Below, one piece after another: positions 1-64,000 of a DNA stretch of 64,000 bases. The stretch is taken from IMG/VR virus record IMGVR_UViG_3300023176_002545; one strand, given 5' to 3'. Positions within the stretch are counted from its first letter, which is position 1. Every line of letters starts with the position of its first letter. The DNA comes from a virus. The notes beneath the pieces were generated by a model. That model saw only the letters and a list, made by a program, of their open reading frames with translations. It had not been told where the DNA came from and searched no databases. A program made the translations under genes and the position numbers.

Positions 1-453
1 AGTTTTACCTGCACCGGTTGCAATCTCTTGCAAGCTCTGTGGGTTTTGTAAAAAGTTATTGATTGCTGTAACTTGATAGTCACGCAGAATAATTTCTTCG
101 CCTTCTGCTGGATGTCCTTTAGGCCATACAACACCTTGGTCAGCCCAATAGCGTTCGTTAATAGTAGGAAAGTTAAATGTTACAGGATGTCTGTTATCTT
201 CAATGTCTACTATTTGGATATTATTTTTTTGTAAAATATCAACAATGACATCAAGATGATTAACGTAGCCTGTGCCGCCAATACCAAAAAAAGCAACCTT
301 ACCGTCCCATCGTCCAAGTTTATACTGGGGCATGTATCGAGCATAAGGCACTTCAAACTTAAGAGCATTGGCGAGTTTTCTTCTGACATCTACTTCTAAT
401 CCTTCTAGTTTGATGTTTACTTCATCTTCAATTATTAATCTACATGAACTCAT
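1..453 (-). CDS. uvsW: UvsW-like SF2 DNA helicase, N-terminal part (runs off window; not in ORF track)
   Basis: Manual translation from ATG at 453: MSSCRLIIEDEVNIKLEG...YARYMPQYKLGRWDGKVAFF...LRDYQVTAINNFLQNPQSLQEIATGAGKT. It has a Q-motif (LRDYQ), a Walker A motif (ATGAGKT) and a UvsW-type GxWDGK segment, and an ATGA overlap with the upstream gene. Confidence 0.85.
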   Translation of the reverse strand, partial: MSSCRLIIEDEVNIKLEGLEVDVRRKLANALKFEVPYARYMPQYKLGRWDGKVAFFGIGGTGYVNHLDVIVDILQKNNIQIVDIEDNRHPVTFNFPTINERYWADQGVVWPKGHPAEGEEIILRDYQVTAINNFLQNPQSLQEIATGAGKT

Positions 454-1637
454 TCTAAAGTTTCACACTCCGATTTTATTAACGGACTATGTCCATAATC
501 AATTCTTAAATCCGATGCACTTGCTAACCACGAAAACGCACTTCCGTATGCTCTTAAATTTTTTGAAAGATTTAAAACACACTGTGGTTTAAAATTCATT
601 AGCACCGGCTTTGGAATTTTAATACTGCTAATATACACTATTTTTGTTCTGTTGTCAACCCAATTATTCAATTTATTATCACGCACCCATTGATTAAATT
701 TTGATGTTTCAATTGAATCGTTAGGTATTCTAAACATTACAGAACGTTGAACCTTTACTGAATGTTTGTCAAACAACTTATCAATGTCATAGATTGTATC
801 AAATCTTTCTTCGTCTACTACAACAAGAATAGGATAACGACTTAGTTGATCTAATGATTCAACTAGTTCTTCTAGTGTTACAGATTCATTTTTAATATAA
901 ACTAACGACGATTTACGAAATGCTATTCTATCTGCAAGAGTTTTAATTTCATAATCAACATCAATATGTTCTATACCATACTGCATACGTCTGTCAATGT
1001 ATTTGATTACATTAGTATCAAACTCGCCGCAAGCAGCTTCAGCATTTGCTTTTGCTTTAGGATGAAGATTCTTTAGTTCTTTTTGATAAATTCCAGGCAC
1101 CCAATCTTCTAACATATAACTAGAGATAGTATTATACAAAGTTGTAAACTCTTCTGAGAACTCAAACTTTGTTAGTACATCGCCTACAACTTTAATATTT
1201 TTTTCAGTTAAATCAAACTGCCATCTGTTTTTACTGTTTGTTACTTGTCCAGTTGCGTATGTTCTTAGATCTTGTATTTGTTGAATAAGTTTTTTATTAA
1301 ATGGAAACTGTGCAATTATCTGCTTGCCTTCAATAAAAACTTTCTGTGTTCTATCAACTTCTCTAAAAGGTGTGCGTAAGACTTTGTTAGATATGATATT
1401 ATCAATGTCAATATTATTAGTAGCAAATTGCTCTTTATAATTTTCAAACTTGCGAACAAGCATGTCAAACTGTCTATCAGTTAGTGCAATACCTTTAAAC
1501 ACCTGACGTGCTACACTAGTTAAGATATTGTAGTCTTCTTTTTGAATTTCAAATTTGTAGCCGTTTAATTTATTAAGACCTGTTAATAACTCTAAACAAT
1601 CTTCAATTGTAAAATTAGGCACGTATGCTTTCTCCAT
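450..1637 (-). CDS. hypothetical phage protein (395 aa) coupled to the helicase
   Basis: Long ORF whose stop overlaps the helicase ATG; no recognisable motif. Confidence 0.75.
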   Translation of the reverse strand: MEKAYVPNFTIEDCLELLTGLNKLNGYKFEIQKEDYNILTSVARQVFKGIALTDRQFDMLVRKFENYKEQFATNNIDIDNIISNKVLRTPFREVDRTQKVFIEGKQIIAQFPFNKKLIQQIQDLRTYATGQVTNSKNRWQFDLTEKNIKVVGDVLTKFEFSEEFTTLYNTISSYMLEDWVPGIYQKELKNLHPKAKANAEAACGEFDTNVIKYIDRRMQYGIEHIDVDYEIKTLADRIAFRKSSLVYIKNESVTLEELVESLDQLSRYPILVVVDEERFDTIYDIDKLFDKHSVKVQRSVMFRIPNDSIETSKFNQWVRDNKLNNWVDNRTKIVYISSIKIPKPVLMNFKPQCVLNLSKNLRAYGSAFSWLASASDLRIDYGHSPLIKSECETLE

Positions 1638-1649
1638 TTATTATAAGTT

Positions 1650-1678
1650 AGTATACACTAAATTAACTTAGAAGTCAA
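1650..1678 (-). promoter_or_regulatory. sigma70-type (early) promoter
   Basis: On the minus strand TTGACT-17 nt-TATACT, directly upstream of the 395-aa gene. Confidence 0.65.
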
Positions 1679-2506
1679 GCGTTTAAGTGGAATTCCTTGA
1701 GAAATTTCTTCAATTGTAAACTCTGTCCAAGCGTAGTCGTTTAGCCATTGTATGCGATCAGGTCGTTGTGGGTATTCTATAAGTTCTAAGTTATGTCCTG
1801 CAACATCATATGCTAGGCTACTAGGACCAACAAAGGCAGGAACACCATTTAAAATTGAATGTATGCCAGGGTTACTACTCCAACTTACAGTAGCCCATAT
1901 GTTAGAATAATCTATGTCAAAGTCGTCATAACTGCCCGGTGTTTGTATAGGATTGTCTCTTTTGACGTTACGAAATTCTTTTTCTATATGCTCTAGTGGA
2001 CATCTAGGGTGTGGACGAAATATTATAGTACGTTTGCTGTGTTTTTGTATAGTCTCAATAGTTGACATAACCCAGTTACTCATACTAGGCATATTTCGCC
2101 ATTGCCAACTTTTATCGTGTTGTCCGCAAATTAAAATATCTTTACCTTTGTTATTCCAAGCCTTTAATCCCAATCCGAGAAGAGCAGCACGACTACTATC
2201 ATTCCCCATAGGGCCAAAATAAGCGTCTCTATTAATACCATTAAGTCCTACCTTCCACGTTGTTCCTCGTTTGATTCCACCCACTTCGAGAACGATTGTT
2301 GGCTTTCCAGACTGCCTGTTCTTCTCCCATATAGCTTTGTTAGGAGCCATTCTTCCATTGAACAATACACTCCAAATAACATCAACATCGGAGTCATCAC
2401 TATTATCAACAGTGGCATAGCCAAGGGTATCACAACCCGTTCTAAAAGCATCAAAAACAGGTTTGCTATTGAGGGCACCATATTTGTTCCATATACTAAA
2501 CTTCAT
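1658..2506 (-). CDS. putative glycosyltransferase (capsule-synthesis/KpsS-like GT-B family)
   Basis: ILICGQ...FRPHP and VSWSSNPGIHSILNGVPAF motifs, shared with two paralogues at 4012 and 4935. Confidence 0.65.
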   Translation of the reverse strand: MKFSIWNKYGALNSKPVFDAFRTGCDTLGYATVDNSDDSDVDVIWSVLFNGRMAPNKAIWEKNRQSGKPTIVLEVGGIKRGTTWKVGLNGINRDAYFGPMGNDSSRAALLGLGLKAWNNKGKDILICGQHDKSWQWRNMPSMSNWVMSTIETIQKHSKRTIIFRPHPRCPLEHIEKEFRNVKRDNPIQTPGSYDDFDIDYSNIWATVSWSSNPGIHSILNGVPAFVGPSSLAYDVAGHNLELIEYPQRPDRIQWLNDYAWTEFTIEEISQGIPLKRLTSKLI

Positions 2507-2545
2507 CGCTTAAATACCATATAGTTTATTTACAAAGGAATACAA

Positions 2546-3385
2546 ATGCCAGCAATAACTGTGGTTACTACTTTTCATAATGTTGGTTATGCAAAGTATG
2601 GAAAAAGACTTATTGAAAGTTTTTCCAAACATGTAGACCCAAGAATATGCCTTGTTGTTTATGCAGAAAACGTTAAGGTAGATAATCCAGACCCTAGTAG
2701 AATTACAATATTAGATCAAGAACAAGCACTACCAAAACTTGTAGCATTTAAAAACAAGTGGAAAAATGATCCTAAAGCAAATGGCATTCCACCAGACGAT
2801 ATTAAAGCAAGACGTCCGCGAGATCATCACAAAGCATTCAAGTGGGACGCAATACGTTTTGCTAACAAAACTTATGCAGTGTTTGATGCATTTGAAAAAG
2901 GCAAAGATTGGATTGTATGGATGGACGCAGACAGTTACATTCACAGTGATTGGAGCTACAACGATTTTATTTCTTTATTGCCTAACAACTCGTACATTAC
3001 ATACGTAGGTAGAGGTAAAGGTTCACAGACTTGGCCAGAGTGTGGATTTTATGGCATGAATAAAAATCATCCCGTATGTCATTCATTTATGCAAGACTTT
3101 GAAGCAATGTATGAAGATGCTGACAATGGTATTTTTAAATTAGAAGAATGGCATGACAGTTATGTGTTTGGTGAGATACTAAACAAGTACAAAGAGTTTC
3201 CATCGCATGATTACAGTGCAGATATGTATATGCGTGAAGCAAGTACAGGCGGAGGAGGTCATCCTCTTATTAATGGTCCACTTGGAAAATGGATGGATCA
3301 TATGAAGGGCGGACGCAAAGACACAGGCAAAAGTTTAGCAAAAGATCTTATTGTAAAACGAACAGAGGATTATTGGAATGATTGA
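2546..3385 (+). CDS. putative GT-A nucleotide-diphospho-sugar transferase
   Basis: N-terminal VVTTF strand, KTYAVF segment, DxD motif (WMDAD), ECGF and WHDSYVF segments typical of phage GT-A proteins. Confidence 0.65.
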   Translation: MPAITVVTTFHNVGYAKYGKRLIESFSKHVDPRICLVVYAENVKVDNPDPSRITILDQEQALPKLVAFKNKWKNDPKANGIPPDDIKARRPRDHHKAFKWDAIRFANKTYAVFDAFEKGKDWIVWMDADSYIHSDWSYNDFISLLPNNSYITYVGRGKGSQTWPECGFYGMNKNHPVCHSFMQDFEAMYEDADNGIFKLEEWHDSYVFGEILNKYKEFPSHDYSADMYMREASTGGGGHPLINGPLGKWMDHMKGGRKDTGKSLAKDLIVKRTEDYWND

Positions 3386-4022
3386 ACATTTAGGAATATT
3401 CTTACCTGATGTAGAAACACATTTCCAACGCATGTTAGACAAAAGTCTTAAAAAAGACAACTGTGTACGCTATCAATATCGTGTAAGAGATCATGCAATA
3501 AGTCTATTAGAAAACAAACGTATTGCACTAGACATTGGTGCAAATGTAGGTTTATGGACTATGGATCTTGTAAAAGACTTTAATCATGTACATTCGTTTG
3601 AACCTGTAAATGAATTTCAAGACTGTCTATTTCAAAATACCAAACACGACAATTATACTCTACATCCTATTGCACTAGGAGAAATAGAAAGCGAAATTGA
3701 TATGATTATTACACCTGATAATACAGGACACAGTCATGTTAATCCTAATAGTTTTGGTAGAGGTAAAACTCCAATGCGTACACTAGACAGTTTTAATTTT
3801 ACTGAAGTTGATTTGATTAAAATTGATTGTGAAGGTTACGAAGTTCCTATACTTAATGGTGCAAAAGAAACTGTATTACGCAATCGTCCTATGATGATAG
3901 TTGAACAACAAGATCACGAATATCAACAAGATAGAGAAACTCTTCCTGCTATACAACTGTTAGAAAGTTGGGGTATGAAGCGTGTTACTAATTTTAATAA
4001 AGACTGGATTCTTACTTGGTAG
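3378..4022 (+). CDS. FkbM-family SAM-dependent methyltransferase
   Basis: ALDIGANVG, VHSFEP, LIKIDCEGYE..IL.GA motifs. Confidence 0.9.
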   Translation: MIEHLGIFLPDVETHFQRMLDKSLKKDNCVRYQYRVRDHAISLLENKRIALDIGANVGLWTMDLVKDFNHVHSFEPVNEFQDCLFQNTKHDNYTLHPIALGEIESEIDMIITPDNTGHSHVNPNSFGRGKTPMRTLDSFNFTEVDLIKIDCEGYEVPILNGAKETVLRNRPMMIVEQQDHEYQQDRETLPAIQLLESWGMKRVTNFNKDWILTW

Positions 4023-4941
4023 CCCACTGACGCATCCAAGCCCAGCACTCACCACTTTTTAAATCTTCTTGATTCCAATGACACATTGCTAGTTTCTTAA
4101 TCCAATCTTCTCTATTAAACTCTTGTGGATTTTCTAACCTAGCCAAACTGTGATGTGAAACTTCAAATGCTTGACTGTTTTCAGGTTTAGGATCTGTAAC
4201 AAAAACAGGAACACCTTCGATTGCTGCTGCTACACCAGGACTACTATTATATGTAATAACTGCTGCTGCTTGTCCTAAATCTTCTACTAGTGTTTTTGTT
4301 CTACTGAGAATAACTCCTGATTTAAGTAATTTTTTATAGTGCTGTCTCCAGTTACCGTCACCTGGATGGAAACGTAGCATTACTGGTTTGTCTGAATATT
4401 TTTTAACTTCTGTAAGTGTTTCTAATACCCAATCAACAACACGTTTGCCGCCCATACTCCAGCCACCGTCTCGCTGGGCACATAGTACAATAAATTTTCC
4501 GCCATTGCCTCTGTGCGGTTTTAAATCAAATCCAATATCCTTTTTTATTTTTTCCCAACGATGATTTTCGTATCTGCTGTTACAATATTCTCCTGTAGTA
4601 GGAAACACACCATCGTAACTATAACGCAAGTAACGTTTAGTATTGCCATGATCGCGATATAAAAACAAATTACTATCTACTATTATTGTTCTTTTATTTT
4701 GTCTTGCCTGATGATCTAATACTGCTCTGCGTAATCTTAAATGCGGACTTCCTTCAGAATATTCATGAACATAACCTTGTATAACTGCTACATCACAGTC
4801 TATGGGTTTAGTATCGTAACAAACAATACCTCTATCTATTCCTGTTTTATTAACACCTATTGCATAGTTATTGATAATCTCTGGCTTTTCAGGATTTCTA
4901 TTATTAGCAGGTATTCCTCGCATGTAACTTGCTACTAACAT
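4012..4941 (-). CDS. putative glycosyltransferase (KpsS-like GT-B paralogue)
   Basis: IVLCAQ...LRFHP and VITYNSSPGVAAAIEGVPVF motifs. Confidence 0.65.
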   Translation of the reverse strand: MLVASYMRGIPANNRNPEKPEIINNYAIGVNKTGIDRGIVCYDTKPIDCDVAVIQGYVHEYSEGSPHLRLRRAVLDHQARQNKRTIIVDSNLFLYRDHGNTKRYLRYSYDGVFPTTGEYCNSRYENHRWEKIKKDIGFDLKPHRGNGGKFIVLCAQRDGGWSMGGKRVVDWVLETLTEVKKYSDKPVMLRFHPGDGNWRQHYKKLLKSGVILSRTKTLVEDLGQAAAVITYNSSPGVAAAIEGVPVFVTDPKPENSQAFEVSHHSLARLENPQEFNREDWIKKLAMCHWNQEDLKSGECWAWMRQWATK

Positions 4942-5735
4942 AAGTTATATTCCTCTTGTATCTTGTAGGCTGTGCCGTCTTGTAATTCTCTTGTATCGTA
5001 TTGACAATATGCTAACCAATGCAACCATTTAAGCACTTGTTCTCTACTAGGATAATATGGATTTTCTATTTGTGTAAAGTCTTGTGAACAAACAGAATGT
5101 GCAGCATTTGGTGCATTAGCAAAAGCAGGAACACCAAACGATACTGCTTCTGTTGCTGCTATACTGTTATAAGTTACTAGTGCAAAAACTTTTTCATCAA
5201 TCATTTGTCTGTATATACTACTGTCGCCTACACGTTCTCTTCTAGGTGGTTTGTCTCTAATTATAATTTTTCTATCTGTATGTTGTTTTAATTTTGTTAG
5301 TGTTTCATCTAACCATTCGTCTCTAGTAATTCCATAATATTTACAGGGTTTTTCGCTAGGAGTAACAACTAAAATACTGCTTCCTCCTTTACGCCAGCCT
5401 TTAAAAAATAACGGCGTACTAGAAGGCATATGTTTTTCTAATCTTACAAATCTATCATCAGGCACTTCAATAGGATTTAAATGTTGTACATTGTTTTTTA
5501 CAACTCTGTGATAATCTTTACGCTTACCTAAATTGCCTAAGTATCCAGTATCTATATAATAATAGTCGCGGCCTTCTGCTTGACAACTTGCCATAATTTT
5601 ACGTTTGGTCATGCCTCTAATAGCAACAGGAACATTTTTAGGATACAATGGTATTTGTTCTAAATATCCTGATGTGCCGTTAGTTCCTTGTCGCCAAAGT
5701 TCTAATATAGAATCTGTATGATCAAAAATTATCAT
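4935..5735 (-). CDS. putative glycosyltransferase (KpsS-like GT-B paralogue)
   Basis: YYIDTGY, ILVVTP...IRDKP and LVTYNSIAATEAVSFGVPAF motifs. Confidence 0.65.
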   Translation of the reverse strand: MIIFDHTDSILELWRQGTNGTSGYLEQIPLYPKNVPVAIRGMTKRKIMASCQAEGRDYYYIDTGYLGNLGKRKDYHRVVKNNVQHLNPIEVPDDRFVRLEKHMPSSTPLFFKGWRKGGSSILVVTPSEKPCKYYGITRDEWLDETLTKLKQHTDRKIIIRDKPPRRERVGDSSIYRQMIDEKVFALVTYNSIAATEAVSFGVPAFANAPNAAHSVCSQDFTQIENPYYPSREQVLKWLHWLAYCQYDTRELQDGTAYKIQEEYNLC

Positions 5736-6406
5736 AGTTTAAACATATCTCTTAGTTCTTGTTTCCAAAGATCACCGTATTCACAATCTCTATAATTTTC
5801 GAACCAAGGACCACCTTCTGTATAGTGTATTAGCTTTGGTGTTTCAATGTCATCGTATACACCAACAAGATAGTTCCACGTATGATCTAGTTCACCAATT
5901 TCTTCATCTTTAAGCCAACTAAAGCGATGCATGTAAGCACCGTTAAGTTCAATGTCATTAACAAAGTCTTGTGTTACTACTTTATTACTAGGGTGTCCGC
6001 AGTTCCATAGCACAACACTTGACCAATTCTTGCGTGGATAGATAGTTTGTTTCTGTCCGTCCATCTTTGTTGTCTCTGTGACTTTGTAATCATGATGAAC
6101 ACACATAACAGCATAACGATCATCTGCTTGATCAAACAGTTCTTTGATATCTGTTGTAAGGATCATATCACAATCCATAAACACAGCCCAGCCTTCAAAG
6201 TTAGTAAGTTCTGGAATAAGGAATCGTGTAAAAGTAAATTCTGTACTTGCAAGTTTATCAATAGGTCTAGTGTACCAACCTGCATCTCGTAATTCTTGTT
6301 GTTTAAGTGGACGCACATCGGCATTTGGCTGTTTACTTATAATACTATGTTTGCAAACTTGATATGCAATATCTTCTCTAGTATCGTATCCTACAAATAC
6401 TTTCAT
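5732..6406 (-). CDS. GT8-like glycosyltransferase (start revised to MKVFVGYD at 6406)
   Basis: VFVGYD, STEFTFTRF, FMDCDM (DxD), YPRKNWSS and HYTEGGPW motifs. ATG 6406 overlaps the stop of a 40-aa ORF as ATGA. Confidence 0.8.
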   Translation of the reverse strand: MKVFVGYDTREDIAYQVCKHSIISKQPNADVRPLKQQELRDAGWYTRPIDKLASTEFTFTRFLIPELTNFEGWAVFMDCDMILTTDIKELFDQADDRYAVMCVHHDYKVTETTKMDGQKQTIYPRKNWSSVVLWNCGHPSNKVVTQDFVNDIELNGAYMHRFSWLKDEEIGELDHTWNYLVGVYDDIETPKLIHYTEGGPWFENYRDCEYGDLWKQELRDMFKL

Positions 6407-6525
6407 TTTTTCCTTCCTTGATCGCAAACTTTTATAGTAATAACTTTGCCATCACCATCTGTAAATTCTTTATAAAGTGCTCCTTCGTGATACTCATGAC
6501 CACAATTTTCACAATGTTCTTTCAT
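6403..6525 (-). CDS. 40-aa Cys/His-rich miniprotein (not in ORF track)
   Basis: MKEHCENCGHEYHEGALYKEFTDGDGKVITIKVCDQGRKK. It fills the gap exactly, with a TAATG overlap upstream and an ATGA overlap downstream. Confidence 0.7.
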   Translation of the reverse strand: MKEHCENCGHEYHEGALYKEFTDGDGKVITIKVCDQGRKK

Positions 6526-7289
6526 TAATCCCTTCTTTCTATGTCTTCTTCTACACACGCCTCTCCACGCTGTATTTCAAGTATGTGTGCATTTTCGCCA
6601 TTTGGATTAGATGCTTTATGCCAAACACCAACATCAATTTCGTATCCTCTAGGTGCTCCTGGGATTAAATGAACAGTATCTTTTCTGCCTTCCCATTCAG
6701 TTTCCATTTTAACAACACCATCTAAAACATACCATTGTTCGCTACGCTTAGAATGTCGTTGATCGCTTAGACTTTTACCTGGATATATTACAAGCTCTTT
6801 TACTTTGTAACCTTTTTCAGGTTTGTTGTCTAACACACGCCAGTATCCCCAATCACGTTCTGTTTTTTGTGTTTTCCAATCATCAAGTATCCAACTACTC
6901 GAATTCTTTTTGTTTTCACCGCCCACACCAAACACAAACTCTACATCGTCAAATACCATTTCAGGAATGTTGTCTGCTGTCCTATCCCCTCCGTTAGCAA
7001 AGATAATATGGTCATTAGGATACATCATCTTAACGTTTTTAATTGCTTCAATTGAGGTGTTGTCATCATCGTCAAATAGCACACAATGATCAACCATTGA
7101 TAGATTTTGTAAAATAGTAGTGCGTTCGCTGATAGGCATAAACGCACGACCTTTTTTACGTTCAAGCCAACTGTCTGTGTTGACTCCTACAACTAGTTTA
7201 TCACCTAGTTGTCGTGCTGCTTTGAAATATTCAATATGGCCGGAGTGTAGTGGATCAAAGCCACCTGTAACTAATACTACTTTGCTCAT
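6525..7289 (-). CDS. cytidylyltransferase-like domain (RfaE/TagD type) fused to a C-terminal cupin (mannose-6-phosphate isomerase-like)
   Basis: VTGGFDPLHSGH (HxGH) and FANGGDR, followed by RDWGYW..L...KVKEL.I.PG..LS.QRH..RSEQW and WHKASN...ILEIQRG. Confidence 0.85.
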   Translation of the reverse strand: MSKVVLVTGGFDPLHSGHIEYFKAARQLGDKLVVGVNTDSWLERKKGRAFMPISERTTILQNLSMVDHCVLFDDDDNTSIEAIKNVKMMYPNDHIIFANGGDRTADNIPEMVFDDVEFVFGVGGENKKNSSSWILDDWKTQKTERDWGYWRVLDNKPEKGYKVKELVIYPGKSLSDQRHSKRSEQWYVLDGVVKMETEWEGRKDTVHLIPGAPRGYEIDVGVWHKASNPNGENAHILEIQRGEACVEEDIERRD

Positions 7290-7294
7290 GATAA

Positions 7295-7302
7295 TATTTA
7301 TA
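7295..7302 (-). promoter_or_regulatory. T4-type late promoter TATAAATA
   Basis: Exact TATAAATA on the minus strand, 5 nt upstream of the ATG heading the glycosylation operon. Confidence 0.65.
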
Positions 7303-7323
7303 TGAGCATATAACTAGTAAAAG

Positions 7324-7779
7324 TTAAACTGAAGCGTCTTCCATTCCTGCTACACGTAACTTAACAATGTTTGTAAGTTGCCATTGCTTTTGATCGAGCC
7401 CTTTACAAATACCTAACCATTTGTTACGTATAAGTGCAAATTCGTTGATAATTTTTTCGTAGTCAACAACGTCTGCCTCACCGTCAACGTATTTTTCAAC
7501 GTCACGGCTTGACAGAGCTCGTTGATAATTTTCAAGATACTTTTTAAAATATGAGCTACGCAATCTACGCAACTCAATATTTAAATAGTTTAAGATTGCT
7601 TCGATTTCTTGAAGTTGATTAAACCGATGTTCAACAATACCAGGTAGGTCGGCTGAAGCACGTTCGACGTTACCATATATCTTAACTTCTTTACGTGCTT
7701 CTTGCATTTCAGATTCAAAGTATGCTACTGCATCTGGAATCTTTGAAACGTCGCGAGATATTTCGCTATACCAACCCAT
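7324..7779 (-). CDS. uvsY: UvsY-like recombination mediator
   Basis: Helical 151-aa protein with YLENYQRALSSRDVEKYVDGEAD and KGLDQKQWQL..IVKLR.AGMED; syntenic with uvsX. Confidence 0.75.
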   Translation of the reverse strand: MGWYSEISRDVSKIPDAVAYFESEMQEARKEVKIYGNVERASADLPGIVEHRFNQLQEIEAILNYLNIELRRLRSSYFKKYLENYQRALSSRDVEKYVDGEADVVDYEKIINEFALIRNKWLGICKGLDQKQWQLTNIVKLRVAGMEDASV

Positions 7780-7781
7780 TC

Positions 7782-8021
7782 TTAATCCTCGTATTCATCA
7801 AAGTCGTCTTCGTCTCTTACATCTTCTTCCATGTCTAGATAATAGTGTATTGCATTATCTAAACTATGACTGTGACCTAAGCAGGACATCAACGTCTCGT
7901 CGGATACACCGTGATCAACAAGAAAATCAATATAACGTTCGGCTACTAAACTTACTTGTTTCTTATCAATGTACCCTTTGAATAAAGACCAAATTTCTAT
8001 AATTTGTTCTTCATTATCCAT
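7782..8021 (-). CDS. hypothetical acidic protein (79 aa)
   Basis: ORF overlapping the uvsX stop, within the operon. Confidence 0.7.
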   Translation of the reverse strand: MDNEEQIIEIWSLFKGYIDKKQVSLVAERYIDFLVDHGVSDETLMSCLGHSHSLDNAIHYYLDMEEDVRDEDDFDEYED

Positions 8022-9087
8022 TTACTACCTCCTCGTTTTCAGTAACTTCATCAGGTGTATTTACCTGTGCCGCTTCTTTTACGAGGTAATCTGACATTAC
8101 TTTATCAAGTAATTCACCGTTCCAATTTTTACGGTATTCAAGTAGCTCTTCGCCTTCGTTAGTAACATACTTCAAACGGTTACCACTTTTTTCAATAACG
8201 CCTTTTGCTTCAAACAATTCAAGCAAGCCGCTATATGGATTCATACCTGTTTCGTATGGAATCTTAACTTGTACACCTTCAAACGGTTTAGCATAACGTG
8301 TTTTCATAACCTTACAGGCTGCACGAATACCACGCACTTCACTGATCTTGTTACCATCTTCATCTTCTTTTAGTTTTAGTTTTTTCATTGCTACAACAAT
8401 TGAAGATGCATAGATAAAGCCTTGACCTCCTGAAATTTTATCATCTGGGTCAAACATATCTTGCGATGCGTAAGTGTGGTTAGTTGCTACAAGTCCTACA
8501 TTGTGTGAACCAAACATATTAACTGTGTTACGAACAAGTGCTGTTAGTGCTTTAGGCTTACGACCCATATCACCTTTCATATCACCCTTGTTAAACTGGT
8601 CTACGTCTGTAGGTGTTAACAACATACCTAGTGAGTCAACTACAAACAATACCTTAGGACGATCTTCTTCCGGCATTGCTTTGTAGTCTGCCATAAACGT
8701 ACTAATAGTCTTTGCTACGTCATCAATCATTGACATATTAAGTTTTAGTAGTTTATCTTCTGAAGTATCTACATCAAGTGCTTGTAGCCACGCTTCGTCA
8801 AGTGCGTTCTCTGAGTCAATAAGAACTACAAAGATGCCTTGGTCTTGTGCTGACTTTACAATGTTACCGGAACAAATATAAGATTTACCTGCACCCGATT
8901 CGCCTGCAAATACACTTACTTTGCCTAGCGGAATGCCTTTGTTCCAATCACCTGAAATAAGATAGTTGAGTGCATAGTTACCTGTGCTAATCCAATCAGT
9001 AGGATCGTTAAATCCTGCACTCATGCCTGTAATGGATTTTGTCAAAGTGTTTCTAAACTTTGATGGGTCAAATGCCTTAGTTGCCAT
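8014..9087 (-). CDS. uvsX: RecA/UvsX recombinase
   Basis: Walker A GESGAGKS, LIDSENALD, VVDSLG, and NHTY...SGG.GF.YASS motifs. Confidence 0.95.
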   Translation of the reverse strand: MATKAFDPSKFRNTLTKSITGMSAGFNDPTDWISTGNYALNYLISGDWNKGIPLGKVSVFAGESGAGKSYICSGNIVKSAQDQGIFVVLIDSENALDEAWLQALDVDTSEDKLLKLNMSMIDDVAKTISTFMADYKAMPEEDRPKVLFVVDSLGMLLTPTDVDQFNKGDMKGDMGRKPKALTALVRNTVNMFGSHNVGLVATNHTYASQDMFDPDDKISGGQGFIYASSIVVAMKKLKLKEDEDGNKISEVRGIRAACKVMKTRYAKPFEGVQVKIPYETGMNPYSGLLELFEAKGVIEKSGNRLKYVTNEGEELLEYRKNWNGELLDKVMSDYLVKEAAQVNTPDEVTENEEVVNG

Positions 9088-9120
9088 AATGTCTCCTATC
9101 TAAAAAGCCTTTGTAAAGTC

Positions 9121-9152
9121 TGTAGACTTGTTTATTAAAAAACAAGCCTACA
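9121..9152 (-). promoter_or_regulatory. 13-bp stem-loop between gp32 and uvsX (terminator, attenuator or processing site)
   Basis: Minus-strand RNA UGUAGGCUUGUUU-6 nt-AAACAAGUCUACA is fully paired with one G-U pair. Confidence 0.5.
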
Positions 9153-9164
9153 AACTTAATTTTA

Positions 9165-10172
9165 TTACTGTCCTTGACGTGCTCTAATCATTGCTAGAAT
9201 GTCTTGGGCATTACCTGATGTTTCTGCAGGTGCCGCTGCCGCTGGTGCTTCAGCTGGTGCTGCTTCTGCTACTGGAGCAGGTGCTACTTCAGGTGTTGGT
9301 GCTGGTGCAGGTGTTGCTACTGGAGCAGTTCCTGATGTTGCAGTACCATTTGATGATGCTGTATTAGGATCACCTGTACGTGCAGCCATACCAGCTGGAC
9401 GGAAGTATTGACCCCAACGATCAGGATCATATGCTTCGCCATCTACTGATGCTTCAAACATTTCTTGCATGACTTTAAGCTCAACTTCAGTTGGCTTTTT
9501 AGGAAGAAACTCTGACAAGTTAAACAATCCGTGTGTGTTAACTGCTGCCATCTCTGCATCGCCTAGTGGACGCTCTCTACGTGCCCAATTACTTGTGCCG
9601 TAATCTGCATAGCCACCTTTTGATGTTTTGTTAAGACGGAAATCAACACCACCAGTAAAGTCTGTTGGCAATTCTTCCATATCAGGATCAAGCAATGATT
9701 GCTTAATGATTTGGAAAATTTGTGGTCCAATAATGAACCTACGGATTGGGTTTTCCGGAGTAGAATCATCCGCAAGTGGATTGTCTACAACAAAGCCTTG
9801 GAAAATATAAGAACGTTTCTTCCAGTACTTACGACCCATATCTTCTAGAGTTGGATCTTTAAACCAACCACGTACTTCGTTCAAAATTGAACACTGTTCG
9901 CCATACATTTCCATACATGGAATTTGTACTTGTACAGGACGTGAATCAGTTTCACCTTTTACACCTGCAAAAGGTAACTTAATCATTAGGCGTTCTGCCC
10001 AGAAAAAGTCATTGTTTGCATTGCCGTCAGGAAGGAAACGGAGTACTGCACTCTCGCCTTCTTTGATATTCCAAAACGGGTAAATGGCGTTATCGCCTGG
10101 TGTGTTAGAAGAACCACTTGTGCGGTTTTCTTGTTCTTTGAGCTTTGCTCGGATTTCTGCTAATGATGCCAT
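9165..10172 (-). CDS. gp32: single-stranded DNA-binding protein (T4 gp32-like)
   Basis: AVLRFLPD, C..CxI, YWKKRSY, IGPQIF, GxDFRLNKT.KGGYADY..S.W motifs; Ala/Pro-rich tail. Confidence 0.9.
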   Translation of the reverse strand: MASLAEIRAKLKEQENRTSGSSNTPGDNAIYPFWNIKEGESAVLRFLPDGNANNDFFWAERLMIKLPFAGVKGETDSRPVQVQIPCMEMYGEQCSILNEVRGWFKDPTLEDMGRKYWKKRSYIFQGFVVDNPLADDSTPENPIRRFIIGPQIFQIIKQSLLDPDMEELPTDFTGGVDFRLNKTSKGGYADYGTSNWARRERPLGDAEMAAVNTHGLFNLSEFLPKKPTEVELKVMQEMFEASVDGEAYDPDRWGQYFRPAGMAARTGDPNTASSNGTATSGTAPVATPAPAPTPEVAPAPVAEAAPAEAPAAAAPAETSGNAQDILAMIRARQGQ

Positions 10173-10231
10173 AGTTTTTGCCTCCTATAATGTTGCCTAT
10201 GTGCTGTGCCTTTTTGTGTAGCACAGTGTAT

Positions 10232-10260
10232 ATAATACACAATCCTACACCGCTTGTCAA
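10232..10260 (-). promoter_or_regulatory. sigma70-type (early) promoter for gp32-uvsX-uvsY
   Basis: On the minus strand TTGACA-17 nt-TATTAT with a TG extension. Confidence 0.8.
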
Positions 10261-10311
10261 GTCTTTTCTTTAAAAAACTTGAAAAAAATCATGGACTTTG
10301 TCCAAAAGTAT

Positions 10312-12222
10312 TTAGCGTCTTATGCCTGCTAAACCTTTAATTCTGTCTAATTCTGCCTTTTCTGATGTTTGCTTCTCTGCAATTGACAGTTGTGCATTTG
10401 TAAATTGCTCGTATTTTGCATGTACTGCTTCAATAAACTTTTGGGCCATAGGAACACATTTGTTACCATAGTCTTTTTCTACTGCTGTTAGTACTGCTGT
10501 TTCGCCTTTTGGAAACTGTCCTGTTTGTCTGTCGTAGTATGATAGAATAAACTCGCCTAATGGTGTCTTTTGTTCTTCGTCGCCGTCTAACGACAATGCA
10601 CCATCTTTACCTACAGTAACGTCAGTTTCAGATGCTTCCATATCACCAAAATCTAGTTTGGCTAAAAGTTGTGGATCTTTTGCTTTTATATATTTGTTTA
10701 CTAATGGACGCACACACATGTCTGAATCTTTTTGTCCAATTTGTTTTAGCATGTCGTGTAGTCTAGGATCATCAATTAGACCGTGTAAACTTTCAATTGC
10801 ATTAGTACCGTCTACGCCTGCTGGGAAATGATCGCCAACTAGTGCTTGTAACTTTTTAATTGCCATTGCTTGCTCTTCTTCGTCTTGACTAAAGACAGCA
10901 TCGCCTTCTGCAATTTCGTATTTTTTAGTTACACCATTTAGTGCAGATTCAATTTCTTCACCATACTTTTGGAAGCCACCCGGTGGCAAACCTCTAGTTG
11001 CACCGTCTGGTCCTGAACCCATAAAGTAAGGCATTTTAATTTCCATGCCTGGGCGTATTTGTGATGGATCTTTAATTTCTGGATTTTCGTCCATAATTGC
11101 TTGTAACGCTTCGTCTCTACCGTGACCTTGGAAGTTAGCATCTTTAAACTTCATATAGATACTGTAAAGAGTATCACCTTGTTGTACTGTATATGTTTCT
11201 GCTGGTAGACCAACTTCTACATCGTCAACAGGACTACCTTCGCTAAAGTCTTCTGGATTTAATTCTTGTGTTTCTAATACATTGTACAAGTATGGGAAAA
11301 CATCTTGTAATTCTTCTTTAAAACTTTTTACTGTAAGTGCTTCAACCCATTCTGATCTAACGTCTTCTGGAACTTCAGAAATTTCACGTGTCTTAAATGA
11401 TTCAAATGCTTCGTTATAGTAAGATTGTTTTTGTAGTTGATCTACAGATTTTTTAATTTGCTCAATACGCTCAACAACACGATCTGTTATGTTGCCCATT
11501 GCTTCTGACATTGTTTCAGAACGAGAAACATAATTTTTAAACTTTCTTAAATGACCTAGTTCCTTGCTCATTTCAACAATATGATTACCAAATGCATCGT
11601 ATGGTGTACCACCGTTAGCGATATGACGACCTAAAGCTCTTGCTCCGTTCAAGTGCTTAACAGGATATTTAAATCTTTCGCCTTGTGGACTTTCAATGAA
11701 TATACTTTCAATATGCATTGATCTACCGCCAGGTAGTTCTGAGTTAACTGGCTTAGAATGCTTTACTAATAGTTTAGCACCATCTAAGTCTTGGTAGCTC
11801 GTACGAGGCGTACCATAAAGTTTTGATTCGGTCATGTTGTTATCTCCGGAGTTTTTCGCAAGGAATTGATAATCTCTTTTATCTAAGTTTGACTTTGTAA
11901 TATCTCTAGTATCAAAGTTTAGCATACGTTTTTTACTAAACATTCTAAGTTCTCTAAGAAAATTGTACCAATCTTTTTGTACTTCGTCATTTTCTTCACT
12001 TACAAATTCTGTGCTATAATAAACTACAAGTCCGTCGTCTTCGCTTAGACTAACATTAACATGTCCAAGTGTTTCTGATCCTGACTTGTATTCAAAGTCA
12101 ATAAAACGTGCTAACGCTGGATCGTTAGTCACTTTACCTGCATCGTCGCCCATAGTTACACTTGAGTAACGGCTACGTATTTTATTAAAAAGGTCTTCTG
12201 CTATATCGTTTAAGTTTATCAT
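10312..12222 (-). CDS. uncharacterised phage protein (636 aa) with an internal LysM domain
   Basis: YTVQQGDTLYSIY...NPEIKDPSQIRPGMEIKMP at about 11030-11195; lies downstream of the terminase. Confidence 0.75.
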   Translation of the reverse strand: MINLNDIAEDLFNKIRSRYSSVTMGDDAGKVTNDPALARFIDFEYKSGSETLGHVNVSLSEDDGLVVYYSTEFVSEENDEVQKDWYNFLRELRMFSKKRMLNFDTRDITKSNLDKRDYQFLAKNSGDNNMTESKLYGTPRTSYQDLDGAKLLVKHSKPVNSELPGGRSMHIESIFIESPQGERFKYPVKHLNGARALGRHIANGGTPYDAFGNHIVEMSKELGHLRKFKNYVSRSETMSEAMGNITDRVVERIEQIKKSVDQLQKQSYYNEAFESFKTREISEVPEDVRSEWVEALTVKSFKEELQDVFPYLYNVLETQELNPEDFSEGSPVDDVEVGLPAETYTVQQGDTLYSIYMKFKDANFQGHGRDEALQAIMDENPEIKDPSQIRPGMEIKMPYFMGSGPDGATRGLPPGGFQKYGEEIESALNGVTKKYEIAEGDAVFSQDEEEQAMAIKKLQALVGDHFPAGVDGTNAIESLHGLIDDPRLHDMLKQIGQKDSDMCVRPLVNKYIKAKDPQLLAKLDFGDMEASETDVTVGKDGALSLDGDEEQKTPLGEFILSYYDRQTGQFPKGETAVLTAVEKDYGNKCVPMAQKFIEAVHAKYEQFTNAQLSIAEKQTSEKAELDRIKGLAGIRR

Positions 12223-12229
12223 AGTATAG

Positions 12230-12237
12230 TATTTATC
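12230..12237 (-). promoter_or_regulatory. late promoter variant GATAAATA
   Basis: 7 nt upstream of the ATG at 12222; the same motif recurs before many structural genes. Confidence 0.55.
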
Positions 12238-13819
12238 AATAGTTGCTTATAAAGATAGGCATTGGTGCTTCGAAGTCATCATCAACTTCAATACCAACTG
12301 CTCCACCCCATTGTGCGTATACACGCTGATCCCATTCTGCTAACACTTGCATCATTCTAATTGCAAGTAATGTTGCACTAACTAAGTCGTCATGCATTCC
12401 TGATTTTGCTTTAAAACTTGTTGCTTGTGCAATATATCCTTTAAGTTCTGATATTAAAGGTTTAGAATTTATATGAAGTTTGTTTTGTTCTATTAGAACT
12501 TTTAATCTACTACATGCACTAATTTTTGTTTTGTATGTAGTATTAAATCCTTTGCGGAACTTGCGTACATGTCCTTTGCGGATAGGTTCACTTAATAACA
12601 ATCCTGGAATATTCTCTTCACCTAAATCTTTAATTACTAATAGTGCTGCTTCACCAATTGAATTATTTTCAACACTCCAATATACATTTTCAGTTCCACA
12701 AGTATCTGCAATATATCTGTTGATTTCTCTTACTACTTTTATTTGATCAGGTATAGCTGTTTGATTGTGCTGCCATTCAGCTACTTGTTTAAATGTAGGT
12801 AATTCAAACACTTGTATTGCAGCATAGTCGCCGCCTGTACCCATTGCAGGATCTAATGCTACAATGTATATTCCGTCTTTGCGTATTTTTGTGTAAAAAC
12901 GTGTTTGACCCATTTTCATTATAGGATCTATACCTTCCATATTAGCAAGTGTAATACTGTTAATAAGTGTTTCGTCAAATACTAAGAATTCACAACCGTA
13001 TTCACGGCGGAACTTTTCTTCACCAATACGTCCAATTTCTGCCTCCATCCATTCATCGTCTCGATCTGGATGTTCTTGCCATTCAGCTCTAAACGCATGA
13101 AACCCATTAACGCCTATGTCTGTTTCATTGCCGTGACTATCAAATTTTTGTTCTGCTTGTTTCCAAATAGTAGCAAATGTATCTTCGTCTGAGTTTGGTG
13201 TACTTGTAATAATAGCACGACCACCTGTTGCTAGTGTAGGTGATATTGAAGTCCAAAACTCTTCTGCAATATTAGGTTGCACAAACGCAAACTCGTCACA
13301 GTATAGTAATGATATGGACATACCACGTCCTGTGTTGCCTGTTGTTGTTTGACTTACAATACGGCTTCCGTTATCAAATTCTATGCTACCTTTGTTGTAT
13401 GAAATAACACCTGCACGTATATGATCAGGACAAGTTTCGTACACATAACGTATACGTTGCATAATTTCTTGAGCACCTGTGTATTTGTGTGCAGCAATAA
13501 GAATTGTTTGATCTGGATGAAACATTGCATACCAAGTAAGATATATAGCAGCACAAGTAGTTTTGCCTGTTTGGCGTGGCATCATGTTAATATTAAAACG
13601 ATAACTGTGATATGAGTGCAGTAACCTTAATTGATATTCGTAAGGATCAAACAGTAGTTTACCTTTTACAGGATGCTGTATGTATGCAAAGTGTTTTGCA
13701 AAATGTAAGTATCCTTCGTTAGGATCCATACATTGAACCATGTCCTGTAATTGATCTTCGGTATATGTTTCTCTTTTATTGGCTTTTTTAGTTAATACGC
13801 CGTCTAACGATTTGCTCAT
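12236..13819 (-). CDS. gp17: terminase large subunit (T4 gp17-like)
   Basis: Walker A MPRQTGKT, Walker B LLYCDEFAF, ITSTPN, nuclease motifs ALDPAMGTGGDY and HDDLV. Confidence 0.95.
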   Translation of the reverse strand: MSKSLDGVLTKKANKRETYTEDQLQDMVQCMDPNEGYLHFAKHFAYIQHPVKGKLLFDPYEYQLRLLHSYHSYRFNINMMPRQTGKTTCAAIYLTWYAMFHPDQTILIAAHKYTGAQEIMQRIRYVYETCPDHIRAGVISYNKGSIEFDNGSRIVSQTTTGNTGRGMSISLLYCDEFAFVQPNIAEEFWTSISPTLATGGRAIITSTPNSDEDTFATIWKQAEQKFDSHGNETDIGVNGFHAFRAEWQEHPDRDDEWMEAEIGRIGEEKFRREYGCEFLVFDETLINSITLANMEGIDPIMKMGQTRFYTKIRKDGIYIVALDPAMGTGGDYAAIQVFELPTFKQVAEWQHNQTAIPDQIKVVREINRYIADTCGTENVYWSVENNSIGEAALLVIKDLGEENIPGLLLSEPIRKGHVRKFRKGFNTTYKTKISACSRLKVLIEQNKLHINSKPLISELKGYIAQATSFKAKSGMHDDLVSATLLAIRMMQVLAEWDQRVYAQWGGAVGIEVDDDFEAPMPIFISNY

Positions 13820-13833
13820 ACATGTATTTACTC

Positions 13834-13860
13834 AAAAAAATAGGGCCCGTAGGCCCTATT
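13834..13860 (-). terminator. rho-independent terminator
   Basis: atagggcc-cgta-ggccctat stem followed by a T7 run on the minus strand. Confidence 0.8.
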
Positions 13861-13885
13861 GAATATTTAGAATTTTTTAGAATTT

Positions 13886-14521
13886 TTATTTGTCGTCGTC
13901 TTCGTCGTCTTCAGCATGATCGTCTTTGCCTGGTTTTTTGTCTGCCCAGTCTGGAACGCCATCGCCGTCAGCATCTGGCTTTTTCTTTTCATTGGTTAGT
14001 TTCTTAGCTTCTAGTGCAAGCTCAAGTGCTTGTCTAATGCTTTCAACTGCCATTGGGTTATCGCCATCTTGTGCTTTGGCAAACTGCTGTTTACGCTTGT
14101 GAATGTCATCGCCTGAAGCCATTTGATCATTCATGCTGTGATATTCTTCTTCTGGCTCGTTTTCATAATCTTCTTCAACTTCGTCGTCCATGCCGTCCAT
14201 TGCAAGTAGCTGACGCTTCATCATATCACGATCGCCACCGCATGGTCCTGCTGGTCCATGATCGCCACCGCATGCTTTACATGGCATTGGGCCTACTACT
14301 TCACCTTCGTCACCATCTGGTTCCATGTGAGGTAGTTCACTAGTTGAACCGTCGTTATGAACAACGCCGCCTAGTTGCATTACTCTTAATAGTTCACCTA
14401 CTTCAGATGCTGTTTCTGCATTAGCACTGATATTTAGGCTTGCTTCTGTTATTACTGAAGTGCTTTTTACACTTCCTTCGATTTGATCCATTGCTGCGAT
14501 CATGTCTTTCATTGTAGTCAT
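13886..14521 (-). CDS. acidic hypothetical protein (211 aa), possibly head-assembly related
   Basis: ORF with a CKACGGDH...CGGD segment and a DADGDGVPD motif; located in the packaging/structural operon. Confidence 0.7.
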   Translation of the reverse strand: MTTMKDMIAAMDQIEGSVKSTSVITEASLNISANAETASEVGELLRVMQLGGVVHNDGSTSELPHMEPDGDEGEVVGPMPCKACGGDHGPAGPCGGDRDMMKRQLLAMDGMDDEVEEDYENEPEEEYHSMNDQMASGDDIHKRKQQFAKAQDGDNPMAVESIRQALELALEAKKLTNEKKKPDADGDGVPDWADKKPGKDDHAEDDEDDDK

Positions 14522-15054
14522 TATTTTGCCTCCGGTGCTTTTTGAACACTGTCAATTGGATCATGATCACGCTCTTTACGAGCAACTTCTAGTTCTTTCA
14601 ATAGATCCATTACTCTGCTAGATCCAACTGAGTCTTGAGCACTTTCTGCTGCCATTTCTTCAGTTCCGAGCATTGCTTCGTATTCGGTCTCTTCTTTAGT
14701 AGTTTGATAGTCTTCTTGTGGTTCATTTGGGTTACGAACAATTAAATGTGAAGTTGGAATTTTGCAAGTTTCTCTTAGGTAGTCTTGTAGTTGATGTGAT
14801 GTAACAGGATATTCTAGTTCAACATCCCATGTGTGTACTTCACAATTTGTTAACTGTGGAAAATCTAATGGACGCTCAACAATTGGTGTTTTAGCAGCAT
14901 TAGACATATTTACTACACTGTATTTTTTAAGAGCAGACTCTAAACGATCTTCACATGCTTCTGGAAGTTCGCCTGCAACTCTTACCTTAAATGTATAAGT
15001 CTTTTTTGACTCTGTAAGAAAATCTGTAAACTTTTTCATTCTATTCGTTCCCAA
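14521..15054 (-). CDS. hypothetical phage protein (177 aa)
   Basis: Coupled ORF preceded by GATAAATA (15066-15073). Confidence 0.7.
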   Translation of the reverse strand: MGTNRMKKFTDFLTESKKTYTFKVRVAGELPEACEDRLESALKKYSVVNMSNAAKTPIVERPLDFPQLTNCEVHTWDVELEYPVTSHQLQDYLRETCKIPTSHLIVRNPNEPQEDYQTTKEETEYEAMLGTEEMAAESAQDSVGSSRVMDLLKELEVARKERDHDPIDSVQKAPEAK

Positions 15055-15064
15055 CTATATAATG

Positions 15065-15538
15065 TTATTTATCAATATTACGTAGTTTCTCCATTAAACT
15101 ATTACGGTCTGTTACGACTGTTCCTTGCCCAATTATTGAGTCTCCGTCGGAACTTTCGTCTTGATCTAATTTTTGTTTTTTGAGTTGTAATTCGATCATT
15201 TTTAATTTTTTATCTAATTTAGCAGTTTTTGCATCTAAACTAGTCTTTAGCATATTACCTGCAACTTCAAAAACTCTACCACTATAACGACTTTCAACGT
15301 TCATACCTAGATCCATTAAATCTTCATATGTTTGTAATGCACGTTGAGCAATGTCGTCAAGTTCTGAATCTGCTTTTTCGCCTAATCCTTTTACACTAGG
15401 CAATGCTGCTGCAATTTTATCAAACTCAGCAATATCACGAAATGTTTCTTCTATATCCTCTTTTACTGCTGGAGGTGGCACAGAAGCATCTTCTTGATTT
15501 TCTGGTAAATTTAATAGTTCTTCTAGTTTTTTAGTCAT
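15065..15538 (-). CDS. probable terminase small subunit (gp16-like)
   Basis: Coiled-coil protein with GRVFEVAGNMLKT, resembling the gp16-family R(A/V)(Y/F)EVAG..(I/L)K motif; close to gp17; GATAAATA at 15565-15572. Confidence 0.55.
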   Translation of the reverse strand: MTKKLEELLNLPENQEDASVPPPAVKEDIEETFRDIAEFDKIAAALPSVKGLGEKADSELDDIAQRALQTYEDLMDLGMNVESRYSGRVFEVAGNMLKTSLDAKTAKLDKKLKMIELQLKKQKLDQDESSDGDSIIGQGTVVTDRNSLMEKLRNIDK

Positions 15539-15567
15539 TGTATTATACCATTATATGCTATTATTAT

Positions 15568-16005
15568 TTATCGTCTTTTGCCGTTGTGGAAAATATCTTG
15601 TTCGGTAATAACACGAAAATATATGTTATGTTGTTTACACCAAGCTCTTGCTGCTTCCCACTTGGCTTGGTTTACGACCCAGTGTGCTTGGTTTGCTTTT
15701 GATCTTCCAAGTTTTCTTCTGTCTGTGTGATTTTCAGGTTTTACTTCTACAAGTTCAACACGTTGTTTTCCGTTCCTATCACTGTATGCAATAAAAAAAT
15801 CTGGAACATATATTGTATATTTTCCAGTTAGTGGATGTCTATACGGAATTTTAATCGATTCACTTGCCCATTGTTTTACATTTGGGTTTTCATCGCAAAA
15901 ACGCATCATTGCCCATTCCCAACTTGATCTATAAGTAGGAGTTCTACCTCCTGCATATTTCTCTGGGTTCTTCAGTGTGTATTTTCCTTGGGCGAACCTA
16001 GACAT
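15568..16005 (-). CDS. gp4: head completion nuclease (T4 gp4-like, TnsA fold)
   Basis: YRSSWE..MRFCD.NP.V..WASE.I.IPY..P, Y.PDF and EVKP motifs. Confidence 0.9.
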   Translation of the reverse strand: MSRFAQGKYTLKNPEKYAGGRTPTYRSSWEWAMMRFCDENPNVKQWASESIKIPYRHPLTGKYTIYVPDFFIAYSDRNGKQRVELVEVKPENHTDRRKLGRSKANQAHWVVNQAKWEAARAWCKQHNIYFRVITEQDIFHNGKRR

Positions 16006-16015
16006 AACATCTCCG

Positions 16016-16387
16016 TTATAGCAGTATGTTTCTGCTATCTAGACTTTTTATTTCATTAGTAATATTTCTATTACCAATAACGCTAGTTACGGGTCTGTTC
16101 AAATTAACAACTTCTGCAACTACTGCACTTATTTGTACATCTTCAAGACCTTTAAGTGTATCTAGCACTTCAAATACGGGAACGTTTTCTAATTTAGCTT
16201 GTTGTAATATAACAGTAGCAACACTTACTGCTGGCTTTAAATCAAATCCACGCTTAGTAAAGAAGTTAACTACAGCATCAATTTCAGCTGCTGGATAAGA
16301 TAATTCAGCAGTATAGTATCTGTTAAAAAATGTTTTTGTTTCTGTGTGTACTGTTGGATTTGTTTCTAGGTTAGTTTTAACTGTCAT
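16016..16387 (-). CDS. hypothetical structural-region protein (123 aa)
   Basis: Coupled ORF (ATGA overlap with the upstream gene). Confidence 0.7.
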   Translation of the reverse strand: MTVKTNLETNPTVHTETKTFFNRYYTAELSYPAAEIDAVVNFFTKRGFDLKPAVSVATVILQQAKLENVPVFEVLDTLKGLEDVQISAVVAEVVNLNRPVTSVIGNRNITNEIKSLDSRNILL

Positions 16388-17724
16388 CTTGATCTCAACT
16401 CTTGTTTTATAGTTTGTACAGCAATATCTCTAAATGTTTGTTTAGAGTTTTCACTTAGTGCATCATATGATGCTTTAATAAGATTTATGTCAGCAACACC
16501 ATATTCATTTATATATTCGGTTTTATAAACTGTTGAGACAGTAAAGTCGTCTAATTTTTTAATGCTTGATGTAATAGCAAGTACTTGTTCCGATACATTA
16601 TTGCCTACAGTAGAACCGCTGTTTGCTGATAGGTTAGTATTAACAGTCGCTTCAATTGGAGCTTCTATAGATGCTGTAGGGAAGGTTGTATCAGTTAATC
16701 CTGATACACTAACATTTGTTTCTAAGCCTCTTGTTAATATTCCTGCTGCTTCTGATCTAACACCCGAACTATTTAACTGTTTAAAGTTTTTTACAGTATT
16801 AGCACCTGTAACAACTGCTTCTATAAATCCACCTACAGACGTAAACGCTCTGCCAGTGCCAATTAGATCAAAAATATTTGCAACGCCTTCAACTACGCCT
16901 CCAGCACCAAATAATGTAGCACTGCCACCGCCAGCTGGAGTAATTGGACTAAACTGTTTGTCATAGTGTCTTTCGGCAAAACCTGCAGGAGTATCTGGTT
17001 TAACTGTACCTGGATTATGATAAAGCACTGCTTCATATGATACTGACATTTGGCTTTCAGCTGTTTCACCACCTGCACTTGAATTAACATCTGAATGACT
17101 CCAGCTGTTAATTACAGGATTAATCAAAGTATAGGTAAAGTGTCTATGTCTTGACAGTTGACTTATTTGAATACTTGTAAAGAAACGTTTTTTGCTTCCT
17201 GCATTATTATAGTCTAAACCATATGCACCAGTATATTGTTCAAACGGATTTAAACTAAATGCACTGTTAAATCCTTGCGGATTACCTGATGTATCTTCAC
17301 TAAATCCTACACCTTGATAGTTTCCATCAGCAAACATGTATTTGTAGTATGCTTTCCACATGTCTGTTGTTGTGTTATTGTTATCATCATGAAATGCTAT
17401 GTTGACAGGATCGTAATTGATTTTAGTAGTTACAATTCTTTTTCTATTGTACTGGTTAACTACACTTGTTTCCATATTAAACTTGGGTAGTTCAGCACTC
17501 TTAACAAGCATGTTAAGTTCTACTTTATCGTATCCTGCACCAAGTGTTTTAACAGCCGGATTAATGTTGAATACAACATGATATAGGAATTTAGTTTTTG
17601 GAGCCAGACGGAAATAGTCGTCTGTAAAGAGTCTAGCTGCGTGTTGAAAATCCCCAAGATTACCTTTTGGGTTAAGAACACCACCTAAAACATTGTCAAG
17701 AAATCCGTTAAGTTTATTTGCCAT
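16384..17724 (-). CDS. tail tube-related / baseplate tube initiator (gp54/gp48-like)
   Basis: Tube-fold segments LVKSAELPKFN, YNRKRIV..KINYDPVNIAFHDD, YTLINP.I.SW; lies directly after the tube gene; GATAAATA at 17730-17737. Confidence 0.6.
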   Translation of the reverse strand: MANKLNGFLDNVLGGVLNPKGNLGDFQHAARLFTDDYFRLAPKTKFLYHVVFNINPAVKTLGAGYDKVELNMLVKSAELPKFNMETSVVNQYNRKRIVTTKINYDPVNIAFHDDNNNTTTDMWKAYYKYMFADGNYQGVGFSEDTSGNPQGFNSAFSLNPFEQYTGAYGLDYNNAGSKKRFFTSIQISQLSRHRHFTYTLINPVINSWSHSDVNSSAGGETAESQMSVSYEAVLYHNPGTVKPDTPAGFAERHYDKQFSPITPAGGGSATLFGAGGVVEGVANIFDLIGTGRAFTSVGGFIEAVVTGANTVKNFKQLNSSGVRSEAAGILTRGLETNVSVSGLTDTTFPTASIEAPIEATVNTNLSANSGSTVGNNVSEQVLAITSSIKKLDDFTVSTVYKTEYINEYGVADINLIKASYDALSENSKQTFRDIAVQTIKQELRSR

Positions 17725-17763
17725 AATAATATTTATCCTTTATATTATATGGGTATAAAATAG

Positions 17764-17790
17764 AAAAAAGGGGACCATAAAGATCCCCTT
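17764..17790 (-). terminator. rho-independent terminator after the tail tube gene
   Basis: aagggga/tcccctt stem followed by a T run on the minus strand. Confidence 0.7.
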
Positions 17791-17815
17791 GAATACATCA
17801 ACTCTTTTCTATTTC

Positions 17816-18442
17816 TTAGACGCCGCCGCCAGTTACTAGTGTACCTAGTGAACGTCCGACAGTTGAACCAATACCAGTACCTTGTGGTGACTGGATTGCG
17901 TTGTCGTAACGTACAGCAAGTGTAACTGTTACTGGTTCGTTAGCTGAGTAACTTAGCTGGTTGTAGTTTGCGTTTTCAACGTAGCAACCATATAGTTCAA
18001 ATGTTTCTAATACTTGTGGAACATTTGCACCGTTACCACCATCTAGTATTTCAATACGTGTTGTGAACTTGTAATCAATACCTGATGCTGCACTTGACTG
18101 CTCGTAGAAGTCAAATTGTTTCTGTAGTTGTTCGCCAACTAGTTTTTGAACGTTGTTGTTTACATCTTCACGCAAGTTAATTGTGATTGGTTCCCAACTA
18201 TGCTTACCTGCTAGGTAAACACGTGAGTTGTAAACATCAAGTGTCATTTGTTCAAAACCAACAGTTGGACGAGTTACGTCTACAACTTGTTTTGTTAATT
18301 CTGTTGTTGGTGTTGACACGCCAAAGTTTTCTAAAGTAAGGCGGAAGCGATACTGTAGCTTTGGCATGAGCAGACCTTGGTTACTAGCAGAATCACTGCT
18401 AGCCAAAGGTACTGTAAATTTTGAAAGAGTTGATATAGCCAT
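17816..18442 (-). CDS. gp19: tail tube protein (gp19-like)
   Basis: PKLQYRFR, VTRPTV, WEPITINLRED, FELYGCY and LAVRYDNA motifs; follows the sheath; GATAAATA at 18470-18477. Confidence 0.85.
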   Translation of the reverse strand: MAISTLSKFTVPLASSDSASNQGLLMPKLQYRFRLTLENFGVSTPTTELTKQVVDVTRPTVGFEQMTLDVYNSRVYLAGKHSWEPITINLREDVNNNVQKLVGEQLQKQFDFYEQSSAASGIDYKFTTRIEILDGGNGANVPQVLETFELYGCYVENANYNQLSYSANEPVTVTLAVRYDNAIQSPQGTGIGSTVGRSLGTLVTGGGV

Positions 18443-18477
18443 TTAAATTTGCTCCTGTTTTCTTATAAGTATTTATC

Positions 18478-21400
18478 TTATCCTAAGCTCGCAATTTCAC
18501 CGGTATTTTTCAAACGTAGCGGAATGTAAATAAATTCTACTGCTTTTACTGGTTCAATAGCAATATCTACAAAAAGCTGGTTACGGTCAATTCTGCTTGG
18601 TGTGTTGTTTGACTCGTCACATACAACTAAGAAGTCATATAGTGCTCTTTGTCCAACTAGTTCAAGCATCAAACTCTCAACCTGTTGTTTGATCTCATCA
18701 CGTGTGATCTTATCGTTTGGTTCAAAGATATAAGGCTTAGCAAGAGCATTTAGCTGTCTACGTAAGTATACAACAAGTCTTGCAACGTTAATTCTATCTA
18801 GTGCAGAAGCATTTCTTGCACGAGTCTTTTGACCCATACATACAACACCGCTACCTGTAATAAATGTAACTGGGTTAACATTTACATTGTATAGAACATT
18901 ACGCTGACCTTCGTTTAGAGCGATTGTTCTAAATTCGCCTTCAGCATCTACATAACCAACTGCACTTGCATTAGTTACGCCACCACGTCTTGTACCTGCT
19001 GGTGCAAACCATGGATAAGCAACTTGGTCACTTAGTGCAATAGTTCTTAGCATCATATGTGAAGCTGGAACAACAATATTGTTACCAAAGTTATCACTTG
19101 TAATACCACTTGGGTAGTAAACACCTAGGTATTCATCTGAAGTAACAAGACCTGAGTCACTGTCTTCAAATGCACCTTCTACGTTGTTACCCCAGTTGTT
19201 TAGTGATGTACCACTTGAGTTAAGTCTAAATGGAGTGTCACCAACAACAAATGCTGTTAAGCCTCTGTCTACGTTTAGTGAAACCATTTCGCCAATTAGC
19301 TCTGGGTAACCTGGGCAAGAAATTAGGTTGTAGTTTAGACCTTCTTCATCACGCATACGTTCGTTGCTGTTAACTAGAGCTTGTAGTGCTCTTACAACAA
19401 CTTTACGCTGTGCTTTACGTCCAAACGCACCTGAACCGTCTTCGTTGTTTGTTGAAACTGTTACCCAACGATGTGGATAGTAGTTACTCATTGAACTACC
19501 GTCATCTGTACCGCGTTGATTTTCTTCTGTTAGTGGAACATAGTTACGACGGAATTCTTTTACGTTAAATCCGCTTCTACGTGTGTTCCATAGTAGCATA
19601 CCACGTGGGTAAAGTGCTGGATCTGGAGCATCGTGATCTAAGTAGCTGCTTAGTAGTAGCTCTTCAATTGATGCTTGATCTAATCCTGTTGAATTACCAC
19701 CTGATACGCCCCAACGTGCATCAGCAAATAGGATACCGTCTTCAGTTGTTTGGTCTGTGTTATCTAGTAAGAACCAAGTACCTGCTTGAGTATAACGATA
19801 TACTTGTGGGTAGTTTTCTAAGTCTGCTGTGCTAATCCAAATATCGCCTGATTCTAGTGCTGATGTACCATCTTGTCTTACAAATGGCTGTGTAGCACTA
19901 ATGATTGGGCCTGGATATGAAGGATTAACTTCTTTGTATCCTCTCCAGTTAGTACCGTCATGAATCATAATGTCAACTTCGTCAACAATTGAATTGTACC
20001 ATAGAGCACCGTCTGCTGTTAGGCTTGTTGGATTGTCTGGAGTTGATTGTGGTGCAAGATATTTCCATCCACTTGCTACAAGGTTATGTACATCGTCGCC
20101 GCCTGGTGCACCATAAAGGTTAGTAGTACCAACCCCTGCACTTACAAAAGCACTAAAGCCTGCTGTGCTGAATGGAAGGTTAGCACCGTCTCCAATACGG
20201 AAATCACCACCAGTTGCATGTGTAATTACAACTCTGTTGCTATTATCAATGCTTGCTGAAACGTGTAGTAGTCCTAGTGAGTTAATGGATGCTGCAAAAC
20301 GCTCTGCACTTGTTGTTGCATCACCTGAGCCAGTAAAGCTACCTACTTTAGAATGTAGCACTGAACTGTTTGGTCTTGTTTCACTTAGTGTGTAATCATA
20401 TACAACACCGTTAGTAAATGTACTGTTAGCAATAATTGTTGATTTAATGCTTACTGCACCTAGTACTTCTCTACGGAAGATTTTAAATGTTGCTAGTGCA
20501 GGAGTAGCATCAGCACCTAGTGTTTCACCTGCGTTAGTTTGTACATATAGTGTACCAACGCCTAGGTTTGCACCACCTGCTGCTCTGTCTAAGTTATAAA
20601 TTGCATCGTGGTTTGTTGGATACAATGGAGCTGACTGCTCGTCAAATAGTTTTGTTGCATCGTTCCAAATTTTAATACGCCATTTTGCACCACCGTTTGG
20701 ATCAGTTGTTTTAACCCAAACACTACCAGTTGGTTTGTTAACGTCAACGCCGTTGTCTTTCCATTCTGGAACTTGTGTATGTGGTGTCATTTGTAGTGCT
20801 GGTGGAAAATAAGTTCCTGAAGCAACACCAATTGCACTGTTAGCTGCGTCAGCTGCTACAAGTGTACCACTTAGTGTAATACCACTTGCTGTTGCTGTTG
20901 CTGTACCAGTGTTATCTAGTGCATTGCTTACATAAAGTTCAAACTTACCATTTACTACTGCTGCTGATATAACGCTCGACTTACCAGCTGCTGCAATTTG
21001 ACTGTTTACTTCTGTAACAAGTGTTGATAGTGCTTGTGTTCCTGTACCACCAACTGTTGCAGTAATGCTTAAATTTGCTGCACCGTTTACTCCATTAATA
21101 ATTAGAGTATCACCGGACTCTACTGTTGGAGATGATTTTGTGCCGACTACGGTTGGCCAAGCCATAGACCATGCATTTGAACCTACTTCTACCCAAGTAC
21201 CTGCGTTAGCGGCTGATTTATACCACATACGCTTGATTGGATATAGTGTTGTAGCTGTTACTGCATATTCGCCAATTGTACCAATACCTGCTTTAGGTGC
21301 AGTGTTATCCATTTCGGAATCACTTGTAATTACTCTTGGTGTAATTTCTTTAAACTTCTGTCCTCCTGATAATGTAGCAGGAGCATTGTTCCATTCAAAG

Positions 21401-21837
21401 ATACCCCAGCTTGTTGCTGAAGTGTCTAACCAATATGTTCCTGCTTCCGGATCAGCTGCTGGTTCTTCAGCAGTTGCAGTTAATTCAGTTAGGTTTACGT
21501 CTGCACGTACGATGTAAGCTCTGTTAGCTACACCTAAGAAACTGTATGCTGCTTGCAGACCATATTCATTTTGTTCGCCGCCGTGTACTGCTGCACCGCT
21601 TGCATCAGTAATAAAAGTTGGGTCGCCAAATGTTTCTGCAAGTTCTCTTTGTGAAGTAATTGTAAATACTTCTCCAGCATTTGCTTTGGTTGTACCCGCT
21701 GCAATGCCAGTATTTGAACTGTTTGTTTTGTCCTGACCGGACGCAACAATTATAAGTGGTGTTGTACCTGGTTCAGCGGGAGTATAAAAACTCTCGTCAA
21801 TTACGCTAACCTGTACGCCTGGTGATTCTAAAGCCAT
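18478..21837 (-). CDS. gp18: contractile tail sheath protein (gp18-like, enlarged to 1119 aa)
   Basis: N-terminal SPGVQVSVIDES; C-terminal PWFAPAGTRRG, LYNVNVNPV, GQKT, LDRINVARL, FEPND and IEPVKAVEFIYI. Confidence 0.95.
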   Translation of the reverse strand: MALESPGVQVSVIDESFYTPAEPGTTPLIIVASGQDKTNSSNTGIAAGTTKANAGEVFTITSQRELAETFGDPTFITDASGAAVHGGEQNEYGLQAAYSFLGVANRAYIVRADVNLTELTATAEEPAADPEAGTYWLDTSATSWGIFEWNNAPATLSGGQKFKEITPRVITSDSEMDNTAPKAGIGTIGEYAVTATTLYPIKRMWYKSAANAGTWVEVGSNAWSMAWPTVVGTKSSPTVESGDTLIINGVNGAANLSITATVGGTGTQALSTLVTEVNSQIAAAGKSSVISAAVVNGKFELYVSNALDNTGTATATASGITLSGTLVAADAANSAIGVASGTYFPPALQMTPHTQVPEWKDNGVDVNKPTGSVWVKTTDPNGGAKWRIKIWNDATKLFDEQSAPLYPTNHDAIYNLDRAAGGANLGVGTLYVQTNAGETLGADATPALATFKIFRREVLGAVSIKSTIIANSTFTNGVVYDYTLSETRPNSSVLHSKVGSFTGSGDATTSAERFAASINSLGLLHVSASIDNSNRVVITHATGGDFRIGDGANLPFSTAGFSAFVSAGVGTTNLYGAPGGDDVHNLVASGWKYLAPQSTPDNPTSLTADGALWYNSIVDEVDIMIHDGTNWRGYKEVNPSYPGPIISATQPFVRQDGTSALESGDIWISTADLENYPQVYRYTQAGTWFLLDNTDQTTEDGILFADARWGVSGGNSTGLDQASIEELLLSSYLDHDAPDPALYPRGMLLWNTRRSGFNVKEFRRNYVPLTEENQRGTDDGSSMSNYYPHRWVTVSTNNEDGSGAFGRKAQRKVVVRALQALVNSNERMRDEEGLNYNLISCPGYPELIGEMVSLNVDRGLTAFVVGDTPFRLNSSGTSLNNWGNNVEGAFEDSDSGLVTSDEYLGVYYPSGITSDNFGNNIVVPASHMMLRTIALSDQVAYPWFAPAGTRRGGVTNASAVGYVDAEGEFRTIALNEGQRNVLYNVNVNPVTFITGSGVVCMGQKTRARNASALDRINVARLVVYLRRQLNALAKPYIFEPNDKITRDEIKQQVESLMLELVGQRALYDFLVVCDESNNTPSRIDRNQLFVDIAIEPVKAVEFIYIPLRLKNTGEIASLG

Positions 21838-21873
21838 TTTAATTTTCTCCTATGAGCGTTTGTTACTTTATAT

Positions 21874-21880
21874 TATTTAG
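21874..21880 (-). promoter_or_regulatory. late promoter CTAAATA for the sheath-tube operon
   Basis: Upstream of the GGAG RBS and ATG at 21837; a divergent CTAAATA at 21938-21944 precedes the HNH gene. Confidence 0.5.
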
Positions 21881-21948
21881 CACTTTTGTATCAAAACCCA
21901 CTGTTAAACCACTCCAAAAAGGTACCATAAAGGGCAGCTAAATACAAT

Positions 21949-22287
21949 ATGAGACCATTATGCAAGAGTTGTAATAAGAAACCTTCTGCAATTAACTATC
22001 GAAAAGGTAATAAGATCTATTATAGGTCAAAATGTGAAAGTTGTGCAAGGTATGGAGGGCCACGAGGAGTTCCTCTGTGGCAACAACTTGGATATGAAAT
22101 GAAAACTGTGTGCGAGAAGTGTGGTTATAAAAGCAAACACACTGAACAGTTTAATGTATATCATATAGATGGCAATCTACAAAACTGTAGACCAACAAAC
22201 TTAAAAACTATTTGTGCTAACTGTCAGAGAATTCTTCAAAAGGACGGTGTACGTTGGAAACAAGGTGACCTAGTCCCCGACTTCTAA
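21949..22287 (+). CDS. HNH-type, Zn-finger-containing nuclease-like protein
   Basis: Three CxxC pairs plus HIDGN...N...CANC. Confidence 0.75.
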   Translation: MRPLCKSCNKKPSAINYRKGNKIYYRSKCESCARYGGPRGVPLWQQLGYEMKTVCEKCGYKSKHTEQFNVYHIDGNLQNCRPTNLKTICANCQRILQKDGVRWKQGDLVPDF

Positions 22288-22777
22288 AAATAGTTCGCAT
22301 CAGTGTGCTAACATTTCTTTCTAATCTTTTTAAATCGCCGTTGTTGTCAATAGTGTAATCACACATCCATTGTTCAATGCTCATTGAACTAGGATCTTCT
22401 TTAGGCAAATGATCTGAACGATCTACCCAAATTGCATAGTCAAATATTTCTTCGTTTTGCATAGCAAAGAATTCACGCTTGTTACGCAAGCCGCAGTATA
22501 TTTGATTTTGAGCAAACAAATTGCGACCAAGTCGTGCTAGATCATCTTTACAATAGTCATGAATCATATTATACCATTCTGTACGATGATTGTGCCTATC
22601 TGCGTAGCACTCTTCTTCGTTAGAGTAGCCGTACTTGTCTTTTAAATCATTGAATATAAACAGTTCTGAACAGAACTTAGAACTTGATTGAAAAGTATAT
22701 CCATACTTTTCTAACATTTCACAGACAGTATCTTTGCCATGACGACCATGGCCTACTACTAATAATTTGGGCAACAC
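22217..22777 (-). CDS. deoxynucleoside monophosphate kinase-like P-loop protein
   Basis: VVGHGRHGKDT P-loop, YCGLR..REF, and IDNNG near the C-terminus. Confidence 0.7.
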   Translation of the reverse strand: MLPKLLVVGHGRHGKDTVCEMLEKYGYTFQSSSKFCSELFIFNDLKDKYGYSNEEECYADRHNHRTEWYNMIHDYCKDDLARLGRNLFAQNQIYCGLRNKREFFAMQNEEIFDYAIWVDRSDHLPKEDPSSMSIEQWMCDYTIDNNGDLKRLERNVSTLMRTIFRSRGLGHLVSNVHRPFEEFSDS

Positions 22778-22806
22778 AGTAGATAATCTCCTTAACTATA
22801 CTGTGT

Positions 22807-22835
22807 ATTATATGTTCAACTAGAACGCTTGTCAA
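22807..22835 (-). promoter_or_regulatory. perfect consensus sigma70 promoter
   Basis: On the minus strand TTGACA-17 nt-TATAAT upstream of the kinase. It shares TTGACAAGCG with the gp32 promoter. Confidence 0.85.
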
Positions 22836-23010
22836 GCATTTTTTTATATGCTTCTTCAAAACCTTCTTCGTGAACACAATTTTCGTGATTGCCCCAAAGA
22901 CGTTTAAAATATCCGTCTGCACATTCTAATATTGTTCTTTCTGGAGCGTTGAGGTGGCCTTTAACAATCCAAAAAAGCCTGTGGGCTTCTTTGTATTCAG
23001 CCTCTGACAT
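22816..23010 (-). CDS. hypothetical protein (64 aa)
   Basis: TAATG-coupled to the neck gene. Confidence 0.6.
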   Translation of the reverse strand: MSEAEYKEAHRLFWIVKGHLNAPERTILECADGYFKRLWGNHENCVHEEGFEEAYKKMLDKRSS

Positions 23011-23768
23011 TAGCCAATAATAAACCCGTAGCCGTTACCGCCAGCAATGTTCATTTTAACTTCTTCTTCAAGTTTTTCCATTTCAGCAGTTGCTTCTGCT
23101 TTAAGTGCATCACCGTTAAGTGTTGATCCACCTTGTGGACCTGCAATAGTAGCAAACTTTGAACGTGCTTCGCCTAGCATAAATTTACAAGCAGCAAGTG
23201 TATAATCTTTAAGCCACTGCTTTGCATATGTATCAGTTAATAGTGAAATGTCTGGTTTATAATTGTATGTGTATACTAGTACTTCTTCTTCGGTTCTTGG
23301 ACGTTGTAATATTGTAAGTTGTTTGTTATTGTTGTTATACTTAAATTCAATAAAACTACCAAACATACGTCCTACAAGTTCTTGATAACCTGAAAATAGT
23401 TCGTATGTTAATAAGCCGCCAATTGAACTTGAACTTAGTAGATATGTATTTGTGTATGCAAGGTTGAATGGTTCAAACAATGTGCCGCCATCACCGCCGC
23501 CACTGCGTGATCCAATTGAACGTCTATACATTTTGCGAACTTCAATTACTTCGTCTGGCAATGTATATACGTTTTGATCTGTAACCAAAGTTAAAAAACT
23601 ATAACTTTCTTCTACTGCATGATCTGAACGCTGTCTATATCTAGTTAGAGCTTTTTCTAGTGCAATTTCATAATGCCTTGGATCAAGTTCAACATCAACC
23701 ATGCCTCCGCCAAGCATAGCGTCTACATAGTCAAATATTTTACTTTTTTCTTCGGTTAAGTTTGCCAT
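23010..23768 (-). CDS. gp13: neck/head-tail connector protein (gp13-like)
   Basis: LGGGMVDVELD, ...Y.LPDEVIEV, WLKDY.LA..K.MLGEAR.KF..I.GPQGG.TLNGD.L..EA..E motifs. Confidence 0.8.
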   Translation of the reverse strand: MANLTEEKSKIFDYVDAMLGGGMVDVELDPRHYEIALEKALTRYRQRSDHAVEESYSFLTLVTDQNVYTLPDEVIEVRKMYRRSIGSRSGGGDGGTLFEPFNLAYTNTYLLSSSSIGGLLTYELFSGYQELVGRMFGSFIEFKYNNNNKQLTILQRPRTEEEVLVYTYNYKPDISLLTDTYAKQWLKDYTLAACKFMLGEARSKFATIAGPQGGSTLNGDALKAEATAEMEKLEEEVKMNIAGGNGYGFIIG

Positions 23769-23778
23769 AAATCAATCC

Positions 23779-25317
23779 TTACGCTGCAAATGTAGCATTA
23801 GTTATTTGCACACAGAATGTTGCTAATAAGTTTGCTCTGTTTGTAGTCACTCCGTTTTCAATAATTGGAATTGCTTTTAGATGTCTTTGATCAATACCAT
23901 TAAGTGTTGAAATTCCATTTGGTGTTACATCGCTGTGAGCTGAATATAGTTCGTCAACAACAATCAAATATTTACTTGACGGAGAAATATGTGGGTGTAT
24001 AGTGTAGTTTGCATTAGTTGCATAACCTGCACCAGTTTCAATATAGCCAACTACAAGTGCCCAGTGACCAACACTGTCTTCAAAGTCATCTGCTCCACCT
24101 ACATAATAGTTTTCGTTGTTAGGTCCTGATGTTGTAAGTGTACCCCAATCGTAAAATTTAATAGGTAAGCTCTTACATAGGCTTGCTCCGCCTACTGTTT
24201 CAGGAGCAAGTTTATTTGCAGGAGTAGTTTTTTCTGTAATGTTCCAATGTCTAAAACATGCAAAGAAAGGACGATTGTTTGCAATTTCATCTCTAACAGT
24301 TTGGAAGTTAGTGTCAAAGTTTTCCATCAATGTTGATGCATACCCTTCGTTTGCAAGTGGATCTGGAAATATATCTTGTGTGTTATAACTAATTGAAGCA
24401 TCTGTTGCTTGCAATGCACCTTCGCCAATATGGTTTAACCAAGCACGGAAACCTAGTACAAAATTCCCAATACTTGTACCATAAGTTACTGCGGCATTTA
24501 ATGCAGCACAATCAGCTGCACCAGTACCATTAGTACCAATATACCAACCAAAGTCTGTAACATTGCTCGATGCTTGTGTTGCGTGTGTTACAGTGTTTGC
24601 AGGTCTTGCAGCATCATAGCAATGATCTAACCACTGTGCATCACCTTGTACATATGTGCCTGTGCTTGGATAGTCTGCACCATCACCAAATGTACTAAAT
24701 GGACCGTAACGGTTTTCTATAAATCCTAAGTAGTTTGAACATGCTGTTGGACCACTCCAACCATACACTGCTTCTTGTGCTACGTTAACTGTATCATAGT
24801 TGTATGGATTATCCCACATTGCTGGTTGATAATCGCAAGTTACTAATTGTACGTTGTTAGCAGCCATTTCTGTTTCACTAGGACGTAGTCTACGGTAATT
24901 TAAGTTAGTACCTGCACTAGAAGTATTAGTGTCCCAACGAGAATTTGTGCCATCATACACAAATAATGTTTCTAAATTTTTATCATCTAATACTAACGTT
25001 TTGTTATCGCCTAAGAATGTGTTAACATATGTACCATCTGGAACTACACCAGTAGTTCTAAAGTCAATAGGATGACTTGCTCTTACACTCACTGCGTTAG
25101 TAAGATGTCCGTAGCCTTTTACTATAATTCTTACTGTATCTCCATCTGCTGGTGTTGCAGCTAGTGTTACAGCAAATCCTGGTAAGTAATCATTTAGTGT
25201 ATCATTGCCTGCTCTTACAGCAGAGTCAACAATAATAGTATCACCATTACCTGCTGCGTAAGAGTCTTCAACTGTTTTTGTTTTACTTGCTGCGTTTCTT
25301 ATTTCTGCTAAAAACAT
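23779..25317 (-). CDS. structural-region protein with an N-terminal fibre-associated domain and a papain/C39-like C-terminal domain
   Basis: N-terminal TLAATPADGDTVRII resembles the C-terminal domain of the neighbouring fibre. Later GWSGPTA and GHWALVVGY resemble C39-like catalytic segments. Confidence 0.5.
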   Translation of the reverse strand: MFLAEIRNAASKTKTVEDSYAAGNGDTIIVDSAVRAGNDTLNDYLPGFAVTLAATPADGDTVRIIVKGYGHLTNAVSVRASHPIDFRTTGVVPDGTYVNTFLGDNKTLVLDDKNLETLFVYDGTNSRWDTNTSSAGTNLNYRRLRPSETEMAANNVQLVTCDYQPAMWDNPYNYDTVNVAQEAVYGWSGPTACSNYLGFIENRYGPFSTFGDGADYPSTGTYVQGDAQWLDHCYDAARPANTVTHATQASSNVTDFGWYIGTNGTGAADCAALNAAVTYGTSIGNFVLGFRAWLNHIGEGALQATDASISYNTQDIFPDPLANEGYASTLMENFDTNFQTVRDEIANNRPFFACFRHWNITEKTTPANKLAPETVGGASLCKSLPIKFYDWGTLTTSGPNNENYYVGGADDFEDSVGHWALVVGYIETGAGYATNANYTIHPHISPSSKYLIVVDELYSAHSDVTPNGISTLNGIDQRHLKAIPIIENGVTTNRANLLATFCVQITNATFAA

Positions 25318-25321
25318 TATA

Positions 25322-28300
25322 TTAATTCTCCGTTAGTATCCAACCCTGTTCTGCGTTATAGTAAACAAGTCCAAAAGCAGCACGATCTGTTTGAATAACT
25401 AGGTTATCGGCTCTGCCTTGTATATTGTGCCCATTTCTTGCTATGGTAATATTAAATAGACTTGCTGTTCCAAATCCATCTATTACTCTTATTTCGTCAC
25501 CTAGTTCTGCTACAGCAGGAAGGGTGATTGTTACACCTCCTGTAACACTAGTATCAACAATATAAGCACTACCTGCTTCAGCTGTAACATTAGTTATCAG
25601 TTCTGTCCAGCCTCTAGATAGTTTTCCTGTTTTAACAACATTTGTAGTAACGTTTGCGTTAACAACATCACCAACAACAGTACCATCAATATCATTAATA
25701 ATTTGTGTACTGTCTTGTGCAAATACTGAACCAGTTATGTCACCTCTAATATTGTTAGAAACAATATCGCCAACATATAGATTAGCATATCTAAATGTAG
25801 CACTACCGATGTCGCCGTCTAGATCAAACTCTGGAATAAAGTTTACACCAGTTCTAGTATTAACAGTGTCAAATATATCTACTGTACCTGCAAGTGATGT
25901 ATTACCGTCAACGTAGAATTGCTCAGTAGCACCTATAGTAAATCTAAATCCGTCACTTAGTGTAGCTGGAGTAAAGAATACTGCACTACCTTGTTTTTGT
26001 ATTGTAACATCATCGTTAGCAATACGACCTTTGATTTCACCAGTTAGACCATCAACCATTACGCTTGAATCGTCTGCAAATACAGAACCTTTCAAGTCGC
26101 CTGCTAGTGTAGCAAATGTACTTCCGTTAGTCCATTCCGTGCCGTTCCATTGCAGTACATCGCCTACTGCTGGTGCACCTAGTGTGACTCCACTTAGATC
26201 ATCGATAGTTTTAAGTCCAAACTCAGTATTAAACCTTGCGTTTGTGAAATAGTAGTTAGCAATACCTTCTGCTAGATCGTCTGTTGTTTTTAAACTTAAA
26301 CTGTTGTCAAATCTAGTTTCAGTCCAATACAAGTTACTTGTACCTTCAGCAATATCACTTGATAGTAAGTTGCTTAATCTATAATCAAAGTCTTGGTTAA
26401 AGTAAGTTGTTTGATAGTATCTGTTTGAATTACCTTCTGCTAAGTTATCTGTTGATATTGCTAGTAAATTAGAAGTAAAGTTGGCATCGCCTCTTGCTTC
26501 AGTCCAATAAAGGTTATTGTTTCCTTCTGCTACTCCGTCAGTTGTTAGGCCGCCGCCAATTCTAATTAATTGCTGCCAAGAACCACCAACTGCAACATAT
26601 GCTTCGCCATCTGCTTGTACTACTGCAAACATACCTGCATAAGTTGTTGCACTTGGTAGGTCTGCTGTTGTTGCATAATAACTTCTAATTTTGTTAGTTG
26701 AACTTGTTAATTCAATTGTTGCACTTGGACTTGTAATACTACCGTTTAAGTTACCTTCAAATGTTGATGCAACTACAGTGTCAGAACCAAATGACCATTT
26801 GTCAACTGCTTCATCCCATACAAATTGTTTAACACCGTCGTCTCCTCTGCGTACTTCAATACCAGAATTTAATGATGGTGTGCCAGTTGTAACATTTGAG
26901 TTAAGTGTAATAATGTTATCTTCAACTAATAACTGTTGTGTGTCAATAGTTGTAGTTGTACCTTGTACAGTTAAGTTTCCGCTAACAGTTAAGTTAAGGA
27001 ATGTTGGACTTGCATTTGTTGCAACATCTTGTCCAACAGCAATTACACCAGTTGTACTGTTATAAATTACACCTGTACCTGCACTCAACGAAGCTCTTGC
27101 TCTTGCTGCTGTATGGTACAAATTAGTTGCACCTTGTGCTTCTGAAATTTCGTCAGTTACAGTTGGTACTGTTGGTGTGTTTGTAAAGTTTGTATAATCT
27201 AAGAAGTAACTTGGTGATTGACCATTTAGATTTTGTACTTCGCCAAACTCGTTAATAATAACATCGCCATATTCATTTTCAACATGATAAGCATTTAGTC
27301 CACCTAAAATATAGTTACCTGTCAGTGTTGATTCGATAGTGCCACTTGATGTAAAGTTACCGCTAACTGATAGATTGTTAAATGATGAAGTGTTTGTACT
27401 TGTAACATCACCACTCAATGTACCGTTAACGCTACCGTTCAAACTACCAGTAAAGAAACCTTCAAAGCTCAAGTTTTGACTTGGACTTGTAGGATCTGCT
27501 CTAACAAGCATTGGTAGTGAACTATAGAATTGGAGGCTTGTTCCTTCAATTCTTGTTGCACCAAGTGTTGCTAGTGGACCACCTCTTATTGATCCACCTG
27601 CTCCAAATAGTAATTGTGTATTGTTGTTAACATTAATAGTTGTGCCACTTGACGATCCAATTGTATCGGTAAGTGTTTCACTGTTGGAAACATCGCCTAA
27701 AATTTTGTTTGATATTGCATCAACAAGTATTGTTGAGTCATCGCCAAATACAGAACCTTTAACATCACTACCCCAAATTGCAGTTGAAATATCTGCAAAT
27801 TCTACAGCATCGCCTGTTGCGTTTACAGCAAGGAATTTGTTGCTGAACCCTGCAAATGAGCTTGGTGTATCTGTTAGTCCTAAGAATGTTGTAGAACCTC
27901 CTGTACCACCACCTGTTGCTTCAATTGTTAGTGTGTTTGCTACATCATCATATGTAAGGTTAATACCTGTACCTGCATTTACAAGTGTGCTAACACGATC
28001 GTCTACACGCTCGTCTGTATACCATTTGTTAATAAGTCCTTCTGACAAATCGTCAGTAGTCTTAGTACTAAACATTATGTTCCAGTCAGCTTGTGTAAAC
28101 TTGTCTAGAATATAAATGGTGCCAGTCATTCCTGGATAGAATTGACTTATGTAATATAGTGTATCTGGTGCATCTTGTGGAACAGTAAATGTAATAGTTC
28201 CGCTGTCAGTTCCATTACCAGTTACACCGTCAGTGTATGCATTGGTAGTTCCTGTGGTTGCTGATGTCTTAATATAGAACGGACTACCTGTTGTGCTTAT

Positions 28301-29992
28301 GCTAAAGGTATAAGTCTGTCCTCTAGTTAGATATAGTGTTGGATCAGTTAAGTTAGTTGTTCCGCCACCGTTGAATACATAGTTATTTGTACCGTCTGCT
28401 GTTACAGTAAAGTTAATAACACCGTCTACACTTGCAACGTCACCTGGTACAAAATTTGTGCCATCCCAAACTAGTGCTTGACCATTTGTTGGAGCAGTAC
28501 TTGTTGTATCTACGTCTTGTAATGCATCAATGCTTGTTGTTCCTAGAGATGGTGCTACTGCACCTGGCACCCAGTTAGATCCATTCCATACTAGTGCTTC
28601 GCCATTGCTTGGTGCTGCTGAAGTTGTGTCAACATCTGATAATGCATCAATGCTTGTAGCACTAATATCTGCTGCAACACTGCCTGGAACAAAGTCATTG
28701 CCGTTCCATACAAGTGCTTGTCCATTTGTTGGGGCAACACTAGTAATGTCAACATCATTTAATGCACCAACACTGAATGAGCCAATGCCTGTGATGTATC
28801 CTGAACTATTGTTAAAACTAATAACACCAGTAACTTGGTTAAAGTCAATGTCACCTGTGCCGCTAATATCTGTTAGTGCAATACCTACGCCACCTGTTGA
28901 AGTTGCGTCAGCAGCTGGTGCCCATGTAGCACCGTCCCATTTTAGTACTTGACCTGTACTTGGAGCAGTTGCACTTACATCTGCAAGATCTGCTAGGTTA
29001 GTAGGAATAGTTGGTGTGCCGGTTAGGTCACTGTATAATCCGCTAGTTGCTACTGTTGCTAGTGTAGGAGTACCTGTTAAGTCTGCATATGCACCGCTTG
29101 TTGCTACTGTTGCTAAACTTGCAGTTGTAGCATAACTTGATAAGTCTGGAGGAGTTAAAGTAAACAGACCTAGTGTATTATTATATGTTAATGTACCAGT
29201 ACCGCTTGGTGCTACAGTGTTAGCTGACAAGTCAGTTAGTGCAATGCCGCCGCTGCCACTGTCATCTGTTCCAACTTCCCAAGCACTGCTTGTTGCATTG
29301 TATTTTAATACGCTTCCTGTAACAGCACCAGTTACATCAACATCTGTTAATGTTGCCATTGATCCGCCACTGCTTGCTACAGTACCTGGAACAAAGTTTG
29401 TGCCATCCCAAACTAGAGCCTGGCCGTTAGTAGGTGCTGCTGTTGCTGTATCTACATCGCTTAGTGCATTGATGCTTGTAGCACTAATATCTGCTGCTAC
29501 TGCACCAGGAACCCATGCACTGCCATTCCAAACTAGTGCTTGGCCGTTGCTAGGTGTGGCTGCACTTACGTTTGTTAAATCATCTAATGCTTGTGCTACT
29601 GCGGTTGGTGTGGTTGCTGTCCATACAGCACCATCATAGGAAAGGACTTGACCGCTTGTTGCTCCTGCTACACTTGTATCGTTTAATGCTGCTAGGCTTG
29701 TTATGATAGTTGGTGTGTTAGCAAAATTATTATAGTCTAAATAGTAAGCCGGTGATTGACCTGCTAGTGTTGCGGCATCTGTACTTGATGAAGTTGCACT
29801 TCCCCATCCAATGCTTCCGTCAACGCCAACGATTAAAACTTGGCCTTGTAAACCAAGCTCCCATTCGGGAAAACCGCCTACTTTACTGTAAAGTTCGGTA
29901 AAATTATTATTTGTTTTCGTAAGTGCGGAACGTAGTGTATCGCCGTCACCTGCGTCAGGGCTACTACCTGTGTTGATTATTTCTTGAGCCAT
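25322..29992 (-). CDS. large fibre/baseplate-attached structural protein (1556 aa)
   Basis: gp9/gp10-type N-terminus (INTG..PDAGDGDTLR.A..K.NNNF.ELY), several internal repeat families, and a C-terminal AEAGSAYIVDT...ITLPA...NITIARNG domain. Confidence 0.8.
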   Translation of the reverse strand: MAQEIINTGSSPDAGDGDTLRSALTKTNNNFTELYSKVGGFPEWELGLQGQVLIVGVDGSIGWGSATSSSTDAATLAGQSPAYYLDYNNFANTPTIITSLAALNDTSVAGATSGQVLSYDGAVWTATTPTAVAQALDDLTNVSAATPSNGQALVWNGSAWVPGAVAADISATSINALSDVDTATAAPTNGQALVWDGTNFVPGTVASSGGSMATLTDVDVTGAVTGSVLKYNATSSAWEVGTDDSGSGGIALTDLSANTVAPSGTGTLTYNNTLGLFTLTPPDLSSYATTASLATVATSGAYADLTGTPTLATVATSGLYSDLTGTPTIPTNLADLADVSATAPSTGQVLKWDGATWAPAADATSTGGVGIALTDISGTGDIDFNQVTGVISFNNSSGYITGIGSFSVGALNDVDITSVAPTNGQALVWNGNDFVPGSVAADISATSIDALSDVDTTSAAPSNGEALVWNGSNWVPGAVAPSLGTTSIDALQDVDTTSTAPTNGQALVWDGTNFVPGDVASVDGVINFTVTADGTNNYVFNGGGTTNLTDPTLYLTRGQTYTFSISTTGSPFYIKTSATTGTTNAYTDGVTGNGTDSGTITFTVPQDAPDTLYYISQFYPGMTGTIYILDKFTQADWNIMFSTKTTDDLSEGLINKWYTDERVDDRVSTLVNAGTGINLTYDDVANTLTIEATGGGTGGSTTFLGLTDTPSSFAGFSNKFLAVNATGDAVEFADISTAIWGSDVKGSVFGDDSTILVDAISNKILGDVSNSETLTDTIGSSSGTTINVNNNTQLLFGAGGSIRGGPLATLGATRIEGTSLQFYSSLPMLVRADPTSPSQNLSFEGFFTGSLNGSVNGTLSGDVTSTNTSSFNNLSVSGNFTSSGTIESTLTGNYILGGLNAYHVENEYGDVIINEFGEVQNLNGQSPSYFLDYTNFTNTPTVPTVTDEISEAQGATNLYHTAARARASLSAGTGVIYNSTTGVIAVGQDVATNASPTFLNLTVSGNLTVQGTTTTIDTQQLLVEDNIITLNSNVTTGTPSLNSGIEVRRGDDGVKQFVWDEAVDKWSFGSDTVVASTFEGNLNGSITSPSATIELTSSTNKIRSYYATTADLPSATTYAGMFAVVQADGEAYVAVGGSWQQLIRIGGGLTTDGVAEGNNNLYWTEARGDANFTSNLLAISTDNLAEGNSNRYYQTTYFNQDFDYRLSNLLSSDIAEGTSNLYWTETRFDNSLSLKTTDDLAEGIANYYFTNARFNTEFGLKTIDDLSGVTLGAPAVGDVLQWNGTEWTNGSTFATLAGDLKGSVFADDSSVMVDGLTGEIKGRIANDDVTIQKQGSAVFFTPATLSDGFRFTIGATEQFYVDGNTSLAGTVDIFDTVNTRTGVNFIPEFDLDGDIGSATFRYANLYVGDIVSNNIRGDITGSVFAQDSTQIINDIDGTVVGDVVNANVTTNVVKTGKLSRGWTELITNVTAEAGSAYIVDTSVTGGVTITLPAVAELGDEIRVIDGFGTASLFNITIARNGHNIQGRADNLVIQTDRAAFGLVYYNAEQGWILTEN
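28435..29690 (-). repeat. coding tandem repeats LxDVdttxAPxNGQALVW(N/D)GxxxVPG (8 copies here, a ninth near 26140-26200)
   Basis: Visible in the translation and as imperfect DNA repeats (ccaaactagtgcttggcc-like). Confidence 0.85.
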
Positions 29993-30025
29993 AGTGTCCT
30001 ATTCCTAGCATACATTTATTTAAAG

Positions 30026-30057
30026 TATTTATCTTATCAGTTCAATTCTAATAAATA
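30026..30057. promoter_or_regulatory. divergent pair of late promoters (GATAAATA minus, ATAAATA plus)
   Basis: Both lie in the 73-nt gap between divergent structural operons. Confidence 0.6.
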
Positions 30058-30065
30058 CTTGTACT

Positions 30066-31436
30066 ATGCCAAGACTAAGTTTATACAAACCAGAAAAAGG
30101 TCGTGACTACAAGTTTTTAGACCGTCAAATATACGAAATGTTTCAAATTGGTGGGACAGATGTAAACATTCACAAATACATCGGCACCGATGACGGTACC
30201 ACTGTGAAAGATGAAAGACAAATACAAGATCTACTGTTTTTAGAGAACAGAGATCGTAAGTATGACGAAGATATTTACACTATTAGAGGTATCTATAATG
30301 TACAAGATATTGACTTTGACCTAAGTCAATTTGGACTGTTTTTACAAAATGACACAGTGTTTATGACCATACATATTAATAGTAGCGTAGATGCACTTGG
30401 TCGTAAAATAATGCCTGGTGATGTATTGGAATTACCTCATTTAAAGGATGAATTTGCAGCAAACGATTACGAAGTTGCACTTAAACGCTTTTATGTTGTA
30501 GAAGATGTTAACCGTGCTGCTGAAGGTTTTTCACCAACTTGGTATCCGCACTTATATAGAATTAAATTAAAACAGATAGTAGACAGTCAAGAATTTAAAG
30601 ATATTTTAGATTTACCAATGAATGAAGATGCTCCTGAGCAGGGCAGTTTACGCGATTTGTTGTCTACATACGAAGCAGAAATGCAAATTAATAATGCAAA
30701 TCTTGCAGAAGCAGAAAAGGATGCTGCAAAGTCAGGATATGACATTACAAATCTTTATACACTTGCTGTTAACGAAGACGGCAGCACTGCACTAGAAACT
30801 GTTGATGATAGTACACTGAATGCAGACTCATTAAATACTGTTGATGCATTGCGTAACACTCCGAGAAAAGATGGTTATAGTGGTTACTTATTAGGCTCTA
30901 CTGAAGCTCCAGACGGTGCTCCATTTGGTAGCGGTATTGCGTTTCCAACTACTCAAGCAGAAGGAGATTATTTTTTACGTATAGACTTTTTACCTAATAG
31001 ATTATTCCGTTATGACGGAACACGTTGGGTTAAAATGAGAGATAATCTAAGAATGGATATGACAAATACTAGTGCAAGACAAACACAACGCTTGTCGTTT
31101 GTTAACAATCTTGAATTTACATATATTGATAAACTTGCCGCAGACATGGCATCATTGGCAAAGGGCGACACTGTTATTCAAACAGACGTACAGTTAATTA
31201 CACCAACTCCTGCATATGTTCTTATTAAACTTAATAACTTTAAACTTGAATTGTCAGTTGCTGAAAATCCTGGCTTAATAACCACATATGCAAAAGGCAG
31301 TTTTACAGATTTAATGCAAATAAATTTACCAACAGAAATTATCGAAACAGGTTTGTGGGAAGTTATATTCTACAATGATAGAGTTAAACAGCGTCAAAGC
31401 CTAAGTGAAGCATTGCGTCCAAGGAGTGACAATTAA
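30066..31436 (+). CDS. gp14: neck protein / head closure (gp14-like, extended)
   Basis: DLLFLENRDRKY, LSQFGLFL.ND, PGDVLELPH and WYPHLYRIK motifs. Confidence 0.75.
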   Translation: MPRLSLYKPEKGRDYKFLDRQIYEMFQIGGTDVNIHKYIGTDDGTTVKDERQIQDLLFLENRDRKYDEDIYTIRGIYNVQDIDFDLSQFGLFLQNDTVFMTIHINSSVDALGRKIMPGDVLELPHLKDEFAANDYEVALKRFYVVEDVNRAAEGFSPTWYPHLYRIKLKQIVDSQEFKDILDLPMNEDAPEQGSLRDLLSTYEAEMQINNANLAEAEKDAAKSGYDITNLYTLAVNEDGSTALETVDDSTLNADSLNTVDALRNTPRKDGYSGYLLGSTEAPDGAPFGSGIAFPTTQAEGDYFLRIDFLPNRLFRYDGTRWVKMRDNLRMDMTNTSARQTQRLSFVNNLEFTYIDKLAADMASLAKGDTVIQTDVQLITPTPAYVLIKLNNFKLELSVAENPGLITTYAKGSFTDLMQINLPTEIIETGLWEVIFYNDRVKQRQSLSEALRPRSDN

Positions 31437-32866
31437 TGGAACATTTTTATGACGGTCAAGTAAGACGCTATCTAAATCAGATGCTTCGTTTGCTGAGTCA
31501 TTTTACTTACAAAGACGGAAGTGGAAAAATAACACAAGTTCCTGTAATGTATGGAGACATTACACGACAAGTTGCAAGTATTATTAGAGATAACTCAGAA
31601 AATAAAATACCAAGTGCTCCACGAATAGGTATGTATGTAACTGGTCTTGAACAAGATCGTTCTCGTACTGCTGATGCAAGTTATGTTAACAAAGTTCATA
31701 TTAGAGAAAGAGAGTATGACGAAGTTAATAAAAAATATCTTCCTACTCAAGGTAATTCATATACAGTTGAAAGGCTAATGCCTAGCCCTTATACACTTAC
31801 TGTTAATGCGGACATATGGTCAACAAACTCAGATCAAAAGCTACAACTTGTAGAACAGATACTAATGCTGTTTAATCCAAGTTTAGAAATTCAAACAACA
31901 GACAACTTTGTTGATTGGACTAGTTTAAGTGTTGTTAACTTAGAAGGTGTAACTTGGAGTAGTAGAAGTATTCCGCAAGGAACTGAAAGCGAAATTGATG
32001 TGGCAACACTACAATTTAGTACACCCATCTATATTAGTCCTCCAGTAAAAGTAAAACAACTAGGTGTAGTAACTCAAATTACTATGAGTATAGGTGATGA
32101 AGAACGCGGCACTATTGAAACAGGTATTAATATTCCTGGTGACTCGATACTATTCCCAGGATGGGATCAAGAAGCACCACAAGGATTTAAGGCTAATATA
32201 GGATTAAATCCAGATGATTGGCATTTACTTGTAATAGGAACATATTCAGAGCTTGTTAATCCTATGGGTCTACAAGCACAGTCAGAACTAGATGTACCAA
32301 CACCTAATGGAACAAAAGGTTCATGGCAAGGAATACTTGATGCAATGCCTGGGCAATATCGTGCAGGACTTTCTAAAATATTCTTAAAACGTTCAGATAC
32401 AAACGCACCTATTGTTGGATACATTACACTGAATCCGTTAGATGATAGAAAACTTGTAGTAAATTGGGATGAAGATACTCAACCAACTAATACACTACTT
32501 ACAGGTCCTACACGTACAGATGGAAATATAAATGCTGTTGTTGATCCTCAAAGAGCAATACCAAATGTTGGTCCAGGTGTTAGATTCTTAATTACAGGAA
32601 ATATAGGTGATATTTCCAATGTTGACGGTCCTGATGCATGGAAAAATTTAGATGGTAGTGACTTTATAGCTGAAGAAAATGACATTATAGAATGGGACGG
32701 TCTCAAGTGGCATATTATATTTGATGCAAGCGAGTATGCCGGTGATCCTATTTATGTTAGAAATATTAATCCTAATAGTGGTCTACAATTTAAATGGGAC
32801 GGAGATCAGTGGATTAAAGCCTGGGAAGGCATTTACGAGCCAGGAAACTGGCAAATCATCCTCTAA
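31436..32866 (+). CDS. gp15: tail terminator / sheath stabiliser (gp15-like, extended)
   Basis: FYDGQVRRY, VPVMYGD, PRIG, PSPYTL...IW......QLVEQIL.LFNP motifs. Confidence 0.85.
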   Translation: MEHFYDGQVRRYLNQMLRLLSHFTYKDGSGKITQVPVMYGDITRQVASIIRDNSENKIPSAPRIGMYVTGLEQDRSRTADASYVNKVHIREREYDEVNKKYLPTQGNSYTVERLMPSPYTLTVNADIWSTNSDQKLQLVEQILMLFNPSLEIQTTDNFVDWTSLSVVNLEGVTWSSRSIPQGTESEIDVATLQFSTPIYISPPVKVKQLGVVTQITMSIGDEERGTIETGINIPGDSILFPGWDQEAPQGFKANIGLNPDDWHLLVIGTYSELVNPMGLQAQSELDVPTPNGTKGSWQGILDAMPGQYRAGLSKIFLKRSDTNAPIVGYITLNPLDDRKLVVNWDEDTQPTNTLLTGPTRTDGNINAVVDPQRAIPNVGPGVRFLITGNIGDISNVDGPDAWKNLDGSDFIAEENDIIEWDGLKWHIIFDASEYAGDPIYVRNINPNSGLQFKWDGDQWIKAWEGIYEPGNWQIIL

Positions 32867-32883
32867 ATCAAATAACTACTTAT

Positions 32884-33336
32884 ATGAGTAATAAAATCAT
32901 TTGCAGTGGTGCTATCGTCTGTTCACTAAAAACTAAGCGATTCCTGCTGCTACAAAGGACACATCAAAAGCAAATAGGCCAATGGGGATTAGTAGGAGGA
33001 ACTAATGACTCAAATGAGTCTCCATGGGAAGGTCTAACGCGAGAGATTATAGAAGAAATAGGTTCTTTACCTAACTTTGTTAAAGTTATTCCATTAGAGC
33101 TTTTTGTTAGTAATGATGAAAAATTTAATTTTCATACATATCTTTGTTTTGTAGATGAAGAGTTTATACCTGTTTTAAATGAAGAACACTCGGGATATTG
33201 TTGGGTTGATTTTGGTGTGTGGCCTAAACCCTTACATCAGGGGTTGCGAAATACTTTAAATAATGCTACAATAAAAACTAAAGTATTAACCGCAGTCGAT
33301 GTATTACAATATATCGAGGATCAGAATGATAATTAA
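32884..33336 (+). CDS. Nudix hydrolase
   Basis: Nudix box GGTNDSNESPWEGLTREIIEEIG; LNEEH.GY.W. Confidence 0.9.
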   Translation: MSNKIICSGAIVCSLKTKRFLLLQRTHQKQIGQWGLVGGTNDSNESPWEGLTREIIEEIGSLPNFVKVIPLELFVSNDEKFNFHTYLCFVDEEFIPVLNEEHSGYCWVDFGVWPKPLHQGLRNTLNNATIKTKVLTAVDVLQYIEDQNDN

Positions 33337-33856
33337 AGATTTATGGCCTACAAAATTAATACAGTTCAAATGGGATAATCAAGAACTATTAGGTAATGTT
33401 GTTAACGACATTATTCTAAAATTTCCCGATGGTATTAGTGATAGTGAACGTCCCGATATAGAAGAATATCCTGAAATTAAACCAGCATATGATTATGTTA
33501 ATGACTGCGTTGAAAAATTTTTAGAGGTTGAATTTCCTAAACAAGGAACTTATTCTTTTAGCTGGTGGGTACATGTTTATAGACAAGGTGCTACACATCA
33601 TATACATAATCACTTAGGCAGTCAGTTTACTGGTATACTTTATCTTGCAACACCTCCTGTAGGCGGAGAACTAGTATTACACGATCCAAGAGGTAATGCT
33701 AACAGAGGTTATAATAATAATTTAAAACATATGTTTGATCCTATTATATTAAAACCCGAAGCAGGTGATTTGTTTATATTTCCTAGTTTTGTTTGGCACA
33801 ATGTTGAAACTGTAAAAGACATGCGTATATGCATGCCATTCGATGTGTGGTGTTAA
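33326..33856 (+). CDS. 2OG-Fe(II) oxygenase (phage/TIGR02466-like; start revised to 33326)
   Basis: HHIHNH, FTGILYL, L.LHDPR, and P.AGDL.IFPS.VWH.V motifs; GAGGA RBS before the ATG at 33326. Confidence 0.8.
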   Translation: MIIKDLWPTKLIQFKWDNQELLGNVVNDIILKFPDGISDSERPDIEEYPEIKPAYDYVNDCVEKFLEVEFPKQGTYSFSWWVHVYRQGATHHIHNHLGSQFTGILYLATPPVGGELVLHDPRGNANRGYNNNLKHMFDPIILKPEAGDLFIFPSFVWHNVETVKDMRICMPFDVWC

Positions 33857-33857
33857 T

Positions 33858-34319
33858 ATGCTACTACCTAGTGTTAGTCTATCGTACGATGAATTTGTAT
33901 CTTTAATTAGAAGCGAGCATGCTTTTAATGAAGACATGGTTAGTTATATTGATCGAAAAGGCTTGCAACACTATTTAAAATTTGACGATTATATTTCATA
34001 TCTAGGTAAAATAGATAACTTATTGTTAGACAAGGATATAACAATTAAAGTAGAAAAATATGAAACTATGTGTAACTTTAATAAAGGCACTGTTCATATA
34101 TTTTATGCTAAAGAAGGAAGTCCTAGTTTTGACGAGCATTGTGATCCTGTAGACTTAATGTTGCAAGTAACACATGGTGTAAAAACAATAGAAATGAATC
34201 AAAGAGATTATACGTTGCATAAGGGAGAACGTTTATACATTCCTGCAAGTACATTACATCGTGCAACAAACAAATATGAAAGCATTATGCTATCTTGGGG
34301 TATAAATGACTGTACATAA
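33858..34319 (+). CDS. JmjC/cupin (ROXA/Cupin_4-like) putative protein hydroxylase
   Basis: SPSFDEHCDP.D..LQV.HGVK and L.KGE.LYIPA...HRA motifs (HxD...H facial triad). Confidence 0.75.
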   Translation: MLLPSVSLSYDEFVSLIRSEHAFNEDMVSYIDRKGLQHYLKFDDYISYLGKIDNLLLDKDITIKVEKYETMCNFNKGTVHIFYAKEGSPSFDEHCDPVDLMLQVTHGVKTIEMNQRDYTLHKGERLYIPASTLHRATNKYESIMLSWGINDCT

Positions 34320-35331
34320 TGCTACACAATATATGTCCTATATTAAAACAACCGAGACTTGTAATTTAAACTGTTCTCATTGTTTTACTAACGGTACAAG
34401 TGGACGTAAGATTTATTTTAACCCTGTTGCTACAGCAGACTTTTTTAATAGGCTGTATGCCAAAATGCCCAACAGTGGAATAGCGTTTGAGTTTCACGGT
34501 GGTGAGCCTATGCTTGCACCTGTAGAAGATATGAAACTGTTTCACAAACTGACTTACGATGTTTGGGGTGACAGAGCATACTATGGCATGACTACTAACC
34601 TAACTTATAAACTAACAGACGATAAACTTGATTTAATATACGGAATATTGCACAAGCGTTTGGGTACAAGTTACGATCCGTTTATACGTTGGGCAAATGA
34701 AAAACAACAAAAATTATGGGAAGATAATGTACGTCAACTAACAGCAGACGGTGTTGAAATCAAATGCTTTGTAAGTCTAAGCAAGGACATGATACAAGAA
34801 AACCCAGCAGATGTTATTGAATATCTTATTAGTTTAGGAATACAAGAAGTTGACTTTGAACGTTTAACTTCAGACGGTAATGCAGTACGCAATCCTAAAA
34901 TATTTCCTACAAATATAGAAATACAAGATTGGTATATGCTGCTTCATAAAGAAACACAAGCAAGAGGTTTGCGTGATAAAATATACAATCAAACACTTGA
35001 AAGTGTGTATATGAAGTTTGAAGAAGGCATTACTCGTGCAAGTACATTTTGTAGAGACTGTGAGCAAAAACTGTTTACTGTAAATGCAGATGGAACTATT
35101 GCAGGATGTCCTAACTCAGCACCTACAGCACACTATGCACACATAAGTGATGACATTGACACTGTGTTATATCATCCAGAACGTATGTGTAACATTGCTA
35201 ATGAATTAAATAGAAATCCCAAGTGCTATGAATGCCCTGTGCAGTTTTATTGTGGTGGCGACTGTTATAAACTTGCGTGGGAAGGCAATGTATGTCCTGC
35301 ACCTAAAAAACTTATGTTGGAGTTGGCATAA
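34306..35331 (+). CDS. radical SAM/SPASM protein 1
   Basis: CNLNCSHC, FHGGEP; SPASM-like CRDC...GCPN...CYEC...CGGDC...C. Confidence 0.92.
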   Translation: MTVHNATQYMSYIKTTETCNLNCSHCFTNGTSGRKIYFNPVATADFFNRLYAKMPNSGIAFEFHGGEPMLAPVEDMKLFHKLTYDVWGDRAYYGMTTNLTYKLTDDKLDLIYGILHKRLGTSYDPFIRWANEKQQKLWEDNVRQLTADGVEIKCFVSLSKDMIQENPADVIEYLISLGIQEVDFERLTSDGNAVRNPKIFPTNIEIQDWYMLLHKETQARGLRDKIYNQTLESVYMKFEEGITRASTFCRDCEQKLFTVNADGTIAGCPNSAPTAHYAHISDDIDTVLYHPERMCNIANELNRNPKCYECPVQFYCGGDCYKLAWEGNVCPAPKKLMLELA

Positions 35332-36365
35332 TGGATTTAATTATTAAACCAACAGAAGCGTGTAACTTTAAATGTACATTCTGCTCGTCAACTAAGATTG
35401 ACCCTAACAATGCAGGACTACTTGATCACGATTACATTTTTAGATTTTTAAAACGCTATCCTGATACAAACACTATTATTGTAAATGGTGGCGATCCACT
35501 AATGGTCGAGCCAGACTATTACTGGAAGATTATCAAGTTTTTAGATGAACATAATATGCCTGCAACTATTAGTTTTACTAGTAACTTGTGGCCATTCTAT
35601 GTTAAGCCGGACAAGTGGGTTGAACTGTTTAATCATCCACGCATGGGTATTGCTACTAGCTTCCAATACGGTAGTGGCAGACTTAAAGGCGATATGAGTG
35701 TGTTCACTGAAGAAGATTTTTGGAAAGTATCAGACAAGATGTTAGAGCTTGTAGGATACCGTCCTGAGTTTATTGCTGTTATTGATGATATGAATGATTG
35801 GAGTATTATTAAAACAGTTGAACTTGCTAAACAAATGGACGTAGTATGCAAAGTAAACTATGCTATGGCCAGTGGCGAACAAGGTTACACTTATCGCCTA
35901 AGCAAAATATATAAAGCGTATTTAGACATACACGAAGCAGGTCTTACTCCTTGGGAATATAACACACAACAAATGATACGCAGACTGCAAACTGACACAA
36001 CTACGTGTCCGCAGAACAGACACTGTGACGAAGGTATTAGAGCATTTAATCCAGGTGGTGACTATTACAGTTGTGGCAGCTTAGGTGATGACAAAGATTA
36101 TCCTATTGACTTTGAATATGAAATGTCAGGCGGATTTAGCACACCATTGCAAGATGCACCTGAACTTATATCAATGAAGCAGGCTTGTTTGACTTGTCCT
36201 ATGTTCCGTATATGTAACGGCTGTCGTAAAACCGTGCGAGATCATAAACGTGAAGGTGTTGTAGAAGATCATTGTTTTCAAATGAAACAACTTGCACCTA
36301 AGATACTAGAACTTAATGGTCAAGATCCTAACGAAGTTACACCTTATGTGAGAGAATATGACTGA
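35331..36365 (+). CDS. radical SAM/SPASM protein 2
   Basis: IKPTEACNFKCTFC, NGGDP; C-terminal C...C...YSC...CLTC...CNGC...C. Confidence 0.92.
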   Translation: MDLIIKPTEACNFKCTFCSSTKIDPNNAGLLDHDYIFRFLKRYPDTNTIIVNGGDPLMVEPDYYWKIIKFLDEHNMPATISFTSNLWPFYVKPDKWVELFNHPRMGIATSFQYGSGRLKGDMSVFTEEDFWKVSDKMLELVGYRPEFIAVIDDMNDWSIIKTVELAKQMDVVCKVNYAMASGEQGYTYRLSKIYKAYLDIHEAGLTPWEYNTQQMIRRLQTDTTTCPQNRHCDEGIRAFNPGGDYYSCGSLGDDKDYPIDFEYEMSGGFSTPLQDAPELISMKQACLTCPMFRICNGCRKTVRDHKREGVVEDHCFQMKQLAPKILELNGQDPNEVTPYVREYD

Positions 36366-37275
36366 GTTTACTGTTAGCATAAACCCTACATACTTTTGTA
36401 ACTTTCGTTGCGACTTTTGTTATCTTACACCAGAGCAACTAGCAAACAAACATCGTATTAGCCCACAAGAACTTGATCAAAGATTAAGCGAAATAACTGT
36501 GCCTATTACACACGTTGACTTATATGGCGGTGAAATAGGATTACTTGACAAAGATTACTTTTACAGCATTAAAAGTGTAATAAAAAAACACTTTGCTGGT
36601 ACTATAAATATTAATACTAACTTTAGTGCAAGACCGGATTTCTTTTTAGACGACGATGTGCATGTTAGTGTGAGCTATGATTTTGAAGCACGTGAGCTAA
36701 GTGACACTGTGTTAAGAAACATATTATTGTTTCCTAAAGATGTAAGTGTACTTGTTTTAGCAAGCCCAAAAGTATTAGCAACAGACGTAGACTTTATGAT
36801 TAACACATTTAATATGGTTCAGAATATTAAGTGTGTTGAGATAAAACCTTACAGCACTAACCAAGCAAATGCACACCCTGTTACACACAAAGACTTTGAA
36901 GAACACGTTAAAAAATGGATAGAGTCACCAATACAAAAGCAATTTGATTTTGTAAATGTTGACGAGTTAGAAGATGTATTAGATGGAAAACGTAATGCAT
37001 TTTCAAACGATCATGTTTATATTACTCCAGATGCTAAGTTTGGTGTGCTAGAGTTTGATGACAATGATAATGAATATTTTGAAAAATATAATAAATTTGA
37101 AGATTATCTATTTTGGGCCGATCAAGAGCCAACAAAAAATTTAAGTCCTATATGTCATAGTTGCGAATACTATGGAAAATGTTTAACAGAACATTATAGA
37201 TTTGTACATGACTTAGATAATGGATGCAATGGTTACAAAGGATTAATAGACTGGTATGCTAGACTGGAAGATTAG
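36358..37275 (+). CDS. radical SAM protein 3
   Basis: CNFRCDFC, YGGE; C-terminal CHSC...KC...C. Confidence 0.88.
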   Translation: MTEFTVSINPTYFCNFRCDFCYLTPEQLANKHRISPQELDQRLSEITVPITHVDLYGGEIGLLDKDYFYSIKSVIKKHFAGTININTNFSARPDFFLDDDVHVSVSYDFEARELSDTVLRNILLFPKDVSVLVLASPKVLATDVDFMINTFNMVQNIKCVEIKPYSTNQANAHPVTHKDFEEHVKKWIESPIQKQFDFVNVDELEDVLDGKRNAFSNDHVYITPDAKFGVLEFDDNDNEYFEKYNKFEDYLFWADQEPTKNLSPICHSCEYYGKCLTEHYRFVHDLDNGCNGYKGLIDWYARLED

Positions 37276-37675
37276 ACAACAACTTTTTAATTCTACTGCG
37301 GAAGAATTTACAGACGACTTAAATTTAGTTAATATTCGCACAGAAGAAGATAGTGTTACTTGGGCAGTAAAACACTTTAACGAACGTGTAGACGAATGGG
37401 TATATCCTGCTAAAAGTTATTTTGTAGCAATATGTTATGCTTATTGGATTAGTTTAGATTTTCGTTACGACTTTATTGAACTGCTAGACGACAAAGACTT
37501 GTTAGCAGGCAACGATCCATACTTTAAAACTTATAGTGAAGATAAAGCAACTTACAATGCTATACTTGATCAGGTTGAACTACCTGATCCTTCATCTCAG
37601 ATGGGAATGGTGCCCGACGTTCGATCGTATTATGAGGAAGAGATGATGTTTGACGAGTATCCCCTACATAGTTAA
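37256..37675 (+). CDS. hypothetical accessory protein (139 aa) in the radical SAM cluster
   Basis: Overlaps rSAM3 by 20 nt; acidic, aromatic-rich (YPAKSYFVAICYAYWI). Confidence 0.7.
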   Translation: MLDWKIRQQLFNSTAEEFTDDLNLVNIRTEEDSVTWAVKHFNERVDEWVYPAKSYFVAICYAYWISLDFRYDFIELLDDKDLLAGNDPYFKTYSEDKATYNAILDQVELPDPSSQMGMVPDVRSYYEEEMMFDEYPLHS

Positions 37676-38771
37676 AAAATTCACGTATAGGACATACGCC
37701 CGGCGGTAAGTCTCTTGCACGGTTCTTCCAGTCCCATTGTGTATAACAACGAAAACCACAACGATCAAAATAAGGACAACTTAAACAACCTACTTCATCC
37801 ATGTATGCTTGCATAAGGTTGGTGTTGTCTTTTCTAATATATGCATGATTAAAGTCATTGCGTGTATAACGATGCCAACGACAGTTTGCAGTTGTGTTGT
37901 CAGGGAATATTGTGAGCTTGTTTAAACTCATACAGTGCATTTGATTTTTATCTTGTGTTAATAATTCTCTATAAGGAAATACCATAGGATAGTTATCTGC
38001 AATATATTTCATAAACTTCAAATACAAACTATCACTTGGTACTAGATGATCGTAACCTGGATCAGGAATAAAATCATCAAAGAACAAATCAAAATTTTTG
38101 TACAAGTAATCAAAATACTCATCGCCAGCAAACAGTGCGTTAATACTGTCTGTTGTTGCTACTAGGTTAATAGTAGACACATAGTCTTTGAAACGTTCGA
38201 TATTTTTAGTGTATTGTCCGCCTGTAGGACGACCGCTTAGATCATAACTAGCAATCAGTTTACTTGGGATGTCTACTGCATTTAATTTGTCTAACAGTGT
38301 ACGTACATCTTCGTGATATTTGAATAAAAAGTTGCTGACCCAAACTACTTGTATTACATGTCCGTACTTGTCACAGATTTTTTTAATCTCAAGCATTAGA
38401 TCATAATACATAGGATACAGTGTTTCTCTTGCACGGTCTTGAAACAGCTCTCCGCCTACCATATTAAACTGCATAGCATGTACTTTGCCTTGCATCTTTT
38501 TACAGTGTGCTTCTACTAGAGGAAGTTTAGCAAGCATTTCAGGATATGTCATGCCCACTGTACTGTCTTTGTCATGAAAGCAAAAGTCGCACACAATAGG
38601 ACAGTTTTCAAATAGAGTGATTTCTATTTCGCCAATAAGAGGACGCTTACGCTCTAGTATCATATGCGTAACTGCATTTGCTGCTTGTTGTTCCGGAGTG
38701 TCTAATAAATGATCGTCGGTAACATTTTCAGGCATTAATGCTTTTAATATTTCTGTGCCACAACCGCCCAT
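37560..38771 (-). CDS. radical SAM/SPASM-like protein 4
   Basis: CPIVCDFC, VGGE; C-terminal HC...NCRW...CLSC...CGFRC...C. Confidence 0.9.
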   Translation of the reverse strand: MGGCGTEILKALMPENVTDDHLLDTPEQQAANAVTHMILERKRPLIGEIEITLFENCPIVCDFCFHDKDSTVGMTYPEMLAKLPLVEAHCKKMQGKVHAMQFNMVGGELFQDRARETLYPMYYDLMLEIKKICDKYGHVIQVVWVSNFLFKYHEDVRTLLDKLNAVDIPSKLIASYDLSGRPTGGQYTKNIERFKDYVSTINLVATTDSINALFAGDEYFDYLYKNFDLFFDDFIPDPGYDHLVPSDSLYLKFMKYIADNYPMVFPYRELLTQDKNQMHCMSLNKLTIFPDNTTANCRWHRYTRNDFNHAYIRKDNTNLMQAYMDEVGCLSCPYFDRCGFRCYTQWDWKNRARDLPPGVCPIREFFNYVGDTRQTSSLPHNTIERRAPFPSEMKDQVVQPDQV

Positions 38772-39895
38772 TATCTATAACCTATATTATTGTAAAGTGC
38801 CATTACGTTTTTATTTATAAGGCACTCGTTTTGTTGTATTACATCTGACATGAGTGTTTGTATTAGCCTTGAGTTACAATTTTCAACATACTCACAGTTG
38901 TTGCACACAAGGTTAGGTATATTTTTATACTGTTGTATTTGCAAGTTGTGCTTTTTATTCATTATACTTGTTAGCACACTGCCTTCTATTGGTATCTCAA
39001 AGCTCTCATGATATATTGGAGAGTTTTCATATAAGAAAGGAACAACATATAACTTGTCGTTATTAACAGTAACAATAACTTCGTTAAAGTTTTTATGACT
39101 ATTATCACTTTGTTGCCAAATAAAGTTTTCTTTAAAACGTTTTTCGTCTTTGTCTACAACACTTTGTATACTGTTATTCCAGCCTTGTATTATGCCTAAC
39201 ATTTTGTCAGGCTTGTTTACCATTGCACGTACTAGACTAGGTCCCCATTCTACAACAGTACCCCATTTTTTACGCACACTTTCTATTTTATCCAATACAT
39301 CATCGTCAACTTTTTGTGTAATATTACAAAGCAGACTTACTTCATACTCAACACTACTTGCTTCCATCATTGCAAGGCGTTTTTCAATAAGACTGTGTAC
39401 GTTTGAGTTATCCAACATATGCAAGTCAACTGCTATTTGTACATCAAAAGGACGCTCACAAAGATAACTGTTTTCAACATGTTTAATTACTTGTTCAACA
39501 CGTTCGTCTCCGATGAAAAAATCAACTGAACAGTTGTGTTGCAAGCCTCCTTCTTCAGGTAAAGCATCAACTATTTTACGAAAACGAGGATCTTCTAATA
39601 CAGGTATAATATTGCCGCTTGAAAAGAAATCGGTAGGTCCTACAATAATATCATCAAGCACATATTGTTCGGTTAGTTCATCAACTAATTGTGCTGCTAG
39701 GTCAAGTCCTAACCCTGTTCCGTAGTTTTTTCTGCGTTTAACAAAACAACCTGAACAGTTATATGCACACCCTTCAAGTATTTCAAGCATGAGTTGTATT
39801 TTTATTTTGTTTTGATCAGCAGGATTTACAAAACCTTCATCATGATAATCTGTTTTATTTTTGTTTAAGTAGTCTTGCCAATCTTTACGTAGCAT
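38771..39895 (-). CDS. divergent radical SAM-like paralogue 5 (start revised to MLRKDW at 39895)
   Basis: LEGCAYNCSGCFVKR, VGPTDFF; C-terminal CNNC...C...C. Confidence 0.8.
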   Translation of the reverse strand: MLRKDWQDYLNKNKTDYHDEGFVNPADQNKIKIQLMLEILEGCAYNCSGCFVKRRKNYGTGLGLDLAAQLVDELTEQYVLDDIIVGPTDFFSSGNIIPVLEDPRFRKIVDALPEEGGLQHNCSVDFFIGDERVEQVIKHVENSYLCERPFDVQIAVDLHMLDNSNVHSLIEKRLAMMEASSVEYEVSLLCNITQKVDDDVLDKIESVRKKWGTVVEWGPSLVRAMVNKPDKMLGIIQGWNNSIQSVVDKDEKRFKENFIWQQSDNSHKNFNEVIVTVNNDKLYVVPFLYENSPIYHESFEIPIEGSVLTSIMNKKHNLQIQQYKNIPNLVCNNCEYVENCNSRLIQTLMSDVIQQNECLINKNVMALYNNIGYR

Positions 39896-40964
39896 TATAG
39901 CTCTCCAATACACGTAAAGGATATACACAGTCTTTAAATTTATAGTGTTCCATATACTTTAGTACATGTTTACTCATACATATTTCTCTACGACTACAAT
40001 TTTCACAACTTGTAGTTTCTGATAGGTAATCTAGCTGTTCTAAATATAATGTTGTTTTTAAATCAGTCCAACTTTTAATGTCTGTAGGATTTTGCACACG
40101 AAACTCATCAGTTTTTATTAGTGCTGCTTCATAAACAAACGGAGTTGAATAAAACTCTCCTTGACTGAATGTATAGTTAAGTTCAAACGGACCACCTTGG
40201 TCTTTGTCTGCAATAGTCATTGCAAGATATTCTTTATTTGTATCGTTAAAAGTATTTTCAATAGTCTTAACCCAGTCATTAATTAAACGTTCGTGTATTA
40301 CACCTTTGCTGTAACGTTGATAGCTAGGTAGTGTTTCCAATATACTTTCGTATTCATCACGCACTATGCGACTTATTTCTGCTAGATTTTCAATATTGCT
40401 ATCTATATTAAATGTAATGTAATAATCTACAGGATCAGTAAACTTGTTTAGTACTTCATGTATACGTGCAATGTTATTTTTTCTATATGTAGGATCTAAA
40501 ACTTGTTTAGGATCTATTACAACTTGGAAACCATATAGAAAATCATCACGCTTTGGTATACTGTTGAACTTCTCTATAACTTGGTCAATGTATTTGTCGT
40601 CTGCTTGCAGTGTACTTGGCATTTCAATAGTAGTACAACGACTTACTAGCGTTCTAAAGTTTTCGTAATCTAGTAAATCTAATATATTCAAGTTACCAAA
40701 CACATCTGTAGGACCAATGTTTACACTTGTAAAGCGTATATTGTTAGACATAAACAGTTCTTGTGCATCAAGTACCTTTTGAATGTCTTCGTTTGTAACT
40801 TGTTGACGTCTACGATTAACAAAGCACCCTGCACAGTTATGTATACAACCATCAAGAACGTCTAGAGTCATGTTTACTTTTATTTCGTGAGCATTTGCCA
40901 CACCAATATTGTAATCTTCGTGTCCTCTAGTTGTTTCCCAATAGTTATTTTTTACGATTGGCAT
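39885..40964 (-). CDS. divergent radical SAM-like paralogue 6
   Basis: LDGCIHNCAGCFVNR, IGPTDVF; C-terminal CENC...C...C. Confidence 0.8.
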   Translation of the reverse strand: MPIVKNNYWETTRGHEDYNIGVANAHEIKVNMTLDVLDGCIHNCAGCFVNRRRQQVTNEDIQKVLDAQELFMSNNIRFTSVNIGPTDVFGNLNILDLLDYENFRTLVSRCTTIEMPSTLQADDKYIDQVIEKFNSIPKRDDFLYGFQVVIDPKQVLDPTYRKNNIARIHEVLNKFTDPVDYYITFNIDSNIENLAEISRIVRDEYESILETLPSYQRYSKGVIHERLINDWVKTIENTFNDTNKEYLAMTIADKDQGGPFELNYTFSQGEFYSTPFVYEAALIKTDEFRVQNPTDIKSWTDLKTTLYLEQLDYLSETTSCENCSRREICMSKHVLKYMEHYKFKDCVYPLRVLESYNAT

Positions 40965-42126
40965 GGTATACTTTCTTTATTTCTTCTAGTCGTTCATCGC
41001 CGTCTTCAGTTACTAAGAACTTTTTGCGATAACCTTGCTTGTCTGCTTCAACTGAATAGTCTGTCCAGTCATACATTTCTGCTGCACTTTTATTATAGTT
41101 ATAAATGTTCTTCATCATATTTTCTTTAGGTGCAATACAAGTGTCTACACCTAAGTAATCACGTAGTAATATTACTTTTCTGTTATAACAACTAAAGAAC
41201 AAGTCGCAATTTTCACACTCTGTACCTTTTGCACGTTCCATTTGTGTTAGTGTCTTGTAATATGCTTCGTCTAAGTCCTTAACTTCAAACTGTTCATCAT
41301 ACAATGCCATGTTTTCATACATAAATGGACTCAAATACCACTTGCCCTTCTTAAAGTTAAGTACTGTGTAGTTGTGTCCAGCATGAGAATGGTCAACCAT
41401 GATGTTGTTTAGATGAGTGTCTTCAGGTAGTGCTTCAAAAAATGCATTAAACTGGTTAAGTGTACGCAATATTATGTTAGGTTTATGGCTACGACTAACA
41501 CTTGGTATAAAGTCAATGGTAGTATCAAACTCTTTAACTACAAAATCATGTATTTGTTCATAGTCTAAGTCATATTGTCTAATGTTTACAATGAATGTGT
41601 ATGTACATTCGTGTTTTAGGTTAGCATCAATGTACGCAATACAACGTTTGAGCTGTTGTATGTACAATATGTCCTTGTAACGCATTGGATCTGTTGCAAT
41701 ACCTACCTCTATTTCAGTATCAGTGTTAACATTGGCGTGTAAGAAGTTAATCCAACGCTCTAAGTAGCTCATGTCTTGCTCTAAAAAGGTTGTAGTGAAC
41801 GCAAGTATAGGAGAGTTTTCATTTATCATAGACAACAAGTCGGGATCTTGCATTACTTGGTAAAAGTTTTCGCTAGACAGGCAGTCTGTTGGGCCTATTA
41901 GTACTTCATCTACTAAAATTCCCTTGTCAGTTATGCGTTTTACAAACTCACGGCACTGTTTTAAGTGATTTTCTTCAGGAGCATTGCCTCTACGGTGTAC
42001 AAAACAGCCCGGACAAGCGTGTATACACCCGTCTAACACATCTAATTGTATTTTTACGGCACTAACTGGTTTAGTTTGTGTTTCTGTTGTTAGCTCGTAG
42101 TACAAGTTGTTCTTAATGACTGGCAT
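40945..42126 (-). CDS. divergent radical SAM-like paralogue 7
   Basis: LDGCIHACPGCFVHR, IGPTDCL; C-terminal CENC...C...C. Confidence 0.8.
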   Translation of the reverse strand: MPVIKNNLYYELTTETQTKPVSAVKIQLDVLDGCIHACPGCFVHRRGNAPEENHLKQCREFVKRITDKGILVDEVLIGPTDCLSSENFYQVMQDPDLLSMINENSPILAFTTTFLEQDMSYLERWINFLHANVNTDTEIEVGIATDPMRYKDILYIQQLKRCIAYIDANLKHECTYTFIVNIRQYDLDYEQIHDFVVKEFDTTIDFIPSVSRSHKPNIILRTLNQFNAFFEALPEDTHLNNIMVDHSHAGHNYTVLNFKKGKWYLSPFMYENMALYDEQFEVKDLDEAYYKTLTQMERAKGTECENCDLFFSCYNRKVILLRDYLGVDTCIAPKENMMKNIYNYNKSAAEMYDWTDYSVEADKQGYRKKFLVTEDGDERLEEIKKVYHANRKK

Positions 42127-43141
42127 TTAGGTACTCCTTGGGCAATACACACTCTGTTAAACCTCTATCTTGCATGTAAAACAGTACATTACGCTCTGCA
42201 CAGCTCATTAAATGAGGACAACTTGCACATTCTTGAGTATTTTCAGCATATGCAAGGTTGCGAGACAAGAAATCATCACTGTTTATGTTTTGTACTTCAA
42301 AGTTTGGTGTACGTTGCAGTATAGCATCGTACAAAAACGGATTCATATACAGTTTACCATTGTAAAAACTGTAGTTAGAGCATCCATAGCCATTAAACTG
42401 TGCATCAAACATAGTATACAGGCTTTTGTACTTGGGGTCAATCTTTTGTTTGCTTAGTTCTTGTATAAACATTGGCAAATATTTACTTACTTTGCCTCTG
42501 CTGTTACGATCGTTAAGGAAACTTGGTAGTATAACTACAGGAGCATTGAAATCTTTCATGGTCATATCACATAAATGATTGTAATCAACACTATCAAATA
42601 TGCCTGGATAGTAGTTTACTCTAAACTGCACACTGCCTTGTTTAAACAGTTCAAGTTTGCGACACATATCTTCAACATCGCCCTGCAAGTAACGTTCAAT
42701 GTCGAGCACTATCTTAAAGTCTATGTCAGGTGTGCGATCTAGTCCTTCGTAAAGGCTCCAAATCTTAGTGTGTTTAGCAAGTATTGTGTTGTAGTCCTGT
42801 AGTAGCGTTGAGTTAAAACTTAATGCTGCAATGTTGTACAAGCGTTTCATACTAGGATGCTCCATCAACTCCCAAAAGTTTTCAGCATCAAATATATCAG
42901 TAGGTCCTATTACAACATCGTCAGGTGTATATGCACTAGATTCTAGTATATCACAAAGAGTTGTTAAGTGATCAGCACTGGTTAAGTTTTTGCGTGGAAT
43001 AAAACAGCCAGGACACTGTTGACTACAGCCGTGTAGTATGTCAGCATGAACTTCAACCCTAAGAAAGTTGTTATCCTTAGGGCTTACACCTTCAACGTAG
43101 TTATTAAATCCTGATGGAGTTGCGTTTAAGTTAACGAGCAT
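42113..43141 (-). CDS. divergent radical SAM-like paralogue 8
   Basis: LHGCSQQCPGCFIPR, IGPTDIF; C-terminal CASC...C...C. Confidence 0.8.
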   Translation of the reverse strand: MLVNLNATPSGFNNYVEGVSPKDNNFLRVEVHADILHGCSQQCPGCFIPRKNLTSADHLTTLCDILESSAYTPDDVVIGPTDIFDAENFWELMEHPSMKRLYNIAALSFNSTLLQDYNTILAKHTKIWSLYEGLDRTPDIDFKIVLDIERYLQGDVEDMCRKLELFKQGSVQFRVNYYPGIFDSVDYNHLCDMTMKDFNAPVVILPSFLNDRNSRGKVSKYLPMFIQELSKQKIDPKYKSLYTMFDAQFNGYGCSNYSFYNGKLYMNPFLYDAILQRTPNFEVQNINSDDFLSRNLAYAENTQECASCPHLMSCAERNVLFYMQDRGLTECVLPKEYLNASH

Positions 43142-44312
43142 TGACGATTTTCAAGGCATCGTCATTCCATTGCTCTGTGCTGTCAATAAACGGATTGTAC
43201 ATTTCAAGTACTTCTAGCGGCATCAGGCACTCATGCATATTCATAGCGTCTTGTGCTTGGAATATCAGTCTGTTTGCACATGCTACAGCATACTTACAAT
43301 CAGCACAATCCTTAACAGTGGAAGACTTTGCCAAGCCTTTTGCTATTAGTTGATCCCTCTTTGCCAATATTTCTTCAAAACTTAAACCTGTTACTTCTAA
43401 TTCTTTATGTTGTGTAAAGAACGCTTGTTCGTGTAGCATAACATTTAGGAATACACGAGGTGCATCAAAGCCAGGAATAATAGTTAGCCCTATGAAGTTC
43501 ATTGAGTTACAGTACAAGTTAGCCATACTCATTGTAACATCAGCATAGTTATCTTGATCTACTACTTCTTTTAAGAAGTTGTTCCATGCTACTAGATTCT
43601 TACGCTGGTGTAATACACTTGGTGCTCTAGAGAACGCAGGGTTCATTTCTAGAATAGTTTCGTAATCTTCAAGAATCTTGTATAGCAGTTTGTTGTAGTT
43701 TTCTTTAGTTAGATGTTTTTGCATTACATTACTTGCTTGTAATGTCCAACTCCAGTCAATGTTTTTAGGAGTTTCATTTGCAAAGAACTCTAGTTTTGCT
43801 TTTATGTCTTTGAAATATTCTTCATCATTAAGTATACGGTCAATATCACCTACTGGCATAATAAACTCAATGATCATTTCATCTCTGTATTTTGCAGGAT
43901 CGTCAAGTATTGAAAATACTTCACGTAGTCTTTCCATGCTTACATCGTCTATTTTGCTAGGTGTAGCAATACGTGCTTTTGTATGTTCACGCATGATATC
44001 CTGTATAATAGGATTGTTAAGAATATTGTCTGTATTATTTGCTGAGAAAAGATCAGTTGGACCAATAACAAACTCACGTAAATTAAGTCCTGTGCGTGTT
44101 ACGCCGTCTGCAAGTTCTTTTGCAGTAGTTAACATTGCATCCATTGTAGCAACGTCTTGATTTTTGTTAACAAAACAACCTAAACAACCATGGTTACAAC
44201 CAGTGAGTCCTTCAAAGTTAATTAGTACGTCAAACTTTTGTGCATGACTAGGAGGTAGACTCTCAGGTCCACTGTATCTCATCTGCTTGCAGTATGATTG
44301 TTGCATTGTCAT
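43131..44312 (-). CDS. divergent radical SAM-like paralogue 9
   Basis: LTGCNHGCLGCFVNK, IGPTDLF; C-terminal CADC...C...C. Confidence 0.8.
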   Translation of the reverse strand: MTMQQSYCKQMRYSGPESLPPSHAQKFDVLINFEGLTGCNHGCLGCFVNKNQDVATMDAMLTTAKELADGVTRTGLNLREFVIGPTDLFSANNTDNILNNPIIQDIMREHTKARIATPSKIDDVSMERLREVFSILDDPAKYRDEMIIEFIMPVGDIDRILNDEEYFKDIKAKLEFFANETPKNIDWSWTLQASNVMQKHLTKENYNKLLYKILEDYETILEMNPAFSRAPSVLHQRKNLVAWNNFLKEVVDQDNYADVTMSMANLYCNSMNFIGLTIIPGFDAPRVFLNVMLHEQAFFTQHKELEVTGLSFEEILAKRDQLIAKGLAKSSTVKDCADCKYAVACANRLIFQAQDAMNMHECLMPLEVLEMYNPFIDSTEQWNDDALKIVNAR

Positions 44313-45019
44313 TCTGTTATTCCCTCATCAAATAATTCTAGCATATTATTTGCAACACCATGTTTTATTAATGTGTTATATAAGTCAGCACCTTGATACT
44401 TACTTTCATTGTTAAAAACTCTAACATTTAAGTTACTAGTTGGCCACGGACCAAACTTATGTCCTAACAAATACAAAACATCAATAGCATATGTTGCTAT
44501 ATATACAATATTTAGCCCGATTTCTGTATCACTATCAGTGTATTCTAACTCTTCTGGCACAAGTTCTTTATACTTGTCGTTATATTTGCTGGCTTGATCA
44601 ATACAGAACAATGCAACGTGTTGCATTTTGTCTAACAAATCGTCAAATAATTTTCCATGTTCATTAATATACTCGTCGATCATATCATTTGACCACAGAG
44701 TATTCATTGCAGCATCAACATTGTTATATTCTTGACCTAATTTTCTTTTTGCAATTAGTGCTATAATTCTAGCTAGTAAAGGTGCTTCAACTAGAAAATT
44801 AATTTTAATATATTCATTTAGTAGTTCTGCATCAACAGTGTCAAACTGTACTTTAAAGTTTGTGTTAGCAATATAGACTAAGATATGTTTTACAGATAAT
44901 ACTTTTTTACTTTCTTCATAATTTACATGAAGAGTGTAATCATCACTATCTGCTTTGATCTTATAAATTTCTGCTAGATCTGTTGGTTTTAAAGGTAGTA
45001 TATAACTTTGTGTTGACAT
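44309..45019 (-). CDS. hypothetical accessory protein (236 aa)
   Basis: ATGA-coupled to paralogue 9; no recognisable motif. Confidence 0.7.
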   Translation of the reverse strand: MSTQSYILPLKPTDLAEIYKIKADSDDYTLHVNYEESKKVLSVKHILVYIANTNFKVQFDTVDAELLNEYIKINFLVEAPLLARIIALIAKRKLGQEYNNVDAAMNTLWSNDMIDEYINEHGKLFDDLLDKMQHVALFCIDQASKYNDKYKELVPEELEYTDSDTEIGLNIVYIATYAIDVLYLLGHKFGPWPTSNLNVRVFNNESKYQGADLYNTLIKHGVANNMLELFDEGITE

Positions 45020-45027
45020 TGTGTCTC

Positions 45028-46080
45028 CTATACCAGTGGTTTTACTTTAAACAGCAAATACGGTATACGACTCTTACGCTTGTAGAAGAATTCTACTTCA
45101 CTCCAAGCATTTCTAAGTGCTTCGTTATTTGCAAAATTAAATCCGCCCTCTGCTATTTGTACTACAATAGGAATAGTTTTAGCAAATTCTTTGTATACTT
45201 CTTCATATTCCCAATCTTCGTGGTTGTTAATGAGTTCTAAGAGTTCAGCATTATTGCCAACATCGTTCCAAAAATCTCTTAACACATAAAGTGCTTGCAT
45301 GCGATTTTTATTTTGGAATGTATCTTTAACAAATTGTACTTTGTCCCATGATGAATTACCGTTTGCATGGAACCAATCAATAATACCGTTAATAACACTA
45401 ATATAACCAATTTTATTTTGTAGCATACCAATTACTTCATCAATCATTTTTTCACTGTGAACAGTGAATTTTTCACGCAAATGATTTTGTGTTACTAAGT
45501 TAATTTCTGCATACGTTTCATTTTCGTTATACTTGTCATTAATAAAGAAAAGTATATCATAACCCCAATGTTTACTACTTGGAGTGCCCATGTTATGCCA
45601 TTCATTTTTAGCGTAAACATCTTCAACACAACCGTTAATATCATTTTCTGTAAATGTAGTGTATGTTGCGTATGTAATATCTCTTTGGAACACTAACTTT
45701 AAAAAGTCTTTTACTACATCTTTAACATCTTTGTTAGTTGCTGTTTGTAGTAGAGATGCAATATACTTTGCATATACACGAATTAAATCTAATGCATCAT
45801 CAAATAATAAAAACTCTTTGTCATTGTTTGACAAATATTCCCATGTGTTTATTTGATCAGTTGTAGTGAACGAAAGCATATCCGGATTTGCATTAGGATA
45901 ATCTGTAAGTAGTGTATTAACATACGAGTCTCGTACTTGTGAGTGTCCTTCCGGTGCTACTAACACCATTTTTCTTGTTTGATCGCCTGCCCAAGGACTC
46001 TCTGCTAAAGCACTTACCATAGAGCTAGACTTTCCTAAATATTTCTTATTGTTGATATAATAAAAACTTTCACCTATCAT
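45028..46080 (-). CDS. hypothetical accessory protein (350 aa)
   Basis: TAATG-coupled to the upstream CHxS-repeat gene; no recognisable motif. Confidence 0.7.
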   Translation of the reverse strand: MIGESFYYINNKKYLGKSSSMVSALAESPWAGDQTRKMVLVAPEGHSQVRDSYVNTLLTDYPNANPDMLSFTTTDQINTWEYLSNNDKEFLLFDDALDLIRVYAKYIASLLQTATNKDVKDVVKDFLKLVFQRDITYATYTTFTENDINGCVEDVYAKNEWHNMGTPSSKHWGYDILFFINDKYNENETYAEINLVTQNHLREKFTVHSEKMIDEVIGMLQNKIGYISVINGIIDWFHANGNSSWDKVQFVKDTFQNKNRMQALYVLRDFWNDVGNNAELLELINNHEDWEYEEVYKEFAKTIPIVVQIAEGGFNFANNEALRNAWSEVEFFYKRKSRIPYLLFKVKPLV

Positions 46081-46463
46081 TATCTTCTTCCCCTTGAGCC
46101 GTGACAGCTATAATGGCAACTACTATGACAGATTCTCCAATCAAAATATGTGTTAGTTAGTCTGCCTTCTATTTGGTTAACTGTGCGTGAAATACAGTTA
46201 GTTGCAAAATTTTGTACCTCACTTGCATATACTTTTAGATTATCTCCAATGTTATTTGGAAGATCTGCTGTACTATATGTTCCTTGTCCTGCGTTTACAT
46301 ACTCATAACGTCTGTTACCGTAAGCAGTTCCAGAACCCCAACCACTTACGTTTGCATAATAGCACGTAGCATTGAAGTTAATAGTCTTGTCAAAAGATCT
46401 AAGACGTAGATACGCATTGTTATAGTATCTTGTTTCTAAAGAAGCGTGTGACTCGCCTGCCAT
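46080..46463 (-). CDS. candidate precursor/substrate protein A2 (127 aa) ending CHSSCHYSCHGSRGRR
   Basis: C-terminal (CHxS)3 repeat; paralogue of the next gene; in an operon with the rSAM genes. Confidence 0.75.
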   Translation of the reverse strand: MAGESHASLETRYYNNAYLRLRSFDKTINFNATCYYANVSGWGSGTAYGNRRYEYVNAGQGTYSTADLPNNIGDNLKVYASEVQNFATNCISRTVNQIEGRLTNTYFDWRICHSSCHYSCHGSRGRR

Positions 46464-46837
46464 TACCTTCTCCCTCTACTGCCGTGACAACTATAATGGC
46501 AACTTGTATGACAAATACGAAAATCAAAATACTGATTAGTTATTCGACTTTCGATTAAATCACAAGTTCTTGTTATAGCATTTAGTGCCTGGTCTATCAT
46601 ATGTCCTGCATCTACTAGTGTAGTATTGGGATACACGTTTCCGTTGTAATCACTGTTAGGAGCATTTACATACTCATAACGTCTGTTACCATATGCAGTA
46701 CCTGCGTTGTAACCGCCATAGTTTTGATTAGTATAAACTGTGGCTGCTACGTTTACAGTTTTATCAAACCCTCGCAATTGAGCACCAGCATTGCCGGTAA
46801 AATAATCTCTTGCGGATGTTCGATTCATGTTTCCCAT
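46463..46837 (-). CDS. candidate precursor/substrate protein A1 (124 aa) ending CHTSCHYSCHGSRGRR
   Basis: Shares FDKT.N, GTAYGNRRYEYVNA and YFD.RICH.SCHYSCHGSRGRR with A2; starts 3 nt after the giant fibre stop. Confidence 0.75.
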   Translation of the reverse strand: MGNMNRTSARDYFTGNAGAQLRGFDKTVNVAATVYTNQNYGGYNAGTAYGNRRYEYVNAPNSDYNGNVYPNTTLVDAGHMIDQALNAITRTCDLIESRITNQYFDFRICHTSCHYSCHGSRGRR

Positions 46838-46840
46838 GGA

Positions 46841-49800
46841 TTATACCTTAACTTCAACTACATCTGTACCGTCTTCAATAGCAACACCAATTAATAATGT
46901 GTATTCTGCTATAGTACTTAGTTCGTCTATAGCACGGCCTGCACCGTCCTGATCAGCAATAATATACTGACCTTTCTTAGCAGAACCGTTAATCTTACAT
47001 GGAACACGACCTTTTAGTGCAACGAACGGCCACATTGGATCATCTCTGTTATCGTCTGTTTGGTTCATCATCAAACCTGGCTGTGTTGATACAACGCCTG
47101 CTAGTTTCATGCCTTCTTTGTATAGTGTAACTTCTTTGTCGCCACCAATACCTAGTACTGTACCTGGAGCATACACTGCGTCTGCTTCGTATTTCTCTGC
47201 CAAGTCAGCCCAGTTAGCACTTGCTGCTGTACCTTGATAAACACCGCTGTTGTCAACGTATGAAACATCTGTACCGTCACGTCTAAACTGAACAATACGA
47301 TCGGAGTTAGCACCAGCTGCCATGTAGAATCTGTTAGCATGATATTCAATCTTACCAACGTCATTACCTGGGTTACCAGTCCATGTTTCGTTTGCGTTTT
47401 CCATAAAGCGGATGCCTGGTGAGTTACCATCATTGTTGTATGAACGTAGTGCCCAGTTACCATCTTCGTTTAGGAAACCTTGTGATGCATCGTCTGCATA
47501 TAGTCTACCATAGATAGTGTTTGAACTGTTGTTTAAACGTAGTTCACATGATCCAGTATTTGCAGAACGGAACGCCATTGCGTTTGTTTCATTTGGATAA
47601 ATGTGCCAGCCTGCGTAGTTGCCACCTTGCCAGTAAATACCTGAGTTGCTTTCAATGCGTACCCAGTTATCAACATATAGCTCGCCTGCAATGTTTGCAC
47701 CGTCGGAACGTGTTTGAACTTTCCAACTACCATTGTGCATCATTTCAGTTTGGCCGCCGTGTACACCGTAGAACAACCACTGGTTATTTACATCGTTGTA
47801 GATACCAGTTGCTGTACCGCCATCATGCATGAATACTGCACGACCATCAATGCTAAAGCCTTCCCAGTTACCATAACCACTACCGCTAATTTGGATTGAA
47901 CCGTAGTCGCCTGTTGGTTCTCTTAAGTAACGTGTAGTTTGGTTACCAACTGCAATAAACTGTTTAACAACTAGTCGACCATCTGTTGTAAGTGCCATAG
48001 CACCAGCTGCTACGCCGTCACCATCATGTCTCCACTTCCAACCACGGTCTGTGTCGTTGTTCATTGTAAAGGTCATTGCATAGTCATTCAACCAACCCAT
48101 TGTTTGACCACTAAACATACCAATTGAGTATGAGCTGTTGTTCCAAACACGTAGTTTGTCGTAACTATCGCTGCCTTCGCCGTCAATGTAACCAATGTTA
48201 TAACGTGTGCCACTTGCAAACAAGTCTGGGAATGTACCAGCGTTTAGATTGCTTGCATTACGGAAGAATGCACTATCATTACCATCTAGTAAGTCTGCAT
48301 CTAAGCCGCTGCCGCTACCATCGTTACCAGCATGCCATACTTTGTATGCATTAGCACCCATTGACCAACCGCCAACTGCTAGATCGTTTGTACTTCCGTC
48401 TAGACCAAAGTGTACAGCATAGTCGCCACCAATATGGAATGTTAAGAATGCATCATATTGGTTAGCACCGTTACCTTGATATAGTTGTAATGTGTTAACT
48501 TCACCAGTGTTTTGAATTGTTGTTGCAGGAGCACTAATTGTAAACACACCGCCACTAAATGCAGCACCAGTATCAACACGTAGGAAGCTACTTGCATGCA
48601 ATCCGTCTAGTAGGTCTGCGTTTAAGCCTGAACCTGCACCGTCGTTAGCGTCAGTCCAAATAGCACCGCCGTTAACATAACCAGTTGTAGCGTTAAAGCT
48701 ACCATTAACATCTAGGTTATAAGTACCGCTTGGATCTTTGTTAATACCAACTTTACCATCACCGCGTACTGAGAATACAATGTTACCATTAGTTTGACTT
48801 ACGTCATTGTTAACACGGAAGAATGTGCTTGCCGCAGCATTGTTTGAGTTAGTGTCAAGTCTTACGTTAACGTTGTTGTAAGAGTTAATGCTTAAACTAT
48901 CGCCAGCACCCCAAGTATCGTTACGTGAACTAATACCATGGTTTACATAGCCGCCAATTGCACCGTAGTTTCCATCCCAGTCAAAGCTAATGCCATGTAC
49001 TTTTGCAAGTTCGCCTGTTGTGCCACCGCTTGAAATAAAGCGTCTATTAGTGTCAATAGTTTCAACGCCGCCTACATTATAACTGTTACCGTCAATAGCA
49101 CCAGTTAGTGTAAGTTCAGCAGCAACTAAGTTACCACCAACGTACAAGTTCTTACCAAAGCTACCACCACCGTCTACACGTAAAGCACCTGTTGTAGTGC
49201 TTGTTGCTTGGTCAGCGGAGTTAACGTGCAAGTAACCACTTGATGCACCAATGTCAATAGCAGTTGCAGCACCACCAATGTTGAGTGTAGTAACTGTATC
49301 GTTTAATAGATCAAATGTTGCTTGGTTAGTACCCAAACTACTTGCTTGTGTAATAACGTTTTTGTTAAGTCTAATAGCATCGCCTGCGAAACTTGCTACA
49401 AGTTCGCTTGTTTGGATGCCGCTACCTGAACCAATACTTTCGGAACCATAAATGTTAACTATAGCACCAGTACCTGAACCAGTACCTGGGTTTGGTTTTA
49501 GATTTAGTTCAGAACCGTTAACGTTAAACTGTCCAGTAATTGGACCTTTTACACCAATTGTACCTGATTGTTTAGAACCTTGTGAACCTCTACCAAACTC
49601 TAGTTTGTGAGTATGTGCATCAGTACCACTTACTTCAACGCGATTAACTTGTGTTGTTGAAGTACTGCCTGAAGTTCCTGAATAGCCTGTGTCAATAAAC
49701 ACAGATCCTGCTACACCACTACCAGTGCTTGCACCGCCTTGTACTGTTAGATCTGCACCTTGCTTGTTAGTACCTAATGCATTTGGTGCTTTGATTACTG

Positions 49801-52800
49801 AATCAACTGGAGCAGTTTCTACTGCATCGCCACCTACAACCATTGTAGTATTTCTAACTGCTAGTGTACCAGATTTGTCAGCACCTAAAGTAATTAATGT
49901 TGCTGCTCTACCAATACTTAGTGATGTAACTGTAGTATCGTATACAGTTGCACTTGTCTTAGTAGTTTTAATATCACCACCATCAACATTAAAGTCACCG
50001 TCAATTTGTAGGTTACCTAGTGAATCAAGAACCATGCGTTCTGCTAAGAAGCCTGCTGCCATCAAGTTAAACTTGAAGCTAAAGTCTTCAGAACCAAACG
50101 TTACATCTGATGCAACAGCGTCAATAGTACCACCAACTTCTCTGTTGTTGTTTGCAGTTTCTACTTGGAACTGCATACCAACACCAATACCTACTGCTGG
50201 TGTGTTAGAAACATCGTGACGTATTTCAAGTGGTCTTGAAACACCAAAGTTGTTAGTATCTTCTACGAACGGAGCAACGTCATTTGACCATGCTGGGTTT
50301 CCTAATTCGTCAACAACCATAACAGCACCTTGGCTACCAATTGGTAGTCTGTTTAGTGTTGTTGGTGATGTTGCATAAATCATATCACCTGCAATATACT
50401 GATCAAGTGCTGTACCACCTTTGTTAACAGGCACAGGGTTTAACATGTTACCTGGATCTAAGAAGTATTGACTGTCTAGTCCGTCAAGTGTACCTGCATC
50501 AAGTACGCCTGCTTTTAGTTCAACTTCACCTGAATTTACATTAAACTGTGCTTTGCTGTATGAAGCAACACCTTCGTTTGTAAAGCTCTGATTACCTAAT
50601 GTATCATCTGCTCTGTCAATATCAAGTTGTGTATCTTTATAATAGAAGTTTTGTCCACCGCTAGTATAGAAGTTACCAGTAATGTTTAGTGGTGAGTTAA
50701 GTGCTGTTCTTGTAGTTCTTACTGCATAATCCCAGCTGCTGTCACCTTTTAAGTATGTGTTACTGTTAGCAGAACCAATAGATGCAAGTCTTGATGTACT
50801 AATAACACCCGAAACAATGTTTGAAGCATCAACGTTTGCACTACCAGTTAGTGCCCAGTTTGCAGAATTTTTACTTGAAGTATTAATTTCGCCGTAAACT
50901 GTGATATTCTGATGGATAAAGTCTGCACTACCACTACCAGTTTGAACAAAGTTAATTGCACCTTGTACAACACCGTTTACACTGTTTAGAGCATCTTCTC
51001 TAAATTCGTGTACTGTGAAAGTGTTTTGACTTACTGTACCTGCGTAGTAGTAAGATCCACTTGACATTCCTGTTGGAGGGTTAGTACCTACAAAGCGGAA
51101 TGCTCTACCAGCTGTAAATCCGTGGTTTGGTGAGTAGATCTTATCTTTACGTGTGTCAACGTTGTTGATAATAAGTGCATGTGTACCAGTTGAACTTACA
51201 GTAAAGTTAACTTTTGTACTTGCATTTAAATCATACCTGTTGTATAATTCAATAGTGTTAGCATCAATTACTTTTACAAAGTAACTTTCACCCTGCAACA
51301 TACCTCCAATTGGAGTGTTTGGTGAGCTTGCATAGTTAACAACGTCACCGTCATCAAATATATGACTTGTTATTTCAATCTGTGAATTTGCATAGTCAAC
51401 ATTACCACCGTTTGCTAGTGTATCTGCATTAAATGCATTAAGCGAGTTACCACCTAGTGCAACAGTATCAACTTGTGCATTGTTATCTTCAATGTACTCG
51501 TTAGTACTTGTTGATGCAACAAACTTGCCTGCAAGTAGATCAACATACAGTCTGTTGTCAACGCTAAGTGCTGAAATTTGGAAAGCTGAACTTGACTGTC
51601 CGCCTAAGTTTCCTGTTGCTGCACTCAATACATCTGTTGTTGTATAACCACTACCACCTCTAACCAAGTCAACGCTTGATACTTGGCCGTTAGTAACTGT
51701 GATATCTGCTCTTGCACCAGTACCTGAACCGTTAACATTTGTTAGTGGTACGTTGTTATATGTTAAAGAACCTGTTGTAGGAACATAACCTGAACCGTTA
51801 CTAATATTTGCTAAGTCAACTGCAAGTAGTACACCTTCAGCTTGTGCAGTAACAACACCTTGTGTTTTTGAGTTAGCTGCTGTAACAGTTACACCGTTTG
51901 TAAATGATGCTCCAGCAGGCTCATATCTCAAATACTGACTGTCACTGTCTTGAATCATTGTGTACTGAATATCACGTGTTTCAGATGAGCCAGTGTTTGT
52001 GATGTATGTTGTAGTGTTGTTGCCATTTTTGCTTAGTGTATTAGCACTAATATTGTTGCTAAATGTGCCAACAATGTTTGTTAGGTAAACAGTAGTTGCA
52101 CCACCGTTGTCTTCATCAACAATAGCAGTAGCACCTGTGTTTGCTTCAACAATTACATCATCTTCGTTAAACTGTGTTGGAGCACTTAGAGTAAACAGTG
52201 TACGTGGATAACGTTCTTGTGCAATGTCACCCTGTAATGGCTCTTGTGGTGGAATATCATCAGTTAGATCATATCTACCAAATTTTGTGTTTGTAGTGAA
52301 CAAACTAAAGTTACGTGTTGCAGGAATAATATCTGCGTTCAACAAACCTTGTGCGTTCATTTGTGGAACAGCACCACTAACTGAGTTAGTAGATACGCTC
52401 TTATCAATAAAGTCACCTAGTCTGTTTGCTAAGAAGCTACGCTGTGCCAACTGTGTTGTCAAACGTGTATCTGTAGCACCACCTGGTTCGTTGTCACCTA
52501 GTCCTGGATCAGTTGAAATTGCTTCAATAACAACATCTGAAACTGCAAGTTTCAGTGCTGAAAGTTCACCAACTGTAACTGTGTTTTTAAATGTAATGTT
52601 ACCAGTTCTGTTTTCTGCAACAATGAAGTCACCAACTTTAAAGTCACCTAGTTCGTTAGTACCTGAAGAGTAAACTCGTCCTGGTAAGTCACTAAACTGT
52701 TCGTATTCTTCTCTTGTAATACCACCGTTCTGTGGTAGAGCGTTATAGTCTGTACCAGAACCTGCATATTCCCAAGTGTGTGATGAACTGTTAACAATTG

Positions 52801-55800
52801 AAGGTCTATGGAAACGTATAAATGTTCCCTGTAGGTTACCTGTGTTAGTTAACACACCACCAACAATAGTTGGATCAATAGTAAACTCTGCTGTGTACAA
52901 GTCTGTTCTAGAAGTAAAGCCTGTTACAGCAATGTTACTTTGTGGAATAGCACTACTATCATTGTCAATGATAGAAGTAGCATCAAAGAAGATTCTTGTT
53001 AGAGAACCGCTGTTTTCTGCTTTTTCTACTGAAACAGTAAGTGTGCGTGTTGCTGCTTCATATGTATAAACAAACGCTTTGTTTCTGTAGATACCAGTAG
53101 TTGCTTCAATAAGGTCGCCTGGGTTAAAGTTATAAGTTCCAGGAGCAAGTGTTAGTACTTGATACTTGTTGTGTGTTAGCTTGTTACCATCAGCGTCTTG
53201 AATAATATCATCAATGAAGAATTCTTCTGTTTGTGTTTCAAGCAAGTGATCACCACTTGACACTGCAACTAGATCTGCAACAAATCCTCTTGAATCATCT
53301 TGATACAATCTAATAATGTCATTAGTTAGAACTTCAACATAGTATAGACCTTGGTCAGCAAGTCCGTTAATTTCAATATTGTTGTTTCTGCGATATGTTA
53401 CAGCATCACCTGTTACAAGTCCGTGTCCAACAATAGTAATTGTGTTAGCAGCAAGATCCAACGAACCTTCTTCATATACAGGATAGTTTGTACCTGTAAA
53501 TGTTATTTCAGTTAGTGTTGCGTTATCATTAACTAGCGGAACTGCTGCTACTGTAATTTCCAATGCACCGCTGGTATTATCATAGACTGCATTTGTAATA
53601 GCCTGTGGACTATTAGCATTGTTAATATCAACAGTACCTCCAGAAACATAAGTTCCTAAGTTTCTACCTGCACCAACTTGAACAGTAAATGTTGTTGCTG
53701 TTACTGATGCTACTGTGTATGTTGCAGTATCACCGTAAAGTGTTCCAACTTCACCGCCGTTAAATGTTATTGTACTTGGAATAGTTTTGAAACTATTAGT
53801 AATATCATTTGCTAAGTTGTTTTCTTCGTCATCGTCATAGAAGCGTAAGATAAACTGGTTAACTGGAGTACGCTTAGTACCAACAGTAATAAGTTTTTGC
53901 TGTGATGCTTGAGCACCGACTTCTGCAACAACACCGCGGTCAAACACAAAGCTGTTTGCTGAGTAACCTGATGAACGTAGTGCATACAAACCAAAGTTAG
54001 TAGCAGAGTTAGTAACAGAAAGGTAAGCACCTGACTGACACCAACAACCGTTGCCTAGGAAGATTTGGAAACACGAAACGATCTGTGCATATGCATCGTT
54101 AGTTAGACGCCAACCAGTACCACCAAATGATAACATGGTGTATGCGTTTGCAACCATTGACTTACCTTGTTCAGGTGTTTCACCAAATACTGGATTCTCA
54201 GCTTCGATAGCAAAACGTGGAATGTTTGGTGTAATGACCTTTGAACCGTCTACCAAACAGCCGCTTAGTCCTAAAAACGAAATAATAGACACGTTCTGTA
54301 CGTATGGTGACTGTGTAATAAGTGGACGTTCTCTTAGTCCTACATAGCCTGTACGATCAACACCAGTATCAAACGGATCGTCAAATGCTGTACAGAATCT
54401 ACCTGTAAAGCTAGGTACGTTAAATGCATCTAGACCGTCTTTGAATGTAATACCCAACAAGTAACAACCATTACGTACACGGAAAATATCTTGGTTAGCA
54501 TTTAGCGGACGAACAATAGTTGTACGCAAGTTATCACCAACAATAGATACATAGTCTGGAATAATAACTGGGTTATCTTCTTTGTATTCACCAGTTGATA
54601 CCATAATGGTTGTGTAACTGATGTTAAACGCACCTTCAACTTCTGTTGGAATGTTTGGTGAGCTAGGACCGTTTTCAATAATATCAATAATAGTGTTGAA
54701 TTCTGACTCAACAACACCTACTGTAGTTCCTTCAACATTCTTAGTTAGATCAGTAATCTGTCCAACTTGATTTTGATATAGTTTAGTGTTTACAACATTC
54801 TTTAGAATGTTATCTACAAGAGTTTGGAAGTATCTATTAGCAAGTATTGTTTGGAACTTAGTATCACCCGGAATAACAAGTGTAGTACCGTTATAGTATG
54901 CTTTACCTGCTTCAATAGCACGTTCGTTACCACCATAGATCAAATCATATTGGATAGCATCGATAAACAATCCAACGTCTCTGCGACAGAACGCAACATC
55001 ATATACAAAGTTAGTAAAGTATGTGTTAATGTAACTAACAACTTCAGCTTGGATGTATGCTTTGTTTAGTGCAATCAAATCAGCTGCATTAAGAATGTTT
55101 GTATCATCTGTTGGAACAATAGCACTTCTTAGTACAGTAATATTTTGTGATGCACTTACACCATCAATAATAATATCTTCAATTATGTCGCCAAGTTCAC
55201 CAATTGTAGTAACTGCTGCTGCACCACCTGGGTTCAGTGTGTCAGTAACTTGGGTTGAGTTAGTTTGCCAACTAACAACTGGATAGTTTTCAGCAACCTG
55301 TTGTGCAAGTCTAATTGCATGCATAATACCATCAACTGTTTGTACAAGCTGGCGAGCAAGTGCAAACTGGCTGCTTTGTTTAAAGTAAGCAATCGCTGCT
55401 GCAACAGAGTTTGTAGTTCCGCCCCATGTTAGGTCAAAGTTAATAGCATCTAGAATGTAACCAACATCACGTCTACATGTTGTTTGGTTGTAGTTGCTTG
55501 AGAAGTTAATCCAACTTCCGTCAACATATGCAACAGTTTCTTTTTGGATGAAAGTTTTGTTGCTTGTGATCAATGAATCAGCATTAACGTATTCTGTTGC
55601 TGTGTTTGCTGAACCGTTTGCATTTACAGTAATGTACTGTGATGTTCCGTCTGTTACAAGATCAATAATAATATCAAGTAGTGCTCCAATAGTGTTTGCA
55701 CTTGTGATGTCGCCCGGGTTTGGTCCATCAAATACTTGGCTTTCGGCTGAGTATGTTGGGCTTACTGTAACATTACGTACAACCTGTGTTGCAAGAGTTT

Positions 55801-58800
55801 TTAAGTGATTTAAACCATCAAGTGTTTCTGATAACTGTCCGCTGATAACAATAGCAGCATTTTGTTTATAATATGCAACTGCGGCTGCAATACTATTTGT
55901 ATTACCACCGTGTGTCAGGTCATATTCAACAGCATCAAGAATTAATCCAATATCTCTACGACATGATGTTTGATCGTAAGTTAAACCTGGATGTTGAGCA
56001 TTAATATATTCAATAACTTCTTCTGTAATAAAGTTAGTGTTAGACTGTAGCAATGCTTCAGAATTTAATGCACCAGTGTTTGTTGTTTTTGTAAAGCTAT
56101 TTGTTGTACCAATACCGTTTTTAAGTATAGATATAACATCGTTAGTACGATCATAAACTAATTGTGCTACTGTATTGTTGCTTGGAGTTGCACCGTTAAG
56201 TGTTTGTGTAAATGTATTTTGATACAGATTAGGAACAGTATTTTGCAATACAACATTTGCTAAAAGATCTCTAGTATATTCTAGTGCATCAACTGTAGGC
56301 TGTAATTGAGCTTTAATAACCTCAACAGCATCACCTGTAATTTCGCCTGTTCCAGTAGTAACATTGTTGTAGTAACTAATACCAGCAAAAATACTTTCAG
56401 CATTACCACCGTGTTTAACGTCATATTGAACTGCGTCAACAATTAGGCCAACGTCACGCTCACATTTAACAGGATCATAGTTAAAGTTACCAAAGTTTTC
56501 TTCAATAAATGCAACAGTTTCTGCTTTAATAAATTCTACGTTAGCTGCTAGTATAGCATTTGCATTTATTACATTTTGTACTAAACTTGGTACAGAGTTA
56601 TTTGGATCAATATTTAAACCAATAGTAGCACTGTCGCCATCGTTAATAATATCAACAATTAGTGTTTGTAATCCTGAAATAGCAGTTTGTGCCGACGCAT
56701 CACCTGGATTAGATGGATCAGTAAACTGTCCAAATGTGCTTTGATAGCTTTGTGCAGGAGCTTGGTTTACAATTACTAGTTTAGCAAGATCAATAGCATA
56801 GTTAATACCGTCAAGTGTTTGTGTTAACTGGCTGTTAAGTGCAGTACTTGCACTATATTGATAGTAGGCTAGTGCTGCTTGAATACTTTCATTATTACCG
56901 CCATGTGTTATATCATAACGTATTGCGTCAAGAATTAATCCAACATCTCTGCGGCACTTATTTTGATCATATATAAACAAGTTAGCATCAACATATGCAA
57001 TAGCGTCATCAATTAATGTAGCTTTGTTAGTATTGATTTGTAATGCTGCGTCTTGTAATTGTTGGTCTGCCCAAGATATACTTGGGTAAGTTTTAGATGG
57101 TAAATTGTTAAGGTTACCAGCAGTAATAACATCTTCAATTATTTGTAGCAAGCCGTCGAGTGTTGTTGCTTCAGTGCTAGTTGCATTACCGCTTGAGAAG
57201 TTTTGTGCAACTACTGCTTGTTCAGCAGTTACTGAAATACCTTGTACTACATTGCTTACATGACCTGCTAAGAAGTTATAAGCATCAGCAGTAATAGTAG
57301 CTTCGCCAGCACCTAGTTGACTTGCTGCACCTACAAAATATGATTCAGCAGCAAGAACAGATGCACTGTTACCACCATAAACAATATCATAAGTTAAAGC
57401 GTCTACAATATATCCTACATCACGTGAACATGCTGCTGTATCGTATGTGTGTGAAGGATAAGTGTTTGCAATATATGCAAGTACCTCTGCTTGTAGGAAG
57501 CTTCTGTTAGCTTGTAGTTGATCTCTTGCGTCACTTAAATCTTGGCTTGCACCAGTTGGGGCAGGGAATGTTAATGCATTTGCATTACCTACACCATTTT
57601 GTAAAATATCTATTACTTCGTCAAATGCAACAGTTGCTCTAGTGCTTGCTGTTGACCAACTAGACACATCGCTTAGTGCAAGAACATCTGTTTTAAGATT
57701 ACCAATTGCTCCTACAGTTAGTGTTAATTGATTGCTTTGTAAGTATGCTGTGTTTGCACGTTGATACGCTAAACCTGCTGTTACAGCATTATAGTTAGTA
57801 CCTAGTGCAATGTCTGCTGCTACTGCATCTAGTATTAAACCAGAGTCTCTACGACATTTAGTTTCATCGTAAGTTGACTGATATTGTGAATCTAAATAAC
57901 CAATAACTTCTTCTTTAATGAAGTCAGTGTTTTGTGTAATAAGTGTATCAGAATTAAGTCTAGCTGTGTCAGTAGTTATTACACCGTTTGCAGTACCAAT
58001 GCCTGTGTTTAACAAGCTATAGATAATGCTAAGATTATTATAGATTGTTGTTCCTTCTGCAGATGTGCCAGGAGTTAAACTTGTATCTTGTGCTACAGTG
58101 TTCTGATATAGATAATCAACAGTTTCACCTAGTACAACTTTTTGTGCAAGAGATCTTGCATAGTCAATACCTGCTAGTGTTTGAAACTTTTGATCAGAAC
58201 GTACTAAAGATGCTTGTGCATTTAGATATGTAATACCAGCATAATGCGATTCTGCATTACCACTGTATAACAAATCATAGTTTGCAGCATCAATAATTAA
58301 TCCTGTATCACGTGAACATTTTGCAGCATCAAATTGGAAGCCGCTGTATTTTTGATTTAAGAATGCAATAACTTCATCTTGAATAAATGTTTTGTTAGCA
58401 TCTATAAGAGTTTCTGCATTTAATATATCTGTATCTTGTGTTTGTGTTTCGTTAGGTTGAACACCACCAGTGTCACCTGTGTAGTAACTTAAAACTTTAT
58501 CACCAAGTGCTGAAACTGTTGCTGATTCAGATGCTGTTGCAGTTTTAGTACCATCAAATTGCTGCTGTACTGCTGCTTGAGTATTATCTGTAATAGCAGT
58601 GTTAGTAACTACTGCTGTTGCAAGTTCTTTGATACGACGAAGACCATATTCAGTTGCAACGTCTTGTGCTTGTTTAACTAGTGCTGAACTTTCTAGTGCA
58701 TAGAATGCACCAGCAACGCTTGAAGCTGCATCGCCGCCATAGCGTAAATCGTTTTCAATAGCGTCAACAATTAATCCAACATCACGCTCGCATTTTGCTT

Positions 58801-59506
58801 GATCATATGTAATATTAAATGCATTTGAGCTAAATGCAATAACTTCGTCTTGTAAGAAGTCTCTGTTAACTTCCAATAGATCTTTTGCATCATACGCAGA
58901 TTGTCCTGGATCAACAACTGGTGTAAAAATACCGTCAGATGCAATTTGTGCAGCACGTTTAATTGTTTTAACTGGTTGTAGACGACCGTCATTGTTGTCG
59001 TCACCGTATTGAGCACTTACATAAATTCTATTACCACCTAGTGAGCCTGGGTCACTCCACTGTGTTTGTCCAAAACCTAAGTTTTGAAGAATTTGTCCTT
59101 TACGTGCATCAGTATCAGGAAGTATAATATCGTAGGAATCTGATAACTCTGAAGGTGCTTTAACGTTAACAGTATTTGATCCAAACTGTGATAATTCTCT
59201 AAACTTAACTGCACCTTGATCGTCAAGTTCTAAATCGTCCGCTAGAAAAACTTGGTTACCATCTATACGGAGTTTTTCTATGCCATCAACATCAACTGTA
59301 ACAACACCATTTCCTTGGTCATTGACTATTACGCGAGTATCGCCTTTTTCAATCTGTTGTGTGATGTCTTTTATAGTGCCGTCGGACTGTTTGATAAACA
59401 TTTTACCGTCGGCAGTGTTGATTGCAATTTCGCCCAAATCTAATTGTGCGGATTGTGGTTCCTGCCCGGTAACATTGTTTCTTTTATGTAATATTTTGTT
59501 TGCCAT
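46841..59506 (-). CDS. giant multidomain virion/tail fibre protein (4221 aa)
   Basis: Fibre-type N-terminus (LGEIAINTADGKMF), split beta-helix lead-in, nine CxRD repeats, GHGLVTGD/SHIFDDGD/NHGFTAG modules, NDGxGSGL(N/D)ADLLDG fibre repeats, and a C-terminal WADLAEKY...VALKGRVPCK chaperone/autocleavage-like domain. Confidence 0.85.
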   Translation of the reverse strand: MANKILHKRNNVTGQEPQSAQLDLGEIAINTADGKMFIKQSDGTIKDITQQIEKGDTRVIVNDQGNGVVTVDVDGIEKLRIDGNQVFLADDLELDDQGAVKFRELSQFGSNTVNVKAPSELSDSYDIILPDTDARKGQILQNLGFGQTQWSDPGSLGGNRIYVSAQYGDDNNDGRLQPVKTIKRAAQIASDGIFTPVVDPGQSAYDAKDLLEVNRDFLQDEVIAFSSNAFNITYDQAKCERDVGLIVDAIENDLRYGGDAASSVAGAFYALESSALVKQAQDVATEYGLRRIKELATAVVTNTAITDNTQAAVQQQFDGTKTATASESATVSALGDKVLSYYTGDTGGVQPNETQTQDTDILNAETLIDANKTFIQDEVIAFLNQKYSGFQFDAAKCSRDTGLIIDAANYDLLYSGNAESHYAGITYLNAQASLVRSDQKFQTLAGIDYARSLAQKVVLGETVDYLYQNTVAQDTSLTPGTSAEGTTIYNNLSIIYSLLNTGIGTANGVITTDTARLNSDTLITQNTDFIKEEVIGYLDSQYQSTYDETKCRRDSGLILDAVAADIALGTNYNAVTAGLAYQRANTAYLQSNQLTLTVGAIGNLKTDVLALSDVSSWSTASTRATVAFDEVIDILQNGVGNANALTFPAPTGASQDLSDARDQLQANRSFLQAEVLAYIANTYPSHTYDTAACSRDVGYIVDALTYDIVYGGNSASVLAAESYFVGAASQLGAGEATITADAYNFLAGHVSNVVQGISVTAEQAVVAQNFSSGNATSTEATTLDGLLQIIEDVITAGNLNNLPSKTYPSISWADQQLQDAALQINTNKATLIDDAIAYVDANLFIYDQNKCRRDVGLILDAIRYDITHGGNNESIQAALAYYQYSASTALNSQLTQTLDGINYAIDLAKLVIVNQAPAQSYQSTFGQFTDPSNPGDASAQTAISGLQTLIVDIINDGDSATIGLNIDPNNSVPSLVQNVINANAILAANVEFIKAETVAFIEENFGNFNYDPVKCERDVGLIVDAVQYDVKHGGNAESIFAGISYYNNVTTGTGEITGDAVEVIKAQLQPTVDALEYTRDLLANVVLQNTVPNLYQNTFTQTLNGATPSNNTVAQLVYDRTNDVISILKNGIGTTNSFTKTTNTGALNSEALLQSNTNFITEEVIEYINAQHPGLTYDQTSCRRDIGLILDAVEYDLTHGGNTNSIAAAVAYYKQNAAIVISGQLSETLDGLNHLKTLATQVVRNVTVSPTYSAESQVFDGPNPGDITSANTIGALLDIIIDLVTDGTSQYITVNANGSANTATEYVNADSLITSNKTFIQKETVAYVDGSWINFSSNYNQTTCRRDVGYILDAINFDLTWGGTTNSVAAAIAYFKQSSQFALARQLVQTVDGIMHAIRLAQQVAENYPVVSWQTNSTQVTDTLNPGGAAAVTTIGELGDIIEDIIIDGVSASQNITVLRSAIVPTDDTNILNAADLIALNKAYIQAEVVSYINTYFTNFVYDVAFCRRDVGLFIDAIQYDLIYGGNERAIEAGKAYYNGTTLVIPGDTKFQTILANRYFQTLVDNILKNVVNTKLYQNQVGQITDLTKNVEGTTVGVVESEFNTIIDIIENGPSSPNIPTEVEGAFNISYTTIMVSTGEYKEDNPVIIPDYVSIVGDNLRTTIVRPLNANQDIFRVRNGCYLLGITFKDGLDAFNVPSFTGRFCTAFDDPFDTGVDRTGYVGLRERPLITQSPYVQNVSIISFLGLSGCLVDGSKVITPNIPRFAIEAENPVFGETPEQGKSMVANAYTMLSFGGTGWRLTNDAYAQIVSCFQIFLGNGCWCQSGAYLSVTNSATNFGLYALRSSGYSANSFVFDRGVVAEVGAQASQQKLITVGTKRTPVNQFILRFYDDDEENNLANDITNSFKTIPSTITFNGGEVGTLYGDTATYTVASVTATTFTVQVGAGRNLGTYVSGGTVDINNANSPQAITNAVYDNTSGALEITVAAVPLVNDNATLTEITFTGTNYPVYEEGSLDLAANTITIVGHGLVTGDAVTYRRNNNIEINGLADQGLYYVEVLTNDIIRLYQDDSRGFVADLVAVSSGDHLLETQTEEFFIDDIIQDADGNKLTHNKYQVLTLAPGTYNFNPGDLIEATTGIYRNKAFVYTYEAATRTLTVSVEKAENSGSLTRIFFDATSIIDNDSSAIPQSNIAVTGFTSRTDLYTAEFTIDPTIVGGVLTNTGNLQGTFIRFHRPSIVNSSSHTWEYAGSGTDYNALPQNGGITREEYEQFSDLPGRVYSSGTNELGDFKVGDFIVAENRTGNITFKNTVTVGELSALKLAVSDVVIEAISTDPGLGDNEPGGATDTRLTTQLAQRSFLANRLGDFIDKSVSTNSVSGAVPQMNAQGLLNADIIPATRNFSLFTTNTKFGRYDLTDDIPPQEPLQGDIAQERYPRTLFTLSAPTQFNEDDVIVEANTGATAIVDEDNGGATTVYLTNIVGTFSNNISANTLSKNGNNTTTYITNTGSSETRDIQYTMIQDSDSQYLRYEPAGASFTNGVTVTAANSKTQGVVTAQAEGVLLAVDLANISNGSGYVPTTGSLTYNNVPLTNVNGSGTGARADITVTNGQVSSVDLVRGGSGYTTTDVLSAATGNLGGQSSSAFQISALSVDNRLYVDLLAGKFVASTSTNEYIEDNNAQVDTVALGGNSLNAFNADTLANGGNVDYANSQIEITSHIFDDGDVVNYASSPNTPIGGMLQGESYFVKVIDANTIELYNRYDLNASTKVNFTVSSTGTHALIINNVDTRKDKIYSPNHGFTAGRAFRFVGTNPPTGMSSGSYYYAGTVSQNTFTVHEFREDALNSVNGVVQGAINFVQTGSGSADFIHQNITVYGEINTSSKNSANWALTGSANVDASNIVSGVISTSRLASIGSANSNTYLKGDSSWDYAVRTTRTALNSPLNITGNFYTSGGQNFYYKDTQLDIDRADDTLGNQSFTNEGVASYSKAQFNVNSGEVELKAGVLDAGTLDGLDSQYFLDPGNMLNPVPVNKGGTALDQYIAGDMIYATSPTTLNRLPIGSQGAVMVVDELGNPAWSNDVAPFVEDTNNFGVSRPLEIRHDVSNTPAVGIGVGMQFQVETANNNREVGGTIDAVASDVTFGSEDFSFKFNLMAAGFLAERMVLDSLGNLQIDGDFNVDGGDIKTTKTSATVYDTTVTSLSIGRAATLITLGADKSGTLAVRNTTMVVGGDAVETAPVDSVIKAPNALGTNKQGADLTVQGGASTGSGVAGSVFIDTGYSGTSGSTSTTQVNRVEVSGTDAHTHKLEFGRGSQGSKQSGTIGVKGPITGQFNVNGSELNLKPNPGTGSGTGAIVNIYGSESIGSGSGIQTSELVASFAGDAIRLNKNVITQASSLGTNQATFDLLNDTVTTLNIGGAATAIDIGASSGYLHVNSADQATSTTTGALRVDGGGSFGKNLYVGGNLVAAELTLTGAIDGNSYNVGGVETIDTNRRFISSGGTTGELAKVHGISFDWDGNYGAIGGYVNHGISSRNDTWGAGDSLSINSYNNVNVRLDTNSNNAAASTFFRVNNDVSQTNGNIVFSVRGDGKVGINKDPSGTYNLDVNGSFNATTGYVNGGAIWTDANDGAGSGLNADLLDGLHASSFLRVDTGAAFSGGVFTISAPATTIQNTGEVNTLQLYQGNGANQYDAFLTFHIGGDYAVHFGLDGSTNDLAVGGWSMGANAYKVWHAGNDGSGSGLDADLLDGNDSAFFRNASNLNAGTFPDLFASGTRYNIGYIDGEGSDSYDKLRVWNNSSYSIGMFSGQTMGWLNDYAMTFTMNNDTDRGWKWRHDGDGVAAGAMALTTDGRLVVKQFIAVGNQTTRYLREPTGDYGSIQISGSGYGNWEGFSIDGRAVFMHDGGTATGIYNDVNNQWLFYGVHGGQTEMMHNGSWKVQTRSDGANIAGELYVDNWVRIESNSGIYWQGGNYAGWHIYPNETNAMAFRSANTGSCELRLNNSSNTIYGRLYADDASQGFLNEDGNWALRSYNNDGNSPGIRFMENANETWTGNPGNDVGKIEYHANRFYMAAGANSDRIVQFRRDGTDVSYVDNSGVYQGTAASANWADLAEKYEADAVYAPGTVLGIGGDKEVTLYKEGMKLAGVVSTQPGLMMNQTDDNRDDPMWPFVALKGRVPCKINGSAKKGQYIIADQDGAGRAIDELSTIAEYTLLIGVAIEDGTDVVEVKV
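54670..58900 (-). repeat. nine tandem ~140-170-aa helical repeats with invariant C-x-R-D
   Basis: KCERDVG, KCSRDTG, KCRRDSG, ACSRDVG, KCRRDVG, KCERDVG, SCRRDIG, TCRRDVG, FCRRDVG at about 58790, 58317, 57855, 57428, 56955, 56463, 55962, 55477, 54988. Confidence 0.9.
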
Positions 59507-59541
59507 TAGGTTGCTTCCCAGTTACGATATATCTCTACATG

Positions 59542-59549
59542 TATTTATT
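59542..59549 (-). promoter_or_regulatory. late promoter AATAAATA upstream of the 4221-aa gene
   Basis: Same TAAATA core as other structural operons; about 35 nt upstream of the ATG at 59506. Confidence 0.5.
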
Positions 59550-59571
59550 TCTTTGAGAAGGATACGGATTT

Positions 59572-62500
59572 TTAGAAGGTTCCGCCATCGATAGTAAAGT
59601 TATTAATGTAACTTAAATCAATACCAGAGCCTTCAATATCCTGTCCTACGTAGATATCTCTACCTACTCCGACACCACCTTCTACTATTAAAGCACCAGA
59701 TGTAGTTGATCCAGCTTCAGTTGTTGATTCTATTCGGGTTTCTTGGGCAACAAATAGCTTTTCTTTAATGCCAACACCACCGTCAACTACTAATGCACCT
59801 GTAGTACTATCAGTAGACGCTGTAGCGTTTTCTATACGTGTTATGCCTGCAACATATAGATTTTTACCAATGCCAATGCCACCTTCAATTACAACAGCAC
59901 CTGTAGAAGTGCTTGTTGAATCTACAGTGTTTGTAGCATTAATAATACCGTCAACGTAAATATTTTCAGCAACGCCAATGCCACCTTTAAATATTACGCC
60001 GCCTGTTAGTGAGCTAGTACTACCATCTAGTGATTCAAATATTGTTTGACCACTAGTTGCACCAAAACTAATATTTGTTGAGCTATTAAATGCTCTCAAA
60101 AACTGAATGTTGTCTCTTAGTAAGTCAAAGTTTTGTTGAAGTGTGTTTATACTTCCACCTTCAACATTTAAATCTCCACCTAGGTGTATATTTTCACCAA
60201 CACCTAAACCACCGCCAATTACTACAGCACCATTTGTTTCAGCTGTTGAGCCTGCGTTAGAATTAAATCGTGTAGTACCTGCTGCGTTACCAAAGCTAAC
60301 ATATGTTGCTTGACCAAATGCGTTTATTGTTGTAGCTGTTGTATTGAAAACATTTTGTGTAGTTGAGCTACCATAAATGTCACCTTCAATAAACAATTCA
60401 CCTTCAATGGTCATGTTCTTCATTGACACAATACGGCCGCTACCTGCTGCATCTAATTGCAACGGAGCGTTTGTATTGAGTGTTGAAATACGTGTACCAA
60501 ATACGCCTATTTCTGGGAAGTAAACATTTTTAGCAAATGTTGCATCTTCAGCAACTGTTAAAAAGTCTGTAAAGACATCAGGAACGTTAATGTTTGCTGT
60601 AACGTTTAGAATACCATCAACTGTTGTGTTACCATTTAACTGTGTAGGTGTGTTAACAACAAGTTCAGTATCGTCAAAACGTAAATTGTCGCTTGTTTGA
60701 ATTTCATTTTGGAAATCAATATAAGCAATTCTGTTTATTAATTCACCAGTAACAAACATTCTTGGTGAAGTAACCCAACTGCTTGCGTTTAGTACACCAG
60801 TAACATTTGTATCTGCTTCTAGATTAATTTCGCCTGTACCATTTACCATTATATCAATATCTGAATTAGATATTGTGGTTTTAATAGCATTGCCTTCAAT
60901 GTTTAAATTTCCGTCAATTAAAATACCACCTTGCCAACCTTGGTTTGTTAGTCTAGCAAGTTCAACTCCGCCGCCGTAGAAGAATAGTGTATTCTCATTT
61001 GAGCCTGGGCTAAGTTCTGGTAAAATATAAGTGTCGCCGTCTACATCACGAACTCCACCTAATGAACTCCAAGCAAGACCATTCCAACCTTCATATTGGT
61101 TAGTGTCAGTATTAAAACGAACTTGTCCAACTTCACCTGGAGGTCTTGTAGCAACACCGCCTACAGGAAGTACAAGAGCAGTTTCTCCTACAATTCTTAT
61201 CTGTCCTGAGCCTGCTGCTGAAATTTCAAAATCAGCATTGGTATTTGTTGTACTGATTCTATTTTGGAATATTCTAAAATCGCTTGTATTGATTGAAGCA
61301 ATCCACGCTTCGCTAAACATTGCTGTGCTATGACCAATGTCATATGCCATGTTAACATCTGGAATAATATCACTTGCAAAGTTTGCAGCAGCAATACTTG
61401 TAACATTTAGTGTAGCATTAGGAGCACTAATAGTACCACCTGGTAGTACAATGTCTCCGTCAATGTTTACTGTTTTGTTAAAGAAAAACTCACCAGTACC
61501 GCCTGGAGTTATTTCAAAACGATAATCAGTATTGATACTATTCATTACCATAGTATCGTTTTCAAATGTAAAGTTTTTATGATTAAAACGTGTACTGTTT
61601 ACAGTTAAATCGTCAAAGTCCCATTGACCAATTAGTGATCCGCCTGCGTAAATGTCAAATCTATCATCATTTGAACCTGGAGTTACTTCTGGAGTAATGT
61701 AAGTGTTGCCATCAATATCTTTGATGCCACCCAATGAGCTCCAAGCAGTTCCTTGATAACCTTCAAATGATTGTAATTGTGTGTTAAAACGTATAGCACC
61801 TGTTTCTGGATTAGAGCCACGTTCAGGTGTATTACCAACTGGAACTCTTAAAAAGCTATAGCCGCCAATTAATACTCTACCAGCACCACTAGGATTAATT
61901 TCTAAATCTTGGTTTGTTGTATCAACAGAAATTACGTTGTTTTCAATGCGTACATCGTCAACTTGTACTTTACCAGCATACAATGCTCCCCACACTGCAT
62001 CTGGAGCACCTAGGTCCCAAACGCCTGTAAATTCTGTTGCAGGTTGAATATTGCTTTCAACATATGATTTAAATCTTGTAACATATGGGAACGGATCTAC
62101 TGGATTTCCTGGAGGTGTACCAAGATCAATATCACCTCTAAGTACAATAGGACCACCAGTAAGTTCAAGTTGTTGTGCTCCGTCTGAAGCGTTAACTGTT
62201 ATTTGACCTTCTGCAGAATATAAACTTAATGCATCTAGTGCGTCAATTTCAAGTATGTCTGTAGAGCCAATACCGTTGTTAGCAAATGTTAAGAAACCTG
62301 TTGTAACTTCAGTTGCAGTAATAGTACTTCTGTTACCTTGACCGTCATCAAATGATAAGCCACCTGCTAGAGCACCAAAGTTAAGTCCGCTACCATCAAT
62401 TTGTACTTCGCCTGTTTCTTGTGATACGTAGAACAAGTCGCCTACACGGAAGTCACCTAAATGGTCAACGGAAGTATAACGTACTTTACCACCATTTAGT

Positions 62501-64000
62501 TCAATAACTTCATTGCCTTGTATAGCATCTGAAGCACGGTTAGTTGTTAGTTTACCTGTACCAACATAACCAAAGTTATGACTTACTAGACGTAAACTTA
62601 CACCTGGACCATCTGCTGTAACACCTGAGTTACCATATACCATTGCAGAACCAATTGCACGTAGTTCTACACCAAATTCAAATTTTGTTACTTCAACAAT
62701 ATTTTCTGCTTGTACACCAGAAACTGTACCAATAATAGAACCACCTTGACCATACTGTGGTGTAAAGTCAACACCGTCTAGTCCAGTGTATAGTCCTGTA
62801 ATTGATAGTGTGTTAGTTGCTGGATTCCAACTTGAAATTTGAAACTGTGCTACTGTTGAACCATCTGTTGAAGTATAACGTACTGTTTCGCCTGGAATAA
62901 AGTTTCCACCTGTTACGTTATTAACAATAACATATGTTTGGCCTGTACCGCCCCAACCTTGTGTTCCTGTTGTTGCATGGAATGCTTTGTCTGCTAGATA
63001 AACAAACGAGTTTAGCATTTCTATTCTAATACCGTTTGTAGCATATATACCAGTTTGACCTGGTGCAAATATTGTTACCTCATTGAGCAACATGCTTGGC
63101 TCAATTGAGTTTCTGTTTATAAATTGACCATCTGCTTTAACACCTCGGCCTGCATCATGTGCATCAAAACCGTATGGATCATCAGATGAATTAATACCTA
63201 ATCTTACAGTTGAACCAAAGTTCAATACTGTAACATTCATTATGTATGGACCACGTGTAAAGTTTGCTGTTGTTGATTCGTCAAAACAGAAAGCATAACC
63301 TGTATCGTTTATGCTGTCGTACTCCATTTCACGAACAGTTAACATTTCTACTGTGCCGCCACCTCTAAATTGGAAACCGTTTTGTGTACGAGTAGCTGAT
63401 GTTGGTTTAATCTGTGTTGAACGAATACCTTGTCCAACAATGTTAACACCAGGATATACTGTTAGTGGAAAAATTTCTTCAAATGTACCTGAGCCAATTT
63501 TAACTGTGTCGCCATTACGTGCAACAACAAGTGCTTGTCTAATAGTACGGAAAGCATCTTGCATGCTTTCACCTGTGTTACCGTCACTACCATTTACAGT
63601 AACCCAGTAAACATTACCTTCTTTCTTAGTAATATCAACACCATTAGCATAGATACCACCAGTACCTGCACTGTCTAAATATAAACTAGTATTAGAGTCA
63701 ATTGAACTAATGCCAGTACGATCACCGTCACCATCTAGTCTTAGGTTGTTAATATTAACAACTTCACCTGTAAAGGTAGTTGCTGCTTCACCAACAGTAA
63801 GCAAGTTGTTAATAACAACATTACCAGTGCCACTTGCTGTAATAACAAGATCACCGTTTGAGAATTGTGGTTCTAAAATACTTGTTTGAATTCTAGTTGA
63901 ATTAACAGTATCACTAAAAAAGCCGCTACCAGAAACATCAATTTCTGCTATAGGTCTAGTAGTTTTACCTACAGCAAGTTTCGAGTCTGAAGTAACTTCT
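59572..64000 (-). CDS. large structural/fibre protein, 5'-truncated by the window (>1470 aa)
   Basis: The frame stays open from the track's TTG start at 63804 to the window edge. It has a beta-helix domain (VYWVTVNGSDGN...GDTVKIGSGTF), a duplicated P.G..RFNT....EG..G.AWSSLGG domain and C-terminal S.TTGA.V..GG.G repeats. Confidence 0.8.
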   Translation of the reverse strand, partial: EVTSDSKLAVGKTTRPIAEIDVSGSGFFSDTVNSTRIQTSILEPQFSNGDLVITASGTGNVVINNLLTVGEAATTFTGEVVNINNLRLDGDGDRTGISSIDSNTSLYLDSAGTGGIYANGVDITKKEGNVYWVTVNGSDGNTGESMQDAFRTIRQALVVARNGDTVKIGSGTFEEIFPLTVYPGVNIVGQGIRSTQIKPTSATRTQNGFQFRGGGTVEMLTVREMEYDSINDTGYAFCFDESTTANFTRGPYIMNVTVLNFGSTVRLGINSSDDPYGFDAHDAGRGVKADGQFINRNSIEPSMLLNEVTIFAPGQTGIYATNGIRIEMLNSFVYLADKAFHATTGTQGWGGTGQTYVIVNNVTGGNFIPGETVRYTSTDGSTVAQFQISSWNPATNTLSITGLYTGLDGVDFTPQYGQGGSIIGTVSGVQAENIVEVTKFEFGVELRAIGSAMVYGNSGVTADGPGVSLRLVSHNFGYVGTGKLTTNRASDAIQGNEVIELNGGKVRYTSVDHLGDFRVGDLFYVSQETGEVQIDGSGLNFGALAGGLSFDDGQGNRSTITATEVTTGFLTFANNGIGSTDILEIDALDALSLYSAEGQITVNASDGAQQLELTGGPIVLRGDIDLGTPPGNPVDPFPYVTRFKSYVESNIQPATEFTGVWDLGAPDAVWGALYAGKVQVDDVRIENNVISVDTTNQDLEINPSGAGRVLIGGYSFLRVPVGNTPERGSNPETGAIRFNTQLQSFEGYQGTAWSSLGGIKDIDGNTYITPEVTPGSNDDRFDIYAGGSLIGQWDFDDLTVNSTRFNHKNFTFENDTMVMNSINTDYRFEITPGGTGEFFFNKTVNIDGDIVLPGGTISAPNATLNVTSIAAANFASDIIPDVNMAYDIGHSTAMFSEAWIASINTSDFRIFQNRISTTNTNADFEISAAGSGQIRIVGETALVLPVGGVATRPPGEVGQVRFNTDTNQYEGWNGLAWSSLGGVRDVDGDTYILPELSPGSNENTLFFYGGGVELARLTNQGWQGGILIDGNLNIEGNAIKTTISNSDIDIMVNGTGEINLEADTNVTGVLNASSWVTSPRMFVTGELINRIAYIDFQNEIQTSDNLRFDDTELVVNTPTQLNGNTTVDGILNVTANINVPDVFTDFLTVAEDATFAKNVYFPEIGVFGTRISTLNTNAPLQLDAAGSGRIVSMKNMTIEGELFIEGDIYGSSTTQNVFNTTATTINAFGQATYVSFGNAAGTTRFNSNAGSTAETNGAVVIGGGLGVGENIHLGGDLNVEGGSINTLQQNFDLLRDNIQFLRAFNSSTNISFGATSGQTIFESLDGSTSSLTGGVIFKGGIGVAENIYVDGIINATNTVDSTSTSTGAVVIEGGIGIGKNLYVAGITRIENATASTDSTTGALVVDGGVGIKEKLFVAQETRIESTTEAGSTTSGALIVEGGVGVGRDIYVGQDIEGSGIDLSYINNFTIDGGTF

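Follow-up and report, generated by a model that had tools for sequence, protein, structure and literature searches.

The 64-kb stretch of DNA analysed here (the window) comes from a large marine T4-like phage and contains, at 33299-46837, 16 tightly spaced genes which are interpreted, with a rough probability of 0.6, as a cassette for the multi-enzyme maturation of the tail of a virion protein. The ORF survey assigned to this cassette nine radical-SAM-type proteins, a 2OG-Fe(II) oxygenase, a JmjC-type cupin, three accessory ORFs, and two paralogous proteins ending in a Cys-His tail, and the data support the view that these genes form one conserved functional unit. The interpretation is built on observed gene content, motifs, folds, strict co-occurrence, and synteny. 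Across the whole window, the CX3CX2C motif is found in exactly nine ORFs of at least 150 aa and the CH..CH motif in exactly two, all of them within the cassette. An earlier sequence-only reading of this DNA had listed nine CxxxCxxC proteins, a 2OG oxygenase, a JmjC/cupin, three accessory proteins, and two Cys-His proteins; every element was recovered where that reading had placed it, two gene starts excepted.

The tailed proteins are encoded on the minus strand at 46080-46463 (127 aa, ending CHSSCHYSCHGSRGRR, its C-terminal part matching phrog_35144) and at 46463-46837 (124 aa, ending CHTSCHYSCHGSRGRR). They are 53% identical, both end in C-H-x-S-C-H-Y-S-C-H-G-S-R-G-R-R, and their last 16 residues are the same except at position 3. 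The tail stands at the very C-terminus in all 306 protein clusters (50% identity), with matches running through the last residue, while the N-terminal 100-300 residues diverge past recognition. The three Cys-His pairs, repeated with a period of 4, and the R-x-R-R end are constant in nearly every one of the 148 sequences inspected, the exceptions being a few truncated or frame-shifted ends. In repeats two and three, Asn or Ala can stand in for Ser; the constant unit is Cys-His and not His-x-Ser. The tail is under purifying selection, which acts on the protein and not on the DNA: within the tail, synonymous differences separate the two paralogs and their relatives, among them a serine codon switch (AGT/TCA). 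Judged from its sequence, the tail appears to behave like a core peptide. The domain that carries the tail is large (124-319 aa). AlphaFold gave a poor model for the tailed protein (pLDDT 56), in which the tail is predicted to be unstructured.

The plus-strand genes begin with the two oxygenases. The 2OG oxygenase (33299-33856, 185 aa) matches PF13759 2OG-FeII_Oxy_5 with 65.6 bits (cut-off 27) and TIGR02466 below threshold; its ORF can start at 33299, versus 33326 as previously given, and this start is overlapped by the NUDIX gene upstream. A homologue is included in most phage copies of the cassette. The cupin (33843-34319, 158 aa) reaches 29.6 bits against PF08007 JmjC_2 (cut-off 22), the Pfam family to which protein hydroxylases like YcfD belong. 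Its HxD...H triad (H99-x-D101, H139) and K114 are unchanged in nine homologues, and the gene lies directly 5′ of rsA in every phage lineage examined.

Each of the nine radical-SAM proteins has a single N-terminal CX3CX2C motif and a C-terminal CX2CX5C..C cysteine set, and the HMM support for the assignment differs from protein to protein. The radical-SAM/SPASM enzyme rsA (34306-35331, plus strand, 341 aa) contains CX3CX2C, GGE, and a complete CX2CX5CX3C SPASM cysteine set and passes TIGR04085 (SPASM domain; 29.3 bits, cut-off 27). Its family profile aligns nearly end to end with anSMEcpe (4k37, E 2e-8); with ChlB and CteB, the alignment spans the N-terminal radical-SAM core. Its top named relatives are DarE, anSME, PapB, DynA, and HxsB. 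The SPASM-like rsB (35331-36365, plus strand, 344 aa) passes Pfam Radical_SAM PF04055 (36.3 bits, cut-off 29.5) and, as a profile, matches anSMEcpe from end to end (E 2e-6). It is the most conserved gene of the cassette, being 55-61% identical to proteins of RSL2, RSF1, SURPRISE13, Phosso, Atu_ph07, and DT01. The third enzyme, rsC (36358-37275, plus strand, 305 aa), is conserved across all lineages and was assigned by its motifs (CX3CX2C, GGE, and a four-Cys C-terminal CX2CX5C..C set); it stays below threshold for PF04055 (26.2 bits), and its nearest named families are mixed, namely, QueE, viperin, and WgkB, with MqnC-type enzymes also among the best matches. All three open directly with the cluster motif. 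The SPASM-like rsD (37560-38771, minus strand, 403 aa) has CX3CX2C, GGE, and seven conserved C-terminal Cys and matches phrog_1802, a family annotated as containing a radical SAM domain (E 3e-26).

The remaining five enzymes, encoded on the minus strand at 38771-44312, are the divergent rsE paralogs, whose sequence matches are weak and whose assignment is based on motifs and paralogy or, for rsE3, on a model. They comprise rsE1 (43131-44312, 393 aa), whose family has more than 275 metagenomic homologues; rsE2 (42113-43141, 342 aa) and rsE4 (39885-40964, 359 aa), which match phrog_31457; rsE3 (40945-42126, 393 aa); and rsE5 (38771-39928), in which GPTD replaces GGE and which is 21-25% identical to rsE1-4. 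The true start of rsE5 is probably the ATG near 39895 and not the GTG at 39928, as its relatives are called at 375 aa. The AlphaFold2 model of rsE3 (pTM 0.77) was matched best by Foldseek to anSMEcpe, EpeE, SuiB, ChlB, and CteB (probability 1.00, TM 0.4-0.5) and also to PqqE and SkfB. The profile and structural matches support a resemblance of rsA, rsB, and the rsE family to peptide or protein maturases and not to nucleoside or cofactor enzymes; this does not extend to rsC and rsD, which show no clear peptide-maturase affinity by sequence and are not assignable.

Three accessory genes complete the cassette. The 3′ end of acc139 (37256-37675, plus strand, 139 aa) overlaps that of the convergent rsD by 116 nt; its product matches phrog_20737 (E 3e-35), is found in both phage and Bdellovibrionota cassettes, and has no Pfam, NCBIfam, or Atlas assignment. 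For acc236 (44309-45019) and acc350 (45028-46080), both on the minus strand and with no assignable fold, profile searches gave no family match. Clear homologues of acc236 are present in the IMG/VR lineages L010, L026, and L027, and a weak but repeated similarity connects it with Atu_ph07 gp169 (E 0.003) and a 235-aa protein of L023 (E 0.024). Homologues of acc350 are limited to the window lineage, L010, L026, and L027, and this protein accompanies short-form tailed proteins only.

The cassette is conserved and portable, being present in unrelated jumbo phages and in predatory bacteria. Its core, consisting of the cupin, rsA-rsD, the 139-aa protein, and the tailed protein, is found again in Atu_ph07, Phosso, the RSL2/RSF1/FLC6/SURPRISE13 group, and pPa_SNUABM_DT01, as well as in many phages from metagenomes. 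It had been considered earlier that CHxS proteins might occur in phages without radical-SAM neighbours; no such case ever turned up, and in 22 loci of phages, in four lineages of cultured phages, and in about 20 loci of Bdellovibrionota, the radical-SAM core is present wherever there is a tailed protein. The tailed gene comes immediately after cupin-rsA in Atu_ph07, Phosso, SURPRISE13, pPa_SNUABM_DT01, and every IMG/VR lineage that is not of the window clade, with a 333-aa ORF intervening between rsA and the tailed gene in L011; the cupin-rsA-tail order is also seen on a 219-kb metagenomic contig. It has been reported that FLC6 and SURPRISE13 carry radical SAM, Fe-S oxidoreductase, cupin, and 2OG oxygenase genes, listed without function, the FLC6 copies being described as similar to RSF1 proteins (PMC8066314, PMC11898562). 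These are the same genes as those of the cassette, but the two papers are gene lists in which the enzymes are not tied to a Cys-His-tailed protein, a virion protein, or a common cassette.

In at least six phage lineages, the genes around the cassette are those of fibres or the baseplate. In the window, tailed protein 2 starts 3 nt past the stop of a giant fibre-like virion protein gene (46841-59506, minus strand, 4221 aa), an ORF which heads the minus-strand operon. Orthologues of this fibre lie just upstream of the cassette in L010, L026, and L027, and proteins similar to its C-terminal 500 residues occupy the same position in L011, L021, and L023; in Atu_ph07 the distance upstream is a few kb. 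The L023 cassette is closed by a further fibre gene with Pfam Peptidase_S74. The virion location of the tailed protein is shown for one homologue, Atu_ph07 gp170, whose recomputed mass is identical to the published 31.89 kDa and which was detected in the virion by 8 unique peptides with 35% coverage; the radical-SAM enzymes, the cupin, and the accessory proteins encoded next to it are missing from the same virion list (Attai et al. 2018, PMC6102473, Table S5). This proteomics fits the virion half of the earlier proposal of virion-protein modification, and by analogy the tailed proteins of the window phage would also be virion components. Gp170 was most abundant in gel band 1, at the top, while the peak of other proteins of 29-32 kDa is in bands 7-8 (PMC6102473). 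Since the sample buffer, as described, contained no reducing agent (PMC6102473), the top-of-gel species could be ordinary oligomers joined by disulfides between unmodified tails with their three Cys. The Bdellovibrionota copies of the cassette lie in the chromosome and have no virion genes close by, and a virion role therefore cannot be the function common to all copies.

According to the preferred reading, the cassette would be a self-contained unit for protein maturation, and the substrate of its enzymes would be the invariant tail (Cys-His-x-Ser/Asn/Ala)x3-Arg-x-Arg-Arg of a dedicated protein, present here as two paralogs. In the infected cell, four to nine radical-SAM enzymes (rsA-rsD and the expanded rsE set) with SPASM or twitch-like auxiliary-cluster domains would act on this tail, together with one or two Fe(II)/2-oxoglutarate oxygenases, while acc139 and similar small accessory proteins probably present the substrate. 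The likely chemistry would be H-atom abstraction leading to C-S or C-C cross-linking, or oxidation at Cys, His, or neighbouring residues, with hydroxylation of the tail by the oxygenases. The matured tailed protein, without the enzymes, would then enter the virion, probably at the fibre or baseplate periphery.

Both Cys and His are well-known ligands of metals, and the tail could thus work unmodified. It may be a metal- or Fe-S-binding module, the small protein acting as cluster donor, electron carrier, or scaffold for enzymes whose real substrate lies elsewhere, for example, in the giant fibre. This unlikely alternative draws on three Cys and three His within 12 residues of a tail predicted to be unstructured, on the high demand of nine Fe-S enzymes for clusters and reductant, and on the Fe-S assembly genes reported in marine relatives of the window phage (PMC5332604). 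The nine Cys-containing repeats of the giant fibre would be possible targets, but they are found in the window lineage alone, and the cassette is kept in lineages without Cys-repeat fibres. The alternative gives the invariant terminal R-x-R-R no role, and the presence of the Atu_ph07 tailed protein in the virion, from which the enzymes are absent, is odd for an enzyme helper. C-x3-C-x3-C spacing with adjacent His is not known as a ferredoxin, Rieske, or scaffold motif.

The precursors of PQQ and mycofactocin release these products from their C-terminal part. The 16-residue tail might similarly undergo heavy tailoring and be cut off its carrier to give a metallophore, cofactor, or toxin of the RiPP type, an improbable outcome despite the C-terminal core, the many tailoring enzymes per core, their SPASM type, as in PqqE/MftC-like systems, and the presence of the cassette outside virions, in Bdellovibrionota chromosomes. 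The large carrier domain, itself a virion component in Atu_ph07, and the fibre/baseplate setting argue against it. Profile searches of the cassette proteins, including the RRE/PqqD check suggested earlier, detected no protease, exporter, or RRE/PqqD-like recognition domain, and no transporter or immunity gene was detectable in the cassette; a secreted RiPP natural product is consequently the less likely half of the sequence-only reading. It is most improbable that the radical-SAM enzymes modify nucleic acids or nucleotides (DNA hypermodification, tRNA, or a viperin-like product), with the tailed protein as an unrelated structural zinc-binding passenger: QueE, viperin, and futalosine-type enzymes are among the best named matches of rsC, the N-terminal cores of rsA-rsC resemble prokaryotic viperins (PADLOC), and the SURPRISE13 copy encloses two dihydrofolate reductase genes, but the viperin/QueE similarity extends over no more than the initial 60-150 residues, largely the common radical-SAM core, the full-length and structural matches are protein or peptide maturases, and the tailed protein co-occurs with the enzymes across phage lineages and bacteria, including the cupin-rsA-tail order.

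Among known systems, anSME is a radical-SAM/SPASM enzyme without an RRE domain which oxidises Cys or Ser in a folded protein substrate. It is the best full-length profile match of rsA and rsB and the best structural match of rsE3 (PDB 4k36-4k39), and rsA-rsC likewise begin at the cluster motif. However, the scores are 42 and 37.5 bits against an equivalog cut-off of 349, the cassette tail lacks the sulfatase signature (C/S)-x-P-x-R, and the cassette has no sulfatase gene. Ranthipeptide/SCIFF and sactipeptide maturases (PapB, CteB, and SkfB) are SPASM enzymes which form thioether links from Cys at short regular intervals; CteB and SkfB are among the structural matches of the cassette enzymes and PapB among the top HMM matches, but with 40 bits against a cut-off of 340. 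Unlike these systems, the cassette has no RRE domain, leader peptidase, or exporter, its tail contains only three Cys, each paired with His, and several non-orthologous radical-SAM enzymes would serve one substrate. The analogies drawn earlier with SCIFF/ranthipeptides, sactipeptides, HxsA/B/C, and triceptides all fall far below the family cut-offs, and the cassette does not belong to the HXS, SCIFF/ranthipeptide, or anSME families.

Precedents for radical-SAM maturation of whole proteins exist in CrpA, a Cys-rich protein rather than a short peptide, on which the SPASM enzyme CrpC installs thioether links (PMC13692751), and in HxsA, the effector of the HXS antiphage system, which is matured by the radical-SAM enzymes HxsB and HxsC with HxsD and in which a single repeat bears the modification (SHRSS, +8 Da) (Li et al., Nat Commun 2026, PMC13128918). 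HxsA is a full-size protein whose tandem His-x-Ser repeats have many basic residues and which is served by more than one radical-SAM enzyme and a small partner, and the window tails likewise contain three H-x-S units followed by RGRR. Conversely, rsA scores 33 bits against HxsB (cut-off 370) and rsB 23 bits against HxsC (268), and the family HMM search found no match to HxsA or HxsD among the cassette proteins. In the cassette tail, an invariant Cys precedes each His, Ser may be Asn or Ala, and the repeats are strictly C-terminal. Besides oxygenases, the cassette has 4-9 radical-SAM enzymes; phages and predatory bacteria encode it, and its protein goes to the virion, as seen in Atu_ph07, whereas that of HXS goes to the periplasm of the defended cell.

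The source of the window is a large T4-like myophage that encodes a tail sheath, a tail tube, a large terminase and UvsX-like and gp32-like proteins. Its gp15-like tail completion protein is closest to the homologues of the phages Phosso, Atu_ph07 and PA5oct (30-34% identity), and a megablast search of GenBank phages with the 14-kb region returned no match and no near-identical DNA. The cassette consists of 16 genes, packed tightly or overlapping, between a gp15-NUDIX segment on the plus strand and a convergent fibre-like gene on the minus strand. The plus-strand arm carries a 2OG-Fe(II) oxygenase (33299-33856), a JmjC-type cupin (33843-34319), the radical-SAM enzymes rsA (34306-35331), rsB (35331-36365) and rsC (36358-37275), and an accessory protein of 139 aa, acc139 (37256-37675). 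The minus-strand arm runs on from a giant fibre-like gene of 4221 aa (46841-59506, minus) into two paralogous genes for small tailed proteins (46463-46837 and 46080-46463), downstream of which lie acc350 (350 aa) and then acc236 (236 aa); the same strand holds five paralogous enzymes, rsE1-rsE5 (44312-38771), and rsD (38771-37560). PA5oct has the same backbone, that is, a structural protein, the gp15-like gene, NUDIX, one small gene and the convergent fibre gene, and is devoid of the cassette genes; the block is thus an insertion at the gp15-NUDIX/fibre junction.

Some further features of the locus were observed. The NUDIX gene (32884-33336), part of the backbone kept in PA5oct, overlaps the 2OG oxygenase by 38 nt if the latter starts at 33299. 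rsD (minus) and acc139 (plus) converge and share 116 nt at their 3′ ends (37560-37675), and an overlap of this type, about 90-120 nt long, is kept in three relatives (L003, L004, L024). An invariant C-x-R-D-x-G-x-x-[ILV]-D-A motif marks nine repeats in the giant fibre-like protein (54988-58792, minus); the motif is found also in close relatives (L003, L005-L007, L009) and in no other cassette-bearing lineage. A full set of five rsE paralogs occurs in the window clade only. The T4 late-promoter motif TATAAATA shows no enrichment, with 3 matches where 7.4 are expected, and sigma-70 and terminator scans gave counts at or under the shuffled expectation.

The CX3CX2C motif binds the [4Fe-4S] cluster that cleaves SAM in the radical SAM superfamily. 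Nine radical SAM-like proteins had been proposed from the sequence alone, and this count stands: each of the nine candidates has one CX3CX2C near its N-terminus, all nine have a C-terminal CX2CX5C..C set, and no other ORF of at least 150 aa in the 64 kb contains CX3CX2C. Against PF04055, whose Pfam gathering threshold is 29.5 bits, only rsB scores above the threshold (36.3 bits); rsC (26.2 bits), rsA (20.5) and rsE3 and rsE5 (15-18) fall below it, and rsD, rsE1, rsE2 and rsE4 have no match. rsD matches phrog_1802, a PHROG annotated as radical SAM. The GGE SAM-binding motif after beta-strand 2 is present in rsA, rsC and rsD, as GGD in rsB, and is replaced by an invariant GPTD in the five rsE paralogs and their homologues. 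The SPASM test (TIGR04085) combined a C-terminal seven-Cys pattern including CX2CX5CX3C with a score above 27 bits. It is passed by rsA, with 29.3 bits and the full Cys pattern, including CX2CX5CX3C, invariant in nine homologues; rsB (19.0 bits) and rsD (15.1 bits) have the pattern at scores under the cut-off, and rsC and rsE1-5 have CX2CX5C and one Cys only, a partial or twitch-like set. The HMM check suggested by the sequence-only reading succeeded for rsB on PF04055 and for rsA on SPASM; it left the other enzymes sub-threshold or without a match and gave no PqqD.

The rsE proteins are only 20-25% identical to each other and their sequence-search matches are weak; the family has more than 275 metagenomic homologues. 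An rsE3 model built with 40 homologues (pTM 0.77) matched anSMEcpe, EpeE, SuiB, ChlB, CteB, PqqE and SkfB in Foldseek with a probability of 1.00 and TM of 0.4-0.5. The two oxygenases of the earlier proposal were recovered as well: the cupin scores 29.6 bits against JmjC_2 (cut-off 22) and has an invariant HxD...H triad and Lys (H99, D101, H139, K114), and the second predicted oxygenase reaches 65.6 bits against 2OG-FeII_Oxy_5 (cut-off 27). ESM Atlas look-ups gave nothing usable for acc139 and acc236, and pairwise BLAST found no similarity between acc350 and its same-sized neighbours in phage SURPRISE13 and locus L023. A predicted complex of rsA with tailed protein 2 scored 0.01 (mark 0.32), a value that weighs neither for nor against binding. 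A defence-system reading was dropped because the PADLOC likeness, between the N-terminal radical-SAM core and prokaryotic viperins, is only generic.

The presumed object of these enzymes is the tailed protein. The two paralogs, already noted from the sequence as Cys/His/Ser-repeat proteins, are 53% identical and share the ending C-H-x-S-C-H-Y-S-C-H-G-S-R-G-R-R; CH..CH occurs in no other ORF of the 64 kb. A tail profile searched against 1.84 billion cluster representatives retrieved 306 clusters at E up to 0.001, and in nearly all of 150 clusters among the matches listed the match reaches the last residue of the protein. In the 148 sequences read, the three Cys-His pairs, with a period of 4, and the terminal R-x-R-R are constant, save in a few truncated or frame-shifted ones. 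The fourth position is Ser in repeat 1, with Asn or Ala allowed in repeats 2 and 3. At synonymous sites, the tail DNA of the paralogs and their relatives differs (the last Ser, for example, is AGT or TCA), so that conservation acts on the protein and does not stem from gene conversion. Between lineages, the N-terminal parts have diverged too far to be aligned. Since the shared part is so short, tblastn with the tailed protein yielded SURPRISE13 alone, and the family becomes visible only by profile search. AlphaFold2 with a 22-row alignment gave a model of tailed protein 2 too poor for a fold search (pLDDT 56, pTM 0.28), and tailed protein 1 resembles Pfam Phage_30_8 weakly (E 0.004, below cut-off). 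By eye, a short N-terminal helix, R-[FW]-x-x-x-V, recurs in many long-form tailed proteins of phages and Bdellovibrionota, for instance as NRFADYV, DRWEDYV and NRFINRV (loci L012, L017, L020, L022, L030, L031, L035, L036, L049); the cassette enzymes might use it for recognition.

Proteins with 55-61% identity to rsB occur in 15 GenBank phage records, which include the phiKZ-like Ralstonia/Burkholderia group (RSL2, RSF1, FLC4, FLC6, FLC8, SURPRISE13, RsoM3USA), Atu_ph07 and Phosso, and pPa_SNUABM_DT01 (DT01). All four lineages inspected have the same order: the cupin, rsA, and a protein of 178-306 aa with the same pattern in its last 16 residues, followed by the remaining radical-SAM genes, the oxygenases and the 139-aa gene. 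The tails end in CHSSCHTSCHGSRGRR in SURPRISE13 gp72, CHSSCHASCHNSRSRR in Atu_ph07 gp170, CHTSCHTSCHSARGRR in DT01 PA10_00065 and CHTSCHASCHSSRSRR in Phosso 289. An IMG/VR scan yielded 20 loci, and a search for exact protein matches added one 219-kb contig. In each of them, within contig reach, the tailed gene occurs together with cassette radical-SAM genes, and the co-occurrence that the sequence-only reading had proposed to look for is thereby confirmed. rsA-rsD, acc139 and the tailed protein make up the core set; the cupin and the 2OG oxygenase are usual in phage copies, the rsE copy number varies from 0 to 5 across lineages, and a second rsA-like paralog is present in some. A conserved multi-enzyme cassette for a Cys-His-tailed protein is real and strongly conserved.

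The second rsA-like paralog is distant (24-26% identity) and lies downstream of the tailed gene in one IMG/VR phage lineage (L011, 11534-12658); it is also found in many Bdellovibrionota copies (L033, L034, L044, L045, L048, L051-L053, L055). Two dihydrofolate reductase genes occupy the interval between rsD and rsB in SURPRISE13 (gp77 and gp78; L001, 19903-21080). This pair lies inside the cassette of the RSL2/FLC/SURPRISE13 group, and other lineages are without it.

The cassette is also present outside phages. In a collection of species-representative genomes, the pattern CHxSCHYSC proved too narrow and found nothing, whereas the rsB profile found 37 loci, 27 of them in Bdellovibrionota MAGs. 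In most of these loci, rsA-rsD and rsE are accompanied by the 139-aa gene and by one or two tailed proteins. The neighbours of the cassette on a 2.45-Mb Bacteriovoracaceae contig are LolA, signal peptidase II, two matrixin-type peptidases, a DinG-like helicase and an FGE-type gene, with no phage structural gene within 10 kb. A 2.84-Mb contig of a second genome shows the same flank, with a partial cassette. Since the cassette is chromosomal in these predatory bacteria, a virion cannot be required for its basic function. Among the remaining rsB-profile matches, labelled Rhodobacteraceae, Marinovum, Methanobacteriota and Rickettsiales, most contain fibre-type genes and seem to be phage contigs that were binned with cells. 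The site beside the matrixin peptidases and DinG-like helicase is shared by two Bacteriovoracaceae genomes (L049, 5236-12469; L060, 8881-12427); L060 is without the stretch that holds the tailed protein, rsD and rsE, and its remnant has a 2355-aa RCC1/Big_2 repeat protein immediately upstream. A 4.3-kb contig (L039) in the assembly of Dysosmobacter segnis strain BX15, a gut Firmicute isolate, encodes a tailed protein ending in CHASCHDSCHSARGRR, rsD and rsB, and is possibly a phage in that culture.

In phages, the tailed protein is probably a virion component; published mass spectrometry shows this for Atu_ph07 gp170 only. These proteomic data are the strongest evidence for the virion link. The list of virion proteins in Attai et al. 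2018 (PMC6102473, Table S5) contains gp170 (31.89 kDa), identified by 8 unique peptides at 35% coverage, and the recomputed mass of the 296-aa tailed protein is exactly 31.89 kDa. It was found in gel bands 1-9, highest in band 1, whereas the maximum lies in bands 7-8 for other proteins of 29-32 kDa and in band 2 for sheath and baseplate proteins of 117-137 kDa (PMC6102473). The enzymes and helpers (gp164-169, 171, 172) are missing from the virion list, and the fibre-like gp176 and gp177 are present (PMC6102473). The sample buffer as described contained no reducing agent (PMC6102473), so the high-mass form of gp170 could be disulfide-linked. Gene neighbourhoods point the same way. In L011, L021 and L023, the gene immediately upstream of the cupin encodes a protein that resembles the C-terminal 500 residues of the giant fibre; in Atu_ph07, such a protein is encoded a few kb upstream of the cassette. 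In the window clade, L010, L026 and L027, the tailed genes come right after orthologues of the giant fibre gene. A giant virion structural gene is located a few kb upstream in Phosso, the L023 cassette lies between Mtd_N, DUF4815 and Peptidase_S74 proteins, and that of DT01 is near the central spike gene.

It is proposed, with a probability of about 0.6, that the Cys-His tail would be the substrate of the cassette enzymes. This reading draws on the hyper-conserved C-terminal stretch on a carrier that is free to vary, on the strict linkage to SPASM-type, anSME-like radical-SAM enzymes without an RRE, and on the protein-hydroxylase-type oxygenases in the cassette. anSME itself acts on a protein substrate. 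Sequence alone does not give the chemistry, and Cys/His thioether or C-C cross-links, Cys or Ser oxidation and His or Arg hydroxylation would all be compatible with it. The same tail might instead be a metal- or Fe-S-binding helper, which seems unlikely. A small product released from the tail is a slightly weaker candidate again, and PqqD, peptidase and transporter families are found on none of the 16 cassette ORFs. Modification of nucleic acid, with a structural protein merely co-travelling, is highly improbable.

Within the substrate reading, a more speculative and rather doubtful extension is that the radical-SAM enzymes might forge the tail into a "rivet" or metallocofactor that irreversibly links the small protein either with itself or with a partner in the fibre or baseplate, a tool shared by two sorts of predator of Gram-negative cells, large phages and Bdellovibrio-like bacteria, for attachment to, or breach of, the prey envelope. 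A covalent rivet of this kind would explain the top-of-gel form in Atu_ph07.

Only a handful of cases of radical-SAM maturation of whole proteins are known, and no report of such maturation of a virus particle component was found in the literature. About 13.5 kb, with nine Fe-S enzymes, two oxygenases and helpers, would be devoted to one 16-residue tail. This outlay, in a kit kept at 55-70% identity between unrelated jumbo phages and predatory bacteria, argues for strong selection for protein chemistry. The system is directly testable, since the cassette is carried by four cultured phage groups (Atu_ph07/Phosso, RSL2/RSF1/FLC/SURPRISE13, pPa_SNUABM_DT01, and their hosts). Tryptic digestion would give the tail as a convenient peptide. 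If modification were proven, a new post-translational modification could emerge, and a large block of marine virome genes now called "hypothetical" or "radical SAM" could receive a function.

The sequence-only reading had not recognised the architecture as characterised, and the literature search agrees, as it found neither a paper describing it nor a phage radical-SAM/RiPP or virion-modification system of like kind. Cassette genes of FLC6 and SURPRISE13 were listed earlier without interpretation (PMC8066314, PMC11898562). A 183-kb marine T4-like genome with "12 radical SAM genes" (PMC5332604) probably belongs to the window lineage. The RiPP analogies named by the sequence-only reading, SCIFF/ranthipeptide and HxsA/B/C, could not be upheld because the cut-offs were missed, as with PapB (NF047865; 40.3 bits against 340); the ScfB-related orphan-maturase model NF040492 gave 19.4 bits against 855. 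The tail has three Cys, not the six of ranthipeptide/SCIFF precursors, and no Asp/Thr acceptors at fixed spacing. RiPP clusters encode a short leader-core precursor, a PqqD-like recognition domain (RRE) and a leader protease and/or exporter, whereas the candidates here have 124-319 aa with the conserved part at the extreme C-terminus. In sequence and fold, the closest system is anSME (TIGR03942, cut-off 349), against which rsA scores 42.1 bits and rsB 37.5, a likeness at the level of fold and architecture only. SPASM enzymes are able to cross-link a Cys-rich protein, as CrpC/CrpA demonstrates (PMC13692751). With equivalog scores 5-20 times under the cut-offs and a tail signature of another kind, membership fails for the HXS, anSME and CrpC/CrpA comparisons. 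Against the HXS models (TIGR03976-03979; equivalog cut-offs of 370 bits for HxsB and 267.9 for HxsC), rsA scores 33.0 bits on HxsB, and rsB 23.3 and rsC 15.4 on HxsC, all below cut-off. Neither HxsA nor HxsD was detected: with either tailed protein, two homologues, acc139, acc236 or acc350, NCBIfam gave no match at E up to 1. The cassette tails share H-x-S triplets with HXS, but the Ser varies across the tailed family. In logic, the closest characterised counterpart is this HXS antiphage system, in which two radical-SAM enzymes, together with a small partner, mature a His-x-Ser repeat protein (PMC13128918).

Follow-up and report, generated by a model that had tools for sequence, protein, structure and literature searches.

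Candidate radical-SAM maturation of an invariant Cys-His-x-Ser tail on small, probably virion-borne phage proteins

Background

In the HXS antiphage system, the protein HxsA is found with the radical-SAM enzymes HxsB and HxsC plus HxsD. The modification adds 8 Da to an S-H-x-S-S unit, whose His and Ser are both essential, and the HxS-repeat protein that the radical-SAM enzymes mature blocks phage DNA entry (PMC13128918). Together with CrpC/CrpA (PMC13692751), HXS (PMC13128918) provides a precedent for the maturation of whole proteins by radical-SAM chemistry. Here we describe a phage protein family, T, which ends in three Cys-His-x-Ser units. Judged by sequence, this family is a member of neither the SCIFF nor the HXS systems, with HXS as its closest analogue.

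Results

A tandem pair of proteins with a common tail

The window, a 64-kb stretch of viral DNA, carries two adjacent T genes:

46463-46837, minus strand: A1 (T-up), 124 aa, predicted folded alpha/beta body and flexible tail
46466-46513, minus strand: A1 tail codons, encoding CHTSCHYSCHGSRGRR
46080-46463, minus strand: A2 (T-down), 127 aa, paralogue of A1
46083-46130, minus strand: A2 tail codons, encoding CHSSCHYSCHGSRGRR

The two genes overlap by a single base, the stop of one with the start of the next. As the first-pass annotation had proposed, they are tandem paralogues, with 51% identity over the full length in a BLASTP of A1 against A2 (E 3e-39). The C-termini are indeed near-identical, both finishing CH(T/S)SCHYSCHGSRGRR, so that the last 16 residues read (Cys-His-x-Ser)x3-Arg-Gly-Arg-Arg, and GTAYGNRRYEYVNA is kept in both. 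The N-terminal parts had been described as diverged; they are not strongly so, the identity being spread over the whole length. The reported likeness of the DNA was also found, the 24-mers that begin at 46098 and 46481 differing by one base. Over the last 25 codons there are eight synonymous and three non-synonymous differences, which indicates that the shared DNA reflects selection on the protein rather than recent gene conversion. At the DNA level, the CH..CH..CH pattern has two occurrences in the window and none in 100 dinucleotide-preserving shuffles, and CH..CH was found in no other window ORF of at least 60 aa.

No NCBIfam model, SCIFF and HxsA included, matched A1 or A2 at E <= 0.1. The tail had been presented as an established match to the SCIFF core, which amounts to a resemblance: a SCIFF peptide has about 45 aa and six Cys, whereas A1 and A2 have 124 and 127 aa, with three tail Cys. 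The parallel match to His-Xaa-Ser substrates is likewise a resemblance: the tail does contain three H-x-S units, but membership of the HxsA family was not borne out. A match of A2 to Pfam Phage_30_8 (E 0.0044) was set aside as chance, being seen in only 1 of 56 family members.

The T family

T is a large, unnamed family. An exhaustive profile search yielded 75 clusters, each less than 50% identical to the others, of which about 70 end in the motif, and there are 140 confirmed IMG/VR loci. The bodies, of roughly 100-300 aa, vary freely. In an alignment of 69 sequences, a comparison that the first-pass annotation had called for, mean column identity was 12% and invariance was confined to nine tail residues, three each of Cys, His and Arg. 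Among 163 distinct tails, Ser occupies the fourth repeat position in 87-98%, and Pro never occurs at the third position of the final repeat, which reads C-H-(G/T/S/A)-S-R with Cys and Arg invariant. This pattern supports the tail as the part of T that is conserved and under functional constraint. No fused form longer than 519 aa was found, which is weak evidence.

The AF2 model of T has a confident body and a low-confidence tail, consistent with a flexible tail. The earlier suggestion of a long leader or structural scaffold therefore holds, on the model and the family conservation, for a folded scaffold body and not for a short leader. Nothing usable came from Foldseek against the PDB or from a wide VIA-align search (best Z 6.1, generic helices), and a profile search of PDB sequences gave no result. 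Foldseek against the PDB and VIA-align returned no ferredoxin- or flavodoxin-like fold for T, and neither a signal peptide nor a peptidoglycan-binding domain was found in it.

The surrounding cassette

The neighbouring genes are as follows:

46841-59506, minus strand: giant fibre-like protein, 4221 aa, directly upstream of A1 (3-nt gap)
45028-46080, minus strand: a350, accessory protein of 350 aa, no known family, kept in the short-T subfamily (48 loci)
44309-45019, minus strand: a236, accessory protein of 236 aa, single copy in 82 of 86 loci
38771-44312, minus strand: five tandem paralogous radical-SAM enzymes, each with CX3CX2C and one C-terminal CX2CX5C..C cluster, namely
43131-44312, minus strand: R1, radical-SAM
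42113-43141, minus strand: R3, radical-SAM
40945-42126, minus strand: R2, radical-SAM
39885-40964, minus strand: R7, radical-SAM
38771-39928, minus strand: R8, radical-SAM
37560-38771, minus strand: R0, core radical-SAM with the full 7-Cys SPASM motif, a single orthologue at each of 72 loci, both subfamilies included
37256-37675, plus strand: 139p, core protein of 139 aa, highly conserved, no known family
34306-37275, plus strand: block of core radical-SAM enzymes R4, R6 and R5
34306-35331, plus strand: R4, SPASM domain above the curated cut-off
35331-36365, plus strand: R6, core radical-SAM
36358-37275, plus strand: R5, core radical-SAM
33843-34319, plus strand: JmjC_2/cupin protein (PF08007), core cassette
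33299-33856, plus strand: 2OG-Fe(II) oxygenase (PF13759), core cassette

139p and R0 converge, their 3' ends overlapping by 116 nt. Both oxygenase assignments exceed the gathering scores (29.6 bits against 22 for PF08007, JmjC_2; 65.6 against 27 for PF13759, 2OG-Fe(II)_Oxy_5). Within the island in the window, the T genes are the only Cys/His-rich ORFs and the intergenic stretches leave no space for a small peptide gene, which counts in favour of the T tail as the substrate.

All 80 IMG/VR loci with sufficient room have, within 10 kb of T, three to eight ORFs with an N-terminal CX3CX2C and a later CX2CX5C, and clustering resolved single-copy orthologous groups around T. Every locus with enough flank carries radical-SAM enzymes, a JmjC-type cupin, 2OG-Fe(II) oxygenases and three proteins without a known fold. 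The core common to both T subfamilies comprises the JmjC-cupin, R4, T, a236, R0, R6, R5, 139p and the 2OG oxygenase, with four radical-SAM enzymes, three of them SPASM-type. In the lineage of the window there are also a second tail protein and five further radical-SAM paralogues (R1, R3, R2, R7 and R8); these paralogues are confined to the short-T subfamily. In the long-T subfamily R4 directly adjoins T, probably the ancestral arrangement. Across more than 80 loci, sequence comparison thus supports a genetic tie between the tail and radical-SAM/SPASM enzymes.

Among cultured jumbo phages, several that infect Ralstonia, Burkholderia, Agrobacterium and Pseudomonas carry the cassette. For example, gene order is identical in RSL2, Atu_ph07 and pPa_SNUABM_DT01, which represent distant phage lineages; the T proteins of RSL2 and pPa_SNUABM_DT01 are ORF068 and PA10_00065. 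A giant protein lies upstream of T in most phage loci. However, genomes of Bdellovibrionaceae, predators of the Bdellovibrio type, carry the cassette without a fibre gene, so that a fibre-associated role cannot be general. In the jumbo-phage papers the enzymes are merely listed as accessory genes, and a literature search with the motif strings found no match.

Enzymes and helper proteins

All nine radical-SAM enzymes have CX3CX2C at residues 11-57, which leaves too little space for an N-terminal RRE, and no recognisable RRE domain was found in any of them. Only R6 passes the Pfam Radical_SAM cut-off (36.3 against 29.5 bits), the others being sub-threshold, and R4 scores 29.3 bits on TIGR04085 (SPASM; cut-off 27). 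The full 7-Cys SPASM pattern is present in R0 and R4, a CX2CX5CX2C variant in R6, and only a 4-Cys, twitch-like pattern in R5 and the five paralogues. The best full-length matches of R4 are the peptide and protein maturases DarE, anSME and PapB, and phmmer searches of PDB sequences with R4 and R0 were uninformative.

Against the models for ScfB, HxsB, HxsC, PapB and anSME, all cassette enzymes fall far below the cut-offs, and none attains that of any other characterised maturase family. SCIFF systems have an ScfB-type maturase, and R4 matches only the related 'not_ScfB' exception model (19.4 bits, cut-off 855). The corresponding HXS scores are 33 bits for R4 on HxsB (cut-off 370) and 23.3 for R6 on HxsC (cut-off 267.9), and no cassette protein matches HxsD. 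Scores on YhhB, AmcB, FxsB and GrrM range from 16 to 33 bits, with cut-offs of 310-445. A classical RiPP pairs a short leader precursor with an RRE; T is a folded protein of 124-296 aa.

The a236 model is confident (pLDDT 93), yet matched no known fold: there was no match in Foldseek against the PDB, a best Z of 4.7 in VIA, TM scores of at most 0.36 in the atlas, and only its own orthologues in BFVD. An ESM Atlas feature search with a236 and a350 gave nothing usable. Because several of the weak structural matches of a236 were radical-SAM or TIM-barrel proteins, we considered whether a236, a350 or 139p might be degenerate radical-SAM paralogues, an idea rejected after hhalign against the nine enzyme clusters (probability at most 2.6%). 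Homology between a350 and the protein of about 365 aa that takes its place in long-T loci was not shown (hhalign probability 9.9%). None of the three has a PqqD-like match.

A T homologue in virions

The T homologue of Agrobacterium phage Atu_ph07, gp170 (32 kDa), was detected in purified virions by eight peptides at 35% coverage (PMC6102473). This places one distant homologue, rather than A1 or A2 themselves, in a particle. The abundance of gp170 peaked in gel band 1, the top slice, whereas other proteins of about 30 kDa peak in band 8; gp165, 168, 169, 171 and 172 were not detected (PMC6102473). The cassette enzymes were thus not detected in the virion in which gp170 is present. No reductant is listed for the loading buffer that was published, so the gel shift may come from disulfides; it may also reflect aggregation. 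The first-pass annotation had offered, as an alternative, a metal-binding tip on a small tail protein; gp170 lends weight to the virion part of that idea, and metal binding without modification is a live rival.

Discussion

Proposed role of the tail

Since the tail always travels with a radical-SAM/oxygenase set, A1 and A2 are most likely virus-particle proteins with enzyme-rebuilt tails. We think it probable that they are small virion proteins, presumably fibre-associated, whose 16-residue tails serve as substrates of the co-encoded cassette, and a protein-level, RiPP-like maturation is the most likely form of that relation. Each protein would combine a folded body that evolves fast with a flexible C-terminal tail. 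After translation in the infected cell, R4, R0, R6, R5 and the five lineage paralogues would modify the tail, on which the JmjC/2OG oxygenases probably also act, with a236, a350 and 139p as helpers. The matured T would then be built into the particle and the enzymes left behind. The likeliest chemistry is His/Ser-centred, as in HXS or the His-X-X cyclophanes, and/or the formation of Cys thioether links; conversion of Cys to formylglycine within the C-H-x-S-R unit is less favoured. The product may be a rigid end-piece that possibly binds metal or provides a covalent anchor.

Alternative explanations

The tail could instead be an unmodified metal-binding (Zn, Fe or Cu) or disulfide end-piece that docks T to the fibre or oligomerises it, while the enzymes have a different target, such as the fibre, some other protein of the virion or a small molecule. 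Cys and His, three of each in the invariant tail, are classic ligands. Metal ions on His arrays are known in phage fibres such as T4 gp37 and gp12, a ready parallel, and gp170 at the top of a gel loaded without a listed reductant fits disulfides. However, this does not account for the inseparability of T and the enzymes across more than 80 loci and in fibreless bacteria, or for a conservation of the Ser and of the terminal RGRR that equals that of the ligands. The C-x-R-D-x-G repeats of the fibre are limited to close relatives of the window and are therefore not a common enzyme substrate. We regard this explanation as credible but unlikely. In a rather improbable variant of the modification model, the enzymes would forge intermolecular covalent links through the Cys/His units and so staple T molecules to one another or to the giant fibre, with the same chemistry serving the attack apparatus of the predatory bacteria. 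Such stapling would account for the peak of the 32-kDa Atu_ph07 homologue in the uppermost gel slice and, if real, would be an enzyme-made covalent joint inside a virus particle.

Two further roles would make T something other than a finished structural protein. In the cofactor precursors PqqA and MftA the core is invariant while the rest of the chain varies, and several enzymes act on them in series. T shows a like pattern and has several candidate enzymes, and its modified tail might be cleaved off as a small peptide or cofactor, as for PQQ and mycofactocin, where the invariant core yields a single defined product, with the body a mere carrier. This is improbable given that the core cassette has no recognisable peptidase, that T has a confidently folded body domain of 100-290 aa under selection, and that the Atu_ph07 homologue occurs in virions as a protein (35% coverage). 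Radical-SAM enzymes also require a reductant and an Fe-S supply, and the three Cys of the tail could hold a cluster, which would make T an enzyme helper such as an Fe-S carrier or electron donor. Yet it is the T homologue and not the enzymes that is found in virions, a hypervariable body in a stable tandem pair resembles structural or host-facing proteins rather than redox carriers, and T has no ferredoxin- or flavodoxin-like fold match; a helper function is therefore very improbable.

Significance

Maturation of a phage protein of the kind that we favour, by modification of the tail, was described in no paper that we found. If the tail is modified, it would be the first case known to us of RiPP-type radical chemistry finishing a viral structural protein. 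For a phage to carry as many as nine radical-SAM genes along with several oxygenases is costly, and implies that they contribute strongly to fitness at the end of the particle that contacts the host. As an invariant stretch of 16 residues, the tail also offers a handle for mass spectrometry and for the discovery of new enzyme chemistry.

Comparison with known systems

The anSMEs are minimal SPASM enzymes without an RRE that act on full-length proteins at C/S-x-P/A-x-R. They give weak full-length matches to R4 and R6 (R4 scores 42.1 bits on TIGR03942, cut-off 349), and the last T repeat, C-H-(G/T/S/A)-S-R, has its Cys and Arg spaced as in the anSME motif. T differs from an anSME substrate in that Pro is never third and Arg is absent from the first two repeats. 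The thioether-forming SPASM systems (CrpC/CrpA, PMC13692751; PapB; SCIFF/CteB; QhpD) have, like T, period-4 Cys-rich targets, and CrpA and QhpC are likewise proteins and not short peptides. However, T has no acidic acceptor and no C-x3-D/E motif. In the triceptides (HtkB, which joins His-C2 to Lys-C-beta, and HaaB; PMC11499958), tandem aromatic-x-X units are cross-linked by SPASM-type radical-SAM enzymes, and the H-x-S/N/A of T fits this motif grammar; T differs in being a folded-protein substrate without the leader/RRE logic.

HXS is also alike in combining a whole protein that bears tandem His-x-Ser repeats with more than one radical-SAM enzyme and a small helper (PMC13128918). The three H-x-S units of T have basic residues on their flanks; unlike HXS, T also has an invariant Cys in each repeat, with the repeats at the extreme C-terminus. 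Its cassette differs in having oxygenases and four to nine radical-SAM enzymes. It belongs to phages or predatory bacteria, and its product would go into virions instead of being a defence effector. The T tail mirrors the bacterial HXS defence, and the same chemistry may therefore serve both sides of the conflict.

A tandem pair with a conserved tail

In the window, A1 and A2, the upstream and downstream copies of the Cys/His-tailed protein family (T), lie on the minus strand next to a giant fibre-like gene, within a cassette of two converging operons in which almost all gene junctions overlap.

Features of the window cassette (R0-R8, radical-SAM enzymes; a236, a350 and 139p, partner proteins named by length in aa)
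46841-59506, minus: gene for a 4221-aa fibre-like protein, upstream of A1 with a 3-nt gap
46463-46837, minus: A1, 124 aa, between the fibre-like gene and A2
46080-46463, minus: A2, 127 aa, its start overlapping the A1 end by one base
minus, downstream of A2: gene for the 350-aa a350, overlapping A2 by one base
59506-37560, minus: operon of fibre, A1, A2, a350, a236, R1, R3, R2, R7, R8, R0
33299-37675, plus: operon of oxygenase, cupin, R4, R6, R5, 139p
37560-37675, 139p plus and R0 minus: convergent 3'-end overlap of 116 nt, placing the operon ends inside each other
32884-33336, plus: Nudix hydrolase gene (PF00293, E 1e-14)

The first-pass annotation described tandem paralogues with a near-identical C-terminus, and both points hold: A1 and A2 share 51% identity from end to end (E 3e-39), each finishes in CH(T/S)SCHYSCHGSRGRR, and the 24-mers that it quoted are found exactly where it placed them. 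Two copies of the CH..CH..CH coding pattern are present in the window and none in 100 shuffles; apart from A1 and A2, no ORF of at least 60 aa there has it. Recent gene conversion as the source of the tail identity is ruled out by eight synonymous-site differences in the last 25 codons, which indicate that the identity is held by selection at the protein level. In a tree of 67 short-subfamily proteins, built with a quick method, upstream copies separate from downstream copies (three label changes needed, versus ~22 with shuffled labels), and the downstream copies in the window's clade form one group with 99% support. The pair arose by an old duplication and neither copy has been lost, which would fit two non-redundant partners, either within a hetero-oligomer or at two sites.

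Word-indexed searching recovered only close relatives; an exhaustive profile search yielded 75 clusters, pairwise less than 50% identical, of which ~70 finish in C-H-x-S/N, C-H-x-S/N/A, C-H-x-S/N/A, R-G-R-R, stop. The earlier annotation had asked whether the C-terminal motif alone is invariant among homologues. In an alignment of 69 sequences with a mean column identity of 12%, the motif is conserved, the only invariant columns being its three Cys, three His and three Arg. In 163 distinct tails, position four of the three repeats is Ser in 98%, 87% and 97%. The body varies from ~100 to 296 aa, and two subfamilies can be recognized, one short (~125-140 aa, including A1 and A2) and one long (~180-296 aa). 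A scan of IMG/VR gave 424 pattern matches, 140 of them confirmed, and 80 loci were retrieved. The tails of two metagenome proteins, P0026 and P0031, run into unrelated sequence beyond the first or second CHxS unit, which probably reflects a frameshift or faulty assembly and not true variation.

An AF2 model of A1, built with a 56-sequence alignment, confidently predicts the body (helix 6-22, long hairpin 25-55, helix 77-98); confidence is low in the tail, where pLDDT drops from 62 to 51. Structure searches returned no convincing relative of A1.

The cassette and its enzymes

Every locus with sufficient flank contains three to eight ORFs of at least 230 aa with an N-terminal CX3CX2C and a later CX2CX5C, and in all-against-all clustering the CX3CX2C ORFs fall into single-copy orthologous groups. 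The core common to both subfamilies comprises T, a236 (82 of 86 loci), a ~360-aa protein, 139p, the radical-SAM enzymes R4, R0, R6 and R5, a JmjC_2 cupin and one to five 2OG-Fe(II) oxygenases; in the window, scores exceed the threshold of PF08007 (JmjC_2) for the cupin and of PF13759 for the oxygenase. The long-T order (cupin, R4, T, a236, ~360 aa, R0, R6, R5, 139p) is repeated in Ralstonia phage RSL2, Agrobacterium phage Atu_ph07 and Pseudomonas phage pPa_SNUABM_DT01. Loci of the short subfamily carry, beyond the core set, a second copy of T plus five additional radical-SAM paralogues (R1, R3, R2, R7, R8). The overlapping junctions of the window cassette leave no space for a hidden small peptide gene, and from the fibre gene to the enzymes the minus strand shows no terminator-like site.

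Other genes accompany the cassette in places. The Nudix gene lies directly upstream of the oxygenase gene with a 38-nt overlap, outside the conserved core by clustering, and a dihydrofolate reductase gene interrupts the cassette in RSL2-group phages, lying between radical-SAM genes (RSL2 locus L001, 16506-17042). The fibre-like protein has nine C-x-R-D-x-G repeats; elsewhere this motif turned up only in giant proteins from the closest relatives of the window, with 2-5 copies within the retrieved parts, and it is absent from the other 70+ cassette loci.

All nine radical-SAM enzymes of the window carry CX3CX2C within residues 11-57, so near the N-terminus that an RRE domain does not fit. R0 and R4 have the full seven-Cys SPASM pattern and R6 a close variant, and a single four-Cys auxiliary motif is present in R5 and the five paralogues. 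R4 scores above the threshold of the curated SPASM-domain model (29.3 bits, cut-off 27). Over its full length it matches DarE, anSME and PapB best (E about 1e-10), with weaker matches to HxsB and cyclophane synthases, all an order of magnitude under the family cut-offs. Judged by these sequence matches, the cassette enzymes are peptide- or protein-type maturases outside every characterised family.

The partners a236, a350 and 139p have no relative in Pfam, NCBIfam or PDB sequences, and the idea that they are degenerate radical-SAM paralogues was tested and rejected. In BFVD, hits of the a236 model (pLDDT 93, pTM 0.91) are limited to a236 orthologues, Atu_ph07 gp169 among them (TM 0.71); the PDB and the atlas gave no match.

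Distribution

Cultured phages with T are the RSL2/RSF1/FLC/SURPRISE13/RsoM3USA group, Atu_ph07 and pPa_SNUABM_DT01; Sinorhizobium phage Phosso has an R0 homologue. The window's phage is an uncultured myovirus with a terminase 54% identical to those of PA5oct-like jumbo phages. Only seven cassette loci were found in 185,579 species genomes. Two (L089, L090) are from Rhodobacteraceae bacterium Water_Bin34 and have a phage-type layout with a ~1950-aa protein upstream; with eight Terminase_6N genes spread over different contigs, this bin looks heavily phage-contaminated, so both loci probably lie on phage contigs. The other five (L091-L095), in Bdellovibrionaceae MAGs, contain a T of 188-215 aa with no obvious signal peptide, a236, 139p, a 2OG oxygenase and 4-7 radical-SAM genes. 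As the cassette is complete there without the giant fibre gene, it is probably chromosomal in these predatory bacteria; the neighbours of L093 are FabH and an acyl-CoA synthetase gene, and a search of four of the five genomes found no Terminase_6N.

T in the virion and the probable fate of the tail

In at least one phage, T is a virion protein. Atu_ph07 gp170 (296 aa, ending in CHSSCHASCHNSRSRR; 31.89 kDa) is listed in the virion proteome (Table S5) with eight unique peptides and 35% coverage, and the radical-SAM proteins gp165, 168 and 171, the a236 orthologue gp169 and the cupin gp172 are absent (PMC6102473). It was detected in gel bands 1-9, highest in band 1; the maximum lies in band 8 for gp56-62, of about 30 kDa, and in band 1 for proteins of 127-139 kDa (PMC6102473). 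From this relation of mass to band, we take band 1 to be the top of the gel. Virion gp170 is thus in a high-mass form that survives SDS and heat, although disulfides through the tail Cys could explain the shift, since the published loading buffer contains no reductant. A tail that solely binds metal or forms disulfides seems unlikely to us, and either property could coexist with modification. Upstream of the Atu_ph07 cassette (L096) lies gp180, a 4449-aa "T4-like structural protein" missing from the virion table, which lists gp170, gp176 and gp177 (PMC6102473); it may be too large to enter the gel.

We consider enzymatic maturation of the tail by the cassette the best explanation and a reasonably probable one, because the tail is invariant and flexible, T is inseparable from SPASM-type maturases in lineages otherwise little alike, other candidate substrates are absent, and T is virion-borne but the enzymes are not. 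Known systems suggest where such chemistry might act. In the HxsA/B/C/D antiphage system, a +8 Da change occurs on S-H-x-S-S, with His and Ser essential (PMC13128918); by analogy, this precedent and the His-X-X cyclophanes (PMC11499958) would direct attention to the H-x-S units of the tail. CrpC/CrpA and PapB would suggest thioethers at the Cys, and the final repeat looks like a formylglycine motif.
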